From a virus (lineage: Duplodnaviria > Heunggongvirae > Uroviricota > Caudoviricetes), in IMG/VR virus record IMGVR_UViG_3300005253_000530: a stretch of 64,000 nucleotides of DNA. One strand, 5' to 3'. The notes under the pieces were generated by a model. That model saw only the letters and a list, made by a program, of their open reading frames with translations. It made no database searches and was not told the DNA's origin. Below are positions 1 to 64,000 of this stretch, one piece after another. Position 1 is the first letter of the stretch, and each line of letters starts with the position of its first letter. Made by a program: the position numbers and the translations under genes.

Positions 1-397
1 CTCTCAAATTCTACTTCTCGTTTTTTATAAGGGAATATTTTACCACATTTACTACAGTGGCATCTTGTTGATATTAGTTCTGCTTGGGATTTTTTTGGCA
101 TCTTATTCTCCTATTGGCTAGCACCCCGGCTTATAGATAATTTTCTATTGTTTTGTATATAATACTCCATGTGTCTGTATTATAATGTTCTCGACTTACT
201 GTAAGATATATATGAGGCCCAAAATGACCATCATAGTCAATGTCAGATACACCATCGATGTCTATTAGTTGCCTATATAAAGGCTTTTCAGTGTCCATGT
301 CTTTACGCATGATATCTAATAGATTTTGTACTGATACTTCTAGTACATAATTAGTGGATGCTATTCGTGCTGTTATCATAGTAATCCTCTTTTCGTG

Positions 398-469
398 AGC
401 CGCTACGAGGACTCGAACCCCGTTCAGAGGTTTACAAAACCCCCGCTCTACCAGGTGAGCTATAGCGGC
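398..469 (-). tRNA. tRNA-Thr (anticodon UGU)
   Basis: Minus-strand cloverleaf GCCGCTA/TAGCGGC acceptor, D-arm TAGCTCACCTGGTAGAGC, anticodon stem GGGGU/ACCUC with loop UUUGUAA, T-arm CGGGG-TTCGAGT-CCTCG; read by eye. Confidence 0.75.
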
Positions 470-888
470 ATTTATTCATAGTCTTCTATGTATATTGTTT
501 TTACAAATGATACTACTTTTGTAGGGTGTGCAGAAAAATCTTTTAATACTTTGTCTTCAGCTACCCTTTCTGCTGCTTCTTCTTCAAAGTCTTCGACTGT
601 AGTGAATGTACTTTCCCATGTTCCGTCTGTAAAACATACAGCCACTTCAACATTGTGTTTTTTATAACCCATAGTAATTCTCCTTATAGTTTGCTCAAAT
701 CTATTTTTGAATCAAACCCTTTGATCATATTGCCTTCAAATATGGCAATAGATTCTTGTCCTAATGCTTTAGCCAATTCTCGTATACTTTGGCCTGCGAG
801 ATGTAATACTTCCGGGTCACCATCGGTCTCTCTTATACATACAACAAAATAGGCTTTTTCTTTTAACATGATGATTACTTTCCTTGTG

Positions 889-971
889 TGCCGATAGAGG
901 GAGTCGAACCCACACGCTTGTTAGGCACTGGTTTCTAGGACCAGCGTGTCTACCAATTCCACCACATCGGC
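889..971 (-). tRNA. tRNA-Leu (anticodon UAG), long variable arm
   Basis: GCCGATG acceptor, GGAATTGGTAGAC D-arm like bacterial tRNA-Leu, anticodon stem CUGGU/ACCAG loop CCUAGAA (C at position 33 is unusual), long variable arm, T-arm GGGTTCGACTCCC. Confidence 0.65.
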
Positions 972-1844
972 TAAATTTTTATTTATACATATCTTTCAGT
1001 TTTTTTAATAGTTTATCATCCTCCATACAATAGGGAGCGTTGAACGGCGTCATGACATTTAATAATAGTTGTACAAGTCTAAGATCGGGATTCTTGTTCC
1101 ATATTCTTTCTATTTCTTTTAGTATCTCTGGTATTCTTTTTGGATCTCTCATTTTTGATCCCCTTAGCTGACATAATTATTTCATCATAATTTTTATCAT
1201 CCGCTATTGCACCAGCAAATTCTCCGCCGATGTCTTCCATCCAATCTCCAAGATCTCCATCCCACATAGTGTTAAAAATATTGTCTTTTTTGTTTCCTTT
1301 TTTACCCACTATAGTTATGTTTACTTTTTTGATCGACATTTTAATTCTCCTTCATTTGAAACTTATTAAACCATTCTTCCAGTGTGTATATAGTTGGTGG
1401 AGATTCAAGCGGCGGGCATCTACCAGGACTAAACATACAGTCGCTAAATTCATGGTAGTAATCGTGAGATGCGAATCTAAGACCCATGAACATGAAATAA
1501 CCTCCTCTATCATACATAGTGCCACGGTTTTTGTAGATAGCTTTTGCCAGCTTCATAAAATCATATAAGCATTTCTTTTTTGATTTATATTCCAGTGGAA
1601 CAGTCATCTGTTCTTTGTGCCCGCCATCAACAACTGTACACCTCATTACTAGTTTCATAATTCTCCTTTATATACCCAGTAGCTTGTTCAATTTTTTAAT
1701 AGCATAATCATATTGACTTACATTTGCTGAGTATTCTGGATTCATAGATCCCATCATGTTTGCACCGTGTATTGCGTCCTTCTTTTCTTTCTTTATTTCA
1801 CGGATCATTGCTAATATCTTCTTTTCCATTTATAATCCTTCCTT

Positions 1845-1917
1845 TGCCAGCTCACGGAATCGAACCATATCCTTGGGTACTTCACGCCCTTATGCGGACC
1901 ACCTACACCAAGCTGGC
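1845..1917 (-). tRNA. atypical tRNA-like gene (good acceptor and T-arm, non-canonical D and anticodon arms; possibly Phe-GAA-like or pseudogene)
   Basis: Acceptor GCCAGCT/AGCTGGC perfect, U8, G18G19 present, T-arm UAUGG-TTCGATT-CCGUG; but D-stem does not pair and anticodon arm forms only GGG/CCC with a 9-nt loop CGUGAAGUA. Confidence 0.35.
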
Positions 1918-1925
1918 TTACATGT

Positions 1926-1999
1926 TCGGAGTAGTAGGATTCGAACCTACGGCCCTCGCGCCCCAAACGCGATGCGCTACCCGACTGCGCTATACTCCG
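1926..1999 (-). tRNA. tRNA-Pro (anticodon UGG)
   Basis: Acceptor CGGAGTA/TACTCCG, D-arm GCGC-AGTCGGGTA-GCGC, anticodon stem TCGCG/CGCGA loop UUUGGGG, T-arm GTAGG-TTCGAAT-CCTAC. Confidence 0.75.
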
Positions 2000-2007
2000 T
2001 TTATTTA

Positions 2008-2085
2008 TGGTCGGGGCGGTAGGATTCGAACCTACGGCCCTCGCGCTCCAGACGCGATGCTCTGCGCAGACTGAGCTACACCCCG
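2008..2085 (-). tRNA. tRNA-Pro-like (UGG) tandem paralog, genomically encoded CCA, atypical D- and anticodon loops
   Basis: Same anticodon stem and T-arm as the neighbouring Pro gene; loop UCUGGAG (C33); D-loop lacks GG; 3' end CGCCCCG-A-CCA encoded. Confidence 0.5.
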
Positions 2086-2856
2086 TTATATTTAACAACC
2101 ATCACCTAAATCTTTAGGATCTATACCATCCTCCCAATGATTATGATGTATGAATTCTATTTCATTTATTCTATGCCCGCCCACTCTATTGTAATCAAAT
2201 CCACCATCAACAAAGGTCTCAGCTGGGCAGCCACAACTTTGAAAATCATGACGGTACATTGAGTGTAATACTTTTTTACACGCTGGACATTTTATTTTTC
2301 CGCCTATAATAATTCTCCTTCCATTTTTTACTCATATTTTTACCACGATGCTCCAGCAGGATATTGTAAATAACATCCACATAGCGGGCATTCTACTTCA
2401 GTTATACTTTGCTCAATATTAAACTCAGTCTTACATTTTTCACAGCATATTTTTGTGCCTCCTGGAATATCATCAACAAAAAGCATATCTCTAACAAAAA
2501 GTATGTTTGGTTTGGTGTTTACTTTATTTGGTAGTCGAGATATTTTAACTTCATCGTGAGCAGATGGGGTTGCTTTTGACATAGCTTCATCAAATGTTGC
2601 AGCTTCCACATACCATGTTCTAACAACTTTAAGTTTAGCCATCCTAATTCTCCTTTTGTCTAGGTTTTTAATAGCTGTATTCTTTGGCAGTTGGCATTTT
2701 CCAAAAGATCAATGATCTCTTCTAGTGCTCTTACTTCTACTGTAGTTACGTCTGTGCCTAATATAGGCATAGCCACGCTTTCCATTTTTATCTCGTTCCT
2801 AATTTTTTCTGACATACTTTTTAATAATTCGATTCTATGCACTGTAATTCCTCCTT

Positions 2857-2929
2857 TGCTCCGACCGGGAATTGAACCCAGCTTTCTGCCTTGAGAGGGC
2901 AGTGTCCTAAACCGATAGACGACCAGAGC
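2857..2929 (-). tRNA. tRNA-Glu (anticodon CUC)
   Basis: Strong resemblance to bacterial tRNA-Glu (TCGTCTA...GGACAC, anticodon stem CTGCC/GGCAG loop CUCUCAA, T-arm CTGGG-TTCAATT-CCCGG). Confidence 0.7.
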
Positions 2930-3340
2930 TTACGATTTTTCAAGACTGCCCTGCAATCTTTGTATTACATGGACAAATCTTCTGTGCATACCATTAAGGG
3001 CTGATTTATACTCAGCGTCAGAATTGTAGTGATTATCTGCATTTAAGCATTTATCTAAGTGTAAGTCTGTGCAAGCTGAATCAAACAATTCTTTGAATCG
3101 TTTTTCTTCTATTTGTATAACTTTCATTTTAATTCTCCTTATAGACCATGCTCTTTTTACATATTGGGCACTCACTCAGTATTTTTTCACAGTTATCGCA
3201 GTCGCCGTGTTCGTCGCTATATGTGTACCCCGCTCCTTGATCCTCATCACAGTAACAATCTGAGACTTCCATCTTATGGTCATTGCCACAATTAACGCAT
3301 GTAATATCAAGAAGTCCTACTGACATGATAATCCTCCTTT

Positions 3341-3366
3341 TGCTCCGACCGATAGACGACCAGAGC
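3341..3366 (-). pseudogene. tRNA-Glu remnant (5' and 3' ends of the 2857..2929 gene joined, about 48 nt internal deletion)
   Basis: tgctccgacc|gatagacgaccagagc matches both ends of the tRNA-Glu(CUC) gene; the upstream RBS/gene-start context (aatcctcctttgctccgacc) is duplicated with it. Confidence 0.6.
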
Positions 3367-3658
3367 TTAATAAATCTTTTACTTTTACCAAATATTTGTT
3401 TCTTCTACATAAAGAACACTTCTAACGGGGATAAGTCTGTCACATGGGTCATCTCCTCCTGTTCCCCATTTTCCTATGACAAAAAAGCCTTGTTTACCCC
3501 ATCCCACTATTTCAACAGGGTCTATATTCCAATTGCGAGACCACTTGCTGCGTCCCCGCGCTTTATGTTTATCGTCAAAATATTGATATCCACAGTTATG
3601 CCTGTTTACCTCTACTTTTTCCCCGTTTATTAGTGTTAGCTTCATAATAATTCTCCTT

Positions 3659-3730
3659 TGCTTCCAGAGGGTATCGATCCCACTTCTGCGGGGTGAAGGC
3701 CCGCTATCCTAGCCAGTAGACGATGGAAGC
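3659..3730 (-). tRNA. tRNA-Glu (anticodon UUC)
   Basis: Acceptor GCTTCCA/TGGAAGC, Glu-type D-arm TCGTCTACTGGCTAGGA, anticodon stem GCGGG/CCCGC loop CCUUCAC, T-arm GTGGG-ATCGATA-CCCTC. Confidence 0.65.
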
Positions 3731-4131
3731 ATCTACTATATAAATGCTATACATATTAATGCGGCTATTATACTAATACCTATAAGTATAACAAGAACGT
3801 CATCAAATCCAAGTTTTCTTGGTTTATCCAATTCGTGAAAAAATCTATAATCTTCTGGATATATCATAATTTCTCCAATAAAAAAGGGATTCAGATTGTC
3901 TCTGAACCCCTTGGTGTTTTCTATGTTTCGTTTGTTTTATCCGGGATGTGGATCCGGATCCACCAAGGGATTTCCAATATGATTATCACGTTCTCTGAGC
4001 AAACTGGTGGCGGGCGTCCCTGTATATATAAATGAGACGGATAAACAACTCGGTTTTTGTTGCCTTAGTATGCTCGAAAACATTGTATCCTCCTTGGTTT
4101 AGTTGGTATTAATTTAGTATTGGTATATTAT

Positions 4132-4275
4132 GGTATATTAGGCCCTTCAGGTTTTCTACCACCACAAGGTTTTTTTGCTCCAGGGTCTGGATCAGTAATT
4201 GGTGGCCTCTTTATTGGTTTTTTTGTTCCATCGTCTGGTTCTTTTCTGTTTATTCTACCACCTCTTGGTTTCATT
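4132..4275 (-). CDS. small basic Pro/Gly/Lys-rich peptide (47 aa), strong RBS
   Basis: Own translation MKPRGGRINRKEPDDGTKKPIKRPPITDPDPGAKKPCGGRKPEGPNIP; preceded by AAGGAGGATACA-ATG; the identical RBS/start context is repeated at 4084 for a second small ORF. Confidence 0.4.
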
Positions 4276-4578
4276 GTATCCTCCTTGGTATTTTAGTGCT
4301 CTTTGTAGCACTCATATATATTATAGAACACAATTTCAATTTTGCTAGATTGTTTTTTGACTTTTTTCAAGAAAGGAGTTTGCCATCCAGCCGGTGTCTG
4401 TGCCAGCTGGACGACTTTGAAAGGAGTAAATCATGAAATAGAACAAATACCAAAACAAAACCAAGGAGTTACACCCCTTGTCACCAAATATTTTTATTTG
4501 GCCCACCCACTAAAATGTTATCCCGTTTTTTGTATGTTTTCTGCCCACCCACAAGTTTAATGTTATAGAGTTATAATG

Positions 4579-5259
4579 TTAGTTTTGTTTTCTATTATTA
4601 AAAGACACTCCTATGTAAGAAACGCCTTTTTCTTCTAATTTTTCGATACTCCATACATTGTTTGCTCCAGCAAACGTGGCAATAGATTCTAACTCATCTT
4701 TATCTATACCTTGTATAATTTCCAGCTTATCTTTTTCCTTTTCATCCATTTTTTCTATTGCCCGCTCGTTCTTAACTGCAAGCATTACATATGCATGAGA
4801 GCTATCTGTTCGTACTGATATGAGAGCTTCTTTAATAAGACTAGCTCTACTCATCATACATGGTAATCTTTCTAGTGAATCAGCTATTACAACAAAATCG
4901 TATGCTTCTATGTGTGGCTCTTTGTCATTACAATATGGTAAAAGAGGATCGAATACCTGTAAATCTATTTTGCTTGATATAGATATAGACATTAGATCTG
5001 ACAAGCACGAAGATTTTTGTGGTGCAAAAACTAATACACTACCAAATATAAGTTTCTTCTTAATCAATTCAGATAGTAATGATGTCTTTTGTTTCTTCTG
5101 GCCTTTTTTTAAGGAAACCCCGATTGCTTTGGCAAATTTTCCTTTATCTTTTTTATCTTCTTCGTGTTTTTCGTCATCCATGCGCCATATGTCTGTACTG
5201 TCTATAGTAAAAGGGCTACTATGACCATAATCAGATGAAGTATCGCTATATCTTCCCAT
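4579..5259 (-). CDS. hypothetical protein adjacent to DNA methyltransferase
   Basis: 226-aa ORF, 4-nt gap to MTase gene; no motif recognised. Confidence 0.5.
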   Translation of the reverse strand: MGRYSDTSSDYGHSSPFTIDSTDIWRMDDEKHEEDKKDKGKFAKAIGVSLKKGQKKQKTSLLSELIKKKLIFGSVLVFAPQKSSCLSDLMSISISSKIDLQVFDPLLPYCNDKEPHIEAYDFVVIADSLERLPCMMSRASLIKEALISVRTDSSHAYVMLAVKNERAIEKMDEKEKDKLEIIQGIDKDELESIATFAGANNVWSIEKLEEKGVSYIGVSFNNRKQN

Positions 5260-5262
5260 ATT

Positions 5263-6075
5263 TTAACCTTCCAGACCAGGAAATATTCTATTCTGATCAG
5301 TGTATTTTTGTATTCTCTTTATGGATCTGTTTGTATAGTCCTCACTAAGTTCGAAGCCTATCCATTGTCTTTCTAAAATTTCTGCTGCCAAACAAGTGGT
5401 TCCCATTCCTGAAAAGATATCTAATACTGTGTCTCCTTTGTAAGATAGCTGTTGTATAAGCCTCTTAGGTAGTTCTATCGGGAACATAGCAGGATGTTCA
5501 TACAGTTCATTCATACGAGATTCAGGAGCAAATTCCCATAAAGCCAGGCTATACTCAATAAACTCTTCCTTACTCACGGTTATATTTTCTTTCCGACCTG
5601 ATTTTTTTTGGCTTCCGTTACAAAATATCAGTATGTATTCAAAAGGGGTTGGAAATGAGGGATTGGATGGTGACTTCCAGCTACCCCACGCTGTTCTATT
5701 TCCTATCTGATTTTTGTTCCATATAATTACGGTCTTTATCAAATACCCCAACTCTTTTGTCATAAACTGAATGATATCTGTATGTGTAGGCACCGCCCCA
5801 TTTTTTCCGTCACCTATGTTTATGCATACTCTGCCGCCCTCTACCATTTTTGGCTTTAGAATGGCAAATATATTACATAGCCATCGTATATATTCTTGAT
5901 GATCTAAGTTATCGTTGTAAAGATCATATGGATTTTTATTGTACTTATTTTTTCCCAGATCTACATTATAAGGGGGACTACAAATAGTTATATCTATAGA
6001 TTCATCTGGTAGTTTGGGGATTAACTCTAAACAATCTCCACAGTGTATTTTATTTATCCAGTTTTGTATCGACAT
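5263..6075 (-). CDS. DNA methyltransferase, beta class (N4-cytosine or N6-adenine)
   Basis: Motif IV SPPY near N-terminus and motif I FSGMGTT near C-terminus (IV...I order). Confidence 0.8.
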   Translation of the reverse strand: MSIQNWINKIHCGDCLELIPKLPDESIDITICSPPYNVDLGKNKYNKNPYDLYNDNLDHQEYIRWLCNIFAILKPKMVEGGRVCINIGDGKNGAVPTHTDIIQFMTKELGYLIKTVIIWNKNQIGNRTAWGSWKSPSNPSFPTPFEYILIFCNGSQKKSGRKENITVSKEEFIEYSLALWEFAPESRMNELYEHPAMFPIELPKRLIQQLSYKGDTVLDIFSGMGTTCLAAEILERQWIGFELSEDYTNRSIKRIQKYTDQNRIFPGLEG

Positions 6076-6950
6076 TATATATATCTACCTCTTTTATCAC
6101 GATTTCTTTGTGCAGTGCCCCAATAGTATTCTAGATATTTGTTATCTATTAGATAATTAAATTTTTTATTCTTTCTTTCCATAAATATAGATGCATCTCT
6201 ATAAATATAATGGTAGAATGAAAGTATATTTTTTTTGCGTGTTAGAATAACATACCACAATTTATTTTTTGCTTTCTTATTCATATAGGGGGTGATTTGG
6301 CAGCCCTCCATACCTTCTCTTACTAGTATTTCTTTTATAAAAGACATAACACTTTTTGTACCAGCTATATTTAATATCGGAGCTGGATATTTAGATCTTT
6401 TTTGATACACAATAGATATACTACCGTCGCCATCAAAATATCCTCTTATAAAATGCTTTTGTAAGTTTACTGGTAATATTGTATCTTCTGGAAATGATAG
6501 TATCAAGGACTTTCTTGGCATACATCCTTTTGATATCAACGCTTTTACTAGTTTTTTGCTACCAATTTCTATTTGATATACATTAGTATTTTTAACAGGC
6601 TTAAATGGGTAATTTGAATTAAGACATTCATTAAATTTTATAAATATATCTTTGTCTCTTTTATGTTGTTTAAATGATAATGAATGGCTTGTGTCTTTTC
6701 TGATTCTTACACACCCATCAGCATATAAAAATCCTAGCCAATATGCTTTATGTTCTGTATTTATAGTTTCAAAATAAGTTTCATCTATTTCATATATTCT
6801 GGATGTATTCATCTCTATTTGATTTGAATACAATATTCTTCTGATAGGTGTTATAGATGTCTCTAGTATTTTGGCTACTTTGCGTAATGATCTACATTCA
6901 TTATATAATTTTATGACCTGCTTTTTATTCAATTCTATTATGGATGGCAT
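6075..6950 (-). CDS. LAGLIDADG homing endonuclease (two-motif, free-standing)
   Basis: Two LAGLIDADG motifs WLGFLYADGCV and FIRGYFDGDGSI; stop overlaps MTase start (TAATG). Confidence 0.8.
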   Translation of the reverse strand: MPSIIELNKKQVIKLYNECRSLRKVAKILETSITPIRRILYSNQIEMNTSRIYEIDETYFETINTEHKAYWLGFLYADGCVRIRKDTSHSLSFKQHKRDKDIFIKFNECLNSNYPFKPVKNTNVYQIEIGSKKLVKALISKGCMPRKSLILSFPEDTILPVNLQKHFIRGYFDGDGSISIVYQKRSKYPAPILNIAGTKSVMSFIKEILVREGMEGCQITPYMNKKAKNKLWYVILTRKKNILSFYHYIYRDASIFMERKNKKFNYLIDNKYLEYYWGTAQRNRDKRGRYI

Positions 6951-7079
6951 CTTTTACTAACCCCTCTTTGTTATGTAGGAGATGTTATAACATCCCCCCT
7001 ATAATAGAAAAGTTAGTTTATTGATAATATAATTTTGTGGCCAAATTCTCACTACGACCATGGTAGATATTATTTAGTT

Positions 7080-7496
7080 CTAACATATACCTATTACATG
7101 CCTTTCATCTATATATTTTAGTACACTGGTACAAATTGGACACTTCCAGGGAAACTTATTATTAGTTATGGTCACATAAGCAGCTCCCATGTCTCCAAAA
7201 CCAGTCATAGATTTATCTGTAGTAGCTTTCTTTAATGGGTTTGGGTAATATCTTTTGCTATTATGTTTAGAACATATCCAAAATCCAAAATTTTCATTAC
7301 CAAATATATTTTTCATAACTTTAGATGATATACTGGCTATATCCATTTTACTAGCACATAGGTGACAAAGCTTATCTTTGTCAAGTTCTTCTAATGAAGT
7401 AAAAATACCTTTCAGATAACCATTCATGTGTTCTACTTTAAGGTAGGCATTACACTTTATGCATTTATATTTTACTAGCATTGAATTTAATAACAT
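7080..7496 (-). CDS. Cys-rich zinc-finger protein, hypothetical
   Basis: Multiple CxxC pairs (CIKCNAY, CHLCASK, CPICTSV). Confidence 0.5.
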   Translation of the reverse strand: MLLNSMLVKYKCIKCNAYLKVEHMNGYLKGIFTSLEELDKDKLCHLCASKMDIASISSKVMKNIFGNENFGFWICSKHNSKRYYPNPLKKATTDKSMTGFGDMGAAYVTITNNKFPWKCPICTSVLKYIDERHVIGIC

Positions 7497-7511
7497 TTAT
7501 TACCCCCGCAA

Positions 7512-7548
7512 GGTGTGGGTGGGGGAGTTGAACCCCAACCCCCACACC
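7512..7548 (-). other. GC-rich tRNA-minihelix-like hairpin (acceptor-like 8-bp stem + T-arm-like TTCAACT loop), probable tRNA remnant
   Basis: GGTGTGGG..GGGG-TTCAACT-CCCC..CCCACACC; a second orphan T-arm (ATTGG-TTCAAGT-CCAAT) lies at about 7573-7600. Confidence 0.4.
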
Positions 7549-7700
7549 CCTTGCTGACATGAAAAAGCAATTGGACTTGAACCAATGACCGCTTACTAAG
7601 TATTCTCGCCAATACAATTTCCAACATTAACTTTTCAGCAGCTCTACTCTTCTGAGACTTACACTTTTCCTATATGAACTCTACAATGAGCAGAGTTTTG

Positions 7701-8102
7701 TTATAATTTTCGAGTGAATCCTTTGAGAAAAAAATCTCGGTTAGAATTATCGCAAGTACAGTTTGTGCTGTTCTTTATAACTGTTGCGACATTTCCACCT
7801 TCGATATATCTCTTTGTTAAATATCTATATTGTGACCACGATCTGCCACAATCTTTGCAGTACCAATCGAGTTCGTATCTATATCTGATATCTGTTGAAG
7901 AGATTGGTGTAGCTAGTTTCATTTCTGCGTGACGAACTACTGTCTTTGCTTTATGACATGTTGTACATGTATCCCCGACATGGTGTCTAATATTTTTTTC
8001 ATATACTTTTTCTATTTTTTCATGTAGTCCATAAACAGAATAACTTCCTGTTTTACCACATCCGTTACATATATATTGTACTATCATATCTTTTATTATC
8101 AC
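7701..8102 (-). CDS. Cys-rich zinc-finger protein, hypothetical
   Basis: CNGCGK, CTTCHK, CKDCGR motifs. Confidence 0.5.
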   Translation of the reverse strand: MIIKDMIVQYICNGCGKTGSYSVYGLHEKIEKVYEKNIRHHVGDTCTTCHKAKTVVRHAEMKLATPISSTDIRYRYELDWYCKDCGRSWSQYRYLTKRYIEGGNVATVIKNSTNCTCDNSNRDFFLKGFTRKL

Positions 8103-8449
8103 GGTAGGTCTTCCTTGCTCATATATGCTTCTGATTCTTTCATAGCATCTATTTCATGTTGCACTTCTTCCATATCATCTTTCATTTGTCTGCGAGCTTT
8201 AGCTGTAGCAATGTGCTTTCTTATTGTGTTGACTACGTGATTAAACAACTTTGGATTACCATTATAGAATAACCTGAGGTTTACATCATCTATTTTTTCT
8301 GGATTTACTTCTATGTTCTCAAGCTTTTCATCTACTAATCCTGATTCTTCTTCTCTAATAGATTCTTCAGCAAACCCCATGATACCACCCAATATTGCAG
8401 CATCTTGTATATCGAAGTCTCCATCATTATCAAAATCTAAGAAGCTCAT
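8099..8449 (-). CDS. acidic hypothetical protein
   Basis: 116-aa ORF, start overlaps upstream gene. Confidence 0.45.
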   Translation of the reverse strand: MSFLDFDNDGDFDIQDAAILGGIMGFAEESIREEESGLVDEKLENIEVNPEKIDDVNLRLFYNGNPKLFNHVVNTIRKHIATAKARRQMKDDMEEVQHEIDAMKESEAYMSKEDLP

Positions 8450-9422
8450 GATACTCTCCTATTATTTTCGGTGGGGCTATTTCGAACTTGACGATTAAGG
8501 TACGTTGCTTTTCCCTACTATAATTTCAGTACTTCCCTTCACCCGTACGCCCATGTTCACGCTTATCCCCAAACGCTTTAAAAAATATAAATATCCCGCC
8601 CCTAGCCCACTCGATCTCAATCCATGACACCACTCAATCAAATCAACGAGCTGCTACCCTCATTGGAATGAAACAGCACATACTAACGGCAAGTTACCCC
8701 GCTTTCTAGTATTAAGGTGTCGAATCATTATTGACTAAAATTTATTTAGGGACGCTCCTAGTCGTTATACAATAGATCATCGGTAGCGATAATAGAAAAC
8801 CGTTAGGTGTTCCGCACGATATCCTCCCAATTGTAAATACGTCCATCTTATATCTAATTTATTGTTTTACCTACATCTATAATGTTCAAATCACGGACAA
8901 CTCTCATTAAATCATCTTTTTCCTTTACTTTCATCACGAGATCTTCAGCCTTTGCAAGAATCATGGTAAGTATTTCTACTCGTCTATGAGATTCTAAAGC
9001 TTTAGAACACATTTGATGTTCAGGATTCCATAAGTCACAATAGTTTAAGGCACATTTATCACCCTTCATGGCTACACAAATTCCACTTCCATCCATAGCT
9101 TGCTCCTTACCAACTTACGCTGATTAAATAGTTTCCTGCTGGAATCTCTCCTTTTTTACATAAGTAACACAGCAGCATTCCAGTTTCATGGCAATCCCAT
9201 TTTTTTATTTCGAGCACTTTTTCCATCTCCTCTTCGTCCCACTTGTCTAACTCAGGCTCAACAGTTATACTCTTTTCCGAATCATTACTCATCTCCTCGG
9301 CTGCGACAAACTCATATTTTGGATCAAAACTGAATCTTTCCGTGAGAAACTCATCTAAGTCCCAACAGCTCACCTCAAGATACTTTTTTGTAGTTATTTT
9401 TAGCTTCATACTACTTTTCTCC

Positions 9423-10790
9423 CTATTTCAGTGCTGTGGATAAATATTTAGACACTTCCTCTATAAGAACGTCTCTTTGGTTCATCGATTGATCCTCTAT
9501 TACTATAGATAATAAATAGTTTAGTATATGACCTATAGTAGGACCAGGCTTCAAATTGAATTCTTCTATGAGTACGGTGCCATCTATATTCAGATCTTTA
9601 ACATGTAGCACTCTAGATTGATTATAGACTTGTTTTATACGTTTCTCAAAAGATATTTGTCTCGGTGATATTTCACTGAGATTTAGACCATTTGCTGCTC
9701 TGTCAGCTTTTCTTAGTAAAAATACTGGCATACGGCTTAGCTTTTTTATTTCTTTGTTCGAGATATGTATTTTAGCTATAAATCTGCGAACTGCTGCATC
9801 TGACCACCTATTAGGCTCATAGTTGTACATATGATTATATATTAGGTCAGATACTACTAATGCCATTTCTTTGTCGAATTTTAACCTTCTTAGTATGCGC
9901 CTCGCCATTTTTGCGCCGGTGACTTCATGATTATAGAACGTTACTTTATATTTGCCTCCTCTTACAACCTCTTCTCTTACCTGTGGCTTGCCGACATCAT
10001 GTAATAAAGCTGCTAATCTCAATACCAAGTCTCTTTCGGCATTACCACAAGCTGTTAAGCAATGAGTTAATACATCATATTTATGATATTTCCTGTTTTG
10101 TGTTACCCCGTCACATATACTTAGTTCAGGTATGATCATATGCATAAGACCTGAGTCGTGCATTGTTCTCAGATATTTTGAAGGCTTTTGGCTCATAACT
10201 ATTTTTATGAACTCAAATTTTATTCTATTTATAGATACTTTCTTTACTAATGCATGGTTTGATTTAATCGCATAAAATAAATTGCTATCTATTCTGTAAT
10301 TGAGGTGTGCTGCCAGCGACAGAGTTTCCATCATAATAGCTGGATTTTGTTTCGTAACTAGATCTGCCTTTCCAATGACTTTAATTTTTCTGTTCCGAAT
10401 ATCGTTTCGACCACGATAAATGTCTATAAGACCTTTTGGGCCTTTTGATGCTATAGGTAGATACATCGCATTTACTGTAAATGCCTTTTCTTTTGCATCC
10501 TCCTTTAATGTGAAATATGGACTATATTTACCTCTTTTCTTTGGATTCCGTATAATGAAATTTATGTCATCTGTGGAAAACGAGATACATCCCTTTAACT
10601 TCTCTATTTTTAGATTTTTACGATGCCGGCGTAAATATTTTGATACTGTTTGTAATGATATTTGTCTTACTACTATCTCTATTTTGGTGGACTTTTTTCG
10701 CCTCACAAGATTACAAACGTATCTGCCTGCATAATATATTTCAGCCGGAGTCTCCTTGTTTAGTTTCTTCAGTATTGATATTATTTTCAT
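9423..10790 (-). CDS. CCA-adding-enzyme/poly(A)-polymerase family protein with HD domain; head-domain catalytic motifs degenerate
   Basis: Class-II NTase body motifs FTVNAMYL, DIYRGRNDIRNRKIKVIG, ETLSLAAHLNYRID and HD motif LLHDVGKP; but GGxxRD...DxD replaced by AGRYVCN...KIEIV. Confidence 0.65.
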   Translation of the reverse strand: MKIISILKKLNKETPAEIYYAGRYVCNLVRRKKSTKIEIVVRQISLQTVSKYLRRHRKNLKIEKLKGCISFSTDDINFIIRNPKKRGKYSPYFTLKEDAKEKAFTVNAMYLPIASKGPKGLIDIYRGRNDIRNRKIKVIGKADLVTKQNPAIMMETLSLAAHLNYRIDSNLFYAIKSNHALVKKVSINRIKFEFIKIVMSQKPSKYLRTMHDSGLMHMIIPELSICDGVTQNRKYHKYDVLTHCLTACGNAERDLVLRLAALLHDVGKPQVREEVVRGGKYKVTFYNHEVTGAKMARRILRRLKFDKEMALVVSDLIYNHMYNYEPNRWSDAAVRRFIAKIHISNKEIKKLSRMPVFLLRKADRAANGLNLSEISPRQISFEKRIKQVYNQSRVLHVKDLNIDGTVLIEEFNLKPGPTIGHILNYLLSIVIEDQSMNQRDVLIEEVSKYLSTALK

Positions 10791-11604
10791 GTTTTATACG
10801 CGCTCCGTATTTTTTCACAAGTAAATCTTTCAGATTTTGTATTCTTATATGTAAAGTTGATGCTTCCACACCAAATGGGCCGCTTAGCTCTCTTTCAGTT
10901 TCTCCACCTACATAATGTCTGTACAATAGGTCGTAATCTTCCTCTGATAGACTTTCTTTTATTTCTTTCACAAACACAATGTTGGAGAAGGCTGAATCAT
11001 CTGTTGTGGCTGTTGCGGCTATGGTGTCCAGATTGGTATAAATTATTTCAGGAAAGGATACTGGAGAGAGCTCCGCACGCTCTAATAATTGTATAACTGA
11101 AGTATGAGATCTGTCAGCTAAATTTTGAATACTTTGCTGTATTCTGATAACATCCTCCATAAGAGATTCTTTGTTTTTTGGAGGATTGTCCTTATAATAT
11201 TCGGAAGCTGTCCATATATCTACAAAAGTTAACCGTCTAAGACCATCCATTTTTTCTAGAACTTTTTGTAGTGATTCTGTTAGATTTGCTGCATTCTTTA
11301 CATATTGAGGTATCTTTATATTGCTCCCTTGCGTGGTTATGTACTCACGAAGAGCGTCCTTGATTTTATAAATAGCATAAATTCTAAACTTCTCACTTCT
11401 TTCCCGCTCGAAATCTCTATAGGCTCTCGCCAAGCCGATTAGACCCTCCTGGCGCAGGTCTTCCTTGTCTACACCGGTAATAGCTGAAAGTTTATTTGAT
11501 AGAAAGCTGATGTCTTTCTCGTATTTTTTTAATAACTGTTCGGCCTGCTCCTTAGTATCTGCGAGAAAGTGCTTACTAAAAACTTCACCGTCACGTATTG
11601 GCAT
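10741..11604 (-). CDS. sigma-70 family RNA polymerase sigma factor
   Basis: Region 2 DLRQEGLIGLARAYRDFERERSEKFRIYAIYKIKDALREYI and region-4-like C-terminus. Confidence 0.8.
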   Translation of the reverse strand: MPIRDGEVFSKHFLADTKEQAEQLLKKYEKDISFLSNKLSAITGVDKEDLRQEGLIGLARAYRDFERERSEKFRIYAIYKIKDALREYITTQGSNIKIPQYVKNAANLTESLQKVLEKMDGLRRLTFVDIWTASEYYKDNPPKNKESLMEDVIRIQQSIQNLADRSHTSVIQLLERAELSPVSFPEIIYTNLDTIAATATTDDSAFSNIVFVKEIKESLSEEDYDLLYRHYVGGETERELSGPFGVEASTLHIRIQNLKDLLVKKYGARIKHENNINTEETKQGDSG

Positions 11605-12081
11605 GTTAACTCTCCTTTAGTTAAGTTGTCCTTTTATATTTGCTATAGTATTTAATATCTATAAATCATTTTTATGTTAGCCTGCCTCCTTTCTGCAACA
11701 TATCATATATAATACCGGAATAAATCAATTCTTCTCGTTCTGTCAATGGATATTTGTTAAATTTCTGTGCATTTAGGGGTGCTTCTAGTATTTGTAGGTT
11801 ATCTTGATGGTGTAAGCCCCCTTTACTAAGAGGAAGAATATGATCTATAACATATTTTTCTTTTTCAAGCTGTGTTCCTTTTTTTGTTCCGAATTATTAA
11901 TATAATATTTACTATTATACTCTGGATTATTTTGGTGCCATTGCTTCACATATTTACTTCTACAGTGCCTACACTACGAATTCCTGCGGCCCTTACTTTT
12001 ATTCCGCCAACTAAATTCCTCTATATCCTTTTCCTTTTCACACTTAGTACATATTTTTCTCGTCATGGTATATTATTAATA

Positions 12082-13125
12082 TTACATCTCCCTATCAAAA
12101 TTTCTTGGAATATCTACATAATCTCTTTTTATGGTTGATTTTATATGTCCATTATCGAGTAAATATTTTCTACCTTGGTCTGTTATTTTCCTTCCTTTTG
12201 GTGCTCGAAGAATTAGCCCTCGTTGTATAAGATATGGCTCCATAGTTTCAGATATAACTTTTGGTGACTCATTCAGTCGTACAGCTATGTTATCCAGCCC
12301 TATAGGATCTTCAACTTCGTACATCATTTTTAGCATACTAATATCTGTACTATTTAGACCGGTTTTATCAATTCCAAGCTCGCTGAATGTTACTATAGCT
12401 ACATCAGAGGTGACAGCCTCCCGATCAATAGCTGCAGCCATATCTCTACACCTTTCAAGTAAGCTGACCACAACCCTTGGTACTCCTCTGCCTCTCTTTG
12501 CGATTTCCAGTGCAGCTTTCTCGCTTATTTTCATTTTTAACCGCTCTGCATGTACAATAGCTATTTGTATAGACTCTTCTTGTGAATATGGCGTGAATAC
12601 AAATCGCATTTTAAATCTATCTCTAAACGGCTTACTTAACTTGCCGTCATTTGTAGTAGCACCTATTAGTGTAAATGCAGGGCTCCATCGTGTTCTTTCT
12701 GTAGCATCATTAAAAATGTCCAGTGGATCAGATTTCATTTCTCGACTAGTTACTGGTATATACCATTCTTCCATTAATACGCCCATATGTTCTTGGCCAG
12801 CCAGTGACAGGTTGTGTATTTCATCTATAAATATTATATTATGCCGGATACACTTGTCTTTCAGTTTTTTGCCGTATATATCATACCCAGTTCGATCGAA
12901 CTCTTCCACTATCTGTAATAGATCGGATCTACCTTTAATAGAATCACAGGCCACACTCGCAAATTTACCACTAGTTATATCGGCGATATATTTGGATGTA
13001 CTAGTTTTTCCACACCCAGCAGCTCCGCTCATGAGCATATGTGGTATTGATCTGTTTTCTTTGATAGCGGATTTTATAGCAATGTCTATCTGTACAAGAA
13101 TACCTTTATTACCAATCAATTTCAC
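12082..13125 (-). CDS. ruvB: RuvB-like AAA+ ATPase (Holliday-junction branch-migration helicase family)
   Basis: Walker A LMSGAAGCGKTS, Walker B IIFIDEIHNL, C-terminal winged helix ISETMEPYLIQRGLILRAPKGRKIT matching RuvB EPYLIQ..RTPRGR; GTG start with GAGGT RBS. Confidence 0.75.
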   Translation of the reverse strand: MKLIGNKGILVQIDIAIKSAIKENRSIPHMLMSGAAGCGKTSTSKYIADITSGKFASVACDSIKGRSDLLQIVEEFDRTGYDIYGKKLKDKCIRHNIIFIDEIHNLSLAGQEHMGVLMEEWYIPVTSREMKSDPLDIFNDATERTRWSPAFTLIGATTNDGKLSKPFRDRFKMRFVFTPYSQEESIQIAIVHAERLKMKISEKAALEIAKRGRGVPRVVVSLLERCRDMAAAIDREAVTSDVAIVTFSELGIDKTGLNSTDISMLKMMYEVEDPIGLDNIAVRLNESPKVISETMEPYLIQRGLILRAPKGRKITDQGRKYLLDNGHIKSTIKRDYVDIPRNFDREM

Positions 13126-13168
13126 GTAAGTACCTCACTTTTTTAGAATTCTACATATATTATAGAAT

Positions 13169-13197
13169 AATATAGACATTTTGCTAGCTTGTGTCAA
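13169..13197 (-). promoter_or_regulatory. sigma-70-like promoter upstream of ruvB-like gene (TTGACA-N17-TATATT on minus strand)
   Basis: -35 TTGACA at 13197..13192, 17-nt spacer, -10 TATATT at 13174..13169, about 40 nt upstream of start codon. Confidence 0.4.
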
Positions 13198-13209
13198 GTA
13201 AAAAATTCA

Positions 13210-14004
13210 TTATAATCCTGCGTATCCGCTATATCCATATACTTCTTCCATATGAGCTTGGTCCGTAGTTTCAGATTTGTCCCCTTTTTTTTCTCCTTCT
13301 TTTGGTTCTTTATCTGCTGGTATTTCAGCAAGTTTTGGAGCTTTGTAAGTACCCTCTTTAATAGCCTCTATCTTTGTTTTCATTCTCTCAATAGCACTAG
13401 ATATTGGATATTTTGTTGTTCTTCTTATCACAAAAGTTTCTATTTCTTTTTTCTTGTAGGTAGTGATAGGCCTATTATGATACGGAGCACCAGAATAAGC
13501 ATGGTTTACAGGGTTATAGGTTGCAGCTTTGCTAGTAGTTTTGTTAGCAGGTTTGTACGTAGGTTTTATATCGTCCTCTACTAGTTTCTTTGTCGCCTCT
13601 GGTACATTCGTATAACCATCTGTATCAATAAGTCCATTAGGGCGTAGCATATCGTACTCTTTTAGGGCTTCCTGGACACACGTCAGTCTTTCAATGTTCA
13701 CTTCTTCTTTATAGGCAGAATATTTAGTGTAAGAGCCATTTATATTGATTTCCATAAACTTGATCTCGTAATGGCTGAGATTTAGCATTTGAACTTCTTC
13801 ACCCTTCATCAGCCATACGAAAAGATCATTTTTATTGACCAATTGAACATTGATATCAACTAATCCACGCAAACCGAGGAAATACCCGGCAATTACTGGG
13901 CCTTTCTTGTCGGCTTTCGCCGTAAGCCCAACCACCACATATTTGATACCCTTAAGTTTCTCTGTTGTGAATGCTTTTTCTGTGACCATTTTTTCTCCTC
14001 GCAA
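13210..14004 (-). CDS. hypothetical protein
   Basis: 264-aa ORF in operon between ruvB-like and GNAT genes. Confidence 0.5.
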   Translation of the reverse strand: MRGEKMVTEKAFTTEKLKGIKYVVVGLTAKADKKGPVIAGYFLGLRGLVDINVQLVNKNDLFVWLMKGEEVQMLNLSHYEIKFMEININGSYTKYSAYKEEVNIERLTCVQEALKEYDMLRPNGLIDTDGYTNVPEATKKLVEDDIKPTYKPANKTTSKAATYNPVNHAYSGAPYHNRPITTYKKKEIETFVIRRTTKYPISSAIERMKTKIEAIKEGTYKAPKLAEIPADKEPKEGEKKGDKSETTDQAHMEEVYGYSGYAGL

Positions 14005-14404
14005 ATATTATAATATGTCTACCACGACCCCATCTTTTCCCTATAGGTCTCATACCTACCCGTAAATTATTCCTTATATTCGTGTGATTATCACTACCAA
14101 CAGCACCATATACAAATTCAGTAGTAGCCGCTTGAATGCCTTTTTCAAGTAGTTTTTTACCTAGTCCTCTTCTTCTATAATTAGGATGAACGCATAGGTG
14201 CTTGAGCTCAGTCGTAAGGCCATATTGCTCAAGCCCTATCACGCCCGTTATTATTTCTCCATCTAATTCTATTAGATATTTTACTGGACTAAGAAGTATT
14301 GAACTTTCGTTCAGTCGGGCCCATAGCTGATCTCCAGCATTGATCATATCTGCTATCTGTACAGCTATGTTCCTGGCACCGACTGTTAGTACAAATTTAC
14401 TCAT
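13952..14404 (-). CDS. GNAT family N-acetyltransferase
   Basis: Acetyl-CoA-binding motif LCVHPNYRRRGLGKKLLEKG. Confidence 0.75.
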   Translation of the reverse strand: MSKFVLTVGARNIAVQIADMINAGDQLWARLNESSILLSPVKYLIELDGEIITGVIGLEQYGLTTELKHLCVHPNYRRRGLGKKLLEKGIQAATTEFVYGAVGSDNHTNIRNNLRVGMRPIGKRWGRGRHIIIFARRKNGHRKSIHNRET

Positions 14405-14408
14405 TTAC

Positions 14409-15494
14409 TCACATGTCTCCCCTCATTAAGGCGGCTATTACGGCTTGTGCTTCTTCATCATTACGAACATTACGCATAACTCTGGTCATACCGCCATTAG
14501 GAGCCTCATCTGCTACTGCTGCACCAACCGCTCGGCCCCGTCTTGCTGCAGGCGCCGGTCTTGCTGCAGGACGTTCTTCTCTAGCAGGAGCCTCAATTTC
14601 ATTGATCTTGGCCCGGAATGCTTCCACATATTTCTGTAAAGCTGTTCCTTGTAGACCGGGGCCGCTGTTGATCTCGATAAGATAAGGGTTATTGTCCAAT
14701 CCAATTGCGCAATCGACCGCACCAAAGTCCAAACCGGTAACTTCTACGGACTTTATGGCCATAGCCTTCAATGCGTCTGAAACATTATTTAACGTGACGC
14801 CGGAAAACTTCCATCCCCTTTTGTTGCTTCGGACTATACGATCTGGCAGTTCAGCTTCCTTCACTAACAGGCTAAGAACATAATTCAAAGTGGATTCATC
14901 CAGATTTTGATTATTTTTCTGTGCATAATCTAGCACTTTTTCTTTACGCTGTGCGATCCAGCCGGCATCGGTCGGGTTTTCAACCTTCTTTACTGCATAT
15001 ATAACCTGACCAAAAGCCACATGGAGCCGATATTCGTCTTTGATGTCAATATAGTTCTGAAAATACTGGGCACCGTCATGAATGGCTCTTTCAACATGTT
15101 GCTTATTTAAACATGTCCAGAATCCTTTACCGCCCTGGTGAAAATTTGTGCGACCAACAAGCGGCAATTTGATGTCACTTCTCCGCCGGTCCATTGCAGC
15201 TATGACCTCATCAGCTCCGCAAAAGGCTGAGATAGCCGGTTTTGTCGCTCGATTTCCATACAAAGATGTCAATGTACTCATTTTGTTCCGGTTGTTTCGA
15301 ATTTTATCCGGGTGATTAAGTATGGTTGCGTTATCCAAACGTACAGCCGCATCTGTCTTGGCTCCCCATCCGATTATGATATCACCATTTTGGATACTCC
15401 GGGGCTTTGACTTTGTACCAGTTAATCCCAATGCGTCCGCTAAAGCCTGGCCGGTTACATCAGTTGCTCCACTAAACCAAATATATTTTGACAT
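14409..15494 (-). CDS. ATP-grasp ligase (RimK/alpha-L-glutamate-ligase-like) with GC-rich Ala/Arg/Pro-rich C-terminal tail
   Basis: ATP-grasp motifs EYRLHVAFGQV, GLDFGAVDCAIGLDNNPYLIEINSGPGLQG; last about 60 aa PAREERPAARPAPAARRGRAVGAAVADEAPNGG encoded by locally GC-rich DNA. Confidence 0.75.
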   Translation of the reverse strand: MSKYIWFSGATDVTGQALADALGLTGTKSKPRSIQNGDIIIGWGAKTDAAVRLDNATILNHPDKIRNNRNKMSTLTSLYGNRATKPAISAFCGADEVIAAMDRRRSDIKLPLVGRTNFHQGGKGFWTCLNKQHVERAIHDGAQYFQNYIDIKDEYRLHVAFGQVIYAVKKVENPTDAGWIAQRKEKVLDYAQKNNQNLDESTLNYVLSLLVKEAELPDRIVRSNKRGWKFSGVTLNNVSDALKAMAIKSVEVTGLDFGAVDCAIGLDNNPYLIEINSGPGLQGTALQKYVEAFRAKINEIEAPAREERPAARPAPAARRGRAVGAAVADEAPNGGMTRVMRNVRNDEEAQAVIAALMRGDM

Positions 15495-15764
15495 GTTATT
15501 TCTCCTTATTTTAATAGGTTAAAATCCCTTTCTACTCCACTCCTCCTATTTAGCTACCACCGTGTCTATACTGACAGGCGCTGTGACAACCGCTGTTATC
15601 TCGTCTTTTGCTGGGTTTGCAGTCATGGTGACAAAAGACTGACTATTAGGAAAGCTATAGCGTGCCTCAATATACTCTGCTATAGCCTGCAAGATATTAT
15701 CGTTCGTCAAAGTAAATATAGATTTCTCTTTATTGCCTAATAGTTCCATGTTATTCCCCCCTTG

Positions 15765-17108
15765 TTATATTATGAAATTACTATTACCAACCCATGTGTG
15801 CTTCAATCCTTTCTCCCTTTCATTCAGCACATTCTGAGGTAATCTAACTACCTCTATAAATTTATCTATATAATCAGCATACTCTCTGTATGTCTGTAAT
15901 GACCTGTATCTTGACTTTAGCTCATCGAAATAACTTTTTCTGAATTCTATTTCCCATTTATGTAATATATTTTGCATAGCTCCAGAGCTAGAAGTAGTAT
16001 TAAATGCCTTTGTAATTTCTATATTCTTCCATTGATCAAAAGACATATCGAAGAAAGTCAAATCAGTGTGGGCATACCAATCATCGGTCTCTTGGTGTTC
16101 TTCGGTCATAATCAAAGAATGCTTAAAATTACCATCTTCTAAGGCTCTAAAATATGCGTGAGCTATAGCTTTTACTGTGCCTATGACTATTCTGGCCAGT
16201 TCTGGATGAGTTAACCACTCACCACTTAAAGTACGATACTCTAATCTATTATGATCAGTCTTGTGATCTCCAAAGCGACCAAATGACTTTCTACGCTTCA
16301 TTCCATTCTTTTTACCATCAAGCTTCATCATTGGTACAGCTACATAATCGTCTAATATTCTTTGTAGACACGCGTACACTGCGTGTGAGTAATTACTACC
16401 AAATGAACTTATCTTTTGAGCTAAATTTGCTGGTGTCCCTAAATGTATGTGGCCTCCAACAGGCCAGTCCCTTCGACTGTTGTCAGGATCCGCACCCGAT
16501 TCATGCCCAGAATGGTTACACCCACCGACCCATTCATACAGAGCTATTAACTTTGTATTAGGGTGATTTGTTAGTATGCCATGTATATTACTTACAAAAT
16601 CTTCTACTAGTATCGCAGGCTTTGGCCTTAGTTCAGCCAATGGCCCGTCTGATCCGAGCTCGTCATTATGACTCAGATTATTTACTTTTGATGCATACAT
16701 TATGTTACCATCCTTATTAAATAACATAAACTCAGGGTCACCGCCTACTACTGTGTCCTCAACTGTATCTGCTAACCATATATTCTCTTTACTCCCGCTA
16801 CCGTTCTTACAGACATAGCTAAATATAGTAGAAGTTACAAAACCAACCCTTTCAAAATCGTCAGCACTCATAGATTCTTTAGCTTTTTTTAGATCTGAAG
16901 AGTAAGCTTGGAATATTTCGAGACTTTTACTTCTGTTTATTCGTCCATTTGTATCAGTATTAGGCCATACCTCTACAACTTTTTCATCAGCTAGCCCAAG
17001 ATTTTCTCTAGCTTTTACTCCTAGTCTGATCAGACCGTTTTCATTCCTATCATTCTTTCTGTTGGAATCCATTCGGTCTGATATGACTAATATTAATGGA
17101 GCTTTCAT
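15765..17108 (-). CDS. GCS2/glutamine-synthetase-like carboxylate-amine ligase (amidoligase), paralog B
   Basis: GGDPEFMLFNKDGN ... GSDGPLAELRPKP ... GGHIHLG; shared with 22726..23928 and 41042..42268. Confidence 0.6.
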   Translation of the reverse strand: MKAPLILVISDRMDSNRKNDRNENGLIRLGVKARENLGLADEKVVEVWPNTDTNGRINRSKSLEIFQAYSSDLKKAKESMSADDFERVGFVTSTIFSYVCKNGSGSKENIWLADTVEDTVVGGDPEFMLFNKDGNIMYASKVNNLSHNDELGSDGPLAELRPKPAILVEDFVSNIHGILTNHPNTKLIALYEWVGGCNHSGHESGADPDNSRRDWPVGGHIHLGTPANLAQKISSFGSNYSHAVYACLQRILDDYVAVPMMKLDGKKNGMKRRKSFGRFGDHKTDHNRLEYRTLSGEWLTHPELARIVIGTVKAIAHAYFRALEDGNFKHSLIMTEEHQETDDWYAHTDLTFFDMSFDQWKNIEITKAFNTTSSSGAMQNILHKWEIEFRKSYFDELKSRYRSLQTYREYADYIDKFIEVVRLPQNVLNEREKGLKHTWVGNSNFII

Positions 17109-17120
17109 ACGTCATCCCTC

Positions 17121-18944
17121 CTAACTTTTTGTTTCTTTTGCTTTCTTAATGACTTCTTTTACCTCTTTAATCATTTCTTGTTCTCGGGTATTAAATACTT
17201 CTGCTATTTTATCCATGTTCACTGAAATGTCACTTCCAGACACTGCGTTAAACAGTCTGGCTCTTGCACTAAGATTTTGGCCCTTTCCATTGCTAATACT
17301 TGAAGTCACATCATAGAATTTTGCAAGTGCTAGAACCATAGACTTCAATCCAGCTATATGACTTTCTCTGCGTTTAGATTTCTCGTCGTCAGCTGAAGAT
17401 GGGCCTTCTGATTTTTTCATAGCTGTTTCATATCCGGCCATGAACCCGTCCTTCCAGTTGATATTGAATGCTCTGTTGGCTACCATAACTATGCCAAGCT
17501 GTTCGGCTTTCTTCTCATTTTGAATATCTATAGCAGAAATAAGATCTTCCATGTTCCCATATCCCTTTTTATCTATAGGCATGTCAGTATATGCATTAGT
17601 AGCAGCTTCTATAATCTCTTTGGGATATTGCTTCATGTTAACTTCAGTTACTTTGATATCTTTTTCATCTATATCTATGACTTCATCATCTGATCCTTTA
17701 TTCTCAGTATATGTTGTTTTGTCATCGATATCCACCGAAGAGTCACTATCTTTTTGCTCAATAGTATCCTTGTCTCCATCATCAGTGTCTGATTTTTTAT
17801 TAGCTATTATCATTGCTGTTGTAGTAGATCCAGTGGTTGTATTCTTTACTGTTTTGACCTCGTCAGTATCTACAGATATAGCAGCAGACTCGTCATCTTG
17901 TATTTCAGTATCTCCAATTTTTACTACATACTTTTTCGTAATCTTATCAAATACTCTACGTGTTGGTTCTTCCTTTTTCTCATCGGGTTTATTATAAGAG
18001 TACGGCTTACCGTAATTTTTACCGGTGCTATATGTCGTAGCAGTTGTAGCTATCCATATTTTGCTACTTCGCTCTATTTTACTCCACTCACCTAGGTCAT
18101 CAATGGTAGTATCTTCTGTAACCTGCTGAGTCAAATCAAATATCATAGCGGAATCATCTGGCAGACTTTTCTTTTCAACAAGCTTTTTATTGAGAAAGGT
18201 TGGTAGATCCGAACCACAAAGCTCAGGATAATATCTAGGCCATCTTACATATCTGAAATGTATTTTATTCCAGAACTTTTCTTCAGATATTATTAGTAAT
18301 ATACCGTATTCTTTCAGCAGCACAAATTCTACAGGGCGACTATCACGAAATATTGGTACTTGATATGGGTTATCAGCATTGAACAGGGAGATTGCAAACT
18401 GACCATCTAGTCTATTTACTATATTTTGTATCATATTCATAGTAAATGGCTCTTTGCCACAGTTCGTGTAATGATCAAATAGCCTGAATATTGCTTCACT
18501 GTCTACTTTTCCATCTCGTTTGCATCCAAGCTTTTTGAATATTTCATCTGGATTCCTAATCACTCCATTATGAATGCCTATTAAATTACCAATTTTGATA
18601 GGGTGATTATTTTCATTGTCTTCTTTATCACCGGCTGTAGCAGCTCGACAATGTCCCAGAAAAATTCTACTAGGGGCTTTATGTTCTCTCCACACTTTTA
18701 ACAGGCTGCCGTACCATTCTTTCGATTCACCAAACATAGATAAGTAATCAGTGGCTCGTTGGCCTCTTTTTAATCCCATATATTTGCCATCATCGAACAA
18801 TATGGCTGCTCCTGTGGCATCTTTGCCTCTTTCTTCGGTGGCTATCAGCAGTTCGGTTGTGAAGTATTGCATTACCCCTTGCCTTACGATTTCGTCCTTT
18901 TCGCTTAATTTGCCGAATGCCAGTGCAACTACTATTCCGCACAT
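17121..18944 (-). CDS. class-II glutamine amidotransferase (Ntn, N-terminal Cys) with long low-complexity C-terminal extension
   Basis: MCGIVVALAFG N-terminus (catalytic Cys2), GHCRAATAG, Gn_AT_II-type core; Thr/Asp/Ser-rich linker then C-terminal domain. Confidence 0.7.
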   Translation of the reverse strand: MCGIVVALAFGKLSEKDEIVRQGVMQYFTTELLIATEERGKDATGAAILFDDGKYMGLKRGQRATDYLSMFGESKEWYGSLLKVWREHKAPSRIFLGHCRAATAGDKEDNENNHPIKIGNLIGIHNGVIRNPDEIFKKLGCKRDGKVDSEAIFRLFDHYTNCGKEPFTMNMIQNIVNRLDGQFAISLFNADNPYQVPIFRDSRPVEFVLLKEYGILLIISEEKFWNKIHFRYVRWPRYYPELCGSDLPTFLNKKLVEKKSLPDDSAMIFDLTQQVTEDTTIDDLGEWSKIERSSKIWIATTATTYSTGKNYGKPYSYNKPDEKKEEPTRRVFDKITKKYVVKIGDTEIQDDESAAISVDTDEVKTVKNTTTGSTTTAMIIANKKSDTDDGDKDTIEQKDSDSSVDIDDKTTYTENKGSDDEVIDIDEKDIKVTEVNMKQYPKEIIEAATNAYTDMPIDKKGYGNMEDLISAIDIQNEKKAEQLGIVMVANRAFNINWKDGFMAGYETAMKKSEGPSSADDEKSKRRESHIAGLKSMVLALAKFYDVTSSISNGKGQNLSARARLFNAVSGSDISVNMDKIAEVFNTREQEMIKEVKEVIKKAKETKS

Positions 18945-18946
18945 AT

Positions 18947-20188
18947 TTATACCTCCTCCTCTTCAAAAAGTTTCGTTTGTAAATAATCCGACCTACCCGT
19001 TACCTTCTCCTTTACGACTTTACTTTTGTTATTTTTGATATTTACATCATTCGGAATTTCTTTTGATATCTTATCCCTAACCAAGCTCATAGCTTTTGAT
19101 GAGCGCATGTCATGTGGTCTACGTATTGCTTCACCATCAATTGTAAACACATTTTCTTTAGATTTAGAAAACACAAATCTATAAGTGGCGGACTTCATTT
19201 TTGAGATTATGTCCTGCCCTTTAATTGACGAGTTTGTAATAAATACTTCCATACATATACCACTGGCTTTTTTAGAGTCAAATATTGGTAATACATCCCC
19301 TAATTCATAAAAGCTTATAGATACAATATCAGTTATTACTTTTACACGGTTGTGAGGATATTGAAAGAAACTTATATGGTGGGGATATGCTTTTGTCAAC
19401 ACACTATAAAAAGAATTTATATCCTCTAACATATACTTCAAGTTAGATGTACCGACTCCTGAAAATGTGTAGTTTATAAATCTATTACTTTGCAAGCGCT
19501 CAGATAATAGATCAGGGAAATTAGAAACATCAGAACTATTATGTACATCAGAAAGCCTATCTAATTCTGTATGTATGCCATTATCAAATATTAAAGGCAA
19601 TGATCCATCTATATAAAATTTTTTTGTATTTGTCGAATGGATGACATAGTCTATTGTAGCATTCCATATACTAAATGGAATAATAACATTTATATTATCT
19701 AAAGAGTTGGATAAAATGCTATTTGCTTTTGCCAAATCCTTTTTAGCTATGTGATATATATCTTTGGCTGTAGACTTCTTAGCTTCAGTGGGTATAGGCT
19801 TTTTAGGCTCAGGCTTTGAATTAGTTATTTTACCTGTAGTTATTTTACCTGTAATTGTTTTATTCGGAAGTCTTTCTTCATCCCCCCTTCCTTCGTAACA
19901 TGATAATCCTTCTACGTAACTGCGGACACCTCTATCACTTGTTGGTGATCTAGGCACAGGTCGACCAGATCCACTAGGTAAAATTGGTACCATTGTTGAC
20001 TTAGATAATTCCCAAGAATTATGTGAATTATTACGGCTAATTATACCATCATATACAACGAATGGTTGTATAATGGCAATACATGGAGTACCTACTGACA
20101 TATCGTCATATGTAGAAGTGGTGATACCGGCTATACAGTTATCTTCTGGATAAATTTCTTGTAAAAATTTTAGTTTCTCTACGTACAT
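18947..20188 (-). CDS. hypothetical protein in amidoligase operon
   Basis: 413-aa ORF, stop/start coupled to neighbours; ITGKITTGKIT short repeat. Confidence 0.5.
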   Translation of the reverse strand: MYVEKLKFLQEIYPEDNCIAGITTSTYDDMSVGTPCIAIIQPFVVYDGIISRNNSHNSWELSKSTMVPILPSGSGRPVPRSPTSDRGVRSYVEGLSCYEGRGDEERLPNKTITGKITTGKITNSKPEPKKPIPTEAKKSTAKDIYHIAKKDLAKANSILSNSLDNINVIIPFSIWNATIDYVIHSTNTKKFYIDGSLPLIFDNGIHTELDRLSDVHNSSDVSNFPDLLSERLQSNRFINYTFSGVGTSNLKYMLEDINSFYSVLTKAYPHHISFFQYPHNRVKVITDIVSISFYELGDVLPIFDSKKASGICMEVFITNSSIKGQDIISKMKSATYRFVFSKSKENVFTIDGEAIRRPHDMRSSKAMSLVRDKISKEIPNDVNIKNNKSKVVKEKVTGRSDYLQTKLFEEEEV

Positions 20189-20200
20189 TTACTACCTCCA

Positions 20201-21130
20201 TTAATATCCATTCATAATACAATTAGAACATACTCCTGCGTTACATTCAGACATCATGTCATATCCTGTATTGCATAGACTGCAATCATGTGCATTACTA
20301 TTACCCCCAATTTCTCTCCGTTTTCCAGCAGACCATGGATGCTTATAGTCGTCATTGTCTAAATCGAATTCTAATATTTTGCCAGTTTCCAGGTCTATTC
20401 TTACCCCGCTCATAGAGATGTCTATACTTTTACTGGTATGTGCAGGGTTTAGCCACTTAGAGTGCTCTAGAGATTCATTTAGTATGAATTTACTAGATGC
20501 AAAAACCATACTTCTTACATTTTTGTATATATATAATATTGCATTGGGATATGATAGTGCATTACTGAATAGAGTCAAATACCTTGGCATATCAGTGTGT
20601 ATAAAAGCACAAGCATATGATCCTGTCATCTCTCCGTGAGCAAGTTTTACTGCTTCAACTATTGTTTTGCCAGTAGAAATATGATAATCTATTAATCTAA
20701 ATATTATTTCACTATCTACTTGCCCCAGTCTGTTTATACAATCTGAATATTTACTAAATAAACTATCATCATTACCCACCATGCCATTATGTACTCCAAT
20801 AACTTTATTAGCTATTATCGGATGGTTGTTTTCATTTAAACGCTGAGTACCTTTAGTTTTTTGTCTTGTGTGCCCTATCATAGCTTTAAAGTTTTTAGCG
20901 CAGTTTATATTTTTTACGACGTCACTATATTCAGTAGTACGCACCAGCTTTGATCCTTTGAAAGCCTCTTTATATACAGAAACTTTTTCTTCTGTCAATA
21001 CACATATACCCGAAGCATCTTTACCTCTTGATTCTGATGCTTTAAGCAAATTATAAGTGGCTTTACGAAATGAATGAGCTTTATCATAAGAATTTGGCCC
21101 ATAGTTTATCAACCCAAATATTCCACACAT
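20201..21130 (-). CDS. class-II glutamine amidotransferase (Ntn, N-terminal Cys), short form
   Basis: MCGIFGLINYG N-terminus, GHTRQKT, NNHP motifs. Confidence 0.7.
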   Translation of the reverse strand: MCGIFGLINYGPNSYDKAHSFRKATYNLLKASESRGKDASGICVLTEEKVSVYKEAFKGSKLVRTTEYSDVVKNINCAKNFKAMIGHTRQKTKGTQRLNENNHPIIANKVIGVHNGMVGNDDSLFSKYSDCINRLGQVDSEIIFRLIDYHISTGKTIVEAVKLAHGEMTGSYACAFIHTDMPRYLTLFSNALSYPNAILYIYKNVRSMVFASSKFILNESLEHSKWLNPAHTSKSIDISMSGVRIDLETGKILEFDLDNDDYKHPWSAGKRREIGGNSNAHDCSLCNTGYDMMSECNAGVCSNCIMNGY

Positions 21131-21143
21131 AAAAGTATTTCTC

Positions 21144-22772
21144 CTATACAGACAACATGCATCCAGTAGAATCCGACCAGATCATTTCGCCTTCTCTCAT
21201 TTTTGTATCTACAAATAATTCAATTTCCTCTTTACTGACTGTATCAGTAAGATCTTCGTCTTCTGATAAGCACTTTTGGACTTCTATTACCCATTCATCA
21301 CAGCTTACGCAGTCATCAATTAGTTTTAGATCGATTATTTCACTCAACTTCACTTCTAATATATCTGTACTCTTTATTTCAACAGCTAGATCCTCTTCTA
21401 TTTCTTTCCATGTTTTTCCATCCATTAAGTGTAAGGAAGCAGGACGTTCGGCTAACTTAATAAGAATATTGTATGCTGGGCCTATCTTCAGTAATATACT
21501 TTTCAATTGATTTACTAGATCAAGGCTTTCTTCTACAAAGTACTGCGTATTGTCCAACAAATGTCTAGTATCACTCATGCGACTACTATCGTTATAATCA
21601 CCGCAGCCATTCAGGATTGTTTCTTTCATAGCCTTAGCCTTCTTCAACCAAGCCTCATCCCCAACTTTCAATAATCCGTATCTGCTTATTTCGACCGCCT
21701 TTATAACAATAGCATAATGTAAACAAGCCAAAGCTGCATAATAGGTGGGACACATAGTTGAATCCGCCTGCCTGAATTCAATATGAAATCTATCTATATC
21801 TCCACCACTAAACCTGGTTTTGTTATAATTGATAAATCCATATTTGTTGCCACCAGCATGTCTAGATACATCTTCAATAACACGCCTCATATCCTTTGTA
21901 ACGGGCGATACATCAAGGATACCTACTCTAAATTTTTCCCAGCGAGTCATGTGTCTGGGGTCACCTAGGGCTATGGTCATCCATGTTAATGCATTCTGAT
22001 ATCTCCTGCATAACTGATGAAAATTTGCAAGAACTATTTGGGGCATAGGTTTTTCTAATTCATTGGCCCCATCACCCTCATAATAACTGGTTAATACGTG
22101 CATATGGGAACCAGTTCTTTCGTTTAAATATCCACCATATTTTTCTACTTTATCCAATATTCTTTTGGACATTGTATAGAATTCCCAGAAGTCTACACGC
22201 CGGCCAACGGTTATAATCTCTACGCCTTTGTCACCAAGTAGAGAACCATCTGTTGTTATACCGACAACACCAGATGGGCCTACCTTACCGTATGTTTTAC
22301 TAGGCTGCAACTCCGTATTCAAATTTTGCCTAATGTGCTTTGGGTCCTTATTTATGTTATACTTTTTAGAACAACTACCACAGTTCTTATCGAAATGATT
22401 ACATGTAAAACACGCACTAATAAAATCCACACAAGTACTACCTATGCATGAGAACTCATATTTATTGCATTTTTTACACTTGTCTGGCTTACATTTTCGG
22501 CTTTGTGCTATACATGTATCATAGCATTTTTCTTTTTGACAGACTGGTGTATTAGTACATTCTTTCCAGCAGCCATCGCCTATACGAGTACAAGGACATT
22601 GTATATTATCACCTTTACAGGATCCTTTTTGATCTGGTAAGTTGAATTCAAATTCAATTCCAACTTTCAACAGTTTCCGCATTGATTCTTTCCAATATCT
22701 AGCCTCTGCTGCACCTAGTGCTGGTTTAGACGGATGACTGTAGAACTGCCATTTCTCTCTGTTGTTCCTCAT
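21144..22772 (-). CDS. Cys-rich GS/GCS2-like amidoligase-family protein
   Basis: N-terminal LLKVGIEFEFNL (GxExE strand of carboxylate-amine ligases) followed by a Cys-rich insert (about 25 Cys). Confidence 0.45.
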   Translation of the reverse strand: MRNNREKWQFYSHPSKPALGAAEARYWKESMRKLLKVGIEFEFNLPDQKGSCKGDNIQCPCTRIGDGCWKECTNTPVCQKEKCYDTCIAQSRKCKPDKCKKCNKYEFSCIGSTCVDFISACFTCNHFDKNCGSCSKKYNINKDPKHIRQNLNTELQPSKTYGKVGPSGVVGITTDGSLLGDKGVEIITVGRRVDFWEFYTMSKRILDKVEKYGGYLNERTGSHMHVLTSYYEGDGANELEKPMPQIVLANFHQLCRRYQNALTWMTIALGDPRHMTRWEKFRVGILDVSPVTKDMRRVIEDVSRHAGGNKYGFINYNKTRFSGGDIDRFHIEFRQADSTMCPTYYAALACLHYAIVIKAVEISRYGLLKVGDEAWLKKAKAMKETILNGCGDYNDSSRMSDTRHLLDNTQYFVEESLDLVNQLKSILLKIGPAYNILIKLAERPASLHLMDGKTWKEIEEDLAVEIKSTDILEVKLSEIIDLKLIDDCVSCDEWVIEVQKCLSEDEDLTDTVSKEEIELFVDTKMREGEMIWSDSTGCMLSV

Positions 22773-23928
22773 TACCTAGCAACCTCCAATTCAACTCTAT
22801 ATTTTCATTAAACCTTGCTTTTTTATGAGCGTAATTCAATATGTAGTCAAAATAATTTATTATTTGTGTCTGGTTATCTTTGAATCCTATCATCATAGAC
22901 AGATCGTTTAGTATTGCATCTATGTGTGACATGGACTTATTCATTGTTTCTGAAACTACGCTGTCATGTACTACATTTTCATTCGGTAAATTAGGGTATA
23001 GTTGTCTAAGATCTTTGTAATCTCTAAACCATATCTTTTTCCTAAATCTATCAGAATGAGCACTTAATCTACTCAGTATATCTTTCATAACAACTATACT
23101 TATAGACAAAATGCCAGATGAAAGTATAGGGTGCCGTAATAAGTGGCCTCCTGGTACTCTATACTCTAATGTCATCATGTCATGCCTGAAATCTCCAGGT
23201 TTACCATAATGACTGAATCTCTTAGATCGTCGATAGAAATCCTCGTTACCTTCAGGTAATACAGCTGGTATTCCAACGTAGTAATCCAGGACACTTACTA
23301 TATTTCCAAGTAAGGCGTGCATGTTTTGTAACATAAATTGTGGTAGTCCAAAATGTATGTGGTATCCAGCAGATGCATTATTACAATGGGAAGAAGCTTC
23401 CATTCTTATGTCTTGTTTTCTAAATAATACTCTGTTACTAATATGCTCATGTGCTCTGGCCATTAGTTTATACAATTCCTCTGATACACCTTTTTCCTTT
23501 AAACTTGGCCGTGGTCTTATCTCTGCCAGGCCACAATCACTCCCAACTTCTCCATAATGAGGAAAAAAGTGGCTTGCTGATACATTGAATCCGGTAGTCT
23601 TATTCACCAGAAAAAATTCCGGGTCACACCCTATAAGTATATCATCGGCTGGTTTTATACTTGATATTAGATTTAGATCCAATAAATCATGTGTGTCTGT
23701 ATTTACATATACGCTTTCATTGTCTTCAAAGGCGTCAATTTCATAAGCTGTTGATACTTGTAGTGCTATTGGTTCTCCATCTTTGCCGTTTAGGCATAAA
23801 AAAAGTCCGGGCTCTAACCCGAACTCTTCTCTCAATTTTAGGGGTATTCGTATCAACCTATTTTCAATAGACCCCAACGGAGATGTATCTTTCCCCATAG
23901 ATGGAGATACTTTTATCTTGAACCTCAT
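22726..23928 (-). CDS. GCS2/GS-like carboxylate-amine ligase (amidoligase), paralog A
   Basis: IGCDPEFFLVNKTTG ... GSDCGLAEIRPRP ... AGYHIHFG. Confidence 0.6.
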   Translation of the reverse strand: MRFKIKVSPSMGKDTSPLGSIENRLIRIPLKLREEFGLEPGLFLCLNGKDGEPIALQVSTAYEIDAFEDNESVYVNTDTHDLLDLNLISSIKPADDILIGCDPEFFLVNKTTGFNVSASHFFPHYGEVGSDCGLAEIRPRPSLKEKGVSEELYKLMARAHEHISNRVLFRKQDIRMEASSHCNNASAGYHIHFGLPQFMLQNMHALLGNIVSVLDYYVGIPAVLPEGNEDFYRRSKRFSHYGKPGDFRHDMMTLEYRVPGGHLLRHPILSSGILSISIVVMKDILSRLSAHSDRFRKKIWFRDYKDLRQLYPNLPNENVVHDSVVSETMNKSMSHIDAILNDLSMMIGFKDNQTQIINYFDYILNYAHKKARFNENIELNWRLLGNEEQQREMAVLQSSV

Positions 23929-23940
23929 ATGTTTCCTCCG

Positions 23941-24606
23941 CTAATATTGGATATCGTCCTCCTCAAGCCCACGGGCCTCCCTAGCACCTTTGTATAATCT
24001 GAGCAATCTTTCCACTTTAGATGCTGATGTTTTTTTTGCTACGTTTTTCTTCCATGCTCCTAGATTCATTTTCTTTAATTCTTCTCTCTTCTTTTTATAA
24101 TACACCAATTTCTTTGCGTCTTCCTTTTTCAGCAGAAACATTATCAAACCCTTGCCGTTACCGTTACTAGAACCATTCTCCCATGGCTTGAGTCCATAAG
24201 GGATGCCTCTTATTAGAAAGGACTCTTTTTTTTCAGAAATCGATGCCATTTCACGTTTGCTTACGTGTGTTACGAATTTGCATATATACCTCGCTGCTAT
24301 TTGTTTGACTATTGGACCATAACCAGCGGCTGTATTTAACTTATGCCAGTGATTGTCCTTACATACATTGGTGCGTGGATACACTATGGACTTAGCTGTT
24401 TTTTTGATACAGTCAACGGCAGCAACATAAGTTCTTCCGCTATGGTGGGTGGTCACATAAAATTCTACTAAGCATGGATATGTATGTGGATAATAGCTCA
24501 AATATCTACCTAGCTCTTCTGGATTACGAACCCGTATATCGGTTTTATCCTGCATATAGCTTATAGCTTGTTGCTCGTAGGCAGGTGGATCACTTACAAT
24601 TATCAC
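23941..24606 (-). CDS. hypothetical protein, paralog of 60210..61115
   Basis: Shared block YP.L..V.T...G...A..C.K..K..VYP.TN.C with the 301-aa ORF at 60210..61115. Confidence 0.5.
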   Translation of the reverse strand: MIIVSDPPAYEQQAISYMQDKTDIRVRNPEELGRYLSYYPHTYPCLVEFYVTTHHSGRTYVAAVDCIKKTAKSIVYPRTNVCKDNHWHKLNTAAGYGPIVKQIAARYICKFVTHVSKREMASISEKKESFLIRGIPYGLKPWENGSSNGNGKGLIMFLLKKEDAKKLVYYKKKREELKKMNLGAWKKNVAKKTSASKVERLLRLYKGAREARGLEEDDIQY

Positions 24607-24617
24607 AGCTTACTCTC

Positions 24618-26018
24618 CTATCCGTCTATTATCTTCATGCCTAGTAGTCGATAAGTCATCGCTCTGTGCATGAATTGATTTTTTAATATACCAATATTTT
24701 CATCTACATAATCATATATTATCGCGTCTTTTTTTCCCTCGCACGCTCTTTGTATCCTACCAACTGCCTGTTCTACTCTTGTCTTCTCCCTAAATGGTAA
24801 GGCTATGAATCCTCTATTTAGTTTTGGTACATCAAATCCCTCACCTAATAGTTCAAATGTAGTAATTAGAACTGTGGCTTCACCTCTTTCTATTTTTTCA
24901 ACTTGTTCGTTATTGTGTTTACGACTGTAGTCGCCGGTAGCTATTACTGCTTTATCCCAATAAGGGAGTAAAGTTTCTAGTATCATTTCGCAATATTGTT
25001 TTCTTGTATTTATTACTATGCAGTAATTTCCTTTAGTAGCTTCCCTATGTATATCTTGTACTATCATTGAGAGCCGAAGTTCGTTTGTTAATAACAACTC
25101 TGTAATGATATAAGGGAAATCATTTCCTTCCCATTTTTCTGATGGTACTATTCTTTTTACTACTATAGGAGTTATTATACTTCCTAATTTCTTTACTTCT
25201 TCTCGTGCTACTTTAGCATTAGGCAGTCCTATAGTCGCAAACATAACATTTTCTAACTTGTCACGCCTATATGGTGTGGCAGTGAGGCCATATAGGTAGT
25301 AACTTGAGAAATAACTAATTACTTCTAGGAATGTTGAGGCTGGTACATGGTGAGCTTCGTCTATTATTACAATACCAAATTTCTTACCAATTGCTAAAAG
25401 TTCGTCTTTTCTTCGTACCAGTGTAGGTATCATTCCTATAGTGATCCTATCTCCCAATTTCATCTTCCCGCCGCCGATAAATCCTATCTCATCCCTTGTT
25501 ATATCTGAAAAAGCAGGTGGGTGATCATCTGTACCTATAATTCTTTCGATAACTTGGTTCGATAGCCTATTCGTATGAGTAAGCCATAGCATTGATTGTC
25601 GAACTGAGGCAAACAGATCGAGGCCCATAATTGTTTTCCCAGACCCTGCTGGTGCTACTAGCATACCATTTGGATGACTTAACAAATTGAATTTAGCTCC
25701 ACGCTGGTATGGTCTTAGCTTTATATTGGATGAAATAGATATTGGCGGGGTAAGTATCCTATTATCCTTTATAGAAATATTTAGCCCTTGCCCTATAATA
25801 GAGTCTTCTATTATTTGTAAAAATCCTCTTGGTAGAACTATTCCATTTGGTAACCTCCTGTATAATTTTATATATTGTCTTATACTATTAGTATATCTAC
25901 CATATTTCATAGCTTCTTCGAACTTTGGATTATTAAATGTCAGCTGTTCTATAAACCAATCGGTTACATCCTTTGGTGCGTCTAAAAGTTTAAGTGAACT
26001 GTCTATTATCAACTTCAT
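24618..26018 (-). CDS. SF2 DEAH-box helicase (UvsW/XPB/type-III-res-like)
   Basis: LRPYQ, Walker A APAGSGKT, DEAH box IIDEAHH, motif III GLTATP, motif VI QAVGRIQR. Confidence 0.8.
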   Translation of the reverse strand: MKLIIDSSLKLLDAPKDVTDWFIEQLTFNNPKFEEAMKYGRYTNSIRQYIKLYRRLPNGIVLPRGFLQIIEDSIIGQGLNISIKDNRILTPPISISSNIKLRPYQRGAKFNLLSHPNGMLVAPAGSGKTIMGLDLFASVRQSMLWLTHTNRLSNQVIERIIGTDDHPPAFSDITRDEIGFIGGGKMKLGDRITIGMIPTLVRRKDELLAIGKKFGIVIIDEAHHVPASTFLEVISYFSSYYLYGLTATPYRRDKLENVMFATIGLPNAKVAREEVKKLGSIITPIVVKRIVPSEKWEGNDFPYIITELLLTNELRLSMIVQDIHREATKGNYCIVINTRKQYCEMILETLLPYWDKAVIATGDYSRKHNNEQVEKIERGEATVLITTFELLGEGFDVPKLNRGFIALPFREKTRVEQAVGRIQRACEGKKDAIIYDYVDENIGILKNQFMHRAMTYRLLGMKIIDG

Positions 26019-26019
26019 A

Positions 26020-26679
26020 TTATTTTGCTAGATAAGCATCTATTTGCTTCCCCCACTCTTCATCATTATCATTATAAAAGAATGCGGTAGTTACTTTCTT
26101 TCTCCTTTTTATTATCTTACTTTTTTTATGGTTTGTTGTAGCATAAAGTCCCGCTAATTTTAAAGAATTTCCAAATTTTTTACGCATTTTCCCGACTGTT
26201 TTCTTCACTTTTTTACGATCTTTTTTATCTTTTATGAGCTTGAGAGGATCATGCACCCTAATACTATATTCATCTCTTCCTACCATAAAGGTCTCTATAC
26301 CAGAGTACGATGCATATATCTGCATTCGTGTTTTGGGAGCAAGCTTAGCTCCACATTGTCCTATAAATGATTCATAACAAGCAATTTGGACTGATATATT
26401 TTGACATGGCCCACTACATCGCGGGCATGGGATTATACTATTGCAAAACGTTCCACAGAAGCCAGCATAAGTAAATAAATCCTTAAACTTCTTTTGATTA
26501 GTGAACCTAAGACCAATCATATACTGCATTTTTTTCCAGAAATCTTCTTTGTCTTTAGCATACTGAGCTAAGCAGAATTTAGGATCAATAGGTGGTCTAC
26601 ACATTGTGCATTTCACACATATATTCTCTGTGAATGCTTTTTTATAAAAATTCTGTCTTTCTTGGTGCCAATTATCCAT
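26020..26679 (-). CDS. Cys-rich hypothetical protein
   Basis: CVKCTMC, FCGTFC, CPRCSGPC clusters; basic C-terminus. Confidence 0.45.
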   Translation of the reverse strand: MDNWHQERQNFYKKAFTENICVKCTMCRPPIDPKFCLAQYAKDKEDFWKKMQYMIGLRFTNQKKFKDLFTYAGFCGTFCNSIIPCPRCSGPCQNISVQIACYESFIGQCGAKLAPKTRMQIYASYSGIETFMVGRDEYSIRVHDPLKLIKDKKDRKKVKKTVGKMRKKFGNSLKLAGLYATTNHKKSKIIKRRKKVTTAFFYNDNDEEWGKQIDAYLAK

Positions 26680-27748
26680 GATTATCCTTTATTGAACGAT
26701 TCTTTTACGTTTTTGCCGTCTGGCAATTTCCAGAACGTCCAACCACTCCTTCTTACCCCGCTTACGCCTTCAGCTGCTGCCGATAAACTTTCATATCTGG
26801 TAATACCAACATAGAAACCGCCGTCTTTGATATGCATAAAGTAATTTAATCCCTTAGTTGTGCCAGTTAGTACGGTACCTTCTGGAATTTCTACTCTATT
26901 TTCTTTTTTCTTTTTCTCAATAACAGCCCCAATGATTTTGTTTTTATCTGTATCTGCCTTATTTGCCAGATCTTTTACCATAGTGAACAAATTATCCAGA
27001 GAGCTGGTTAGAAAAGATACTCTTTGATCCAGACTCACTATCTTTTCTTCAGCAGTCTGAGGCTGTCTTTCTTCAACTTGAACCTCTTCAACATCAGCAT
27101 CATCTCCCAGAGCCACACATCTTACTTCCTCTTTAGCTACATCTTTAGTTATCATTACCCAGTCTCCTCATTTATTTCTTTAACTATATCCATCACTTTC
27201 CTACTGCGTTCCTCCATAAGTACTGTAATATAACTTATGTCAGGAAATAATAATGCTGGCAAGTCTTCTTTTTCAGATACTATCTTCTCCAACCTCTCAT
27301 GGGCTTCCGCTTCTGTGTCCGCGTCAACCTGTAATTCGTATATACCCATGGTTTTATATATTTTAGCGTGCCATTTTGGCATTTGTTTTCTCCTACTACA
27401 TTTTTATTTTATTCTTTTCACTTGGTGACAGGCTGTTTATTGCATGTTGAGCTTCCTTTATCTTGCGGGAGCTTTCTCTCTTTTCGCACATCTTTTTTTC
27501 CGATAGCCAGTACTTACATTTCTTTGGTATGTTGTCGTTTTCGAGTCTATAAGGAGGCAAGCCCTCTGTGGAGCTCGAACAAGTAGTGCCGCTGCCTTTT
27601 CCAAGCTTGGTCAGTTTCAGACAGTACGGTACATCATATCCGGCATTTGGGTCTGCATGATAGCATCTATCACAACGTATGAGTCCATTATCTTTACACA
27701 CTTTCTCTAGATGTCTCATATCAGTAGCACTACATATATCATCATCCA

Positions 27749-28312
27749 TCATCTTCTATATCTATCCTCCGGCTTTATGAAATTAGGATTGTCGTCCTTC
27801 CTTGCCATTATTTCTTTTACCTGATCAAAAGAAAGCGGGAAGAAATTGGTATTATCCACACTAATACAATGCCTTTTACCTGGTAAATTCAAGTCTTTGT
27901 GAGAATGCGCATATAGATGCCAACTGTTATAATGAGATCGAGCCCATGTATGCATGGCGTAATGACAGACTACAAGAAATTCATCATTCTTCTTGTCCAT
28001 CATATTTGACCATATATCATGGAAATGGCTGGCACGAGCGGACATCCACTTATCGTGATCTCCTCTTAAGAATATTTGACGACCATTTAGTCTAGAAATG
28101 TAACTATATGCATTATCATTGGAGTTTCTTGCTGCATATTGTTTAAACCAACAAAAATCGCCGGCATTGATAACTGTGTCATCCTTGCCTACAACCTCAT
28201 TGTGTTTGGCTATCATATCTTCATCCATTTCATTTTCATTTTTATATGGCCTATCACAATGTTCTATAATACGCCCATGGCCATAATGCTGGTCTGCAGT
28301 AAAAAAATACAT
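27749..28312 (-). CDS. calcineurin-like metallophosphoesterase
   Basis: Motifs DQHYGH, INAGDF, RGDHD. Confidence 0.7.
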   Translation of the reverse strand: MYFFTADQHYGHGRIIEHCDRPYKNENEMDEDMIAKHNEVVGKDDTVINAGDFCWFKQYAARNSNDNAYSYISRLNGRQIFLRGDHDKWMSARASHFHDIWSNMMDKKNDEFLVVCHYAMHTWARSHYNSWHLYAHSHKDLNLPGKRHCISVDNTNFFPLSFDQVKEIMARKDDNPNFIKPEDRYRR

Positions 28313-28644
28313 TATCTTGTAGAGTCTCCTTCATCCATTAATTTTAATATTTCATCCCCAGTTTCTCTTACCTTTATTTTGTTTCTATGTTGCCATCTTG
28401 CAGTGATTACTATTGTTCGATTACCATAGTTATCTTCCCTCTCAGGAATTATCTCCACTATATCTCTTCTGTTTATTACACGCCAGTCAATCCTATTATT
28501 ATACCCGGCTATATGTAAAGTTATCATATCATCTCTTAAATTCATTATCTTTCCCCTGTAAAAAAGTTTGGGTGCCCAGGAAGAATACATGAGAAACCTG
28601 GACACCCTTTGAAAGGAGGTATTACACCTAATGGTGTTCGCAGA

Positions 28645-28775
28645 CCCCTATATTAAAGTTAGGTGGTGTGGGTGGTAGGATTCAAACCTACGACCTTTCA
28701 GAACGCCTTTCCGTAGACGGCTGAGTGCTCCACTTATGAGCTACACCCCTTGTTCACCTAACTTTAATATAGGGG
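28645..28775. repeat. perfect 21-bp inverted repeat (cccctatattaaagttaggtg / cacctaactttaatatagggg) bracketing the tRNA-like gene
   Basis: Arms at 28645..28665 and 28755..28775, exact reverse complements. Confidence 0.85.
28664..28750 (-). tRNA. tRNA-like gene with encoded CCA and extra arm, anticodon not resolvable; enclosed by a perfect 21-bp inverted repeat
   Basis: D-arm TAGCTCATAAGTGGAGC with U8, T-arm GTAGG-TTTGAAT-CCTAC, 3' CACCCAC-A-CCA; acceptor pairs only 5 of 7. Confidence 0.35.
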
Positions 28776-29147
28776 CCTACTTTAAGAGGAAAAGTACACC
28801 TACTAATATTATAGAATAAAGTAGGAATTTTATTAACTAATAGGTCTATTATCTGTCCATATCCCACACATCTTTTTTGTCTTTCGGATTAACAGGTACT
28901 TTGACTAATACCGGGTAATCTGAGGAAGGATCCAACATTCGCTCAACCAGTTCTTCTGGACTAAATCTTTCTGTGGGATGAGAATAAAGTTCTATTTTAC
29001 CATCCTCACTTTCTTCTATATCACGGTGAAAGTAGCATTTTACCGCCTCTAGTGGATCTGTCCACGCACCATCTATACTTGTTTCAAACACTATCAAATA
29101 TATGTGGTCCATATTTGCTTTCCTTTCTATATGAAAATTTGTAAAAT

Positions 29148-29510
29148 CTAACCCATTGGCGGCCTACCAGTCGGTGCCGTAGATGGGCCACCGCCTGTAC
29201 CCTTGGGTTTGAATCCGAACCCTACACTTAGAACTGTGAACACATGATGATTCTGGCCTTCTGCCGTCCAAGCTTCATACTGGCATTCAATCCACAGCTC
29301 TTGGCCTTCTACCACATACTGTTCGATCAAATCAGCTTTCTTATCAGATGCAAACATGGGCACATCCACCGGTTTATCCACCCATTGTCCGTTTGCGTCG
29401 GGTCGTTTTTTATTAACAACGAGGTGAAAGAACGCTTGCTTTTTACCATCAGGCGACGAAATTTGCAATCCCTTAACCTTTCCGATAAACATTGTTTTAC
29501 TATAATCCAT
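29148..29510 (-). CDS. ssb: single-stranded DNA-binding protein (OB-fold SSB)
   Basis: MFIGKVKGLQISSPDGKKQAFFHLVVN...WIECQYEAW pattern typical of bacterial/phage SSB; Gly-rich tail. Confidence 0.7.
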   Translation of the reverse strand: MDYSKTMFIGKVKGLQISSPDGKKQAFFHLVVNKKRPDANGQWVDKPVDVPMFASDKKADLIEQYVVEGQELWIECQYEAWTAEGQNHHVFTVLSVGFGFKPKGTGGGPSTAPTGRPPMG

Positions 29511-29512
29511 AC

Positions 29513-32500
29513 TTAGTCTCCTTTAATTAGAATTTTGTCTATGTATGCTGCCAACTCTTCGTATGCGGCTCGCATGTTTTCAGTTGTCAGCACATTACGA
29601 ACTTTTATTTTCTTAGCCTTGATCCTATCTAATACATCCTCTACATCTTCTCTTTTCGACTTCAAGATTCTGAACAGCATGAAGCTGGGAAGATCCAACG
29701 GTGCAGATCGTAAATGGTCCAAGAGATTAAACGGGCCTAACAACGCCCTACTTGCGAAATATATCTTATTTTTCCTCCTTACAATGAAATTGATTATCTT
29801 GCTTCCTCTTCCTTCTTTTGCGGCTTGGTGAAAACTGACCAAATCCCATATCCTTAGACTGGCAGCCTCTAGAAGTATCAAATCGCATAGCAATTGGCTT
29901 GCCTCCCTGTCGAAACCCAGCCCAACCATCTTTTCTGTATCTGCGACACATATAGCATCTGTTGCCTCTTCCTGTAGAGATTTGATACCATGTTTTTGCC
30001 TAAAAACAGTATTACCAAGAAAATCCAGTAGGACTTCTAGATGTACATGACTTTCTGCTTCCGTATAAGGGACACAGCGCTCAACTATCCGCATTAGATT
30101 ATAAGCCAATGCAATTACCGGTCCAGTATGACTTTTTACACCAGTAGCTTTCCTTACAAGCTCCGCATGCTCCTCGTTAGTAGGTTTAGGAAATTTACAT
30201 ATCTGAAAATCGTCCAAAGTCATTTCCCTATGCTTAGGAACTTTCTTTGCATTCATACTCTCAATGATCCTATTACATAGATCGTTTGGTTCTCTCATCT
30301 CTTTGCGTAGTAATTCAATAGACGCAGGGTTATGAAAGGACGCTATAAATAGGCTGTCACCATCAAAATCAAGATTTTCAGAAGTAAGACTGTTTCCACT
30401 AACCCTTATGACATATTTACACTGTGGATCATTTGTGACTCTTACATATTGAGGACGTATGGACATGAATCCAAGACAAGGAAATCTTTCCACTAATACC
30501 ACATCCCCCGTCTTCACCTTTAGTGCTCGTGCCATATCACTATGAATTTCTATTGTATTTTTGGGCAAATTATCCACAACACAATGCTTCAGTTCAGTAG
30601 GATAGTCGTCCTCGTTGTCGGCTAGGGCAGCAGTTGCTCTACTGGAATAAGGATATCTTACTGCCATACCATATGTGCTTAGCTCCCCGTTCTTTCCACC
30701 CATCATCCTGGATACATTCTGAAAGTATCTTGTAACAGCTCTCATCAGTTCATTCTGATCATTTACATCTCCTGTTTCTATAAATTTATGAGAAGCTATT
30801 ACTATATGATTGACATATAGCCCAACGGTATTCAGTCCCCATTTACCAGACGGATGACGCCAGCACCTTCGAGATAGAGCATTGGGTATAAATATTGTAT
30901 TATAAATATACTCTATCTTCTGGCCCGGATCTAATATTTCTTGTGGTAGACCCATTGTATATGATTCTACATCTTCTTTGTCCACGATAGCCTGAAAGTA
31001 ACTTGGTATACGCAGTATAAATCCTTCTGGCATATATTCGTCATCAACTATAGTACCTTTGATATTAGCCAAATCGTGAAATATACCCTGGGTTGTATCC
31101 ACGCATGCCACATCTTTGGCATCAATTACTGGAATGCCAGCATCTATTTCACCCTTAGCAGACCTGAGAATGTCTATTCCGTCCTGCAACATGGATACTC
31201 CCTGCGAATAGGACATTATTTCTTCCAGCAGTGGGTTACCTTGGCCGAATCTGGTAGTCAGAGCCTTCATCTCTACATGACTGAACTTTAGCCCAGATGT
31301 CCTCAGTTCTCTGTTATTGGTTAGCTCTGTCCTATCTTCTTCCCACAACTGATCTTCCGGGTCCTTAGTTACTCCCCAAAACATCTTCCCCACTATTGCC
31401 TGAGATTCTCCAAAATATGTATCGATCATCGAAGTTCCATCTTTTGGGAATCCTTTGGATTCTAACGCTGCTTCAAGTTTAGATTTTTCCACCAAAATAT
31501 CATCTTTGACCACGATAGGAACATTTCCCTCATTTAAGTTATTTGCGAGAGCCTCAAGAATTTGACCAAAGTTCTTACGCTTATTGATAGATGTGCCAGA
31601 CATCATTACATCTATTTGCACTTCTTCACCGGTTCTTGGATCCACTTGATGCCCCAGGTCCATAAAGCGTATAATGCCTTTATTACCATGTAAATTAGAG
31701 AATTTACTACCATCCCTTAGAAATCTCTTCCCCTTCACAGTTACCACTACGAGCTTTATTTGTTCGCCATTCAGATCAGTTACAGTTCTGTTTACCTTTG
31801 TTATCTTTGCCTCATCACAACGCATATCCATCATAACTGGCTGACCATCTTTTGAAAATCCAAGCACATCCCCAGTTCTTACCTCTTTACCAGCCTTTGC
31901 AAGTATGTGATCACCATAGATGGCAAATCTCTTTGTTACTGTGTGTGATAACCCTCTGTGCCGGTTGTCTGCAAGAATTTGATCCTCGAAGTTTAGAACT
32001 GTATCGATAATAGCAGTTACCATGTTCCAGCCTTTTCTATCGATGCCTTTCTCAACCAGCTTTTGTATGGACTCAGACCTGATATTTGGTAACTCGTCGC
32101 CTTTCATCCCAAGAGTAGAATATAGATTTCTCTGGGGATTATGGTATTGTCCAAACGGAGTTATATCTCGTAGATCTGTGGTCATTAGATAGTTTTTATC
32201 AGACAACACACCGTCAGATAATCCTATAGCTGTCCACCCAAATTTACCGTAATATCTTTTGTTCTTGTCGACCTGGTACTCCAGTTTCTCGTTGGGATCA
32301 GATATATACTCGAAAACTGGGTCTATAATAATAAGCCGATGATTCATCGCCCAGCTATTCATATCTGTCTCATGTAGTGGCATAATGTTTATAACACTGT
32401 TTAACAGCCTCTGAGTCTCACTCACCATATACACCACTCGATCCCTGTCAAAGGACTTTACGATCTTGTGTACCATCGGACTACCACTCATTTGCGACGG

Positions 32501-33004
32501 TATAATTACATTTACATCTTCACAAAGTAGGCTTTCAACGATTTGATGAAAATTCATCTTTTTCTGCTCCCGCTCCAACCAGAAATCACACAATACTCTA
32601 ACGACATCGTTGTTCTTCAGAAATTCTATACCGTTCTTGCCTACCGTTGGAAGCGGTATTTGTAGACATTTTTCCACATCCTCTCGACTAAACTTAATCC
32701 ACAGAACATAATCAATTACTTCGGTAGTCATGATTATGCCGGCTTTAGTTATACTATTTATACGGTTAAATTCGGCTGCGATGTTGACCAGTAATAGGTC
32801 TGTACGTCTATCGAGAGTTTCCTGATCACAAATCTCCCTCTTTGCATGAGAGAGGAAAGCTTCATGCCGAGCAATCTCCTCCTTTAGCTGTATAACTCTC
32901 TCAAGCCTTTTTATTTCATTGTTTAACTTCTGAACACGGATATCCTTCTCGAGCTGGGATATCTCTGTATTCAGCGCCTTCATCATTTCTGTGTTATTAC
33001 TCAT
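29513..33004 (-). CDS. single-polypeptide two-barrel (multisubunit-type) DNA-dependent RNA polymerase, beta-like N-half + beta'-like C-half
   Basis: beta DPBB motifs RDGSKFSNLHGNKGII...NFGQILEA (cf. RpoB GRHGNKGV...NIGQILE); beta' motifs RFPCLGFMSIRPQYVRV...ENLDFDGDSLFIASFHNPASIELL (cf. RpoC NADFDGDQMAVHVPL); DFDGD encoded at about 30355..30378. Confidence 0.8.
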   Translation of the reverse strand: MSNNTEMMKALNTEISQLEKDIRVQKLNNEIKRLERVIQLKEEIARHEAFLSHAKREICDQETLDRRTDLLLVNIAAEFNRINSITKAGIIMTTEVIDYVLWIKFSREDVEKCLQIPLPTVGKNGIEFLKNNDVVRVLCDFWLEREQKKMNFHQIVESLLCEDVNVIIPSQMSGSPMVHKIVKSFDRDRVVYMVSETQRLLNSVINIMPLHETDMNSWAMNHRLIIIDPVFEYISDPNEKLEYQVDKNKRYYGKFGWTAIGLSDGVLSDKNYLMTTDLRDITPFGQYHNPQRNLYSTLGMKGDELPNIRSESIQKLVEKGIDRKGWNMVTAIIDTVLNFEDQILADNRHRGLSHTVTKRFAIYGDHILAKAGKEVRTGDVLGFSKDGQPVMMDMRCDEAKITKVNRTVTDLNGEQIKLVVVTVKGKRFLRDGSKFSNLHGNKGIIRFMDLGHQVDPRTGEEVQIDVMMSGTSINKRKNFGQILEALANNLNEGNVPIVVKDDILVEKSKLEAALESKGFPKDGTSMIDTYFGESQAIVGKMFWGVTKDPEDQLWEEDRTELTNNRELRTSGLKFSHVEMKALTTRFGQGNPLLEEIMSYSQGVSMLQDGIDILRSAKGEIDAGIPVIDAKDVACVDTTQGIFHDLANIKGTIVDDEYMPEGFILRIPSYFQAIVDKEDVESYTMGLPQEILDPGQKIEYIYNTIFIPNALSRRCWRHPSGKWGLNTVGLYVNHIVIASHKFIETGDVNDQNELMRAVTRYFQNVSRMMGGKNGELSTYGMAVRYPYSSRATAALADNEDDYPTELKHCVVDNLPKNTIEIHSDMARALKVKTGDVVLVERFPCLGFMSIRPQYVRVTNDPQCKYVIRVSGNSLTSENLDFDGDSLFIASFHNPASIELLRKEMREPNDLCNRIIESMNAKKVPKHREMTLDDFQICKFPKPTNEEHAELVRKATGVKSHTGPVIALAYNLMRIVERCVPYTEAESHVHLEVLLDFLGNTVFRQKHGIKSLQEEATDAICVADTEKMVGLGFDREASQLLCDLILLEAASLRIWDLVSFHQAAKEGRGSKIINFIVRRKNKIYFASRALLGPFNLLDHLRSAPLDLPSFMLFRILKSKREDVEDVLDRIKAKKIKVRNVLTTENMRAAYEELAAYIDKILIKGD

Positions 33005-33013
33005 AGCAGACTC

Positions 33014-34114
33014 CTATTTATGTTTTTCCTGTTTGAGCAACTTCTCTTCAAAAACTCGGGCAAGAGCCGCACTACTGGTGATTCCCTCCTTTCTTATAAA
33101 ACATATTCGGTCACACATGCTTACTAAATTGGAATTACTCATTGGTAAGAATCTTTTAATTTTTGCCAGTTTGGTATATGTATCGCCAGGGGTAAATATA
33201 GCTCTGAGTATTATAGAAAAGACAACATCAAATCTCCATGTGTAATCTAGCTTTACAATATCCCATCTACTATGTTCCCATACATCTCTAAATGAATCTG
33301 AAAAGCCCTTATTTATATTGTTAATTATATTATCATCTGAGCGATTTATGTGCATAAAAGACAATGTTTGAAATTCTCTTATTGTATCTATCAATCTTTT
33401 TTTGCTTCCGCTACTTAAATCTCTTCTGGATGGTAGATGTATAAAAGTACCAATCGGTGACTCTTTTATCTTAAACATTGGCAATAAGCCTACATAAAGT
33501 TTATTAGCTCTATCTTTTATAGTGCTATTAGCATCTGGGCTGGATACATGAGTAGCTAAGTTTGGCAATTCAAATATATGAGCATTTAGACATGGTGTCA
33601 TGGATCTAATCCATGCTTTTAGATCTGTTTGACCTATGTATTTTTTGTGTCCAGAGTGTATACTGGCTAATCCTATATGACCTACAGGTATTTTTACAAA
33701 AGTTTTTGCAGTTGTTTTACCAGATTTATTAGAAATTCTACTCCATAAGCCGTCAGCTCCATCTATATATGGTATATTGACTACATTACTTCCTGATACA
33801 AAATAGCCACACACAGTTAAAGGTATAATGTGTTTATTATATAAATAGAACTTTTTAGTCATTCCTGTAGTAAGTATTTTCTGTCGTAGATGGATATTCA
33901 TACCAAGATCTATAATTAGTTTTTTCCTTTCACATCTGGAGGGCTCTGTTGATTTGTCGGACTTATAGCTAGAGAATATGGCGTCTAACAAAATAAATCG
34001 GTCTGCATAGAATAGATACATATTATTCAAGTACCCAATATCACCCACGGAAGGATGATGCCTTTTGGAAGCAGAGCTTTCTGTTATAACTATCTTCTGA
34101 CCTCTGTAGAACAT
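33014..34114 (-). CDS. hypothetical protein downstream of RNAP
   Basis: 366-aa ORF; weak N-terminal similarity to next ORF. Confidence 0.5.
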   Translation of the reverse strand: MFYRGQKIVITESSASKRHHPSVGDIGYLNNMYLFYADRFILLDAIFSSYKSDKSTEPSRCERKKLIIDLGMNIHLRQKILTTGMTKKFYLYNKHIIPLTVCGYFVSGSNVVNIPYIDGADGLWSRISNKSGKTTAKTFVKIPVGHIGLASIHSGHKKYIGQTDLKAWIRSMTPCLNAHIFELPNLATHVSSPDANSTIKDRANKLYVGLLPMFKIKESPIGTFIHLPSRRDLSSGSKKRLIDTIREFQTLSFMHINRSDDNIINNINKGFSDSFRDVWEHSRWDIVKLDYTWRFDVVFSIILRAIFTPGDTYTKLAKIKRFLPMSNSNLVSMCDRICFIRKEGITSSAALARVFEEKLLKQEKHK

Positions 34115-34134
34115 AGGAATTATCCCTCCTGTAT

Positions 34135-35076
34135 TTATTCAGGGTATCTTTTATACTGATATCCCATTTTTTTCTTAGTAAATACTTTCTTACCTGATTT
34201 TAAGGCTTCTTGCTGTCTTGGACTTACCGGCAAAGAGCCAGATGGATTATCTTTGTACTCTTCTTCTCCCTCCTGTACAGATTTTAGATCGTTCTTCTTT
34301 TTTCTATAGTATGACAACACATCATTAATATGAATTTCTATATCTTTATACACTCGTACTGCATGTGATTTATAGTTTGCATCTCTGTCTTTCACTATAA
34401 CCATAGACATTATTATTTTATCCAGACACTCTTTGCGTATTGCTTGGTTATTAAACAAACTAAGATATGAATCTTCAAAAGACTTGTTTTTATTTTCTAC
34501 ATCATACTCCAGACCTCTTATAACACAGTATCCCATATATTCTGGACTCATAAGTCTTGGATCTTTATGTTCAATAAAGTCAGCTGCTCCTAGTAATAAA
34601 GGCATAGATACTAACTGATGTGATATCTTACCATGCCGTAATCTATTTAGATATAATGATAAGGCGGTAAAATAGCCAAGAAAATCCCAGGTGTCTATAT
34701 CTAACAAATTTTTACACTCTATATCAGTTGGTATTATTATAGATGCGCCAATTTCTTGTGTATCTATGGGCTCAAATCTATGTGCCCTACGTTTGTTAGA
34801 GTTTGGTCGAGGAAGTAATCCCTCAACAACTTGCACAGTGTCAAGAATTCCTCTATCTGATTCCTTTAATTGATCACTAGTAAACATTCGTGTAGAAAAC
34901 CCTAACACGCTTATTCTTCTTTTACCTTTTTTACCATATCTTGTGAATACAGATACCATTTGCCATGCATTATAGTTAAGTATAGAGTCCTGGCATACAA
35001 AATATCCTACAGAGCCAGCTTTGCATTGCCGGTTACTTTTCACAACCTCTATTTTTTGAGTTGGTCTTAATATCAT
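34135..35076 (-). CDS. hypothetical protein downstream of RNAP
   Basis: 313-aa ORF. Confidence 0.5.
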   Translation of the reverse strand: MILRPTQKIEVVKSNRQCKAGSVGYFVCQDSILNYNAWQMVSVFTRYGKKGKRRISVLGFSTRMFTSDQLKESDRGILDTVQVVEGLLPRPNSNKRRAHRFEPIDTQEIGASIIIPTDIECKNLLDIDTWDFLGYFTALSLYLNRLRHGKISHQLVSMPLLLGAADFIEHKDPRLMSPEYMGYCVIRGLEYDVENKNKSFEDSYLSLFNNQAIRKECLDKIIMSMVIVKDRDANYKSHAVRVYKDIEIHINDVLSYYRKKKNDLKSVQEGEEEYKDNPSGSLPVSPRQQEALKSGKKVFTKKKMGYQYKRYPE

Positions 35077-35358
35077 GTGTACACTATTCCTCCTCTTCTT
35101 CTGCCGCCACTTCTGGTGGATCTATCGAATTGTATTGTAAATAACTACCAAGTTCTGCTTGATCGGGTCTCACTTCTGGCTCCTCAGCCTCAATAGGCGC
35201 TCGTCCCATCTCTGTAGTATCAATACTAACTAGATCACCATCTGCATCCACTGAAACTACAGCATTCTGTTGTATTGAGTTTGTTGTAAATGCAGCATTT
35301 TGTAGTGTGTTCATTACAAGCGGATTACTACTATCTACATAGTTAAGACCGGTCTCAC

Positions 35359-36372
35359 CTAGGAAACTGTTGTTGTACTTAGATCATAAGATGTAGCTTC
35401 GACAGTAGGAATATGCAAGGAGCCAGCTCCTGATCTTAACTGGTTTTCTATTTGTTCAAGTGCCCATCTAAAATTATCAATGTTGAATACCAACATTCTA
35501 GAATATAGCTCTCTTCCATTGACGAATGTAAAGTTTACGCCTGTATCACTGTGTTCATCTGGTTTAACAAGTATATAGCTGGGTAAATCATTCATAACTA
35601 ACACAGAATAATAGGCTAAGTCTCCTGGGTTAATACGTTTTTTGAATTTTATACTACCGCCGACTACTTCATCAAGGTGTACTTTTATAAATCTAGTATT
35701 ATGGGAATACCATATGCGCATGTTCTGTAATTTCTGCACAATCGACGCTATCTCAGTTGATATAAGTTCTGTACTTTCTTGTTCCTTTTCTAAGTGCTGT
35801 CTCTTTACTACACTAGAAAGTATTATTAGTTCTATGAATTTATCAGGGACATCCTCACCATACTTTTCAACTATTCTTTGTAATTCTTGGCCGCTTAAAC
35901 CCTGTTGACACCTAGCCCATACATTTATGGATTTAACAGGCCATTTAGATATATCCGGCATTCTGGTGTTAACCTTTACTATGTCCATCTGTGACATAAA
36001 TTTTTCACTTGTCGATATTACTGCTCCATATATGTTTATGCCTAATACTTTTGTAGGAAATTTTTTGGTTAACAATATATCTTTTACATCGTTTATATTA
36101 AAGGTAACCTCTTTTCTACCTAATAAGCTAATCTTATTGTTATTGGTTCTGGAGATAGTATATTGAGTACTATCTACACAAGCTGCAAATAACCATACTC
36201 GCTTATCAGGCTGTCTAATAGATATTATCATAGATACTAATGGCATAAGTCCAGAAAGTTCGTTGTTATTATATGCTTTAATATTAGAATTTATGAAGAA
36301 TACGTCTCCAAGCTTGGCTTCTATTGCATCAGAAGCTGATCCTTGGGTTATACTAACAGTTGGTCGTTTCAT
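35359..36372 (-). CDS. hypothetical protein
   Basis: 337-aa ORF. Confidence 0.5.
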   Translation of the reverse strand: MKRPTVSITQGSASDAIEAKLGDVFFINSNIKAYNNNELSGLMPLVSMIISIRQPDKRVWLFAACVDSTQYTISRTNNNKISLLGRKEVTFNINDVKDILLTKKFPTKVLGINIYGAVISTSEKFMSQMDIVKVNTRMPDISKWPVKSINVWARCQQGLSGQELQRIVEKYGEDVPDKFIELIILSSVVKRQHLEKEQESTELISTEIASIVQKLQNMRIWYSHNTRFIKVHLDEVVGGSIKFKKRINPGDLAYYSVLVMNDLPSYILVKPDEHSDTGVNFTFVNGRELYSRMLVFNIDNFRWALEQIENQLRSGAGSLHIPTVEATSYDLSTTTVS

Positions 36373-36691
36373 GTTGTCTTCCTAATAATATAATCATTAT
36401 CATCCTCACATTTAAGACATTTATGATTACCCATGTATGACATATATCTTACAATGGGTGATATAAATATTTTCTGTGTGGTATCACCATAGTCTGATGT
36501 AGCTATTACAAATCTTTTATTATAGCAATCACTGGTTACTGAATTCATAGGCATACTGCCTGATGTAAATACCTTTCTACCGGCATCTGGGCTATTCATT
36601 ATTGCTCTACATTCCTCATTATTTATAAAACCTATCAATCTACCAGTCAATAATGGCTTGCTATTTTTCCATACTTTTACTCTGAGCATGT

Positions 36692-37171
36692 TTAGTCCTC
36701 ATACACATCTTTTTGTACTATGGTTTCGCCGGTTTTCTCAACCACCAAGGCTAAATCCATTTCTTCACCCATTATTACCGCAAAATCATCTATTGAAATA
36801 CCTTCGTCTGAATCTAGTGCTTTTTCTATGGAATCCGTTACTTCCTGTATATCATTGCATGGTTCCATAATTATAGAATTGCCTACATCATTCATAAGTA
36901 ACCATAACCGATTATCCTGCAGACTGCTGGCTGGGATTTTTACTGGTAATGCAAGAGGATCTAATACCCACCCATATATCAATATTACAGTACTGATATC
37001 ATCATGAGGGCCTATTAGGCATTCATCACTACATAGATATTTATCCAAATCGTTTTTCCACGATGATCCAATTATGATGTCGTTGATTTTAACTATGTAG
37101 ATACACTTATCTACTTTCTCATTAATTTCTTTTATTGTGTCCACTAAGCTATTACTAACTACCATTATCAA
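36692..37171 (-). CDS. hypothetical protein, distant paralog of 37712..38215
   Basis: Shared C-terminal block I(D/E)DFAV(I/L)(M/I)G. Confidence 0.45.
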   Translation of the reverse strand: MIMVVSNSLVDTIKEINEKVDKCIYIVKINDIIIGSSWKNDLDKYLCSDECLIGPHDDISTVILIYGWVLDPLALPVKIPASSLQDNRLWLLMNDVGNSIIMEPCNDIQEVTDSIEKALDSDEGISIDDFAVIMGEEMDLALVVEKTGETIVQKDVYED

Positions 37172-37709
37172 TTTCCTCCATTCTGTTTTCTTTGTAAAGC
37201 ATAAGAAACATATTGAACATTATTATGAATGCGGGAGAATAATTTTGTTCATTTTTTTCTACATCTGTGATAAGATCTTTAAGTGAGCAAGTTATTAATT
37301 CCTCTACTTCATCACATGATATTCTTACATCTTCTTTTTCCGGGTCTAATAGGTAGGTATATAATGCCACAAATTCATTACCAGTTTCTTCTGAAGGAGA
37401 CACTTTAGCTATATTAATAAGATCTGTTTTGTCTATATCTATACCTAACTCTTCTTTTGCCTCTCGTACTACAGCCTCTTGATACTTTTCTACTAAGCGG
37501 ACATGTCCAGAAACAGCTGAACTCCATTTCCCGCCGTTTTCTGTATGAGGAGCTTTTTTCTGTATAATAATTTTGCCGCCAAAAACTTCAATAATTAAAT
37601 GTATAGATCTGTGTAGCTTTCCTCCTCTGTGTAATTGTTCTTTATCTTTAACTGCATACATAAAATTATCATTGCCGTCAACTACGGCAAAAGATTCTTC
37701 ATGTATCAT
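37155..37709 (-). CDS. NUDIX hydrolase
   Basis: Nudix box SGHVRLVEKYQEAVVREAKEELGI (Gx5Ex7REUxEExGU). Confidence 0.75.
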   Translation of the reverse strand: MIHEESFAVVDGNDNFMYAVKDKEQLHRGGKLHRSIHLIIEVFGGKIIIQKKAPHTENGGKWSSAVSGHVRLVEKYQEAVVREAKEELGIDIDKTDLINIAKVSPSEETGNEFVALYTYLLDPEKEDVRISCDEVEELITCSLKDLITDVEKNEQNYSPAFIIMFNMFLMLYKENRMEEIDNGS

Positions 37710-37711
37710 TG

Positions 37712-38215
37712 TTATTCTCCTTTGTTTTCCATTCTTTCTAATCTTTTTTCTTCTATTTTATTTATAATCCTTGTTTTAATAATACCACTTAATCCAATAC
37801 CTATTAAAACGGCAAAATCTTCTATTTCCATATATGTGTGTGTAGCCATTGCAGCTTCTATATAATCTGTAGCTTCATGCATATATCCAAACTTACTTAC
37901 ACCAAACTCGTCATTCAGTACAAACACACTGGCTGATAGCGGCGGAGTAAACGGTAAATCAGCTGGGTCTGCTATTAGTACACGCATCACTGTCATATGT
38001 TCTGGATTTATTGGTTTGTCAAATATACGAAAATAATCAGAGTAAAATACAATATCTGATAGACAATCACATCCCACTATAGTCATATCTGTATTGTCAT
38101 TTGCTATCATTATACATGGTCTTTTGCCATGATGGGCATTTAATTCAGATATACTCATCATGACATTAACTACTGCAGTTTGTACAGTAATAGGAATTTT
38201 TTGTATCGTCGTCAT
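37712..38215 (-). CDS. hypothetical protein
   Basis: 167-aa ORF. Confidence 0.45.
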   Translation of the reverse strand: MTTIQKIPITVQTAVVNVMMSISELNAHHGKRPCIMIANDNTDMTIVGCDCLSDIVFYSDYFRIFDKPINPEHMTVMRVLIADPADLPFTPPLSASVFVLNDEFGVSKFGYMHEATDYIEAAMATHTYMEIEDFAVLIGIGLSGIIKTRIINKIEEKRLERMENKGE

Positions 38216-38217
38216 TA

Positions 38218-39015
38218 TTATTCCCCTGTTTTCTTTTCGACTAAAATCTTGTCTTCCTCGTACTTAATTCTTTTCTGAAAATTACTGGACACATCCGTGA
38301 TTAATGCTGATTGGATTTTCTTGAGTTCTCCCAATAGAACCTGCACATTATCAAACTGACCATCAGCGTGCAGCTTATTGTAGATATTCAGTACAAGAGT
38401 AGACGGCTCGATGTTATCGCGATCAGAAGCATATATAGCTCTTGATGTAGCTTCTACTTGATCGCAGAGCATCAGAATTAATGATTCCAAGGAATCTGGC
38501 CTACCAGTTTTATATCTAAACGCATTAATATTAGCTTTAGGGTCTTTAGACTTTGCTTTCTCAAATATAGATTGTACTGGACAGGTTCCATGGTGCTGGC
38601 TTACGATTCTTATTACATCATCAGGAAAACCATTTGCTACTAGAATAGTGACGGTGTCAGACACATGTCTTGTGATAAGCACGTAACTAACCCATGGTGG
38701 TAAGCCATCATGTATATTGTCTTTGCCTTGATTTTCTGTATATGATTCCGGAAACCACATTTTGCCAATATCATGGTATAGAGCGGACATTTGCAATTTA
38801 TGTGGATCTTTATCTACAGCTGCACAAACATTTTCTACTGAACCCATCAGAGATTGGTCATGTTTATGACTTCCCGGAGCTTTCTCTCGAAACTCTTTCA
38901 ATAAGTGAAATTTAGAATCCATAGGCCCAATTTTCTTGTCTTCTTTATCCTCATACACTTCTTGATCTGCTTCTACCATGGGACTTCCTCCTGCTATATC
39001 TTTGTACAAAGTCAT
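38218..39015 (-). CDS. HD-domain metal-dependent phosphohydrolase
   Basis: HD motif LYHDIGKMW and downstream His/Asp residues. Confidence 0.65.
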   Translation of the reverse strand: MTLYKDIAGGSPMVEADQEVYEDKEDKKIGPMDSKFHLLKEFREKAPGSHKHDQSLMGSVENVCAAVDKDPHKLQMSALYHDIGKMWFPESYTENQGKDNIHDGLPPWVSYVLITRHVSDTVTILVANGFPDDVIRIVSQHHGTCPVQSIFEKAKSKDPKANINAFRYKTGRPDSLESLILMLCDQVEATSRAIYASDRDNIEPSTLVLNIYNKLHADGQFDNVQVLLGELKKIQSALITDVSSNFQKRIKYEEDKILVEKKTGE

Positions 39016-39664
39016 GCATATCCATTTTTATGAAATCTTTTACCATAGTTAAATAATGTAGCCTAGCAGTAGAATTTATTGTCATAAACTCTGGGTGGTA
39101 TTGAACTCCCATCGAGTTGATTTTAGGGAATATTGCTGCCTCCACCTCTTCATCTGGTGGATTCTTTCTAGTACCTTTTGGGCCTATATATGCCGCAGAT
39201 CTTCTCGGCTCTGCCCAAGCTACAATTTCTGCATCTTTTCGTAGCTTCACTAGTTGGTGATGGGTACTTGTCACATCCATAAAAGAATCCATGTGGCTTA
39301 CATACACACCATGTTGTCTAGCTATACTATGATTGGTTATATGTTGATACATAGATCCACCAGCCATAACATTCAGGAATTGAAAACCACGGCATACACC
39401 AGTCATTTTTATATCATACTTTCTACAATAATCAAATATTTTTTTTTCGTACATATCACGTTTGAAATTCGTCATACATATTTTTCTTGGATCTTTCCCA
39501 TTGTAAAAATAGGGATGTATGTCCTCACCACCAGTAAATAATGCAAGCGATATTTTTTCTGGCGTCTTAATGAGTTTATCTACGCTCTTTGTAACGGATC
39601 CAACTTTATTGAGTAAATGTTTGTAAAGAGGATCTCCTCCAACTATTAGAATTTTATCCTTCAC
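38951..39664 (-). CDS. class-I glutamine amidotransferase-like / peptidase C26 (gamma-glutamyl hydrolase, PuuD-like)
   Basis: Catalytic Cys motif MTGVCRGFQFLNV and C-terminal His region GVQYHPE. Confidence 0.65.
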   Translation of the reverse strand: MKDKILIVGGDPLYKHLLNKVGSVTKSVDKLIKTPEKISLALFTGGEDIHPYFYNGKDPRKICMTNFKRDMYEKKIFDYCRKYDIKMTGVCRGFQFLNVMAGGSMYQHITNHSIARQHGVYVSHMDSFMDVTSTHHQLVKLRKDAEIVAWAEPRRSAAYIGPKGTRKNPPDEEVEAAIFPKINSMGVQYHPEFMTINSTARLHYLTMVKDFIKMDMHDFVQRYSRRKSHGRSRSRSV

Positions 39665-40754
39665 TTGTGATCTCCTTTTGCTTTGATGCTCTTTTATATT
39701 TTATTATTGATCTGCTTTTTAGGAATTTTGTTACATACATTCGGGATGTGGTATCTTCAGCAGCCATTATTGCCTTTATTATATCAGGATCTAATGCCTC
39801 ATATATGTTTATATTAGCATGTATGGCAGATATTTTACCAATAATAGATGAGCACAAGAAACTACTTGTGCATTGATGTGCTAAATTTTTATCGTGTTTC
39901 TTTGGGTTTGTTGCAAATCGTTGTAAACCTATCATCCAGCTTATATCAGTAGTAGCAGCTTCAATATTAGATAGCTTAGTCTTTGTTTTTTTGTACCTAC
40001 CAGTTTTTGGATTTATCAGTCGTGGAACTTCATTGTACTTTCTAAACACAGTTATAGTGTGGTGTTCAGTAGTACTAATAGCTATACGGCTCGCAAATAC
40101 ATAGGCAGCATAAAAGTTCATCTTACATTTATCAGTGAGGTATATCGCAACTCTAACAAGCCCAGGATCTTCCCTTAAAACTCTTAACATTGATAGGTAT
40201 AGATATAATTGAGCTTGAGTTAAATCTGTGAGATCCAATACTGCAGTACCCTTTCCAACTGCGTTGTGTTCATTATAAGAATAATTGCCATTACCCAGTT
40301 TAATAGGAAATTCAAACATTTCTATCAAATTTTCATCTATATAATCCGGTAGCATTTTATGCTCTTCAGCAAGCTGTATCCATCTGATACATTCTTCCAT
40401 ACTCAGCAGAATATTAGCACCAGGATTATAGTATTTTCGCTTTTTACTATAAGGCTCCTTAAGATAAATAGTATAAAATATTCGATTATATTTATCGCTT
40501 TGTTTGTATAATTTGCCTAATAACCCTGCAAAACACGCATGATTAGTGTTTTTCCAGATGTCCTTTGTATTTGAATCAATGTCATGTATATCATCTGGCA
40601 GCCTATCATCATGGAACAAGCCATATTCTGTATAGTTGATCCCAGGTGCATAGCTCATGTTTACTATATCTCTATCTATCCATGGTTTTTGCCTATGAAT
40701 GGATGGCAGTGTTTTTTTTACGCTATTGTCAGATCGTTCGTTGGCTGTTCGCAT
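39654..40754 (-). CDS. hypothetical protein
   Basis: 366-aa ORF. Confidence 0.5.
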   Translation of the reverse strand: MRTANERSDNSVKKTLPSIHRQKPWIDRDIVNMSYAPGINYTEYGLFHDDRLPDDIHDIDSNTKDIWKNTNHACFAGLLGKLYKQSDKYNRIFYTIYLKEPYSKKRKYYNPGANILLSMEECIRWIQLAEEHKMLPDYIDENLIEMFEFPIKLGNGNYSYNEHNAVGKGTAVLDLTDLTQAQLYLYLSMLRVLREDPGLVRVAIYLTDKCKMNFYAAYVFASRIAISTTEHHTITVFRKYNEVPRLINPKTGRYKKTKTKLSNIEAATTDISWMIGLQRFATNPKKHDKNLAHQCTSSFLCSSIIGKISAIHANINIYEALDPDIIKAIMAAEDTTSRMYVTKFLKSRSIIKYKRASKQKEITSEG

Positions 40755-41041
40755 GCGTTTTCTTTTTTCTCCTTTTCCGCAACTTCTATAAACATCAATT
40801 CGGTCATTCGGATTGCAGGTATGAGCTTGAATACAACATCTTTGCTAGTTGAATTATCTTCAATTCTGATAATATAATGTGATTCATCTCTTTGATTTAT
40901 ACCTTGATACCCATCCCTTTTAAAATAGATGTCTGTTACCACTAAGTCTTCCATACCAACAGGAGTTTTTCCAACTTCATAGGTAAAATCATTAGCTATT
41001 AAACATACAATTTTTTTCATAGTATTAATACCCCCTTTGTT

Positions 41042-42268
41042 TTAGTACAATTCTTTCAAAAGACTTGCTTGAAATTTCATAAAATCCTTATTATCCTTTA
41101 GCTTTTGATATGATCCCATTACCATGCCGCGGCTTGACCGAAAGTCGTTGTTTACACACCATTCCTTTTTTAGATCTTTATCAATTACACTATATACACC
41201 GTTTTCACGCATGTATTCAAATGAAGCCAATGAATGTACAATTTGACCTTCTGGGCCTTGTGGCGGATTTTCCCACGGCGAATGCCCTTCCTCTACGTAA
41301 CTTTGTATAGATCCTCTTAAAGATCCTATATGTAAAGGGTTACATGAAGACAGCCCTGTAGATGCAAGGTAGGGTCGCAGATTTTTCCATATTTTATCCG
41401 CTGTGATAATATCGCTCTCATCGATAACTCCACGAATAGTTTCTTCATCGAATCCTACGGCTTCTCTATAAGTTTCGTCCATGTTAATAGTCACCATTGA
41501 CCATGCCATTCTTGCCAATCCATATACTAATGATACGAACATTGGCGATTTTAGCCACCAGCAACTGGGAGTTCTGTACTCTATGCCATAAGGAGTCGGT
41601 CTAAAACATCCGGCTTTACCATATTTTGATCTTCTCAGTTTAGATCCATTGTCGTTATCAAGGCGCATTGTAGGTATGGTAAGTAGTAAATCCAAGAATC
41701 GTATAAGCCGAATATGCCCGTCTTCTGTTTTTGCAAGCTTGTACTCCGGCTGATCCTTCGATAGATACGGTGAAGACAATCCAAGGTGTATGTGACCACC
41801 GGCGTATCTATGTGGATGCTCAGAGGCGTCCATTTCTGGAGTGTTTGTGGTACATGTATAAGCATTGAAATCTGGTTCGCATCCAAATACACGTGCTTCT
41901 GGATCAGCTTTGTTTATAACTGACTCGCGGATTTTTTCAGCTGGAGAAAGAATAATTTGATGATTCTTTGGTATTCTATTATAAACTTCTCTCCATACCT
42001 TTTCGATATTACCTGCGAAGTATTCTCTACACGACTGATGAGCTACAGCCATCTCGGCCTGTATACCATCGAAAAACAGTCTGCTAAGTTTACCGTCCCT
42101 GGCTTGTACTTTTATAGGATCATTTTTGCTGGGGAAGAAATTATCAGCACTTCGCACCCGGCCTTTCTCATCACCTATAAAAAACTCTGGGTCTCCACCT
42201 ATCCTGGGTAAATAATTGACTTTGTATATTCTGCGTCCTATTTCCTTATCTATCTCCGAAATCTTCAT
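41042..42268 (-). CDS. GCS2/GS-like carboxylate-amine ligase (amidoligase), paralog C
   Basis: IGGDPEFFIGDEKG ... RYAGGHIHLG. Confidence 0.6.
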   Translation of the reverse strand: MKISEIDKEIGRRIYKVNYLPRIGGDPEFFIGDEKGRVRSADNFFPSKNDPIKVQARDGKLSRLFFDGIQAEMAVAHQSCREYFAGNIEKVWREVYNRIPKNHQIILSPAEKIRESVINKADPEARVFGCEPDFNAYTCTTNTPEMDASEHPHRYAGGHIHLGLSSPYLSKDQPEYKLAKTEDGHIRLIRFLDLLLTIPTMRLDNDNGSKLRRSKYGKAGCFRPTPYGIEYRTPSCWWLKSPMFVSLVYGLARMAWSMVTINMDETYREAVGFDEETIRGVIDESDIITADKIWKNLRPYLASTGLSSCNPLHIGSLRGSIQSYVEEGHSPWENPPQGPEGQIVHSLASFEYMRENGVYSVIDKDLKKEWCVNNDFRSSRGMVMGSYQKLKDNKDFMKFQASLLKELY

Positions 42269-42302
42269 TACTACATATCCTCCTTTTTATTCTTATTATT
42301 TT

Positions 42303-42980
42303 CTATTTCGTTAGTGCATCACGTATTCTATATGCACTTATTAAAACCTTGTTGACATACGGTATCTCATAGTATCTTTTTCCTTTTGGTAACTTTGTAC
42401 TTCCTGTATTGTAGCGATGTAGAGTCTTCACTACATTGAATTCAGCATGCTCATAGTATTCGCTGAATATAGCAATGCCAGATTTTATGTTTATATCTAT
42501 CCAGTATAAACTTCCTTCCTTTCTCGCACCATTTTCTAGTAGTGCAGGCTCCTTCTTCCACACCTTGTACCTTATTTGCATCAATCCTATTGCATCTTTA
42601 TTACTTTTAGCAAATGGATCAAATCTAGACTCTACCCACATTATAGCAGCTATAAGTATGGGGTCAATGCCGTTTCGGGGAGCTTCTTCAAGTATGTAAA
42701 GCACTATTTTTTCGGCGATCTTCCCGTCTAATTTGGGCTGAAAATCCATTATCACTCTTATCAATCCTTCCCTTAGTTCCTTTGATGCAGATAGCCTTAT
42801 GTTCATAGCGGTTTCATCGGCTGTTACTCTTTCCACCATTCTCAATTGTTGCCAATGGGATTTTTTCAGAGCTTTTGTATCAATAAATTGCCTATATCCT
42901 AGAAGTGCTACAATTAGCAAGAGACTTACAAGAAGTGTTATTGCAAGTGTTGATTTACTTACCCTTTTTGATTGTTCCAT
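42303..42980 (-). CDS. lytic transglycosylase (SLT domain) with N-terminal signal anchor
   Basis: SLT motif AIMWVESRFDPFAKSNKDAIGLMQI; N-terminal TM helix. Confidence 0.75.
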   Translation of the reverse strand: MEQSKRVSKSTLAITLLVSLLLIVALLGYRQFIDTKALKKSHWQQLRMVERVTADETAMNIRLSASKELREGLIRVIMDFQPKLDGKIAEKIVLYILEEAPRNGIDPILIAAIMWVESRFDPFAKSNKDAIGLMQIRYKVWKKEPALLENGARKEGSLYWIDINIKSGIAIFSEYYEHAEFNVVKTLHRYNTGSTKLPKGKRYYEIPYVNKVLISAYRIRDALTK

Positions 42981-43135
42981 GTTTGATCCTCCTCAATAGA
43001 ATATTTACCACACCACATTAGTCTACACCTTTTACCACAAATATCACATTTACCGTTTATGTCACCCGCATGTGTACGAGCATTACAATTTAATACATTT
43101 TTATCAGCTTCATGACACTTATGATATATAAACAT
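42959..43135 (-). CDS. small zinc-ribbon protein (58 aa), first of three tandem paralogs
   Basis: Own translation MFIYHKCHEADKNVLNCNARTHAGDINGKCDICGKR...; start overlaps stop of next paralog (ATGA). Confidence 0.45.
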   Translation of the reverse strand: MFIYHKCHEADKNVLNCNARTHAGDINGKCDICGKRCRLMWCGKYSIEEDQTWNNQKG

Positions 43136-43308
43136 CACGCACCAGCCTTTTTATATATAAGTTTATCATAACAAATACATTCGAAAGTAGGATTATGTAT
43201 TCCACAAATTTCGCATTTGCCCCATTCCAGAAAATGGTGTGCATATTCACCTAATTCACATTCTGTTACTTTTTCATCTCTATTGTGGCATTTTGCACAT
43301 ATTTTCAT
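43135..43308 (-). CDS. small zinc-ribbon protein (57 aa), second tandem paralog
   Basis: Own translation MKICAKCHNRDEKVTECELGEYAHHFLEWGKCEICGIHNPTFEC... Confidence 0.45.
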   Translation of the reverse strand: MKICAKCHNRDEKVTECELGEYAHHFLEWGKCEICGIHNPTFECICYDKLIYKKAGA

Positions 43309-43552
43309 TATTTTTTCCTCTTATCTTGAAGAATGGATCATTCCAGCTATTTGTGCTATGATATGGGCCCTTTTCACTATCACTATGTGACACATGCGCA
43401 TCATACCCGTAGCACGTATATACTGTTTGACCTTTTATACCACAAATATCACATTTTGTTACAAATCCAGCACATCCTATATGCATGGCCAGAGTATGTG
43501 GGCAGTTAGTTACATTTCTATCTTTTTCGTGACATGCTTTACATACGTCCAT
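43280..43552 (-). CDS. small zinc-ribbon protein (90 aa), third tandem paralog
   Basis: MDVCKACHEKDRNVTNCPH...KCDICGIKG shares the C.CH..D..V..C...KC.ICG pattern. Confidence 0.5.
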   Translation of the reverse strand: MDVCKACHEKDRNVTNCPHTLAMHIGCAGFVTKCDICGIKGQTVYTCYGYDAHVSHSDSEKGPYHSTNSWNDPFFKIRGKNNENMCKMPQ

Positions 43553-45564
43553 TATTTATATACCTATACCAAAAATATTGAGTATAAGATGAATAGTAGA
43601 AGAATCAACCAAATCAGCAATTCAACATCAATCCGTGACACCAAGTTCAGACCTATACCCTTTAAATGCATGAGTTTCTTTTTCATAATTAATACTCCCT
43701 TTATGTGAAAGTAAAGCGTATAGTGATTTAGTCATGGTTTTTCCTATTTCACTCAGCTCCTGATCTGCAACAGCACTTACCATAAATCCAAGCTTTTTAG
43801 TATCTATGCTTGACACCATAAATAAACTACTATTAGGAAATAAACTTATATAGCTAATAACCATTGTTATATCTGGCAGTTCTTTTTTACTACTTGTTAG
43901 TGTAAACTCTATACTATGTTTCTTTGGTAAGAATTTGACATTAGTTATATAATATTCCTCGATATCATCTGCTTTTATAATTTCTATTATTTTCATGTAT
44001 AAAACTCCTATGACCAAGCCAACATCATAAGTAAATTTTTTACTACTTCACTTTTTTCCTCTTTCATTGATCTTGCCAGTGTCACTGGTACTCTTATACC
44101 ACTTTCTGGGTCATCAAGACTATTTGTGATATTATCTATAATAAACTTGCCAGCTACTTTATGACATCTAAAGGTTAGCTTCATTGGTGGATAGTCGTTG
44201 AGGTAGTGTAGCATATCCATAATCACTGTTTGCTCTCTAGGATTATGAAGATTATATTTAGGCTTCTCCACATATATACTTGCTATATTATATTTTTCAA
44301 GGTCGTACCAAGTTATCCATTCCATTTCATGCTCCAACTACTATCCATTCTTCATGGGCTCTACCAAAAATTCTGTGTTCTCTTGAAACTTTTTGACTTT
44401 TTACCACTTCATTGAACCTTTTCTGTAGTTTAGGGTTCGTACATTGATTGCTACATAGTTTGCTTATACCCTCCATAGCATGATATTTGTAGCTGGATTT
44501 GTTGAATGTATCTTTCATAGGGAACCCTTTAAACATTTTGTTATAGTTGCGTAATAGTGGGTCCCAGTATTCTATAGTGGTATTAATTGTAGGTCTGTCG
44601 CCTACCACCACCCCTTCAACACTAAACTTCTTTATGTGTTTCATGATACTTTTATATAATCTGAGTCTATTGGTTGTAGAACTTCGCATTCCCCTGTGTG
44701 TATTAATTCTAAAGATCAGAGTAAATAGCGAAAGCATGTGAGGAGATCTCATCCACTTCTTTGATGCCACAAGCATATAAATTTTATCTCCATGTGAGTA
44801 AGGTTTTATAGGATAGGCTTTAGTAAGCATCCATTTATGTTCTTTTTCAACTATATTTAACATATGAATGGCGGCTTTTGTCCATTTATTCATCGTTTTT
44901 TGGTATCCTCTTTGTGTTTGTGGATGATTACTGCTTGACGCTATTTTTACTACTAGCCTGAGCTTATCCGTTGGTATAGTTCGTTTTGTTGTTCTACTTA
45001 TTACATCAAATATTCTACAGCAGAGAGTCTCTCGGCAGGTATCAAATCTACTGAGCTGTTTGACTTTGCCTTTGGCAGGGTGACTGCATAAAGCCCATTT
45101 TATAAAAGTATGGTCCTCTTGGCCGCCATAACTATACATGTTTGGATTTTTGTATTTTGATAAACTATATTTATATTTCATTTATAAACCTCTCCACTAC
45201 TTTTCTTCTATTTCCACACCACATAACCATGCCTCTATAATATACCATGGCATTTTATAGTAATTTCCACATGAAAATGGGGTAAATAATACTCTTAATT
45301 TATCTTTAAATGTAAATTGTTTTACAAAGAAAGGTATTTCATTGTGTTCTTCAAAAGCACTGATAGCCCAGTTGCGGCCGAAAGCTATTACACGCTCTCT
45401 ATACATAACGGTCTCCATATACTTTTGTAGTGCTAAATTTAAGCGGGCTATATTCCATGGATTCCATGGCGACCATTTTATATTCATGTATATTATTGTA
45501 GTATAATATACCACTATTGATATATAATATTTTATATACTTCATTTTCCTTAGTATCCTTTTTT

Positions 45565-45795
45565 TTATATTTCTATATCCCTTGGTAGTTTCTTAATTTC
45601 CCTTCTTGAGTCTCTGTATAGCTCTATTAGATACATTACTATTACTATGTAAAAGCCTATGCCAAAGAAAACGCCGGCTATAGCACCGACTACTATAAGA
45701 ATCGCCAAAGGTATCAGTATAGCTATTAATGCCCATGCTAATATGATTGCTAACACTCCAATAATTATCGTACTTATAATCTCAAGCACTATCAT
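45565..45795 (-). CDS. small two-TM membrane protein, holin-like
   Basis: 76 aa, two hydrophobic helices then charged C-terminus ELYRDSRREIKKLPRDIEI. Confidence 0.3.
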   Translation of the reverse strand: MIVLEIISTIIIGVLAIILAWALIAILIPLAILIVVGAIAGVFFGIGFYIVIVMYLIELYRDSRREIKKLPRDIEI

Positions 45796-46263
45796 GACTT
45801 CCTCCTTTATCTTCTTACTGGGTGGTATAGGTGTATATGAAGAGCTATAGCACCTATGTCCAGATTACTTTTGGCAGCTCCTATTAATTTGAGAGCTGTG
45901 TTAGGATCAGAATATATACACTGAAGAGCTGTCTTTAGTTGATTAATAGCGTTTTCCAGGGGTGTTTCTATTTTTTTGTTGCGTTCCATTATGATTTTTC
46001 TCCTCTATCCGCCACTTCTATCTTAGACACATAGTCTGATGAGCCATCATTGATAATGACTATTTGAAGACCGTAGATCTTTAATAACTTGTCTACGGAT
46101 TCAAGGCATACATCCGTCCGGTTATTATCACAAAATTTATAGATTGTGCCTTTGGTATCGCCATTATTTTCTTCTAGTTTGCGATCAAATTCCTTATATT
46201 CATCTGAGCCATATTCTGCTGTTCTCATATCTGTATCCTCCTTTTATCCATTTCTAAATAAGA

Positions 46264-46330
46264 ACTCTGGCTGATCATCTATCCAGATATTGGGTTCAAT
46301 ACCTAATTTCTTAAGAAAGTGCCATCATAG
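46264..46330 (-). pseudogene. remnant of HAD-like gene (copy of 49515..49808 with internal deletion and frame disruption)
   Basis: Encodes ...KLGIEPNIWIDDQPEFLFRNG* matching C-terminus of the 49515..49808 product and YDGTF in another frame; no start codon. Confidence 0.55.
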
Positions 46331-46366
46331 TCTACACATATAATAAATTGGCTCATTTCTTCTCCC

Positions 46367-46849
46367 TTAATCTTTATAAAGCTTTACTTTATATTCTTTA
46401 GACTTTATCTTATGGTAGTACTGTTCCACTTCTTTGACCCCGACAATTCTAAATCTACAAATATCATCTGGTGTTTCATCTTCTTCATTGAGCTTCCATG
46501 TAAGGCATTCTTCCGCTTCCTCTATTGTATCAACTAATCCTACTATGACTGGTTTAGCATCACCAGATGTATTAATTATTAAATAATAAGTAGGTTCTTC
46601 AGACTGCTCTAATGATAGGTTTAGTATAGATCTGCACTTTTTACAAGTAATTGCTCCAGCTAAAAGTGCTCTATCATTATCGGTTAGATTTGTATTATGA
46701 AGTATTGGTTCGTTTGCTAACCATATCCCACAAAACGAAGAAAATGAAGGGGAATGGTATGGATTATTGTTTTTATCTATATTTCTTTTTAATCCATGTG
46801 TTGTTTTATTTTTATATATATTACCTATGTAATCTTCTCTGATTTTCAT
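46367..46849 (-). CDS. hypothetical protein, paralog of 49801..50019
   Basis: N-terminus MKIREDYIGNIYKNKTTHGLK...FCG parallels MEIRKDYRGNITSGKTTHGLK...FCG. Confidence 0.5.
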   Translation of the reverse strand: MKIREDYIGNIYKNKTTHGLKRNIDKNNNPYHSPSFSSFCGIWLANEPILHNTNLTDNDRALLAGAITCKKCRSILNLSLEQSEEPTYYLIINTSGDAKPVIVGLVDTIEEAEECLTWKLNEEDETPDDICRFRIVGVKEVEQYYHKIKSKEYKVKLYKD

Positions 46850-49514
46850 GATTAACTTCCTTTATTCAATAGCTTATATACTATTAGTGTGCGTGTAACT
46901 TAGCTATTAAACGATCAATATTACAGACACATTCTTCGTGGTGGTTTAACATCTTACGGTATTCTTCTATTCTTTCTGTACCTACAGGGATCTTTTTAGA
47001 ACCCCATTTTCTTAGCTGCAGATCAAACAGATTTGCTTCACTTTGATGGTTATTTCTATCAGCCTTGAGACGGTCAACCATAAATTTTCTTTCAGACCCT
47101 GATAATTTAATAGGTACACTCATAAGTCTCCCCCCTTTTATTTAATAGTCTAATCAAGTCCCCAATGGTTTATGTGCTATTTCTTCTGCTTGCTTGAGTA
47201 TAGCAGCAAAGACAAAATCACTTCTATTTTCTGCTAATATGCCCATTTCATCGAAGAAATCATCCACTGTATAGTTTTCCAATAAGTCTGGATCATTTGT
47301 TTTCTTCAACCATTATTCAGCTAAGTTTTTACTCATGGCCATATCCCCCTTATTTTTACAGATAAACTGTTGATTCTTTCCCGTTCTTTTTTGCCTTTAT
47401 GACGATCTGTACTTTTTTAAGACTCATTTCTTTGCCTTCCCATAGCATTTTATTGGTATGTTTATGTATGGGCAATCTTCTATATAACATCTGTGAAATA
47501 AACTAACATCTGATGCGCACCTATTATTAGATTGTTTATATTCACATTCTTTACTATCCATCTTGAATACAACTACTTTGCGGTCCATCATCTCTTTACT
47601 CCCCTATAGCATTTTATTGGTATGTTTATGTGTGGGCAATCTTCCATGTTAGTCGTAAATGGAGCATGGAAAGTGTAGATAGATTTTTTAATTCTCCCAC
47701 TAGTCATGTCTTTACCCTCTCTCCACTCTCTATAAGTCAGTGGAGATAAGTGTGTACGCCCATGAACCCACATAACTTGACCCTTGCTGTCTCTAGCAAC
47801 CTTTATTAGTTTTTTCATTTCTTTACTCTCCTGTAATACTCCTTGGGATGTCTCTCCAGGAATTCCCCCTCTTAGAACTGATTGTTCTTCAGCACGAATT
47901 TTTCCATACTATTTATGGTTAGGTTTTTGCCATAATTTTTTCCCTTCTCATACACATGCTCCAACATGCCAATGATTTCTTCGGAGGTCAGTATCTCAGA
48001 GACAATTTCCTCTTCTGTCAACGCGGTGTGCTTGCCTTCGACCCAAATGTTTACTAGGTTGGTGTTACTCATATACTCTATTTGCGTGTAGTGAGGGTCT
48101 GTTATGTCCATCGTGTAGGATACGCTAAAGTATTTGCCCACCATAATATTCATGAAACTTCTGTTTTCCGGCCTATTTTCTTTGTCGATCCTTTTAAATT
48201 TATTTGGCATCTTAATTCTCCTATTTTTCATTTTTTTGACCTCTCTTTTACTTATTTTTCTGACCGATTTTTTCTCTTTATCTTTCTTTTCTGTTCTTAT
48301 TGTTATCAAATAGAAAATCCAGTAAAGCCATACAAGAGGGCCATGTGCTATAATAACCATCCGCTTAGTCTTGAAAAGTGTCGGAGTGTTAGAACCTATA
48401 AAAAAAGAAAACTCCTAAAATAGCCCACATACCAATTATACTTCCCATGTTTATACCCTCCTAACTATACCATAGTCTATCAGTACCTTCTTCCAATAAA
48501 GATGCCGTCTCATCACTAAGTATGTCGGCGATGTCAAAATCATCTGGCTCTCCTTCTATTGGCTTATTTTCAATCAGTTCGGATTCATACAGGTCTCTGA
48601 TATTTTCTTGTAATTTAAGCAAGTCATTGAGATACCTGGCCACTGCTTTGGCCATAATCTTAGCGTTATGAATATTATGTGGCCCTCCGCCACCCATGTC
48701 TATTACCTCACCGTCCTTTGCATCAATTAGACCGAAGCCTATTTCTTGTTTCATGATTTATCTCCCTTATGAATATTCCATAATCTATATCTTCCTATCT
48801 ACTTCTTTGTAATCATATAGTGATCTTGCATTAATGTTTTTACTGGTTTATTTTCCTTTATTGATATTCTGTCTGCCCACCCATCTCCTAATGGGCAGGA
48901 AACAGGCTCTACTTCCAAAGTAAGGCCGCTTTCGAATTCCAGGATAAAGCCACGGTCATATCCAAAAGGGTCATGAGCGGTTACTTTTTTGACCGTCTGG
49001 CCCTCAGCCTTTATCATGACCCTCGCTTTCAATGCCAATCAGTTTTATTCCCGCCCTCTTTTCAGCTTGGTCTTTATAATATTTATATATCTCCCCTTTT
49101 AAGTTCACTTCTCTTCTCATAAAACATCCGCCGGGAAAAACATTCCCATTTCTTTCTATGTATTTACAAGAAGTATATCCTTCTTTATATATTGTTAAGT
49201 ATAAGCAAAAGCCGGTCTCGGTCCCATCAGTTGATCCTTTTATACAAGCAGGAGCTGAAATACAGCATACGCCGCATCTAATACATTTTGTGTACTTTGG
49301 CATTATTACTAACCTCCCATAGATAAACTATGGATTAGTTTCTACTATTTTCTTCACTCTTTTGCATTTCTTGTATTTTAATAATATGATGAGCTTCTTT
49401 CTGAAAAACATTTCCGCATCAGCAACTTTTGCTCGCGTGACAGCCGTTGTTTGCTCATAAGCAGATTCCATTATAGTTTTGTCAAGTATGTTATCATCAT
49501 GTTTACAAAACATG

Positions 49515-49808
49515 TCATGTCCCCCTTTGTCCGTCTCTGAATAAAAACATAGGCAGGTCATCTATCCATATATTGGGTTCAATGCCTTGTTCTTTAAGAA
49601 AAGGTAGTTTGGCTCTACGGCTTGTGAATATTACTTCACATAGTTTGCCTATGGATTCTAATACTTCTTTTCCCTCATACTCATATCGCATAGTAGCACA
49701 GATGACGCGGTGTCCTGCTTTTTTAGCGGCGACAACAAAATCTGTCAACAGCTCTGGGATAGCACTGAATGTACCGTCGTAGTCTATGCATATAATAAGT
49801 TTACTCAT
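49515..49808 (-). CDS. small HAD-superfamily-like hydrolase
   Basis: Motif I IICIDYDGTFS (DxDGT) and C-terminal IWIDD. Confidence 0.45.
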   Translation of the reverse strand: MSKLIICIDYDGTFSAIPELLTDFVVAAKKAGHRVICATMRYEYEGKEVLESIGKLCEVIFTSRRAKLPFLKEQGIEPNIWIDDLPMFLFRDGQRGT

Positions 49809-50019
49809 TTATACTTTTACATGTCTTACAAGTAATTTTTCTAGCCATAGCTTTTCTTTTGTCTTCAAGCCACAAATCGTTTGCAAGAGGTATCTTTGTT
49901 GGGCTAACACGAATATGTCCGCAAAACGAAAAATGTGTCTCATCATCTGCGGCTGCTTTTAGCCCGTGTGTTGTTTTACCACTTGTAATATTACCTCTGT
50001 AATCTTTTCTTATTTCCAT
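49801..50019 (-). CDS. hypothetical protein, paralog of 46367..46849
   Basis: See paralog. Confidence 0.45.
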   Translation of the reverse strand: MEIRKDYRGNITSGKTTHGLKAAADDETHFSFCGHIRVSPTKIPLANDLWLEDKRKAMARKITCKTCKSINE

Positions 50020-52312
50020 GATAATCCTCCTTTATTCTATACCTTTTCAGCTAAAACATCTGGCGAGCGAAATATCCTATAATTGGATTTCCATTTATAG
50101 CAGCCTACCGAACAATCTATATGTCCTTTTACAGCTATCTTAGCCAACTTTTCTTCTAGTTCTCCCTTATTGAAACACATTGTTGTCGTACCTCTATCTT
50201 GTATGATATAGACATCTGCACGTTCTATATCTAAGCACTCTATTTCTAATGCCGCGTCTTCTAATTGATCACACATGATAATACCTCCTTTATTCGATAG
50301 TTTAGTCAGGTTCTGGATAGCACAGACACAAATTAGGCAATATAAATACCTTCCTTTTAGCATCGTATTCGAAATCTATTATACTAACTGTGCATTCATT
50401 GCCGTAATGCTTATCCGCCTCAAAGCGGATCATAGCTTCAGGATTTTTCTGTAGAAGCTTTATAAGATCTTTTGATTTTAATGCCATACCTAACCTCTTT
50501 TATCCTTTTAACCATCTACCTAGTTTTTGAGCACCAAGTACTATTGGTGTTATTATCCACATTAGTGGCCCACAAGCTATAATAGCGACAACGTTCTTAT
50601 ATAGATCTTCAGCGGGCAGTGTTTTATCTATGTAGAAAGCACCGGCCGTTATTGCGCCAACTATTGTCCAAAGTATAAGTATTACATACAGCATATCTAA
50701 CCTCCTTTATTCAACGGTTTGTCCTCCTAATACAATACTTCTTTCGAAGTAGCAGAACCGCATTTGGCCCCTTATCTGTTCTGTTCTCTATAAATTACGA
50801 TCTGAGTATAATACCGTCCCAATATATGCAAGATCCTGCTTGCTTATACTGTTTGCAGAACTCATATGCCTGAGCAAATGGTATAAATCCGAATAGGACA
50901 TTTTCTAATCGGTTGGTTCTTTCCTTGACAAACATTTTGTCCTTCATTAATTGAGCAAGTATTTGCGCCTCAATAATTCCGAACGAGATAACTGGGCCAT
51001 TCTTGTACCGAAGGTATGAATGTAGAATAAATCTATTTTCCTTGGATCCTTCCCATATGCGTCTGATCATACCCTCTATATCTGGCACATAGTCTGAATT
51101 CTGGTCTTCCAGTTTGATTGTAAATGTTCTGAAGTTACAGTTCCATTGTACTCTTGGGAATAGAGAGCCAAGGAGCTCGTCTGAAAAACTGAACCGTTTC
51201 AAGAACGGCCTCACCATCTTTATATAGTCCTCCTTACTTTCTCTTGCCCTAATTACTTCACCTAATCTTGACATATCTAATCTCCTTATTTCAAAAATTT
51301 TTGCGGGTAAAGAACGACGCCTTGGATGCTAATCAACACTTTCAATGTTCTTATCTGAAATAATTTTCTTTACTTCGTTCTCCATATTCTCATAATGATC
51401 CATGAGAGTTTCATTGATTCTATTTAGTTTTTCTTGAATAAGTTCTACTGCTTTCTCCTTTATTCGTCTGTCATCTTGTTTTTCTAAGTCTTTAAAGGTT
51501 TTGAGTAACGGAAGTTCAATTCCTTCGATTGTAAGTTTGATATCCCATTTGCCGTCTTTTGGGCGATCCATGCTATTTATAATTTTACGGCCAGACTGTT
51601 TATCTTTTAAAGTTATTGCATGAATAAAAAACCAATCAAAGAGAGAGTTTTCCTTTCGTATATCATCATAGCTGATTTTCATGACAATCCTCCTTTATTC
51701 AATAGGTTTATGTCTCCGCTATATCACAATTATCACATATATCTCTGCAATCGTGGAAGGTGGTTTCTTTCAATACAAATTCCTTATCGTTGGCAACAAT
51801 CTCTATTGTTACTCTATCACCAGGCTCGAAAGCTTGATTAACCATAGCGCCTTCTAATATCTTTTCTATGAAATCTCCACGCCATGTAGTAGCCTGGATT
51901 TTTGACTTACCGTCAGGGCCTTTTACCTCTGTTCTTGCTTTATATTCACCATATTTCATGATTATATCCCCATTTAATTTCCTATATGTACATAAAGATC
52001 TACTAATGTTTTTATGCCAGTTTCTTTACAACATTTGTCGCACAACATATGCATTTCGTCGCTATCTATTATTGTTACTACCCAGAACCACCTTGGCTGA
52101 GCTATTTCACGCCCAATATGTCCTTCTTCTAGTACTATTGGCCGGTTATCATCACGGCATTGATCTTTATTATTCCAATCTACCTTGGCTATATGTATCT
52201 TACCATTCATATATGACCCGCCAACTATAATGCATTCATAAGTAATGCCGGTTTTATGTATATTAGTTTTGTCTCGAACCTTGTTACATTCGAATATTTC
52301 CATAATACACTC

Positions 52313-53200
52313 CTATAAATACTTATATATCAATATTTCCAGATCTTTCAACAGCTGTTTCTCATCAAACGGCTTAAAGATAGCTTTTTCTAAGCTACCA
52401 TAGTGCATCTCCAGACATTCCAGTAGTAATGCTTTGATAGCTCCTTCATCTGGGGAATGTTGTAGCTTACTTTTAGTGTATAGTTCTTCTAAGGATTTCT
52501 CCTTCATTTCGAAGTACTCTACTATCTGGTGCTGTTTCCATTCACCCCGCCGGATAGATTTTAACTGCTCTCTGTTTCTTTCCAGATCTAAGTCCGCCTC
52601 CATCAAGATCTGTTCCACTTCGTTAAGTAAGCGAACAACATGATAGGCAAACTTCACATCGTATCCATATTTTTCTACTAGCTCTTTTCTTTTACCCTCA
52701 GGGTTCTTGGTGTTCATCTTGTGCATCTGACCATATGCGTAGCCTTTGAACTTATGCCAAGATCCCTTATGTAAGAACATTTTTCGGTTTTCACGAACAT
52801 GTTCACCTATCTGAGTGGAATGTATGATACATCTTCTTGGAACGAACAAGCTGTCTATCATATTGGGATTGTTGTCCATACATAACTGAAAGAACTTTAC
52901 TATATTATAGATAGCCAGATCATATTGAATATGTCGTCCATCATTTGAATCTATGTGGTGTTGTTGGTATTGTTCAAATTTCTTTTTCTGCCTACCAAAT
53001 CCTTGGATCTCTCCAGCTAAATGTGGGAATATTAGATCTTTTGGGGGTATAGCAAATCCATATACATCCATATCAGAGTTATCAGAGGAGGCCCCATAAG
53101 CTGTAGATCCCATTATACACTCATAATGTATATTATTTTTGAGGAATGTGGGCGGAGTTATAAGTCCTTTACTGATTAGTATGTCAACTAATGATCCCAT
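52313..53200 (-). CDS. Pol-beta-superfamily nucleotidyltransferase (minimal NTase core + helical C-terminal domain)
   Basis: IMGSTAYGASSDNSDMDVYGF fits GS-x9-13-DxD NTase signature. Confidence 0.6.
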   Translation of the reverse strand: MGSLVDILISKGLITPPTFLKNNIHYECIMGSTAYGASSDNSDMDVYGFAIPPKDLIFPHLAGEIQGFGRQKKKFEQYQQHHIDSNDGRHIQYDLAIYNIVKFFQLCMDNNPNMIDSLFVPRRCIIHSTQIGEHVRENRKMFLHKGSWHKFKGYAYGQMHKMNTKNPEGKRKELVEKYGYDVKFAYHVVRLLNEVEQILMEADLDLERNREQLKSIRRGEWKQHQIVEYFEMKEKSLEELYTKSKLQHSPDEGAIKALLLECLEMHYGSLEKAIFKPFDEKQLLKDLEILIYKYL

Positions 53201-53295
53201 CTTAATTCTCCTCTTCTTCTATTACAGTAATAAGATTGTCGCCTTCGTAATGAGCTTTACCGTGAGATACTTTGTTATATATTTCAGTTATCCAT

Positions 53296-53433
53296 TCAGC
53301 TGTCTATATTATCTTTAGCTTGTTCCATCAGCTTCAGTGCAAATTTAGAATCAGAGTATATAGATTGCATAGCTACCTCTAATTGTTTAATAGATCTTTG
53401 TATTGCTCTTTCTATTTTTATATTACGTTCCAT
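53296..53433 (-). CDS. small protein (44 aa), paralog of 45807..45989
   Basis: Own translation MERNIKIERAIQRSIKQLEVAMQSIYSDSKFALKLMEQAKDNIDS vs MERNKKIETPLENAINQLKTALQCIYSDPNTALKLIGAAKSNLD. Confidence 0.45.
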   Translation of the reverse strand: MERNIKIERAIQRSIKQLEVAMQSIYSDSKFALKLMEQAKDNIDS

Positions 53434-53698
53434 AATATTTATCTTTGTTATTCCTTTCTTTTCTTTTCTTTTCCATCAAAAACTCATCTTCCTTTTCCTT
53501 CCAGGTCCAACTTGTATACCAATTCAACTGAACATAGTTTGTTACACCACAATGTTTGCAAACAAATTCGGACTCTATATTTTTTTCCATTATATATCCG
53601 TCGGCATTGGCTTTTGCATCAGGCACTATGTCGTATTCAAATGGCGTAATCATGCTATCATGTAACCAACCACACTTTGCGCATTTAATCCTCATCAT
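53423..53698 (-). CDS. zinc-ribbon protein, copy 1 of duplicated module
   Basis: MMRIKCAKCGWLHDS...CKHCG; paralog of 58480..58662. Confidence 0.55.
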   Translation of the reverse strand: MMRIKCAKCGWLHDSMITPFEYDIVPDAKANADGYIMEKNIESEFVCKHCGVTNYVQLNWYTSWTWKEKEDEFLMEKKRKERNNKDKYYGT

Positions 53699-53707
53699 AA
53701 ACCTCCA

Positions 53708-53944
53708 TTATTCCTGTACAGTTTTACAACAGTAGATCCACCTAATGTAACGTATTTCCTTTATCAATGCCTTATATAGGGACATTTTACGCACAAGTAG
53801 CTCATCATACCCCCACTCATCAAGCACTTTTTTGAGTGCAAACGCGGCCATGTTTATAATAAAAAACGTTGCCAGCGCGACAATAAGTAATGGTTTGTTA
53901 GTTTTCATTAATAGTTCTCCCCGGGACATTTTTGGTTCGGGCAT
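53708..53944 (-). CDS. small membrane protein, copy 1 of duplicated module (true start probably MKTNKPLL)
   Basis: One TM helix; about 80% nucleotide identity to 58700..58957 over the core. Confidence 0.5.
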   Translation of the reverse strand: MPEPKMSRGELLMKTNKPLLIVALATFFIINMAAFALKKVLDEWGYDELLVRKMSLYKALIKEIRYIRWIYCCKTVQE

Positions 53945-54821
53945 ACAGTATCCATTCCATCATTCTCTGGGAACCATGCTCCGCAATCCGGGCAAAACTC
54001 GTCTTCGTGTTCTTGGTACCAGTCGATAAAGTCCAGATTAGTATCAAAATCTTTGTTAATTAATACCATATCCGATTCTGGTACCCATGCCATCCCACCA
54101 TCAGCAGTGTTGGGATCTTTTCTTTTAAAATCTTTCACCCCTTTACCAAGAAGCATTACAGAAAAGTCGCTTTGGCTTCTTTCAACTAAAAGAACTTCAC
54201 GTCCTCCAAAACTTTCTCGCCATGAGCTTTCATTAGCAAAAAATCTAGGCCCTGTTTGTTTTGGCTTTTCTTTGATAGTTAGAATACGAGCCCGACAGCC
54301 AATAGTAAGTCGTTGTTTCTTTTTCATCATAATTCTCCTATAGACCGATTAGAAACCATTTTGCACATAATCCCAGCATAAATTGCATGCTCTACAAGTT
54401 CTATCTGATGCTGACTCACCCTCGCACATACAAACCAAATCTTGGCCACATATTGGACAGATTCTGACATTGACACAGCGTTTTTCGTATTCACGCTGTT
54501 TGACTTTCTTAAGTATCTCAGCTTTTTCTTTTTCCGTGACATACTTTCCTCTAATTTGCATTCCCAGCAAAATAGCCTTAATACTTGTGTTCATCATAAT
54601 CCTCCCCCATTGTCTTTCCACTATAAATGTTCTGGTTTTATCGCAAAAACTGCTTATAAAATTTATTGTACTTAACCATACTATGCATTACTTTCCTACA
54701 GTTTTTACATGTAACTTTCTTACCAGACCGTTTTGCGTGACTTATGTTTATTCCACACATCGCTAAATATTCCCTATTAATCCCCTGCCTCAAATGTACT
54801 TTGTTAAGTTTGCAGAACATA

Positions 54822-56192
54822 TTATAGTCCTCCCATTGTAAATGCTCTAAGTATTAGTTCGTACATTAGTTTATCGTTGGTAGGGTCCAGTTCGTTATCT
54901 ATTATATGATCTTCTACCTGCTGTATGATCTGGCCTACGATTGGCCCAGGTTTTATACCTACGATCTCCATTACTCTTTTTCCACTTACCAGCTTTTTTG
55001 GTTTTTTAGTTACTTGGTCATGCCACTTCTCTGTAATTTCATATACCCGCTTCATTTCTTCTTCAAACTTGCCTTTATGTTTGAACTTTTCACCTCGACA
55101 AAACTCGTCCACTCTGGCAACCTCGGCCAGTACATCAAAATTCCCACTACCTACAAGTCTGGCAATTTTAGACGGCTTCATCTCTGATAGGTAGTGTAGT
55201 TTCATATGGTTTGCAGCTGCAAATACAATACTTTCTTTATGATACAGGCTGAATTTAAGCCTATCACATATATCGGCTGCCATCTTTGCACTATGGTATT
55301 CATGTCTTTTATAAGTAGGGTTTCCATCTATTTCTTCGAAAGTGACACATTTGCCTATATCATGTAAAAGGACAGCTATCTTGTAGATAGGATCTCCTTC
55401 CTTCATTAGATTAAGACATGCTATCACATGACCAAAAACGGTCGGGCTTTCAGGATGATACTCCATATTGTGTTCAAAGCATTTCATATCCCATACTTCC
55501 GGAAGTATCAGCTTAAGTAATCCTAAATCATCAAGTATAAGTATAAATCTTGCAAACTGAAGACCGGACTTTTTAGCAGCTTTTATTATTTCCACACGTA
55601 TTCTTTCTGGTGTGACCTTATGTATGAGTTCAGATAGATCTATTACAGCTTGCTTGGTTCTTTCGCCCAAAAAAAAACCTTCGAAGGCTGCAAATCTCGC
55701 TGCCCGTATCATTCTTAAGTGATCTTCTTGAAATCTCTTATAGGGATCTCCTACTGCTCTAACCAGCTTACTTTGTATGTCTGCTGTGCTACCTACATAG
55801 TCTATAAAAACTCCATTACTATCGAGACCAAGAGCATTTATAGTGAAATCTCTTCTGACAACATCCTGCTTGAAATCATTCACTATTTCTACACTGTCAG
55901 GGCGTCTACCATCCTTATACTCACCATCTGAGCGAAACTGAGCCACTTCAAACATAAACTCGGCCCATCTGACTGTGAGTATACCAAAGTTTTTGGACTT
56001 TCCTATATTGTAGGCCGTAAAGTTCTTTTCCAGGATTTCTATTGGGCAATTAGTGGCTATATCCACATCATTACTTACTTTATCAAGCATAAGATCTCTC
56101 GGTGTGCCTCCCACTATGTAAGCCTTATATCCAAGCTCTTCTATTCTTTTCAGGAGGTCTATACCAGTATCTAATAGATTGTTAGTTTTCAT
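54822..56192 (-). CDS. cca: tRNA nucleotidyltransferase (CCA-adding enzyme) with HD domain, catalytic motifs intact
   Basis: YIVGGTPRDLMLDKVSNDVDIAT (GGxxRD + DxD), RDFTINAL, ... LLHDIGK HD motif. Confidence 0.8.
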   Translation of the reverse strand: MKTNNLLDTGIDLLKRIEELGYKAYIVGGTPRDLMLDKVSNDVDIATNCPIEILEKNFTAYNIGKSKNFGILTVRWAEFMFEVAQFRSDGEYKDGRRPDSVEIVNDFKQDVVRRDFTINALGLDSNGVFIDYVGSTADIQSKLVRAVGDPYKRFQEDHLRMIRAARFAAFEGFFLGERTKQAVIDLSELIHKVTPERIRVEIIKAAKKSGLQFARFILILDDLGLLKLILPEVWDMKCFEHNMEYHPESPTVFGHVIACLNLMKEGDPIYKIAVLLHDIGKCVTFEEIDGNPTYKRHEYHSAKMAADICDRLKFSLYHKESIVFAAANHMKLHYLSEMKPSKIARLVGSGNFDVLAEVARVDEFCRGEKFKHKGKFEEEMKRVYEITEKWHDQVTKKPKKLVSGKRVMEIVGIKPGPIVGQIIQQVEDHIIDNELDPTNDKLMYELILRAFTMGGL

Positions 56193-56668
56193 AGCTCTCC
56201 TTCATCCTCCTCCCACTCCTCGTAGAGTTCTCCTTCTATGTCTACGATTTTGAAACTGGTACGTATTTTTAATCCAAAGGTACTAAATTCTTTTTGAAAA
56301 AATATACCTGGATAATCATCATCTATCCAGTAATATGTGTCATGATCTATTTCGTACGACTCTTCGTCTGCCATAACAATAGTATGATTTTGAGCATGAA
56401 ATACATCCACTTCCTTATAAGTACCGTACTCATATCTTACTGGTACAACTAAACATAATATTACACTAAGTGCCGTAACTACTATTAAAACTGTAAAACC
56501 GCACCACATTATCTTTTCGCCTATTATTTGATTCTGGTGTTGTTGATTCCGAACACTAATACCAGACAACAGTTTGTGACGGCTATATCCTTGTAAAGTC
56601 ATGTTATATCCGAATGCAATAGCCATTATGCTTACGGATATAAGTATTATTGATATTAGCATTATCAT
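56189..56668 (-). CDS. membrane protein (2 TM), translationally coupled to cca
   Basis: Hydrophobic N-terminal and central helices; acidic C-terminus. Confidence 0.45.
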   Translation of the reverse strand: MIMLISIILISVSIMAIAFGYNMTLQGYSRHKLLSGISVRNQQHQNQIIGEKIMWCGFTVLIVVTALSVILCLVVPVRYEYGTYKEVDVFHAQNHTIVMADEESYEIDHDTYYWIDDDYPGIFFQKEFSTFGLKIRTSFKIVDIEGELYEEWEEDEGEL

Positions 56669-57005
56669 TATAAGATCCTTCTATTTATTCTATATTACAC
56701 CTATAATCTACCTTCTTCGTAATGTCCGGTACCACTATCTTGCCGCCTTTGATTATTAGCATAGCTGATCCTTCTTCGCAGTTTAAATCTTCAAGCCACT
56801 CTAAGGGATTATCTACACCACCAGTAAGGGCTTCAACAAACTTCGTGGTTTCATTCGTGTGTGTATCTAACCAGGCTATGAGTTCTTTTTTAGTGAGCTC
56901 GATTATAATTATTTCACCATCTGCCTCTACTAATATGACATGATAAATTTCTTCTGCCATCTCCTGGTCCTCCTGTATATCTTTTATATTACGAAAGTAC
57001 TCATC

Positions 57006-57039
57006 AAAAAAAAAGCCGGGAGTCGTTGTAACGACCCCC
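57006..57039 (-). terminator. rho-independent terminator downstream of SPFH gene
   Basis: Minus strand GGGGGTCGTTACAACGACTCCC hairpin (9-bp stem, 1 mismatch, UACA loop) followed by nine U. Confidence 0.7.
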
Positions 57040-57071
57040 AGCCTTACTTAACAGTCATAACCTGCAAGCGT

Positions 57072-57953
57072 TTACTTACCTATATTGATTAATGGCGTGG
57101 CCTGTGAGGCGCCGTCGGTAATAATGATCGTGTTTCCGTCTATTTTATCGTACAATTTGAGCTTGGCCTCAATTTCTCTCAGCCGGAGATACTCTTTGGT
57201 CAACGACTTGCCCATCACAAGATTATATGTGGCTTCTGCCTCGGCTTCTGCTGCCCTCGTGATCTTCATTTGCTGAGCGATCTTCAATCTGTTCTTCACT
57301 TGTAGTAGCTTGATGGCCTGAGTGGCTTTCTCCCTGCCGATCTCAATCTCTCGCTCTTTCTTAAGGGTCATAGCCCTGGTAATGACGGGGGGATAATCAA
57401 GGTTGGAAGTTACCACCATTGTGATCTCAACTGGAGTACCTTTAACAGCAAGCAATAATTCGTCACGGATAGCCTTTTCGATCTCTTTCCTGTTCTTTCG
57501 GATGTCCGTGGTGTTATACCTTGATACGATACTACGAGCAATGGATACGGCAGGCTTTTGGACATAGGTGTTGTATAGATGCCCAAACGCAAGTCTACCG
57601 GAGTCGCCGATCCATCTGATCTTTGCGCCTTGGCGCTTTAGAACCGCCTTGAGACTTTTACCGTCCTGGATTTTGAGCCTGGATCTTATTTCGAGATCAA
57701 ATTTCATATTCAAATCGTCCAAGCACAGCACTTCCATCTTCTCCGTTTTTGTGACCTCTTCCATTGACACCAATATCATACGGTCTCTATTATAGGCCGT
57801 GTGGTTACCCGGCTGCAACACTTTACCGGTTAAACCATCAGGGGTTTGAACCATACCAATATATCCAGGCGGCACACGCTCGGTACATCCGGCGAACACG
57901 ATAAACAATGCTAAAACTGCAATAAGTGTCATAAATCTTGTAAATATTTTCAT
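57072..57953 (-). CDS. SPFH/band-7 (stomatin/prohibitin/HflKC-like) lipoprotein
   Basis: Signal peptide with lipobox FAGC; SPFH core and coiled-coil C-terminus; local GC content clearly above genome background. Confidence 0.7.
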   Translation of the reverse strand: MKIFTRFMTLIAVLALFIVFAGCTERVPPGYIGMVQTPDGLTGKVLQPGNHTAYNRDRMILVSMEEVTKTEKMEVLCLDDLNMKFDLEIRSRLKIQDGKSLKAVLKRQGAKIRWIGDSGRLAFGHLYNTYVQKPAVSIARSIVSRYNTTDIRKNRKEIEKAIRDELLLAVKGTPVEITMVVTSNLDYPPVITRAMTLKKEREIEIGREKATQAIKLLQVKNRLKIAQQMKITRAAEAEAEATYNLVMGKSLTKEYLRLREIEAKLKLYDKIDGNTIIITDGASQATPLINIGK

Positions 57954-57981
57954 GGGAATATCCTCCTATTCCTGTTTAAGG

Positions 57982-58419
57982 TTATTGGTTTTGATACTTT
58001 TTCTTGATTTCATCAAGATAAGCATCTGCCTCTTCCTGTTCAGCCTTGAAGCCTTCTCTCTGTTTCTTCAAGAACGGATTGACTTTGGCCTCGGCTTCCT
58101 TTTGGATCTCAGCCGGTGTCTTCATATCCGGCGCTTTGTCTACATATTCCATTACGCCGATGTCTGAAGGCAGTTCTTGCGGTGGTGTTCCTGGGCCAAA
58201 TGCGCTGAGGGTAGCAAATAAAAATGCAGCCAAAACGAATGATTTAAACGCTAACCATTTCGTATATGACTTCCATAATCCGTCCTCATCTCGTAAGCTT
58301 ACATAGAGCCTATAGACGGCTATCAATACCCACACACCAAGTAGGATGTAGATAAGGATCTTTAGAAACATTACCCATCCTACTAACCCAGTGCCGATGT
58401 TCAGCAACCAATCTAACAT
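57982..58419 (-). CDS. polytopic membrane protein, probable partner of SPFH protein (NfeD/YqiJ-like role)
   Basis: 3-4 TM helices then charged C-terminus; same GC-elevated block, immediately upstream of SPFH gene. Confidence 0.45.
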   Translation of the reverse strand: MLDWLLNIGTGLVGWVMFLKILIYILLGVWVLIAVYRLYVSLRDEDGLWKSYTKWLAFKSFVLAAFLFATLSAFGPGTPPQELPSDIGVMEYVDKAPDMKTPAEIQKEAEAKVNPFLKKQREGFKAEQEEADAYLDEIKKKYQNQ

Positions 58420-58479
58420 ATTATCCCTCCTTTCTGTTTTTTAGACAAGTTTTATATAGATATACAGTAGGCGTACATC

Positions 58480-58662
58480 TTATTTTCCTATTGTATACCA
58501 TATGATACTTATCTTGTTAACTAGTCCACACTTCCCACACACAAACTTTGAATTTGATCTCTTCCAATTAGAAGACACTTGTCTGGAAGGAACAACGTCA
58601 TATTTGAACGGAGTTGATGTACTATCGTGCATATGCCCACACTTTGCACATTCTATTCTCAT
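58480..58662 (-). CDS. zinc-ribbon protein, copy 2 of duplicated module
   Basis: MRIECAKCGHMHDS...CGKCG. Confidence 0.55.
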   Translation of the reverse strand: MRIECAKCGHMHDSTSTPFKYDVVPSRQVSSNWKRSNSKFVCGKCGLVNKISIIWYTIGK

Positions 58663-58699
58663 TTTCTTACCTCCTTTTAAGTTTTTCTATAACCTTCTC

Positions 58700-58957
58700 C
58701 TATGCTTGTGTAGTTTTACGGCGGTATATGTCCTTAATATAAAGCACCTCATATTTTAATGTTTTAAATAAAGATTGACTGCTTATTAATAGTTCACCAT
58801 ATTCCCACTCATCAAGCACTTTTTTAAGTATAAATGCCGTCATATTTACAATAAAAAATAATAGTAGTGCAACAATAAGCAATGGTTTGTTAGTTTTCAT
58901 CATAATCCTCCCCTGGACATTTCTGATTTGGACATACAGTATCCATTCTATTTTCAT
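58700..58957 (-). CDS. small membrane protein, copy 2 of duplicated module
   Basis: MKTNKPLLIVALLLFFIVNM...; N-terminal extension is out-of-frame remnant of a 140-aa gene's 3' end. Confidence 0.5.
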   Translation of the reverse strand: MKIEWILYVQIRNVQGRIMMKTNKPLLIVALLLFFIVNMTAFILKKVLDEWEYGELLISSQSLFKTLKYEVLYIKDIYRRKTTQA

Positions 58958-60209
58958 TTATTCACCTCCTCCGTTGCTGAACGCTATCTGGGATAGACTT
59001 TTTCCGTCCCAGGCCCTCACTATACTGGGGTGTATCTGAGGCTCTAAATTGTCACTGTTATTGAAATATATTAAAGCTCTGCCTATTTTTTCCTCTATCC
59101 ATTCCGGATTCTTACCTATAAGGGATTGCTCATGGTAGTCTCGTACAAGATGTATTTTAGCAGCTAATCCAGCTTCTCTACCCCAGTACTCTTGCGCTAA
59201 CAGAATGCCTCTTTTATTATGCAAAAAAGTTCGGTGATATTCGGTAAATGTACCAACATCAAATACTTCTGCATATTGATCAAGAAATTTATGAACTTTC
59301 TCGAATGGTCTACCTAATAAGGCTTTACAATCTTTACAATGGTCTTCTATTTGGGCCATACCCATACTCCTTATCTGGTATAATCCACTTCATACTCACC
59401 ATCGTCAAACCAATATTGGTTGATGGTCTCATGGCCTGTCACTGTCAATAGCCCTCGTTTCGTATTGATACTATGGCTTCGTATTTCGTAAACATTGAAT
59501 AAAGCTTCAGCATTATCTCCGTTCGTTATCAAAACGAATCCTGATACATAGTCCAGTACAACTGTTCTGCCATTAGGCCCCGCCATACAGGAAAAGTTTA
59601 CCAATCTGATAGACTTATAGTTGTCACTTTTTGTGAATTTGGTAAGTATTTCTGTTGAATCGTCTATAAGTTCGCCTATTGTTTTATTTTTGTAGTTTTC
59701 TGGCATTTATTTTTCCTCCTTAGTTCCTTCTACATTGCTCGTGCAAGCATAGCCATTATAGATATTGATGCTATACTTAATACAAGTGCTATACATATTG
59801 CTGCCACCGTCGCTCCGGCTATCAGCGCGATAGAATCATAGATTCTTATTCTTTTATCCTGCTTAATGATTCTATTCATACGATTTATTCTATTTATACG
59901 AGAGAATATTATGGATCGATAGGGTCTCATTTTATTCCTGTTTATTGTCACACTCTGAGCAGATAAGGTGGTCTGTTACTTCAGATAATTTCTCGCCACA
60001 TACTATACAATAGGGGTGATAGCATGACTTCTCTATCTTAACAGGAAATGCTGGGTGTCTGTAGTGTTCTGAATTCTCCATTATTTCTTCTCCCTTGTAA
60101 CTCTGCAAAGATATTGTCGATCATTTCCTCATCGTACTCATCAATATAGGATTGTTGCAAAGCACTGGCAATAATATATAAATCAGTATTCTTAGGCATG
60201 TCTTCCTCC

Positions 60210-61115
60210 TTATCCTAACATAGCTCTTTTTAGAAGACTTTGATTTACACTATCGCGCAGTACTTCTTGTGGAAATCGCCTTGCATTTGTTCGTCTTTGA
60301 GCTTTTCTCCAGTCAGTGAATGCCCTAAGAGTACGACTTATATAATTACGTTTATCATTATCTCTAACGTTTTCTAAGTCTCCATTCATCTCTATGTTCA
60401 TATTATCTAATTCATGCTGCTCGCGGAATACAAAATCGCTCTCCACAGCCTGGACAAATCTAATTATACCAGGAGTACTGGCTGATAGATTTATTACCAT
60501 ATGGCCTCTGTATATATTACGTATGGGTACAGCCTGCCGTTGTACTATTACTGTTGGTTGTGTTTGCGTTATTTCCTGTGAAAGACTGGGTGCTATTACC
60601 ATCTTAGATTTTTTCGGTGGCTTATAATATATCAGTTTCTTTGCTGTATAAAGTGGTAATACTATCGGCCTAAACAGCCTAGTTTTTCTAGCTGTGGTAG
60701 TATTTATATATGTATAAAGAACAGGAAAAGCTTCATTCATATTACAAATACGATGCACTTTATCAAGTATTCTTGTTTGTACGCGATCAATTTCCATATC
60801 AGCTGGTCTAAGATCTACATTGATTAATTCCCATAGAGTATTCTTATTCTCAACAAATCGAAAACTATTTGCACCACGACACTTATTTGTACTTGGATAT
60901 ACTAGTCTTTTAGCTTCAGTCTTATAGCAGTAAATATACGCAAATCGTGGTACACTACCATAGTTATAAGTTAATACAACGGCCTCTAAACATGGATATC
61001 TATAAGGTACATGAACGTCAGTGCCTGGACGGTGATATCGAGTATTCCCTTCAACAACCCATACCTCTTTTGTATGTCTTACAACATCATTTGAGTCTTT
61101 TATTAATCTAAACAC
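60210..61115 (-). CDS. hypothetical protein, paralog of 23941..24606
   Basis: Shared YPCLE...VYPSTNKC block. Confidence 0.5.
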   Translation of the reverse strand: MFRLIKDSNDVVRHTKEVWVVEGNTRYHRPGTDVHVPYRYPCLEAVVLTYNYGSVPRFAYIYCYKTEAKRLVYPSTNKCRGANSFRFVENKNTLWELINVDLRPADMEIDRVQTRILDKVHRICNMNEAFPVLYTYINTTTARKTRLFRPIVLPLYTAKKLIYYKPPKKSKMVIAPSLSQEITQTQPTVIVQRQAVPIRNIYRGHMVINLSASTPGIIRFVQAVESDFVFREQHELDNMNIEMNGDLENVRDNDKRNYISRTLRAFTDWRKAQRRTNARRFPQEVLRDSVNQSLLKRAMLG

Positions 61116-61881
61116 TGTCTAGCTCCTTCACGAGCTGTTCACTTATTTTCTCTAACCTTTTCCGCAATAGTTCTTTTGCAGCTTCGCTTAGGTTAGAAAG
61201 ATGCCCACAATAACTACGGCTATGATATTTATAGTTATTACTTACATTTACATAGCTGTGGACTTCACATGCTAGATTATTCCATGGAAATCTTAGTACA
61301 AAGTGTAGGTCCAGCAAGTCATTAGGATTTGTAGCTGGTACTGTTATTTGTACCCGAGCTATTTTGAGCTGTTCCACCAGTCCTTTAGTTATTTCGCCCA
61401 TCATTTCTATTCGTTCCCCTTAGTGTAATTTAGTACTTGCTGGAACAGCGGACTCTATTTTGTCTTTAAGGTTATTTATTTTATCTGAGTAAGACAAAAC
61501 TATACTTGAGATTTCTGTCATTGATTCTGTCATCCAGCTAGCGCTAGCATTCATCACCTTTTCTTCGATATATGATGAATGACCTACAAACTTTTTACCA
61601 ACATCAGATTTGTAGAACTTTATCAGTTTCTTCAAATCTCTTTTACTAAATATTTCTGCATAGGTAGCGGCAGTAGCTCTAGTTAGCACAAGCACACCGT
61701 CAATGAAAACCCCGTTTATATCATTGGCAAGTTCTGGCATATCAAGAACATTTTTGGCAGCTGTAAATATTGAGCTATCATTTTTTATAATTTGTAAAGC
61801 CCTGTGGAATTTTTCATACATCCCCATTACTCCCATCAGCTTCAGAGCTAATTGCATTTCTTTTAAGCTCATATTGTTCTC

Positions 61882-62316
61882 CTATATAATTGCTATTGGC
61901 CCTTTTCTAGCAGCCTCACCTTTTTCTTTTTTAGTGGCTGATTTACACCACTCTTTCCAATCCTTTATTTTCGTCAGTCCCTGGACGTCACCGCAATAGG
62001 TATAAATTATTGCTGGGCCTTTCAGTGTCTTGATAGTATTGCGCTCATATAATCCAGTATGGACGCCCTCTATTGCATCCATTATTTCGAGTATGCCCTC
62101 TTCTTGTAACTTGCTAACATACAGCTCCCACACCTCGGCTATAATACTATCGCCTTCGCTTAATTTGGCCCCAGGAACATTACCAACTACATACATGGCG
62201 ATTCCGCCCAGCTCTCTCAAATCCATAGAATGCGATTTTGCCATATTTTTAAAGGATTCAATCCAATCATGTAACTGACCGCCTACTCTAAACGATCCAT
62301 ATACAGCTATTCTCAT
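61882..62316 (-). CDS. gamma-glutamyl cyclotransferase-like (AIG2/GGCT fold) protein
   Basis: N-terminal MRIAVYGSFRVGG (YGS motif) and downstream AEVWEL Glu. Confidence 0.55.
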   Translation of the reverse strand: MRIAVYGSFRVGGQLHDWIESFKNMAKSHSMDLRELGGIAMYVVGNVPGAKLSEGDSIIAEVWELYVSKLQEEGILEIMDAIEGVHTGLYERNTIKTLKGPAIIYTYCGDVQGLTKIKDWKEWCKSATKKEKGEAARKGPIAII

Positions 62317-63028
62317 ATTGGCCTCCTCTTACATGCCTGTGTATTTTATATATTCCCCATGGGAGAATTCTTCGACTGATTGCTTAGTGAGTTTAAGAAA
62401 CTCTTTTAATGTCAGTATATGCTCTTTGAGATCTATACTTGAGAGTGGTAAATATGCCACGCTATCTCCTTCTCTAGTGGCCCAGCAAGTATATTCTGGA
62501 GTCTTCTTATAGCTCGGAAGGACACCCACTGGTCCACCACGATAAAGATTTCGCCATATCTTCCTTGTATATTTGTCTTCTGGAAAACTTTTGATGACAA
62601 ATCTATTTGATTCTTTTTGGACAATGTGGCCCGAAAAATAGGTTATTATTTCGTGCATGCAGAAATGGAACTCACTACGATCAAATAGAGATGCTAGAAT
62701 AACGAGAGGAAAGCCGAATATCCTACGCCAATTAAGTATAAATCTGCCATAAGACATATTGTCGTTATAGACATGAGCAACAATATTTTTCATAATATTT
62801 TCTCCAATCTTCTATATTTAACTTAGGTTTTGTTAGATGTATTTGCCGCAAGACAAACCTTTACCGTTTTCTACAGACTTAATCATGCGGTTCAGCGTAT
62901 TTAATTCAAAGGACAACCGCTTAGCCTCCAGTAAGGACTTCCACTCGTCTACTTGTTCAAGCCCTTTTAGTTTTTTGAGTTCAAGAGCTTTCAATAGTAT
63001 TTCTGTTTCTAATTTAGTTAGCTGCATG

Positions 63029-63442
63029 TCATCCTCCTATAGATGTATTATATACATACACTGCAAGATTCTTACTCTTCGCAGCTTTTATCATGTCTCT
63101 AGTGCCACGAGATTCTCCGTCCCATACAGCGATTAGAACATCACCATACTGAGCCATTTTCTCATTTCGCTGGAAACCAGCCCGGGCATTGTATTGTTTA
63201 CCAAATTTATTAGTTCGGATCAGAGCATTAGGAACAGTAATATCGTCCCACAATGCAGGAAATGGTTCAACCTTGACTCCATGTTCTAGAGCCCACTGTT
63301 CGCCAAGAGTATCAACTCCACCTGCACAGCCTGAAACTATTTCGGTTATTTGGATATTATATTTGGATAGTGTGTTTGATATGACAGCTGAGACTAGCTG
63401 ATAATTCATGATTTGTCGGCTACCGGCTATTATAACCTTCAT
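63029..63442 (-). CDS. SLOG-superfamily Rossmann protein (LOG/DprA-like, DUF2493-type)
   Basis: IIAGSR...SGCAGGVDTLGEQWA...VWDGESRGT glycine-rich loops. Confidence 0.45.
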   Translation of the reverse strand: MKVIIAGSRQIMNYQLVSAVISNTLSKYNIQITEIVSGCAGGVDTLGEQWALEHGVKVEPFPALWDDITVPNALIRTNKFGKQYNARAGFQRNEKMAQYGDVLIAVWDGESRGTRDMIKAAKSKNLAVYVYNTSIGG

Positions 63443-64000
63443 CGCCTATACTCCCAAGGAATCTTGACACAAAAATACAAAGGCCAGCTGATTACGTAAT
63501 AAACGAGTTTAATTAAGCGGCCGGGTACAGCAGGAAGCCTATCAAAAAACTCGCCCAACCTTGTGTGGTGTGTCCTTGTAGCAAAATAACCTACACTCCC
63601 ATCCGCACGAGCACTCTCATAGTTGATATATTTGTGTGAAGTGCTGTGGAATATATTGTGTGGTTCCCACGATAATAGTTTATTAATACGTTTTACTAGT
63701 TTCTTCATTTTAAAACCTTTTACTGATGAAAATAGCTTGTACAAATAGCTGCCCTGGTGGCACCAGCAGGATACCCTCAAACCCTTATTCCGTCCCAAGG
63801 ATTTTTATTTGTGAGATAAATCCTTTGCCCTGACTAATTAAGCCTGAACCCTATATCCTTCACTCGCTGGTTGTCCAGCCGCCATTAGGGGGGGTTTTTG
63901 CTGATCTTTATCACTATTTATACAAGTCTGTTTGATGAGTTATTAGCCTTTAAGGTGTTGTGATATATCGGTGGTGATATTCACTTCATCCAAAAGCATA

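Follow-up and report, generated by a model that had tools for sequence, protein, structure and literature searches.

A two-gene cassette of a large uncultured tailed phage pairs an SPFH/Band_7 lipoprotein with a small predicted membrane protein

Several described systems resemble the locus reported here. In the cages of Escherichia coli HflK/C (7vhq, 9cz2) and eukaryotic prohibitin PHB1/2 (8rrh, 9o9z), two different SPFH proteins form a hetero-pair, each with an N-terminal TM helix as anchor, an SPFH domain, long coiled-coil helices, and a C-terminal segment; the SPFH domain of HflK/C faces the periplasm and that of prohibitin the equivalent intermembrane space. HflK/C regulates FtsH and affects phage lambda, according to the work of Kihara et al. 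as cited in PMC13086221. In the SPFH-NfeD operons (E. coli QmcA-YbbJ, 8z5g; YqiK-YqiJ; Bacillus subtilis YuaF-FloT), an SPFH gene is coupled to the gene of a membrane protein of about 110-150 aa, in which N-terminal TM helices precede a soluble C-terminal region. The Rz/Rz1 spanins of phage lambda offer another parallel: the gene of an inner-membrane protein whose periplasmic domain is helical adjoins and precedes that of a lipoprotein. An SPFH protein from a phage-derived element has also been described in Pasteurella multocida, where the HflK/C-like PM0222, encoded in a prophage island, was found in outer-membrane vesicles; the paper concerns virulence and describes no partner gene (PMC9872710).

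SPFH lipoproteins are annotated in phages of Pseudomonas, Vibrio, Aeromonas, Erwinia, Klebsiella, and Salmonella, and to judge from its low accession number, phrog_200, to which they belong, would rank among the larger protein families of phages. Phage papers mention such genes and call their function unclear (PMC13239085, PMC7760394), a view that persists in papers up to 2026. Our literature search, which covered SPFH proteins in connection with superinfection exclusion, anti-phage activity, jumbo phages, and NfeD, returned annotations only and no functional study, and the SPFH gene goes unmentioned in the papers on the PAK_P3 transcriptome.

The window analyzed here is a stretch of 64,000 nucleotides from a large uncultured tailed phage. 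No near-identical DNA was found among 50,697 phage records, and the 100% protein match of the window is a sequence from a marine-sediment metagenome. The phage belongs to a separate, uncultured clade, member contigs of which reach at least 270 kb. ORF calling delineates a cassette of two genes on the same strand (Table 1), each preceded by a ribosome-binding site of the AGGAGG type, and the arrangement is bicistronic. As the sequence-only reading had it, the gene of a membrane protein lies directly upstream of the SPFH gene. An Rfam scan of 55-61 kb gave no match.

Table 1. Coordinates of the cassette features in the window
Feature	Position	Strand	Description
Intergenic leader, 60 nt	58420..58479	minus	5' of the partner gene; Shine-Dalgarno AAAGGAGGG
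Partner gene	57982-58419	minus	145 aa, predicted membrane protein
Spacer, 28 nt	57954..57981	minus	holds the Shine-Dalgarno AGGAGG of the SPFH gene
SPFH/Band_7 lipoprotein gene	57072-57953	minus	293 aa
Type II signal peptide, SPFH codons 1-23	57885..57953	minus	lipobox F-A-G-C23
Intrinsic terminator	57006..57045	minus	closes the cassette; 15-bp stem, 4-nt loop, T9

The product of the downstream gene is an SPFH/Band_7 protein of the prohibitin/HflKC type. Residues 26-211 match Pfam Band_7 (PF01145) with E=1.6e-14 and 54.8 bits, against a curated cut-off of 23.6 bits, and the protein matches the phrog_200 'lipoprotein' family with E=1.5e-37. Its N-terminus, MKIFTRFMTLIAVLALFIVFAG-C23, combines a charged n-region (K2 and R6) with a hydrophobic stretch, LIAVLALFIVFAG-C23, and Cys23 is invariant across 50 homologs, which bears out the band-7 lipoprotein with an FAGC lipobox that had been proposed from the letters of the DNA. 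Phe at position -3 of the lipobox is unusual, yet we take it to lie within the PROSITE lipobox pattern. The AF2 monomer (pLDDT 87) shows an alpha/beta SPFH domain followed by a long coiled-coil helix at residues 189-250 and a second helix at 253-269; the C-terminal segment ('GDKVIxTxG...P'), although conserved, is modeled with low confidence. The top Foldseek matches are prohibitin (8rrh/9o9z, 1e-13), HflK/C (7vhq/9cz2), stomatin, erlin, QmcA (8z5g), and flotillin, with E values between 1e-13 and 1e-7 over 260-300 columns. The phage protein thus shares the full-length fold of HflK/C and prohibitin, and to go by the model, it carries all the elements by which these solved relatives form ring or cage scaffolds on a membrane face. 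It differs from them in its predicted anchor, a lipid-modified Cys instead of a TM helix, in that a single SPFH gene is accompanied by a phage-encoded partner rather than by a second SPFH gene, in a sequence identity of 13-20%, and in having no known FtsH-type client.

Given this resemblance, the phage protein might mimic or compete with the host HflK/C cage. It would act on the periplasmic side, trapping or excluding FtsH or a different client in the inner membrane, and would so shift the turnover of membrane proteins in favor of the phage. HflK/C and prohibitin are among its closest structural matches, its SPFH domain is likewise predicted to be periplasmic, and HflK/C is an established FtsH regulator with an effect on a phage. 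We nevertheless consider this reading unlikely: the sequence has no specific affinity to HflK/C, NCBIfam giving no match, HflK and HflC included, and the best PDB sequence match being prohibitin-2 with E=0.004, and the constant presence of a phage-encoded partner suggests that the phage itself supplies the client or anchor.

The site at which the lipoprotein would be anchored can be approached from its N-terminus. The first beta-strand of the model begins at residue 24, directly after Cys23, so the tether is very short. Disordered linkers of lipoproteins matter for efficient export to the outer membrane, and because of this very short tether, we favor the outer leaflet of the inner membrane as the probable site. 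Known retention signals are Asp at +2 in E. coli and Lys+3/Ser+4 in Pseudomonas; by these rules, which may not be those of the host, a canonical inner-membrane retention signal is absent from all the lipoproteins inspected, which makes the outer membrane, as the default destination, a serious alternative. The prophage-encoded PM0222 does occur in outer-membrane vesicles (PMC9872710).

The partner was previously read as a polytopic, multi-TM and NfeD-like protein, and neither description holds. An AF2 hairpin and a hydropathy scan concur on two TM helices only, and the AF2 monomer (pLDDT 75.6) is all-alpha, with helices at residues 8-44, 49-73, 102-112, and 115-143 and a disordered stretch at 74-101. 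After the conserved FGPG motif at the end of TM2 come a linker rich in Pro and a pair of charged helices (102-143); conservation is 0.87 in the linker and 0.80 in the tail versus 0.59-0.63 in the TM parts. Since the short N-terminus carries no K/R whereas the loop (about 43-58) is K/R-rich, the positive-inside rule predicts an N-out, loop-in, C-tail-out topology with the tail in the periplasm. The partner has no match in Pfam even at E<=5, its sole NCBIfam match is far under the cut-off, and a PDB profile search with its alignment returned chance-level TM matches only. The protein shares with NfeD partners its N-terminal TM helices and a gene that is adjacent to and co-oriented with the SPFH gene; an NfeD identity was rejected, as there was no match to NfeD (PF01957) at E<=5 and no OB-fold in the model, and NfeD and every other Pfam family were likewise absent at E<=5 from nine partners of other phages. 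The phage pair further departs from the SPFH-NfeD operons in its orientation, being predicted to face the periplasm, whereas the cytoplasm is the side on which QmcA and the NfeD protein paired with it are exposed. An FxsA (PF04186) or T4 Imm-like identity was also dismissed, no match appearing at E<=5 for ten partners including KVP40.0338. The GenBank note on KVP40.0338 cites PF04186, a match that the Pfam scan did not reproduce.

A small two-TM protein encoded ahead of a lipoprotein calls to mind lysis functions. The pair might form a spanin-like bridge, in which an inner-membrane protein with a helical tail in the periplasm reaches a lipoprotein in the outer membrane, or an SPFH cage might keep a two-TM protein of holin or antiholin type sequestered until lysis. 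Holins are frequent among small two-TM phage proteins, the gene order and the predicted periplasmic helical tail resemble i-spanin/o-spanin pairs, and no inner-membrane retention signal was recognized. However, an SPFH lipoprotein of 293 aa is unlike the small proline-rich o-spanins, and the partner has a TM hairpin where an i-spanin has a single TM helix. The short tether speaks against efficient export to the outer membrane, and T4-like phages such as KVP40, which has a comparable pair, normally have canonical spanins. The locus does not look like a lysis cassette either: no endolysin or holin family was found among the neighboring genes scanned, and the neighbors in relatives are tRNA/RNA-repair genes and small unknown genes. 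The occurrence of a prophage SPFH protein in outer-membrane vesicles (PMC9872710) would agree with a lysis or lysis-timing device, which we regard on the whole evidence as quite unlikely.

The association of the two genes extends to isolated phages. A two-TM protein adjoins the SPFH lipoprotein in CHA_P1, RVTF4, RisingSun, KPN8, PhiSH19, KVP40, and AhSzq-1, which represent different lineages, and an L-x-G-C lipobox is found in 7/7 of the SPFH homologs examined in isolated phages. These lipoproteins resemble ours in family, length, lipobox, and small two-TM neighbor, but the SPFH protein of the window is less than 30% identical to that of any isolated phage, and the partners of the isolated phages are spread over four PHROGs, none of which includes the window partner. 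All partner families inspected have at most one K/R in the N-terminus and a K/R-rich loop. The PhiSH19 partner is tailless, but in all the others TM2 leads into a hydrophilic tail. When partner families from separate lineages were aligned, hhalign gave a probability of 85% over the TM segments only, and because the alignment is confined to these segments, we treat common ancestry as no more than a tentative idea. In one genome, the partner gene is left unannotated. A PhiSH19 protein annotated as 'superinfection exclusion protein' beside the SPFH gene was considered and set aside as a partner, being soluble and acidic.

Mass spectrometry of phage preparations revealed peptides of the SPFH protein for RisingSun, Sajous1, and Eneladusvirus phages (PMC6034870, PMC10892097, PMC7760394), which might point to a virion-associated or assembly-scaffold protein. 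Yet the peptide counts are very low, the RisingSun preparation at least was crude, and virions could be sedimented together with membrane cages or vesicles. Moreover, the lipoprotein signal exports the protein from the cytoplasm, where the virions of tailed phages are assembled, and no structural genes lie near the loci examined, except in KVP40, where the SPFH gene sits between baseplate genes. A virion role thus appears extremely unlikely.

The base composition of the cassette sets it apart within the window, in keeping with the raised GC that the sequence-only reading had noticed. Its GC is 0.447 versus about 0.368 for the window (z=3.1, the standard deviation over same-size windows being 0.025), a value attained by 0.5% of equal-sized windows. 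Codon usage agrees: GC3 is 0.531 in the SPFH gene, the top value among minus-strand ORFs, and 0.473 in the partner gene, compared with a mean of 0.321 (sd 0.073) for 99 ORFs. As the synonymous shift is alike at C/T, G/A, and four-fold sites, translational selection is unlikely to be its entire cause. The terminator hairpin with its U9 run was likewise seen correctly; it has 8 G-C pairs in the stem and a dG of -20.9 and ranks first among only four sites in the 64 kb at which the coding strand combines a hairpin with a T run. G+C-rich hairpins also lie 3' of the SPFH stop codon in the related loci L001, L003, L015/L016, and L018. The leader, where a promoter might lie, contains a single, weak sigma-70-like match (TTGTCT-17-GATAAT, 9/12) to a consensus that may not be that of the host, and such matches are no commoner here than in shuffled sequence. 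The motif CTAYTGTATA was not enriched (21 matches versus 18 expected), and the intergenic k-mer enrichment yielded Shine-Dalgarno sequences only and no shared promoter motif.

The distribution of the pair speaks to its age. It is present in 16 related phage-like loci with differing flanks, a count to be read with the fact that relatives were found via either cassette gene, so that the presence of the pair is partly built into the sampling. A partner homolog adjoins the SPFH gene in 6/6 metagenomic relatives and in 5/5 independent IMG/VR loci, and the pair occurs in 3 MAG-binned phage-like contigs, in one of which the gene order is reversed; look-ups that started from the partner (P0113 and P0123) found a Band_7 gene adjacent in 2/2 cases. 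These relatives, all with the pair, span down to 42% identity. In a distant locus found via its CCA-adding enzyme (L026, 41% identity), the pair is absent within 8 kb, a single case that says little. The intergenic spacing in relatives is typically between a few and about 60 nt (about 157 nt in L006), and some of the loci have a 4-nt overlap of the two genes; such tight or overlapping spacing would fit coupled expression of the pair. Relative to the gene corresponding to that at 58958, the cassette of the window occupies a different position from that of the closest relative, L001. Because it shifts place between relatives, the cassette behaves as an old, shuffling module and, from these comparisons, is probably not a recent or one-off acquisition.

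These observations bear on the designation of the block as a moron, that is, a host pair recently acquired and still doing its host job of microdomain organization and protease regulation, with no phage-specific role. The parts of that claim that rest on composition and on a terminator of its own stand, and the variable position of the cassette would also suit it, as would the SPFH homologs on Myxococcota chromosomes, which are 47-48% identical and reside in a 54-56% GC background. The recent acquisition probably does not stand, since synonymous divergence between the window and L001 is the same in the cassette as in the flanking genes, the pair occurs in all the related phage contigs examined, and the low-GC relatives L001, L003, and L007 also have a raised cassette GC3. 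In addition, the partner is not NfeD, and a rough NJ tree places the Myxococcota sequences inside a clade made up of metagenomic and phage-like contig sequences. Two chromosomal Myxococcota homologs lie among housekeeping genes and are without a partner, and the partner therefore looks like a phage-specific addition. Taken together, we find the classical moron very unlikely.

Our preferred explanation, to which we give a little less than an even chance, is a phage-built SPFH scaffold on the periplasmic face of a membrane that acts with a dedicated partner. The cassette would be an old, conserved accessory transcription unit of the phage, closed by its strong terminator. The SPFH protein would be secreted, lipid-anchored, and oligomerized on the periplasmic membrane face, and the partner would form a small inner-membrane hairpin with its tail in the same compartment as the SPFH domain. 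The two proteins may act as a physical complex, in which the partner would be the enclosed client or the anchor, comparable to the role of NfeD or FtsH for cellular SPFH proteins. The outcome would be a phage-made membrane compartment inside the infected cell. As to its role, taken on its own, the most likely one is to condition or protect the envelope while a long infection cycle runs, by blocking either superinfecting phages or suicide systems of the host that target membranes, an assignment that we make only tentatively. Neither cassette protein matched a defense or anti-defense model of PADLOC-DB at E<=1. The roles raised in the sequence-only reading, in superinfection exclusion, against abortive infection, or in lysis, are speculative. 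A broader proposal, which we consider possible but doubtful, is that the pair represents a widespread, unrecognized two-component membrane system of large virulent phages, a periplasmic prohibitin/HflKC-like cage around a fast-evolving partner, directed against superinfection or membrane-targeting abortive-infection effectors; the rapid divergence of the partner would then reflect an arms race.

While the phage SPFH family is already known, we did not find a description of its apparently constant pairing with a fast-evolving two-TM partner, which is split over several orphan families. With this pairing, seen in the loci examined, and with the lack of the partner beside the two chromosomal homologs, what had been an isolated domain annotation becomes a defined system, testable in tractable phages such as PAK_P3-like phages, KVP40, and Vi01-like phages. 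If the periplasmic-face cage proves true, the prohibitin/HflKC class of membrane compartments would gain a member encoded by a virus.

The cassette, like every other gene in its part of the window, lies on the minus strand. It is bicistronic: the partner gene is followed after 28 nt by the SPFH gene, and an AGGAGG-type ribosome-binding site precedes both. The intrinsic terminator recognized in the sequence-only reading proved to be the strongest (dG -20.9) of the four hairpin-plus-T-run sites that our own scan detected along the coding strand over all 64 kb, and several relatives also carry a hairpin after the SPFH stop codon. Of note, in the related locus L007 the 3' side of the cassette is formed by tRNA genes, with no terminator.

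The downstream product is predicted to be an exported, lipid-anchored, full-length SPFH protein. Indeed, it matches Pfam Band_7 at 54.8 bits (cut-off, 23.6) and the "lipoprotein" family phrog_200 (E=1.5e-37), a type II signal peptide (MKIFTRFMTLIAVLALFIVFAG-C23) forms its N terminus, and Cys23 is unchanged across 50 aligned homologs. The AF2 model built from this 50-sequence alignment (pLDDT 87) comprises an alpha/beta SPFH region, a long helix (residues 189 to 250), a second helix (253 to 269), and a low-confidence C-terminal segment. In Foldseek comparisons with the PDB, the model matched full-length subunits of cage-forming SPFH proteins, with prohibitin best (8rrh and 9o9z, E of ~1e-13), along with HflK/C (7vhq, 9cz2), stomatin, erlin, QmcA in the QmcA-YbbJ complex (8z5g), and flotillin; in a sequence-only search, the best solved relative was prohibitin-2, weakly (E=0.004). 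The window's SPFH protein has a 100% identical counterpart in a marine-sediment metagenome, and the 96 homologs listed, on contigs reaching 270 kb, share 42 to 83% identity with it. Within a phage family that is already known and often annotated, it is a new and divergent member.

The partner is not the polytopic, NfeD-like protein that had been proposed. Its model (pLDDT 76) contains two transmembrane (TM) helices only (8 to 44 and 49 to 73), a disordered, proline-rich linker (74 to 101), and two charged helices (102 to 143), with no beta structure. We rejected the NfeD assignment because neither NfeD nor any other Pfam family matched this partner or nine from other phages at E<=5; for the partner, there was likewise no significant match in NCBIfam, in PADLOC, or in a profile search against the PDB. 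Since four K/R residues sit in the interhelix loop and none at the N terminus, the positive-inside rule would make the loop cytoplasmic and leave both termini, and with them the tail, periplasmic. Conservation is higher in the linker (0.87) and tail (0.80) than in the TM parts (0.59 to 0.63), suggesting that the periplasmic tail is the constrained and probably the binding part of the protein.

The two genes are strictly coupled in the phages examined. In six metagenomic contexts with variable flanking genes, a 134- to 145-aa partner homolog with FGPG and tail "EEADxYL" motifs precedes the SPFH gene, immediately in five cases and across one small called ORF in L006; this very basic 54-aa ORF may be a spurious call or reflect a small insertion. 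Partner HMM matches adjoin the SPFH gene in 5/5 independent IMG/VR loci, the partner is present in all three MAG-binned phage-like contigs (downstream in one), and both look-ups from the partner side (P0113, P0123) found an adjacent Band_7 gene. Furthermore, the isolated-phage database holds 117 records with an SPFH homolog, all below 30% identity, from Pseudomonas, Vibrio, Aeromonas, Erwinia, Klebsiella, Acidovorax, and Stenotrophomonas phages. The seven neighbourhoods inspected, from different lineages, all combine an L-x-G-C lipobox in the SPFH protein with a 72- to 129-aa two-TM neighbour bearing a basic loop, encoded upstream in CHA_P1, RVTF4, RisingSun, KPN8, and PhiSH19 and downstream in KVP40 and AhSzq-1; a hydrophilic tail is present in all except PhiSH19 (72 aa). 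These partners are spread over four small PHROGs with no function assigned there, none of which includes the window's partner, and a profile-profile comparison of two partner families gave 85% probability over the TM segments only, too little to prove common ancestry. The PhiSH19 partner ORF is unannotated and sits in a 206-nt "gap" that precedes the SPFH gene, whose start it overlaps; the neighbour annotated there as a "superinfection exclusion protein" is soluble and acidic. For the KVP40 neighbour, KVP40.0338, the GenBank note cites PF04186 (FxsA), an assignment that we discarded, current Pfam giving no match even at E<=5.

An SPFH homolog at 47 to 48% identity occurs among housekeeping genes on each of two chromosomal contigs from Myxococcota MAGs (271 kb and 1.85 Mb; GC, 0.54 to 0.56), and at both loci the two-TM partner is absent beside it. 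In a rough NJ tree, both sequences are nested within the clade from metagenomic and phage-like contigs. The two loci hint at the host group of the phage clade and suggest a source or a sink of higher GC for the SPFH gene.

As inferred earlier, the GC content of the two genes together is elevated (0.447 versus a background of 0.368, z=3.1), and GC3 reaches 0.531 in the SPFH gene, the top value among minus-strand ORFs, and 0.473 in the partner gene, compared with 0.321 ± 0.073 for 99 ORFs. Only 0.5% of equal-sized windows reach the GC of the cassette, the sole other such region lying at ~14.3 to 15.5 kb; the ATP-grasp/RimK-like gene that rivals the cassette (phrog_2599; GC, 0.459) has a GC3 of just 0.40. 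Because the rise affects C relative to T, G relative to A, and GC at four-fold sites alike, the shift is a general compositional one, beyond a preference for particular codons. Recent acquisition is not supported: relative to the closest relative, L001 (270-kb contig), identity is 82% for the SPFH protein and 66% for the partner, within the range of flanking orthologs (52 to 85%), as is four-fold site conservation (0.57 to 0.74 for the pair, 0.52 to 0.83 for the flanks). Moreover, the GC3 excess recurs in L001, L003, and L007, all low-GC relatives, and the pair is near background in higher-GC contigs. The cassette has nevertheless moved among relatives, since the 58958-like gene is upstream of it in the window and downstream in L001, and the CCA-adding enzyme gene, otherwise downstream, is upstream in L027. 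The picture is that of an old, self-contained cassette shuffling within a clade of large phages. The sequence-only reading holds in full as an observation, corrected solely in the number of TM helices; its wording as an NfeD-like, polytopic, recently acquired moron is not supported. Directly upstream of the cassette, a one-TM and a Zn-ribbon gene are paralogs of another pair in the window, with a DNA repeat of 81% identity over 163 nt, and L001 shows a single copy over a span of 13 kb. This duplication may be a trace of the recombination event by which the cassette was relocated.

Coordinates of the cassette and of other features in the window and compared loci
Locus	Feature	Position	Strand
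Window	Partner gene, 145-aa ORF	57982-58419	minus
Window	SPFH lipoprotein gene, 293-aa ORF	57072-57953	minus
Window	Intrinsic terminator past SPFH stop codon, 15-bp G+C-rich hairpin, then T9	57045-57006	minus
Window	One-TM gene; Zn-ribbon gene	58700-58957; 58480-58662	
Window	Paralogs of these two genes	53708-53944; 53423-53698	
Window	DNA repeat, two copies	58790-58951; 53798-53960	
Window	CCA-adding enzyme-like genes	54822-56192; 9423-10790	
Window	ATP-grasp/RimK-like gene, two COOH-NH2 ligase-like, one glutamine amidotransferase-like	14409-15494, 15765-18944, 41042-42268	
Window	Seven-tRNA cluster: Thr, Leu, Phe, Pro x2, Glu x2	397-3731	minus
L006	Called 54-aa ORF between partner and SPFH genes	4840-5004	
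L007	Stretch with a tRNA-like sequence directly after SPFH stop codon (uncalled by ARAGORN) and the tRNA-Thr	5838-6160	
L007	tRNA-Thr, called	6074-6160	
L011 (Vibrio phage KVP40)	Two-TM neighbour KVP40.0338	3431-3790	
L020 (Salmonella phage PhiSH19, JN126049)	Two-TM ORF, phrog_11680	1432-1650	minus
L024, L025 (Myxococcota)	SPFH homologs among thiolase, acyl-CoA synthetase, CcdA/DsbD-like genes	~3970-4900	

Our current working hypothesis is that the SPFH protein would form a ring or cage on the periplasmic face of a membrane, as HflK/C does, with the partner as its client or anchor. In the model, the first beta-strand starts one residue past Cys23, and the lipid anchor would therefore press the SPFH domain directly onto the membrane. 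This membrane may be the inner one: outer-membrane lipoproteins are reported to require a disordered linker, the tether after Cys23 is almost absent, and the PhiSH19 partner is tail-less. It may instead be the outer membrane, as the SPFH protein has no classical inner-membrane retention signal and a prophage HflK/C-like protein was found in outer-membrane vesicles (PMC9872710).

The literature searched contains no report of a function for a phage SPFH lipoprotein, and the function of phage SPFH genes has been termed unclear (PMC13239085, PMC7760394). The cassette lies in an accessory region made up of small genes and of genes for tRNA/RNA repair, including a CCA-adding enzyme (window, L001), an RNA ligase (CHA_P1, AhSzq-1), and RtcB (L006). 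Of the two tRNA nucleotidyltransferase (CCA-adding enzyme)-like genes within the 64 kb, the one farther from the cassette is more divergent (phrog_2244, 1.9e-30 versus 6.1e-65). Since accessory genes of the tRNA/RNA-repair type frequently have a counter-defence role, our first guess is envelope protection or exclusion, ahead of interference with FtsH-type proteolysis, control of lysis, and a role in the virion. The new point is that, across very different phages, the SPFH lipoprotein is invariably paired with a two-TM partner that evolves fast, is not NfeD, and has a predicted periplasmic tail, and that this partner is missing beside the cellular homologs examined; the cassette is a well-defined two-component module that lends itself to testing.
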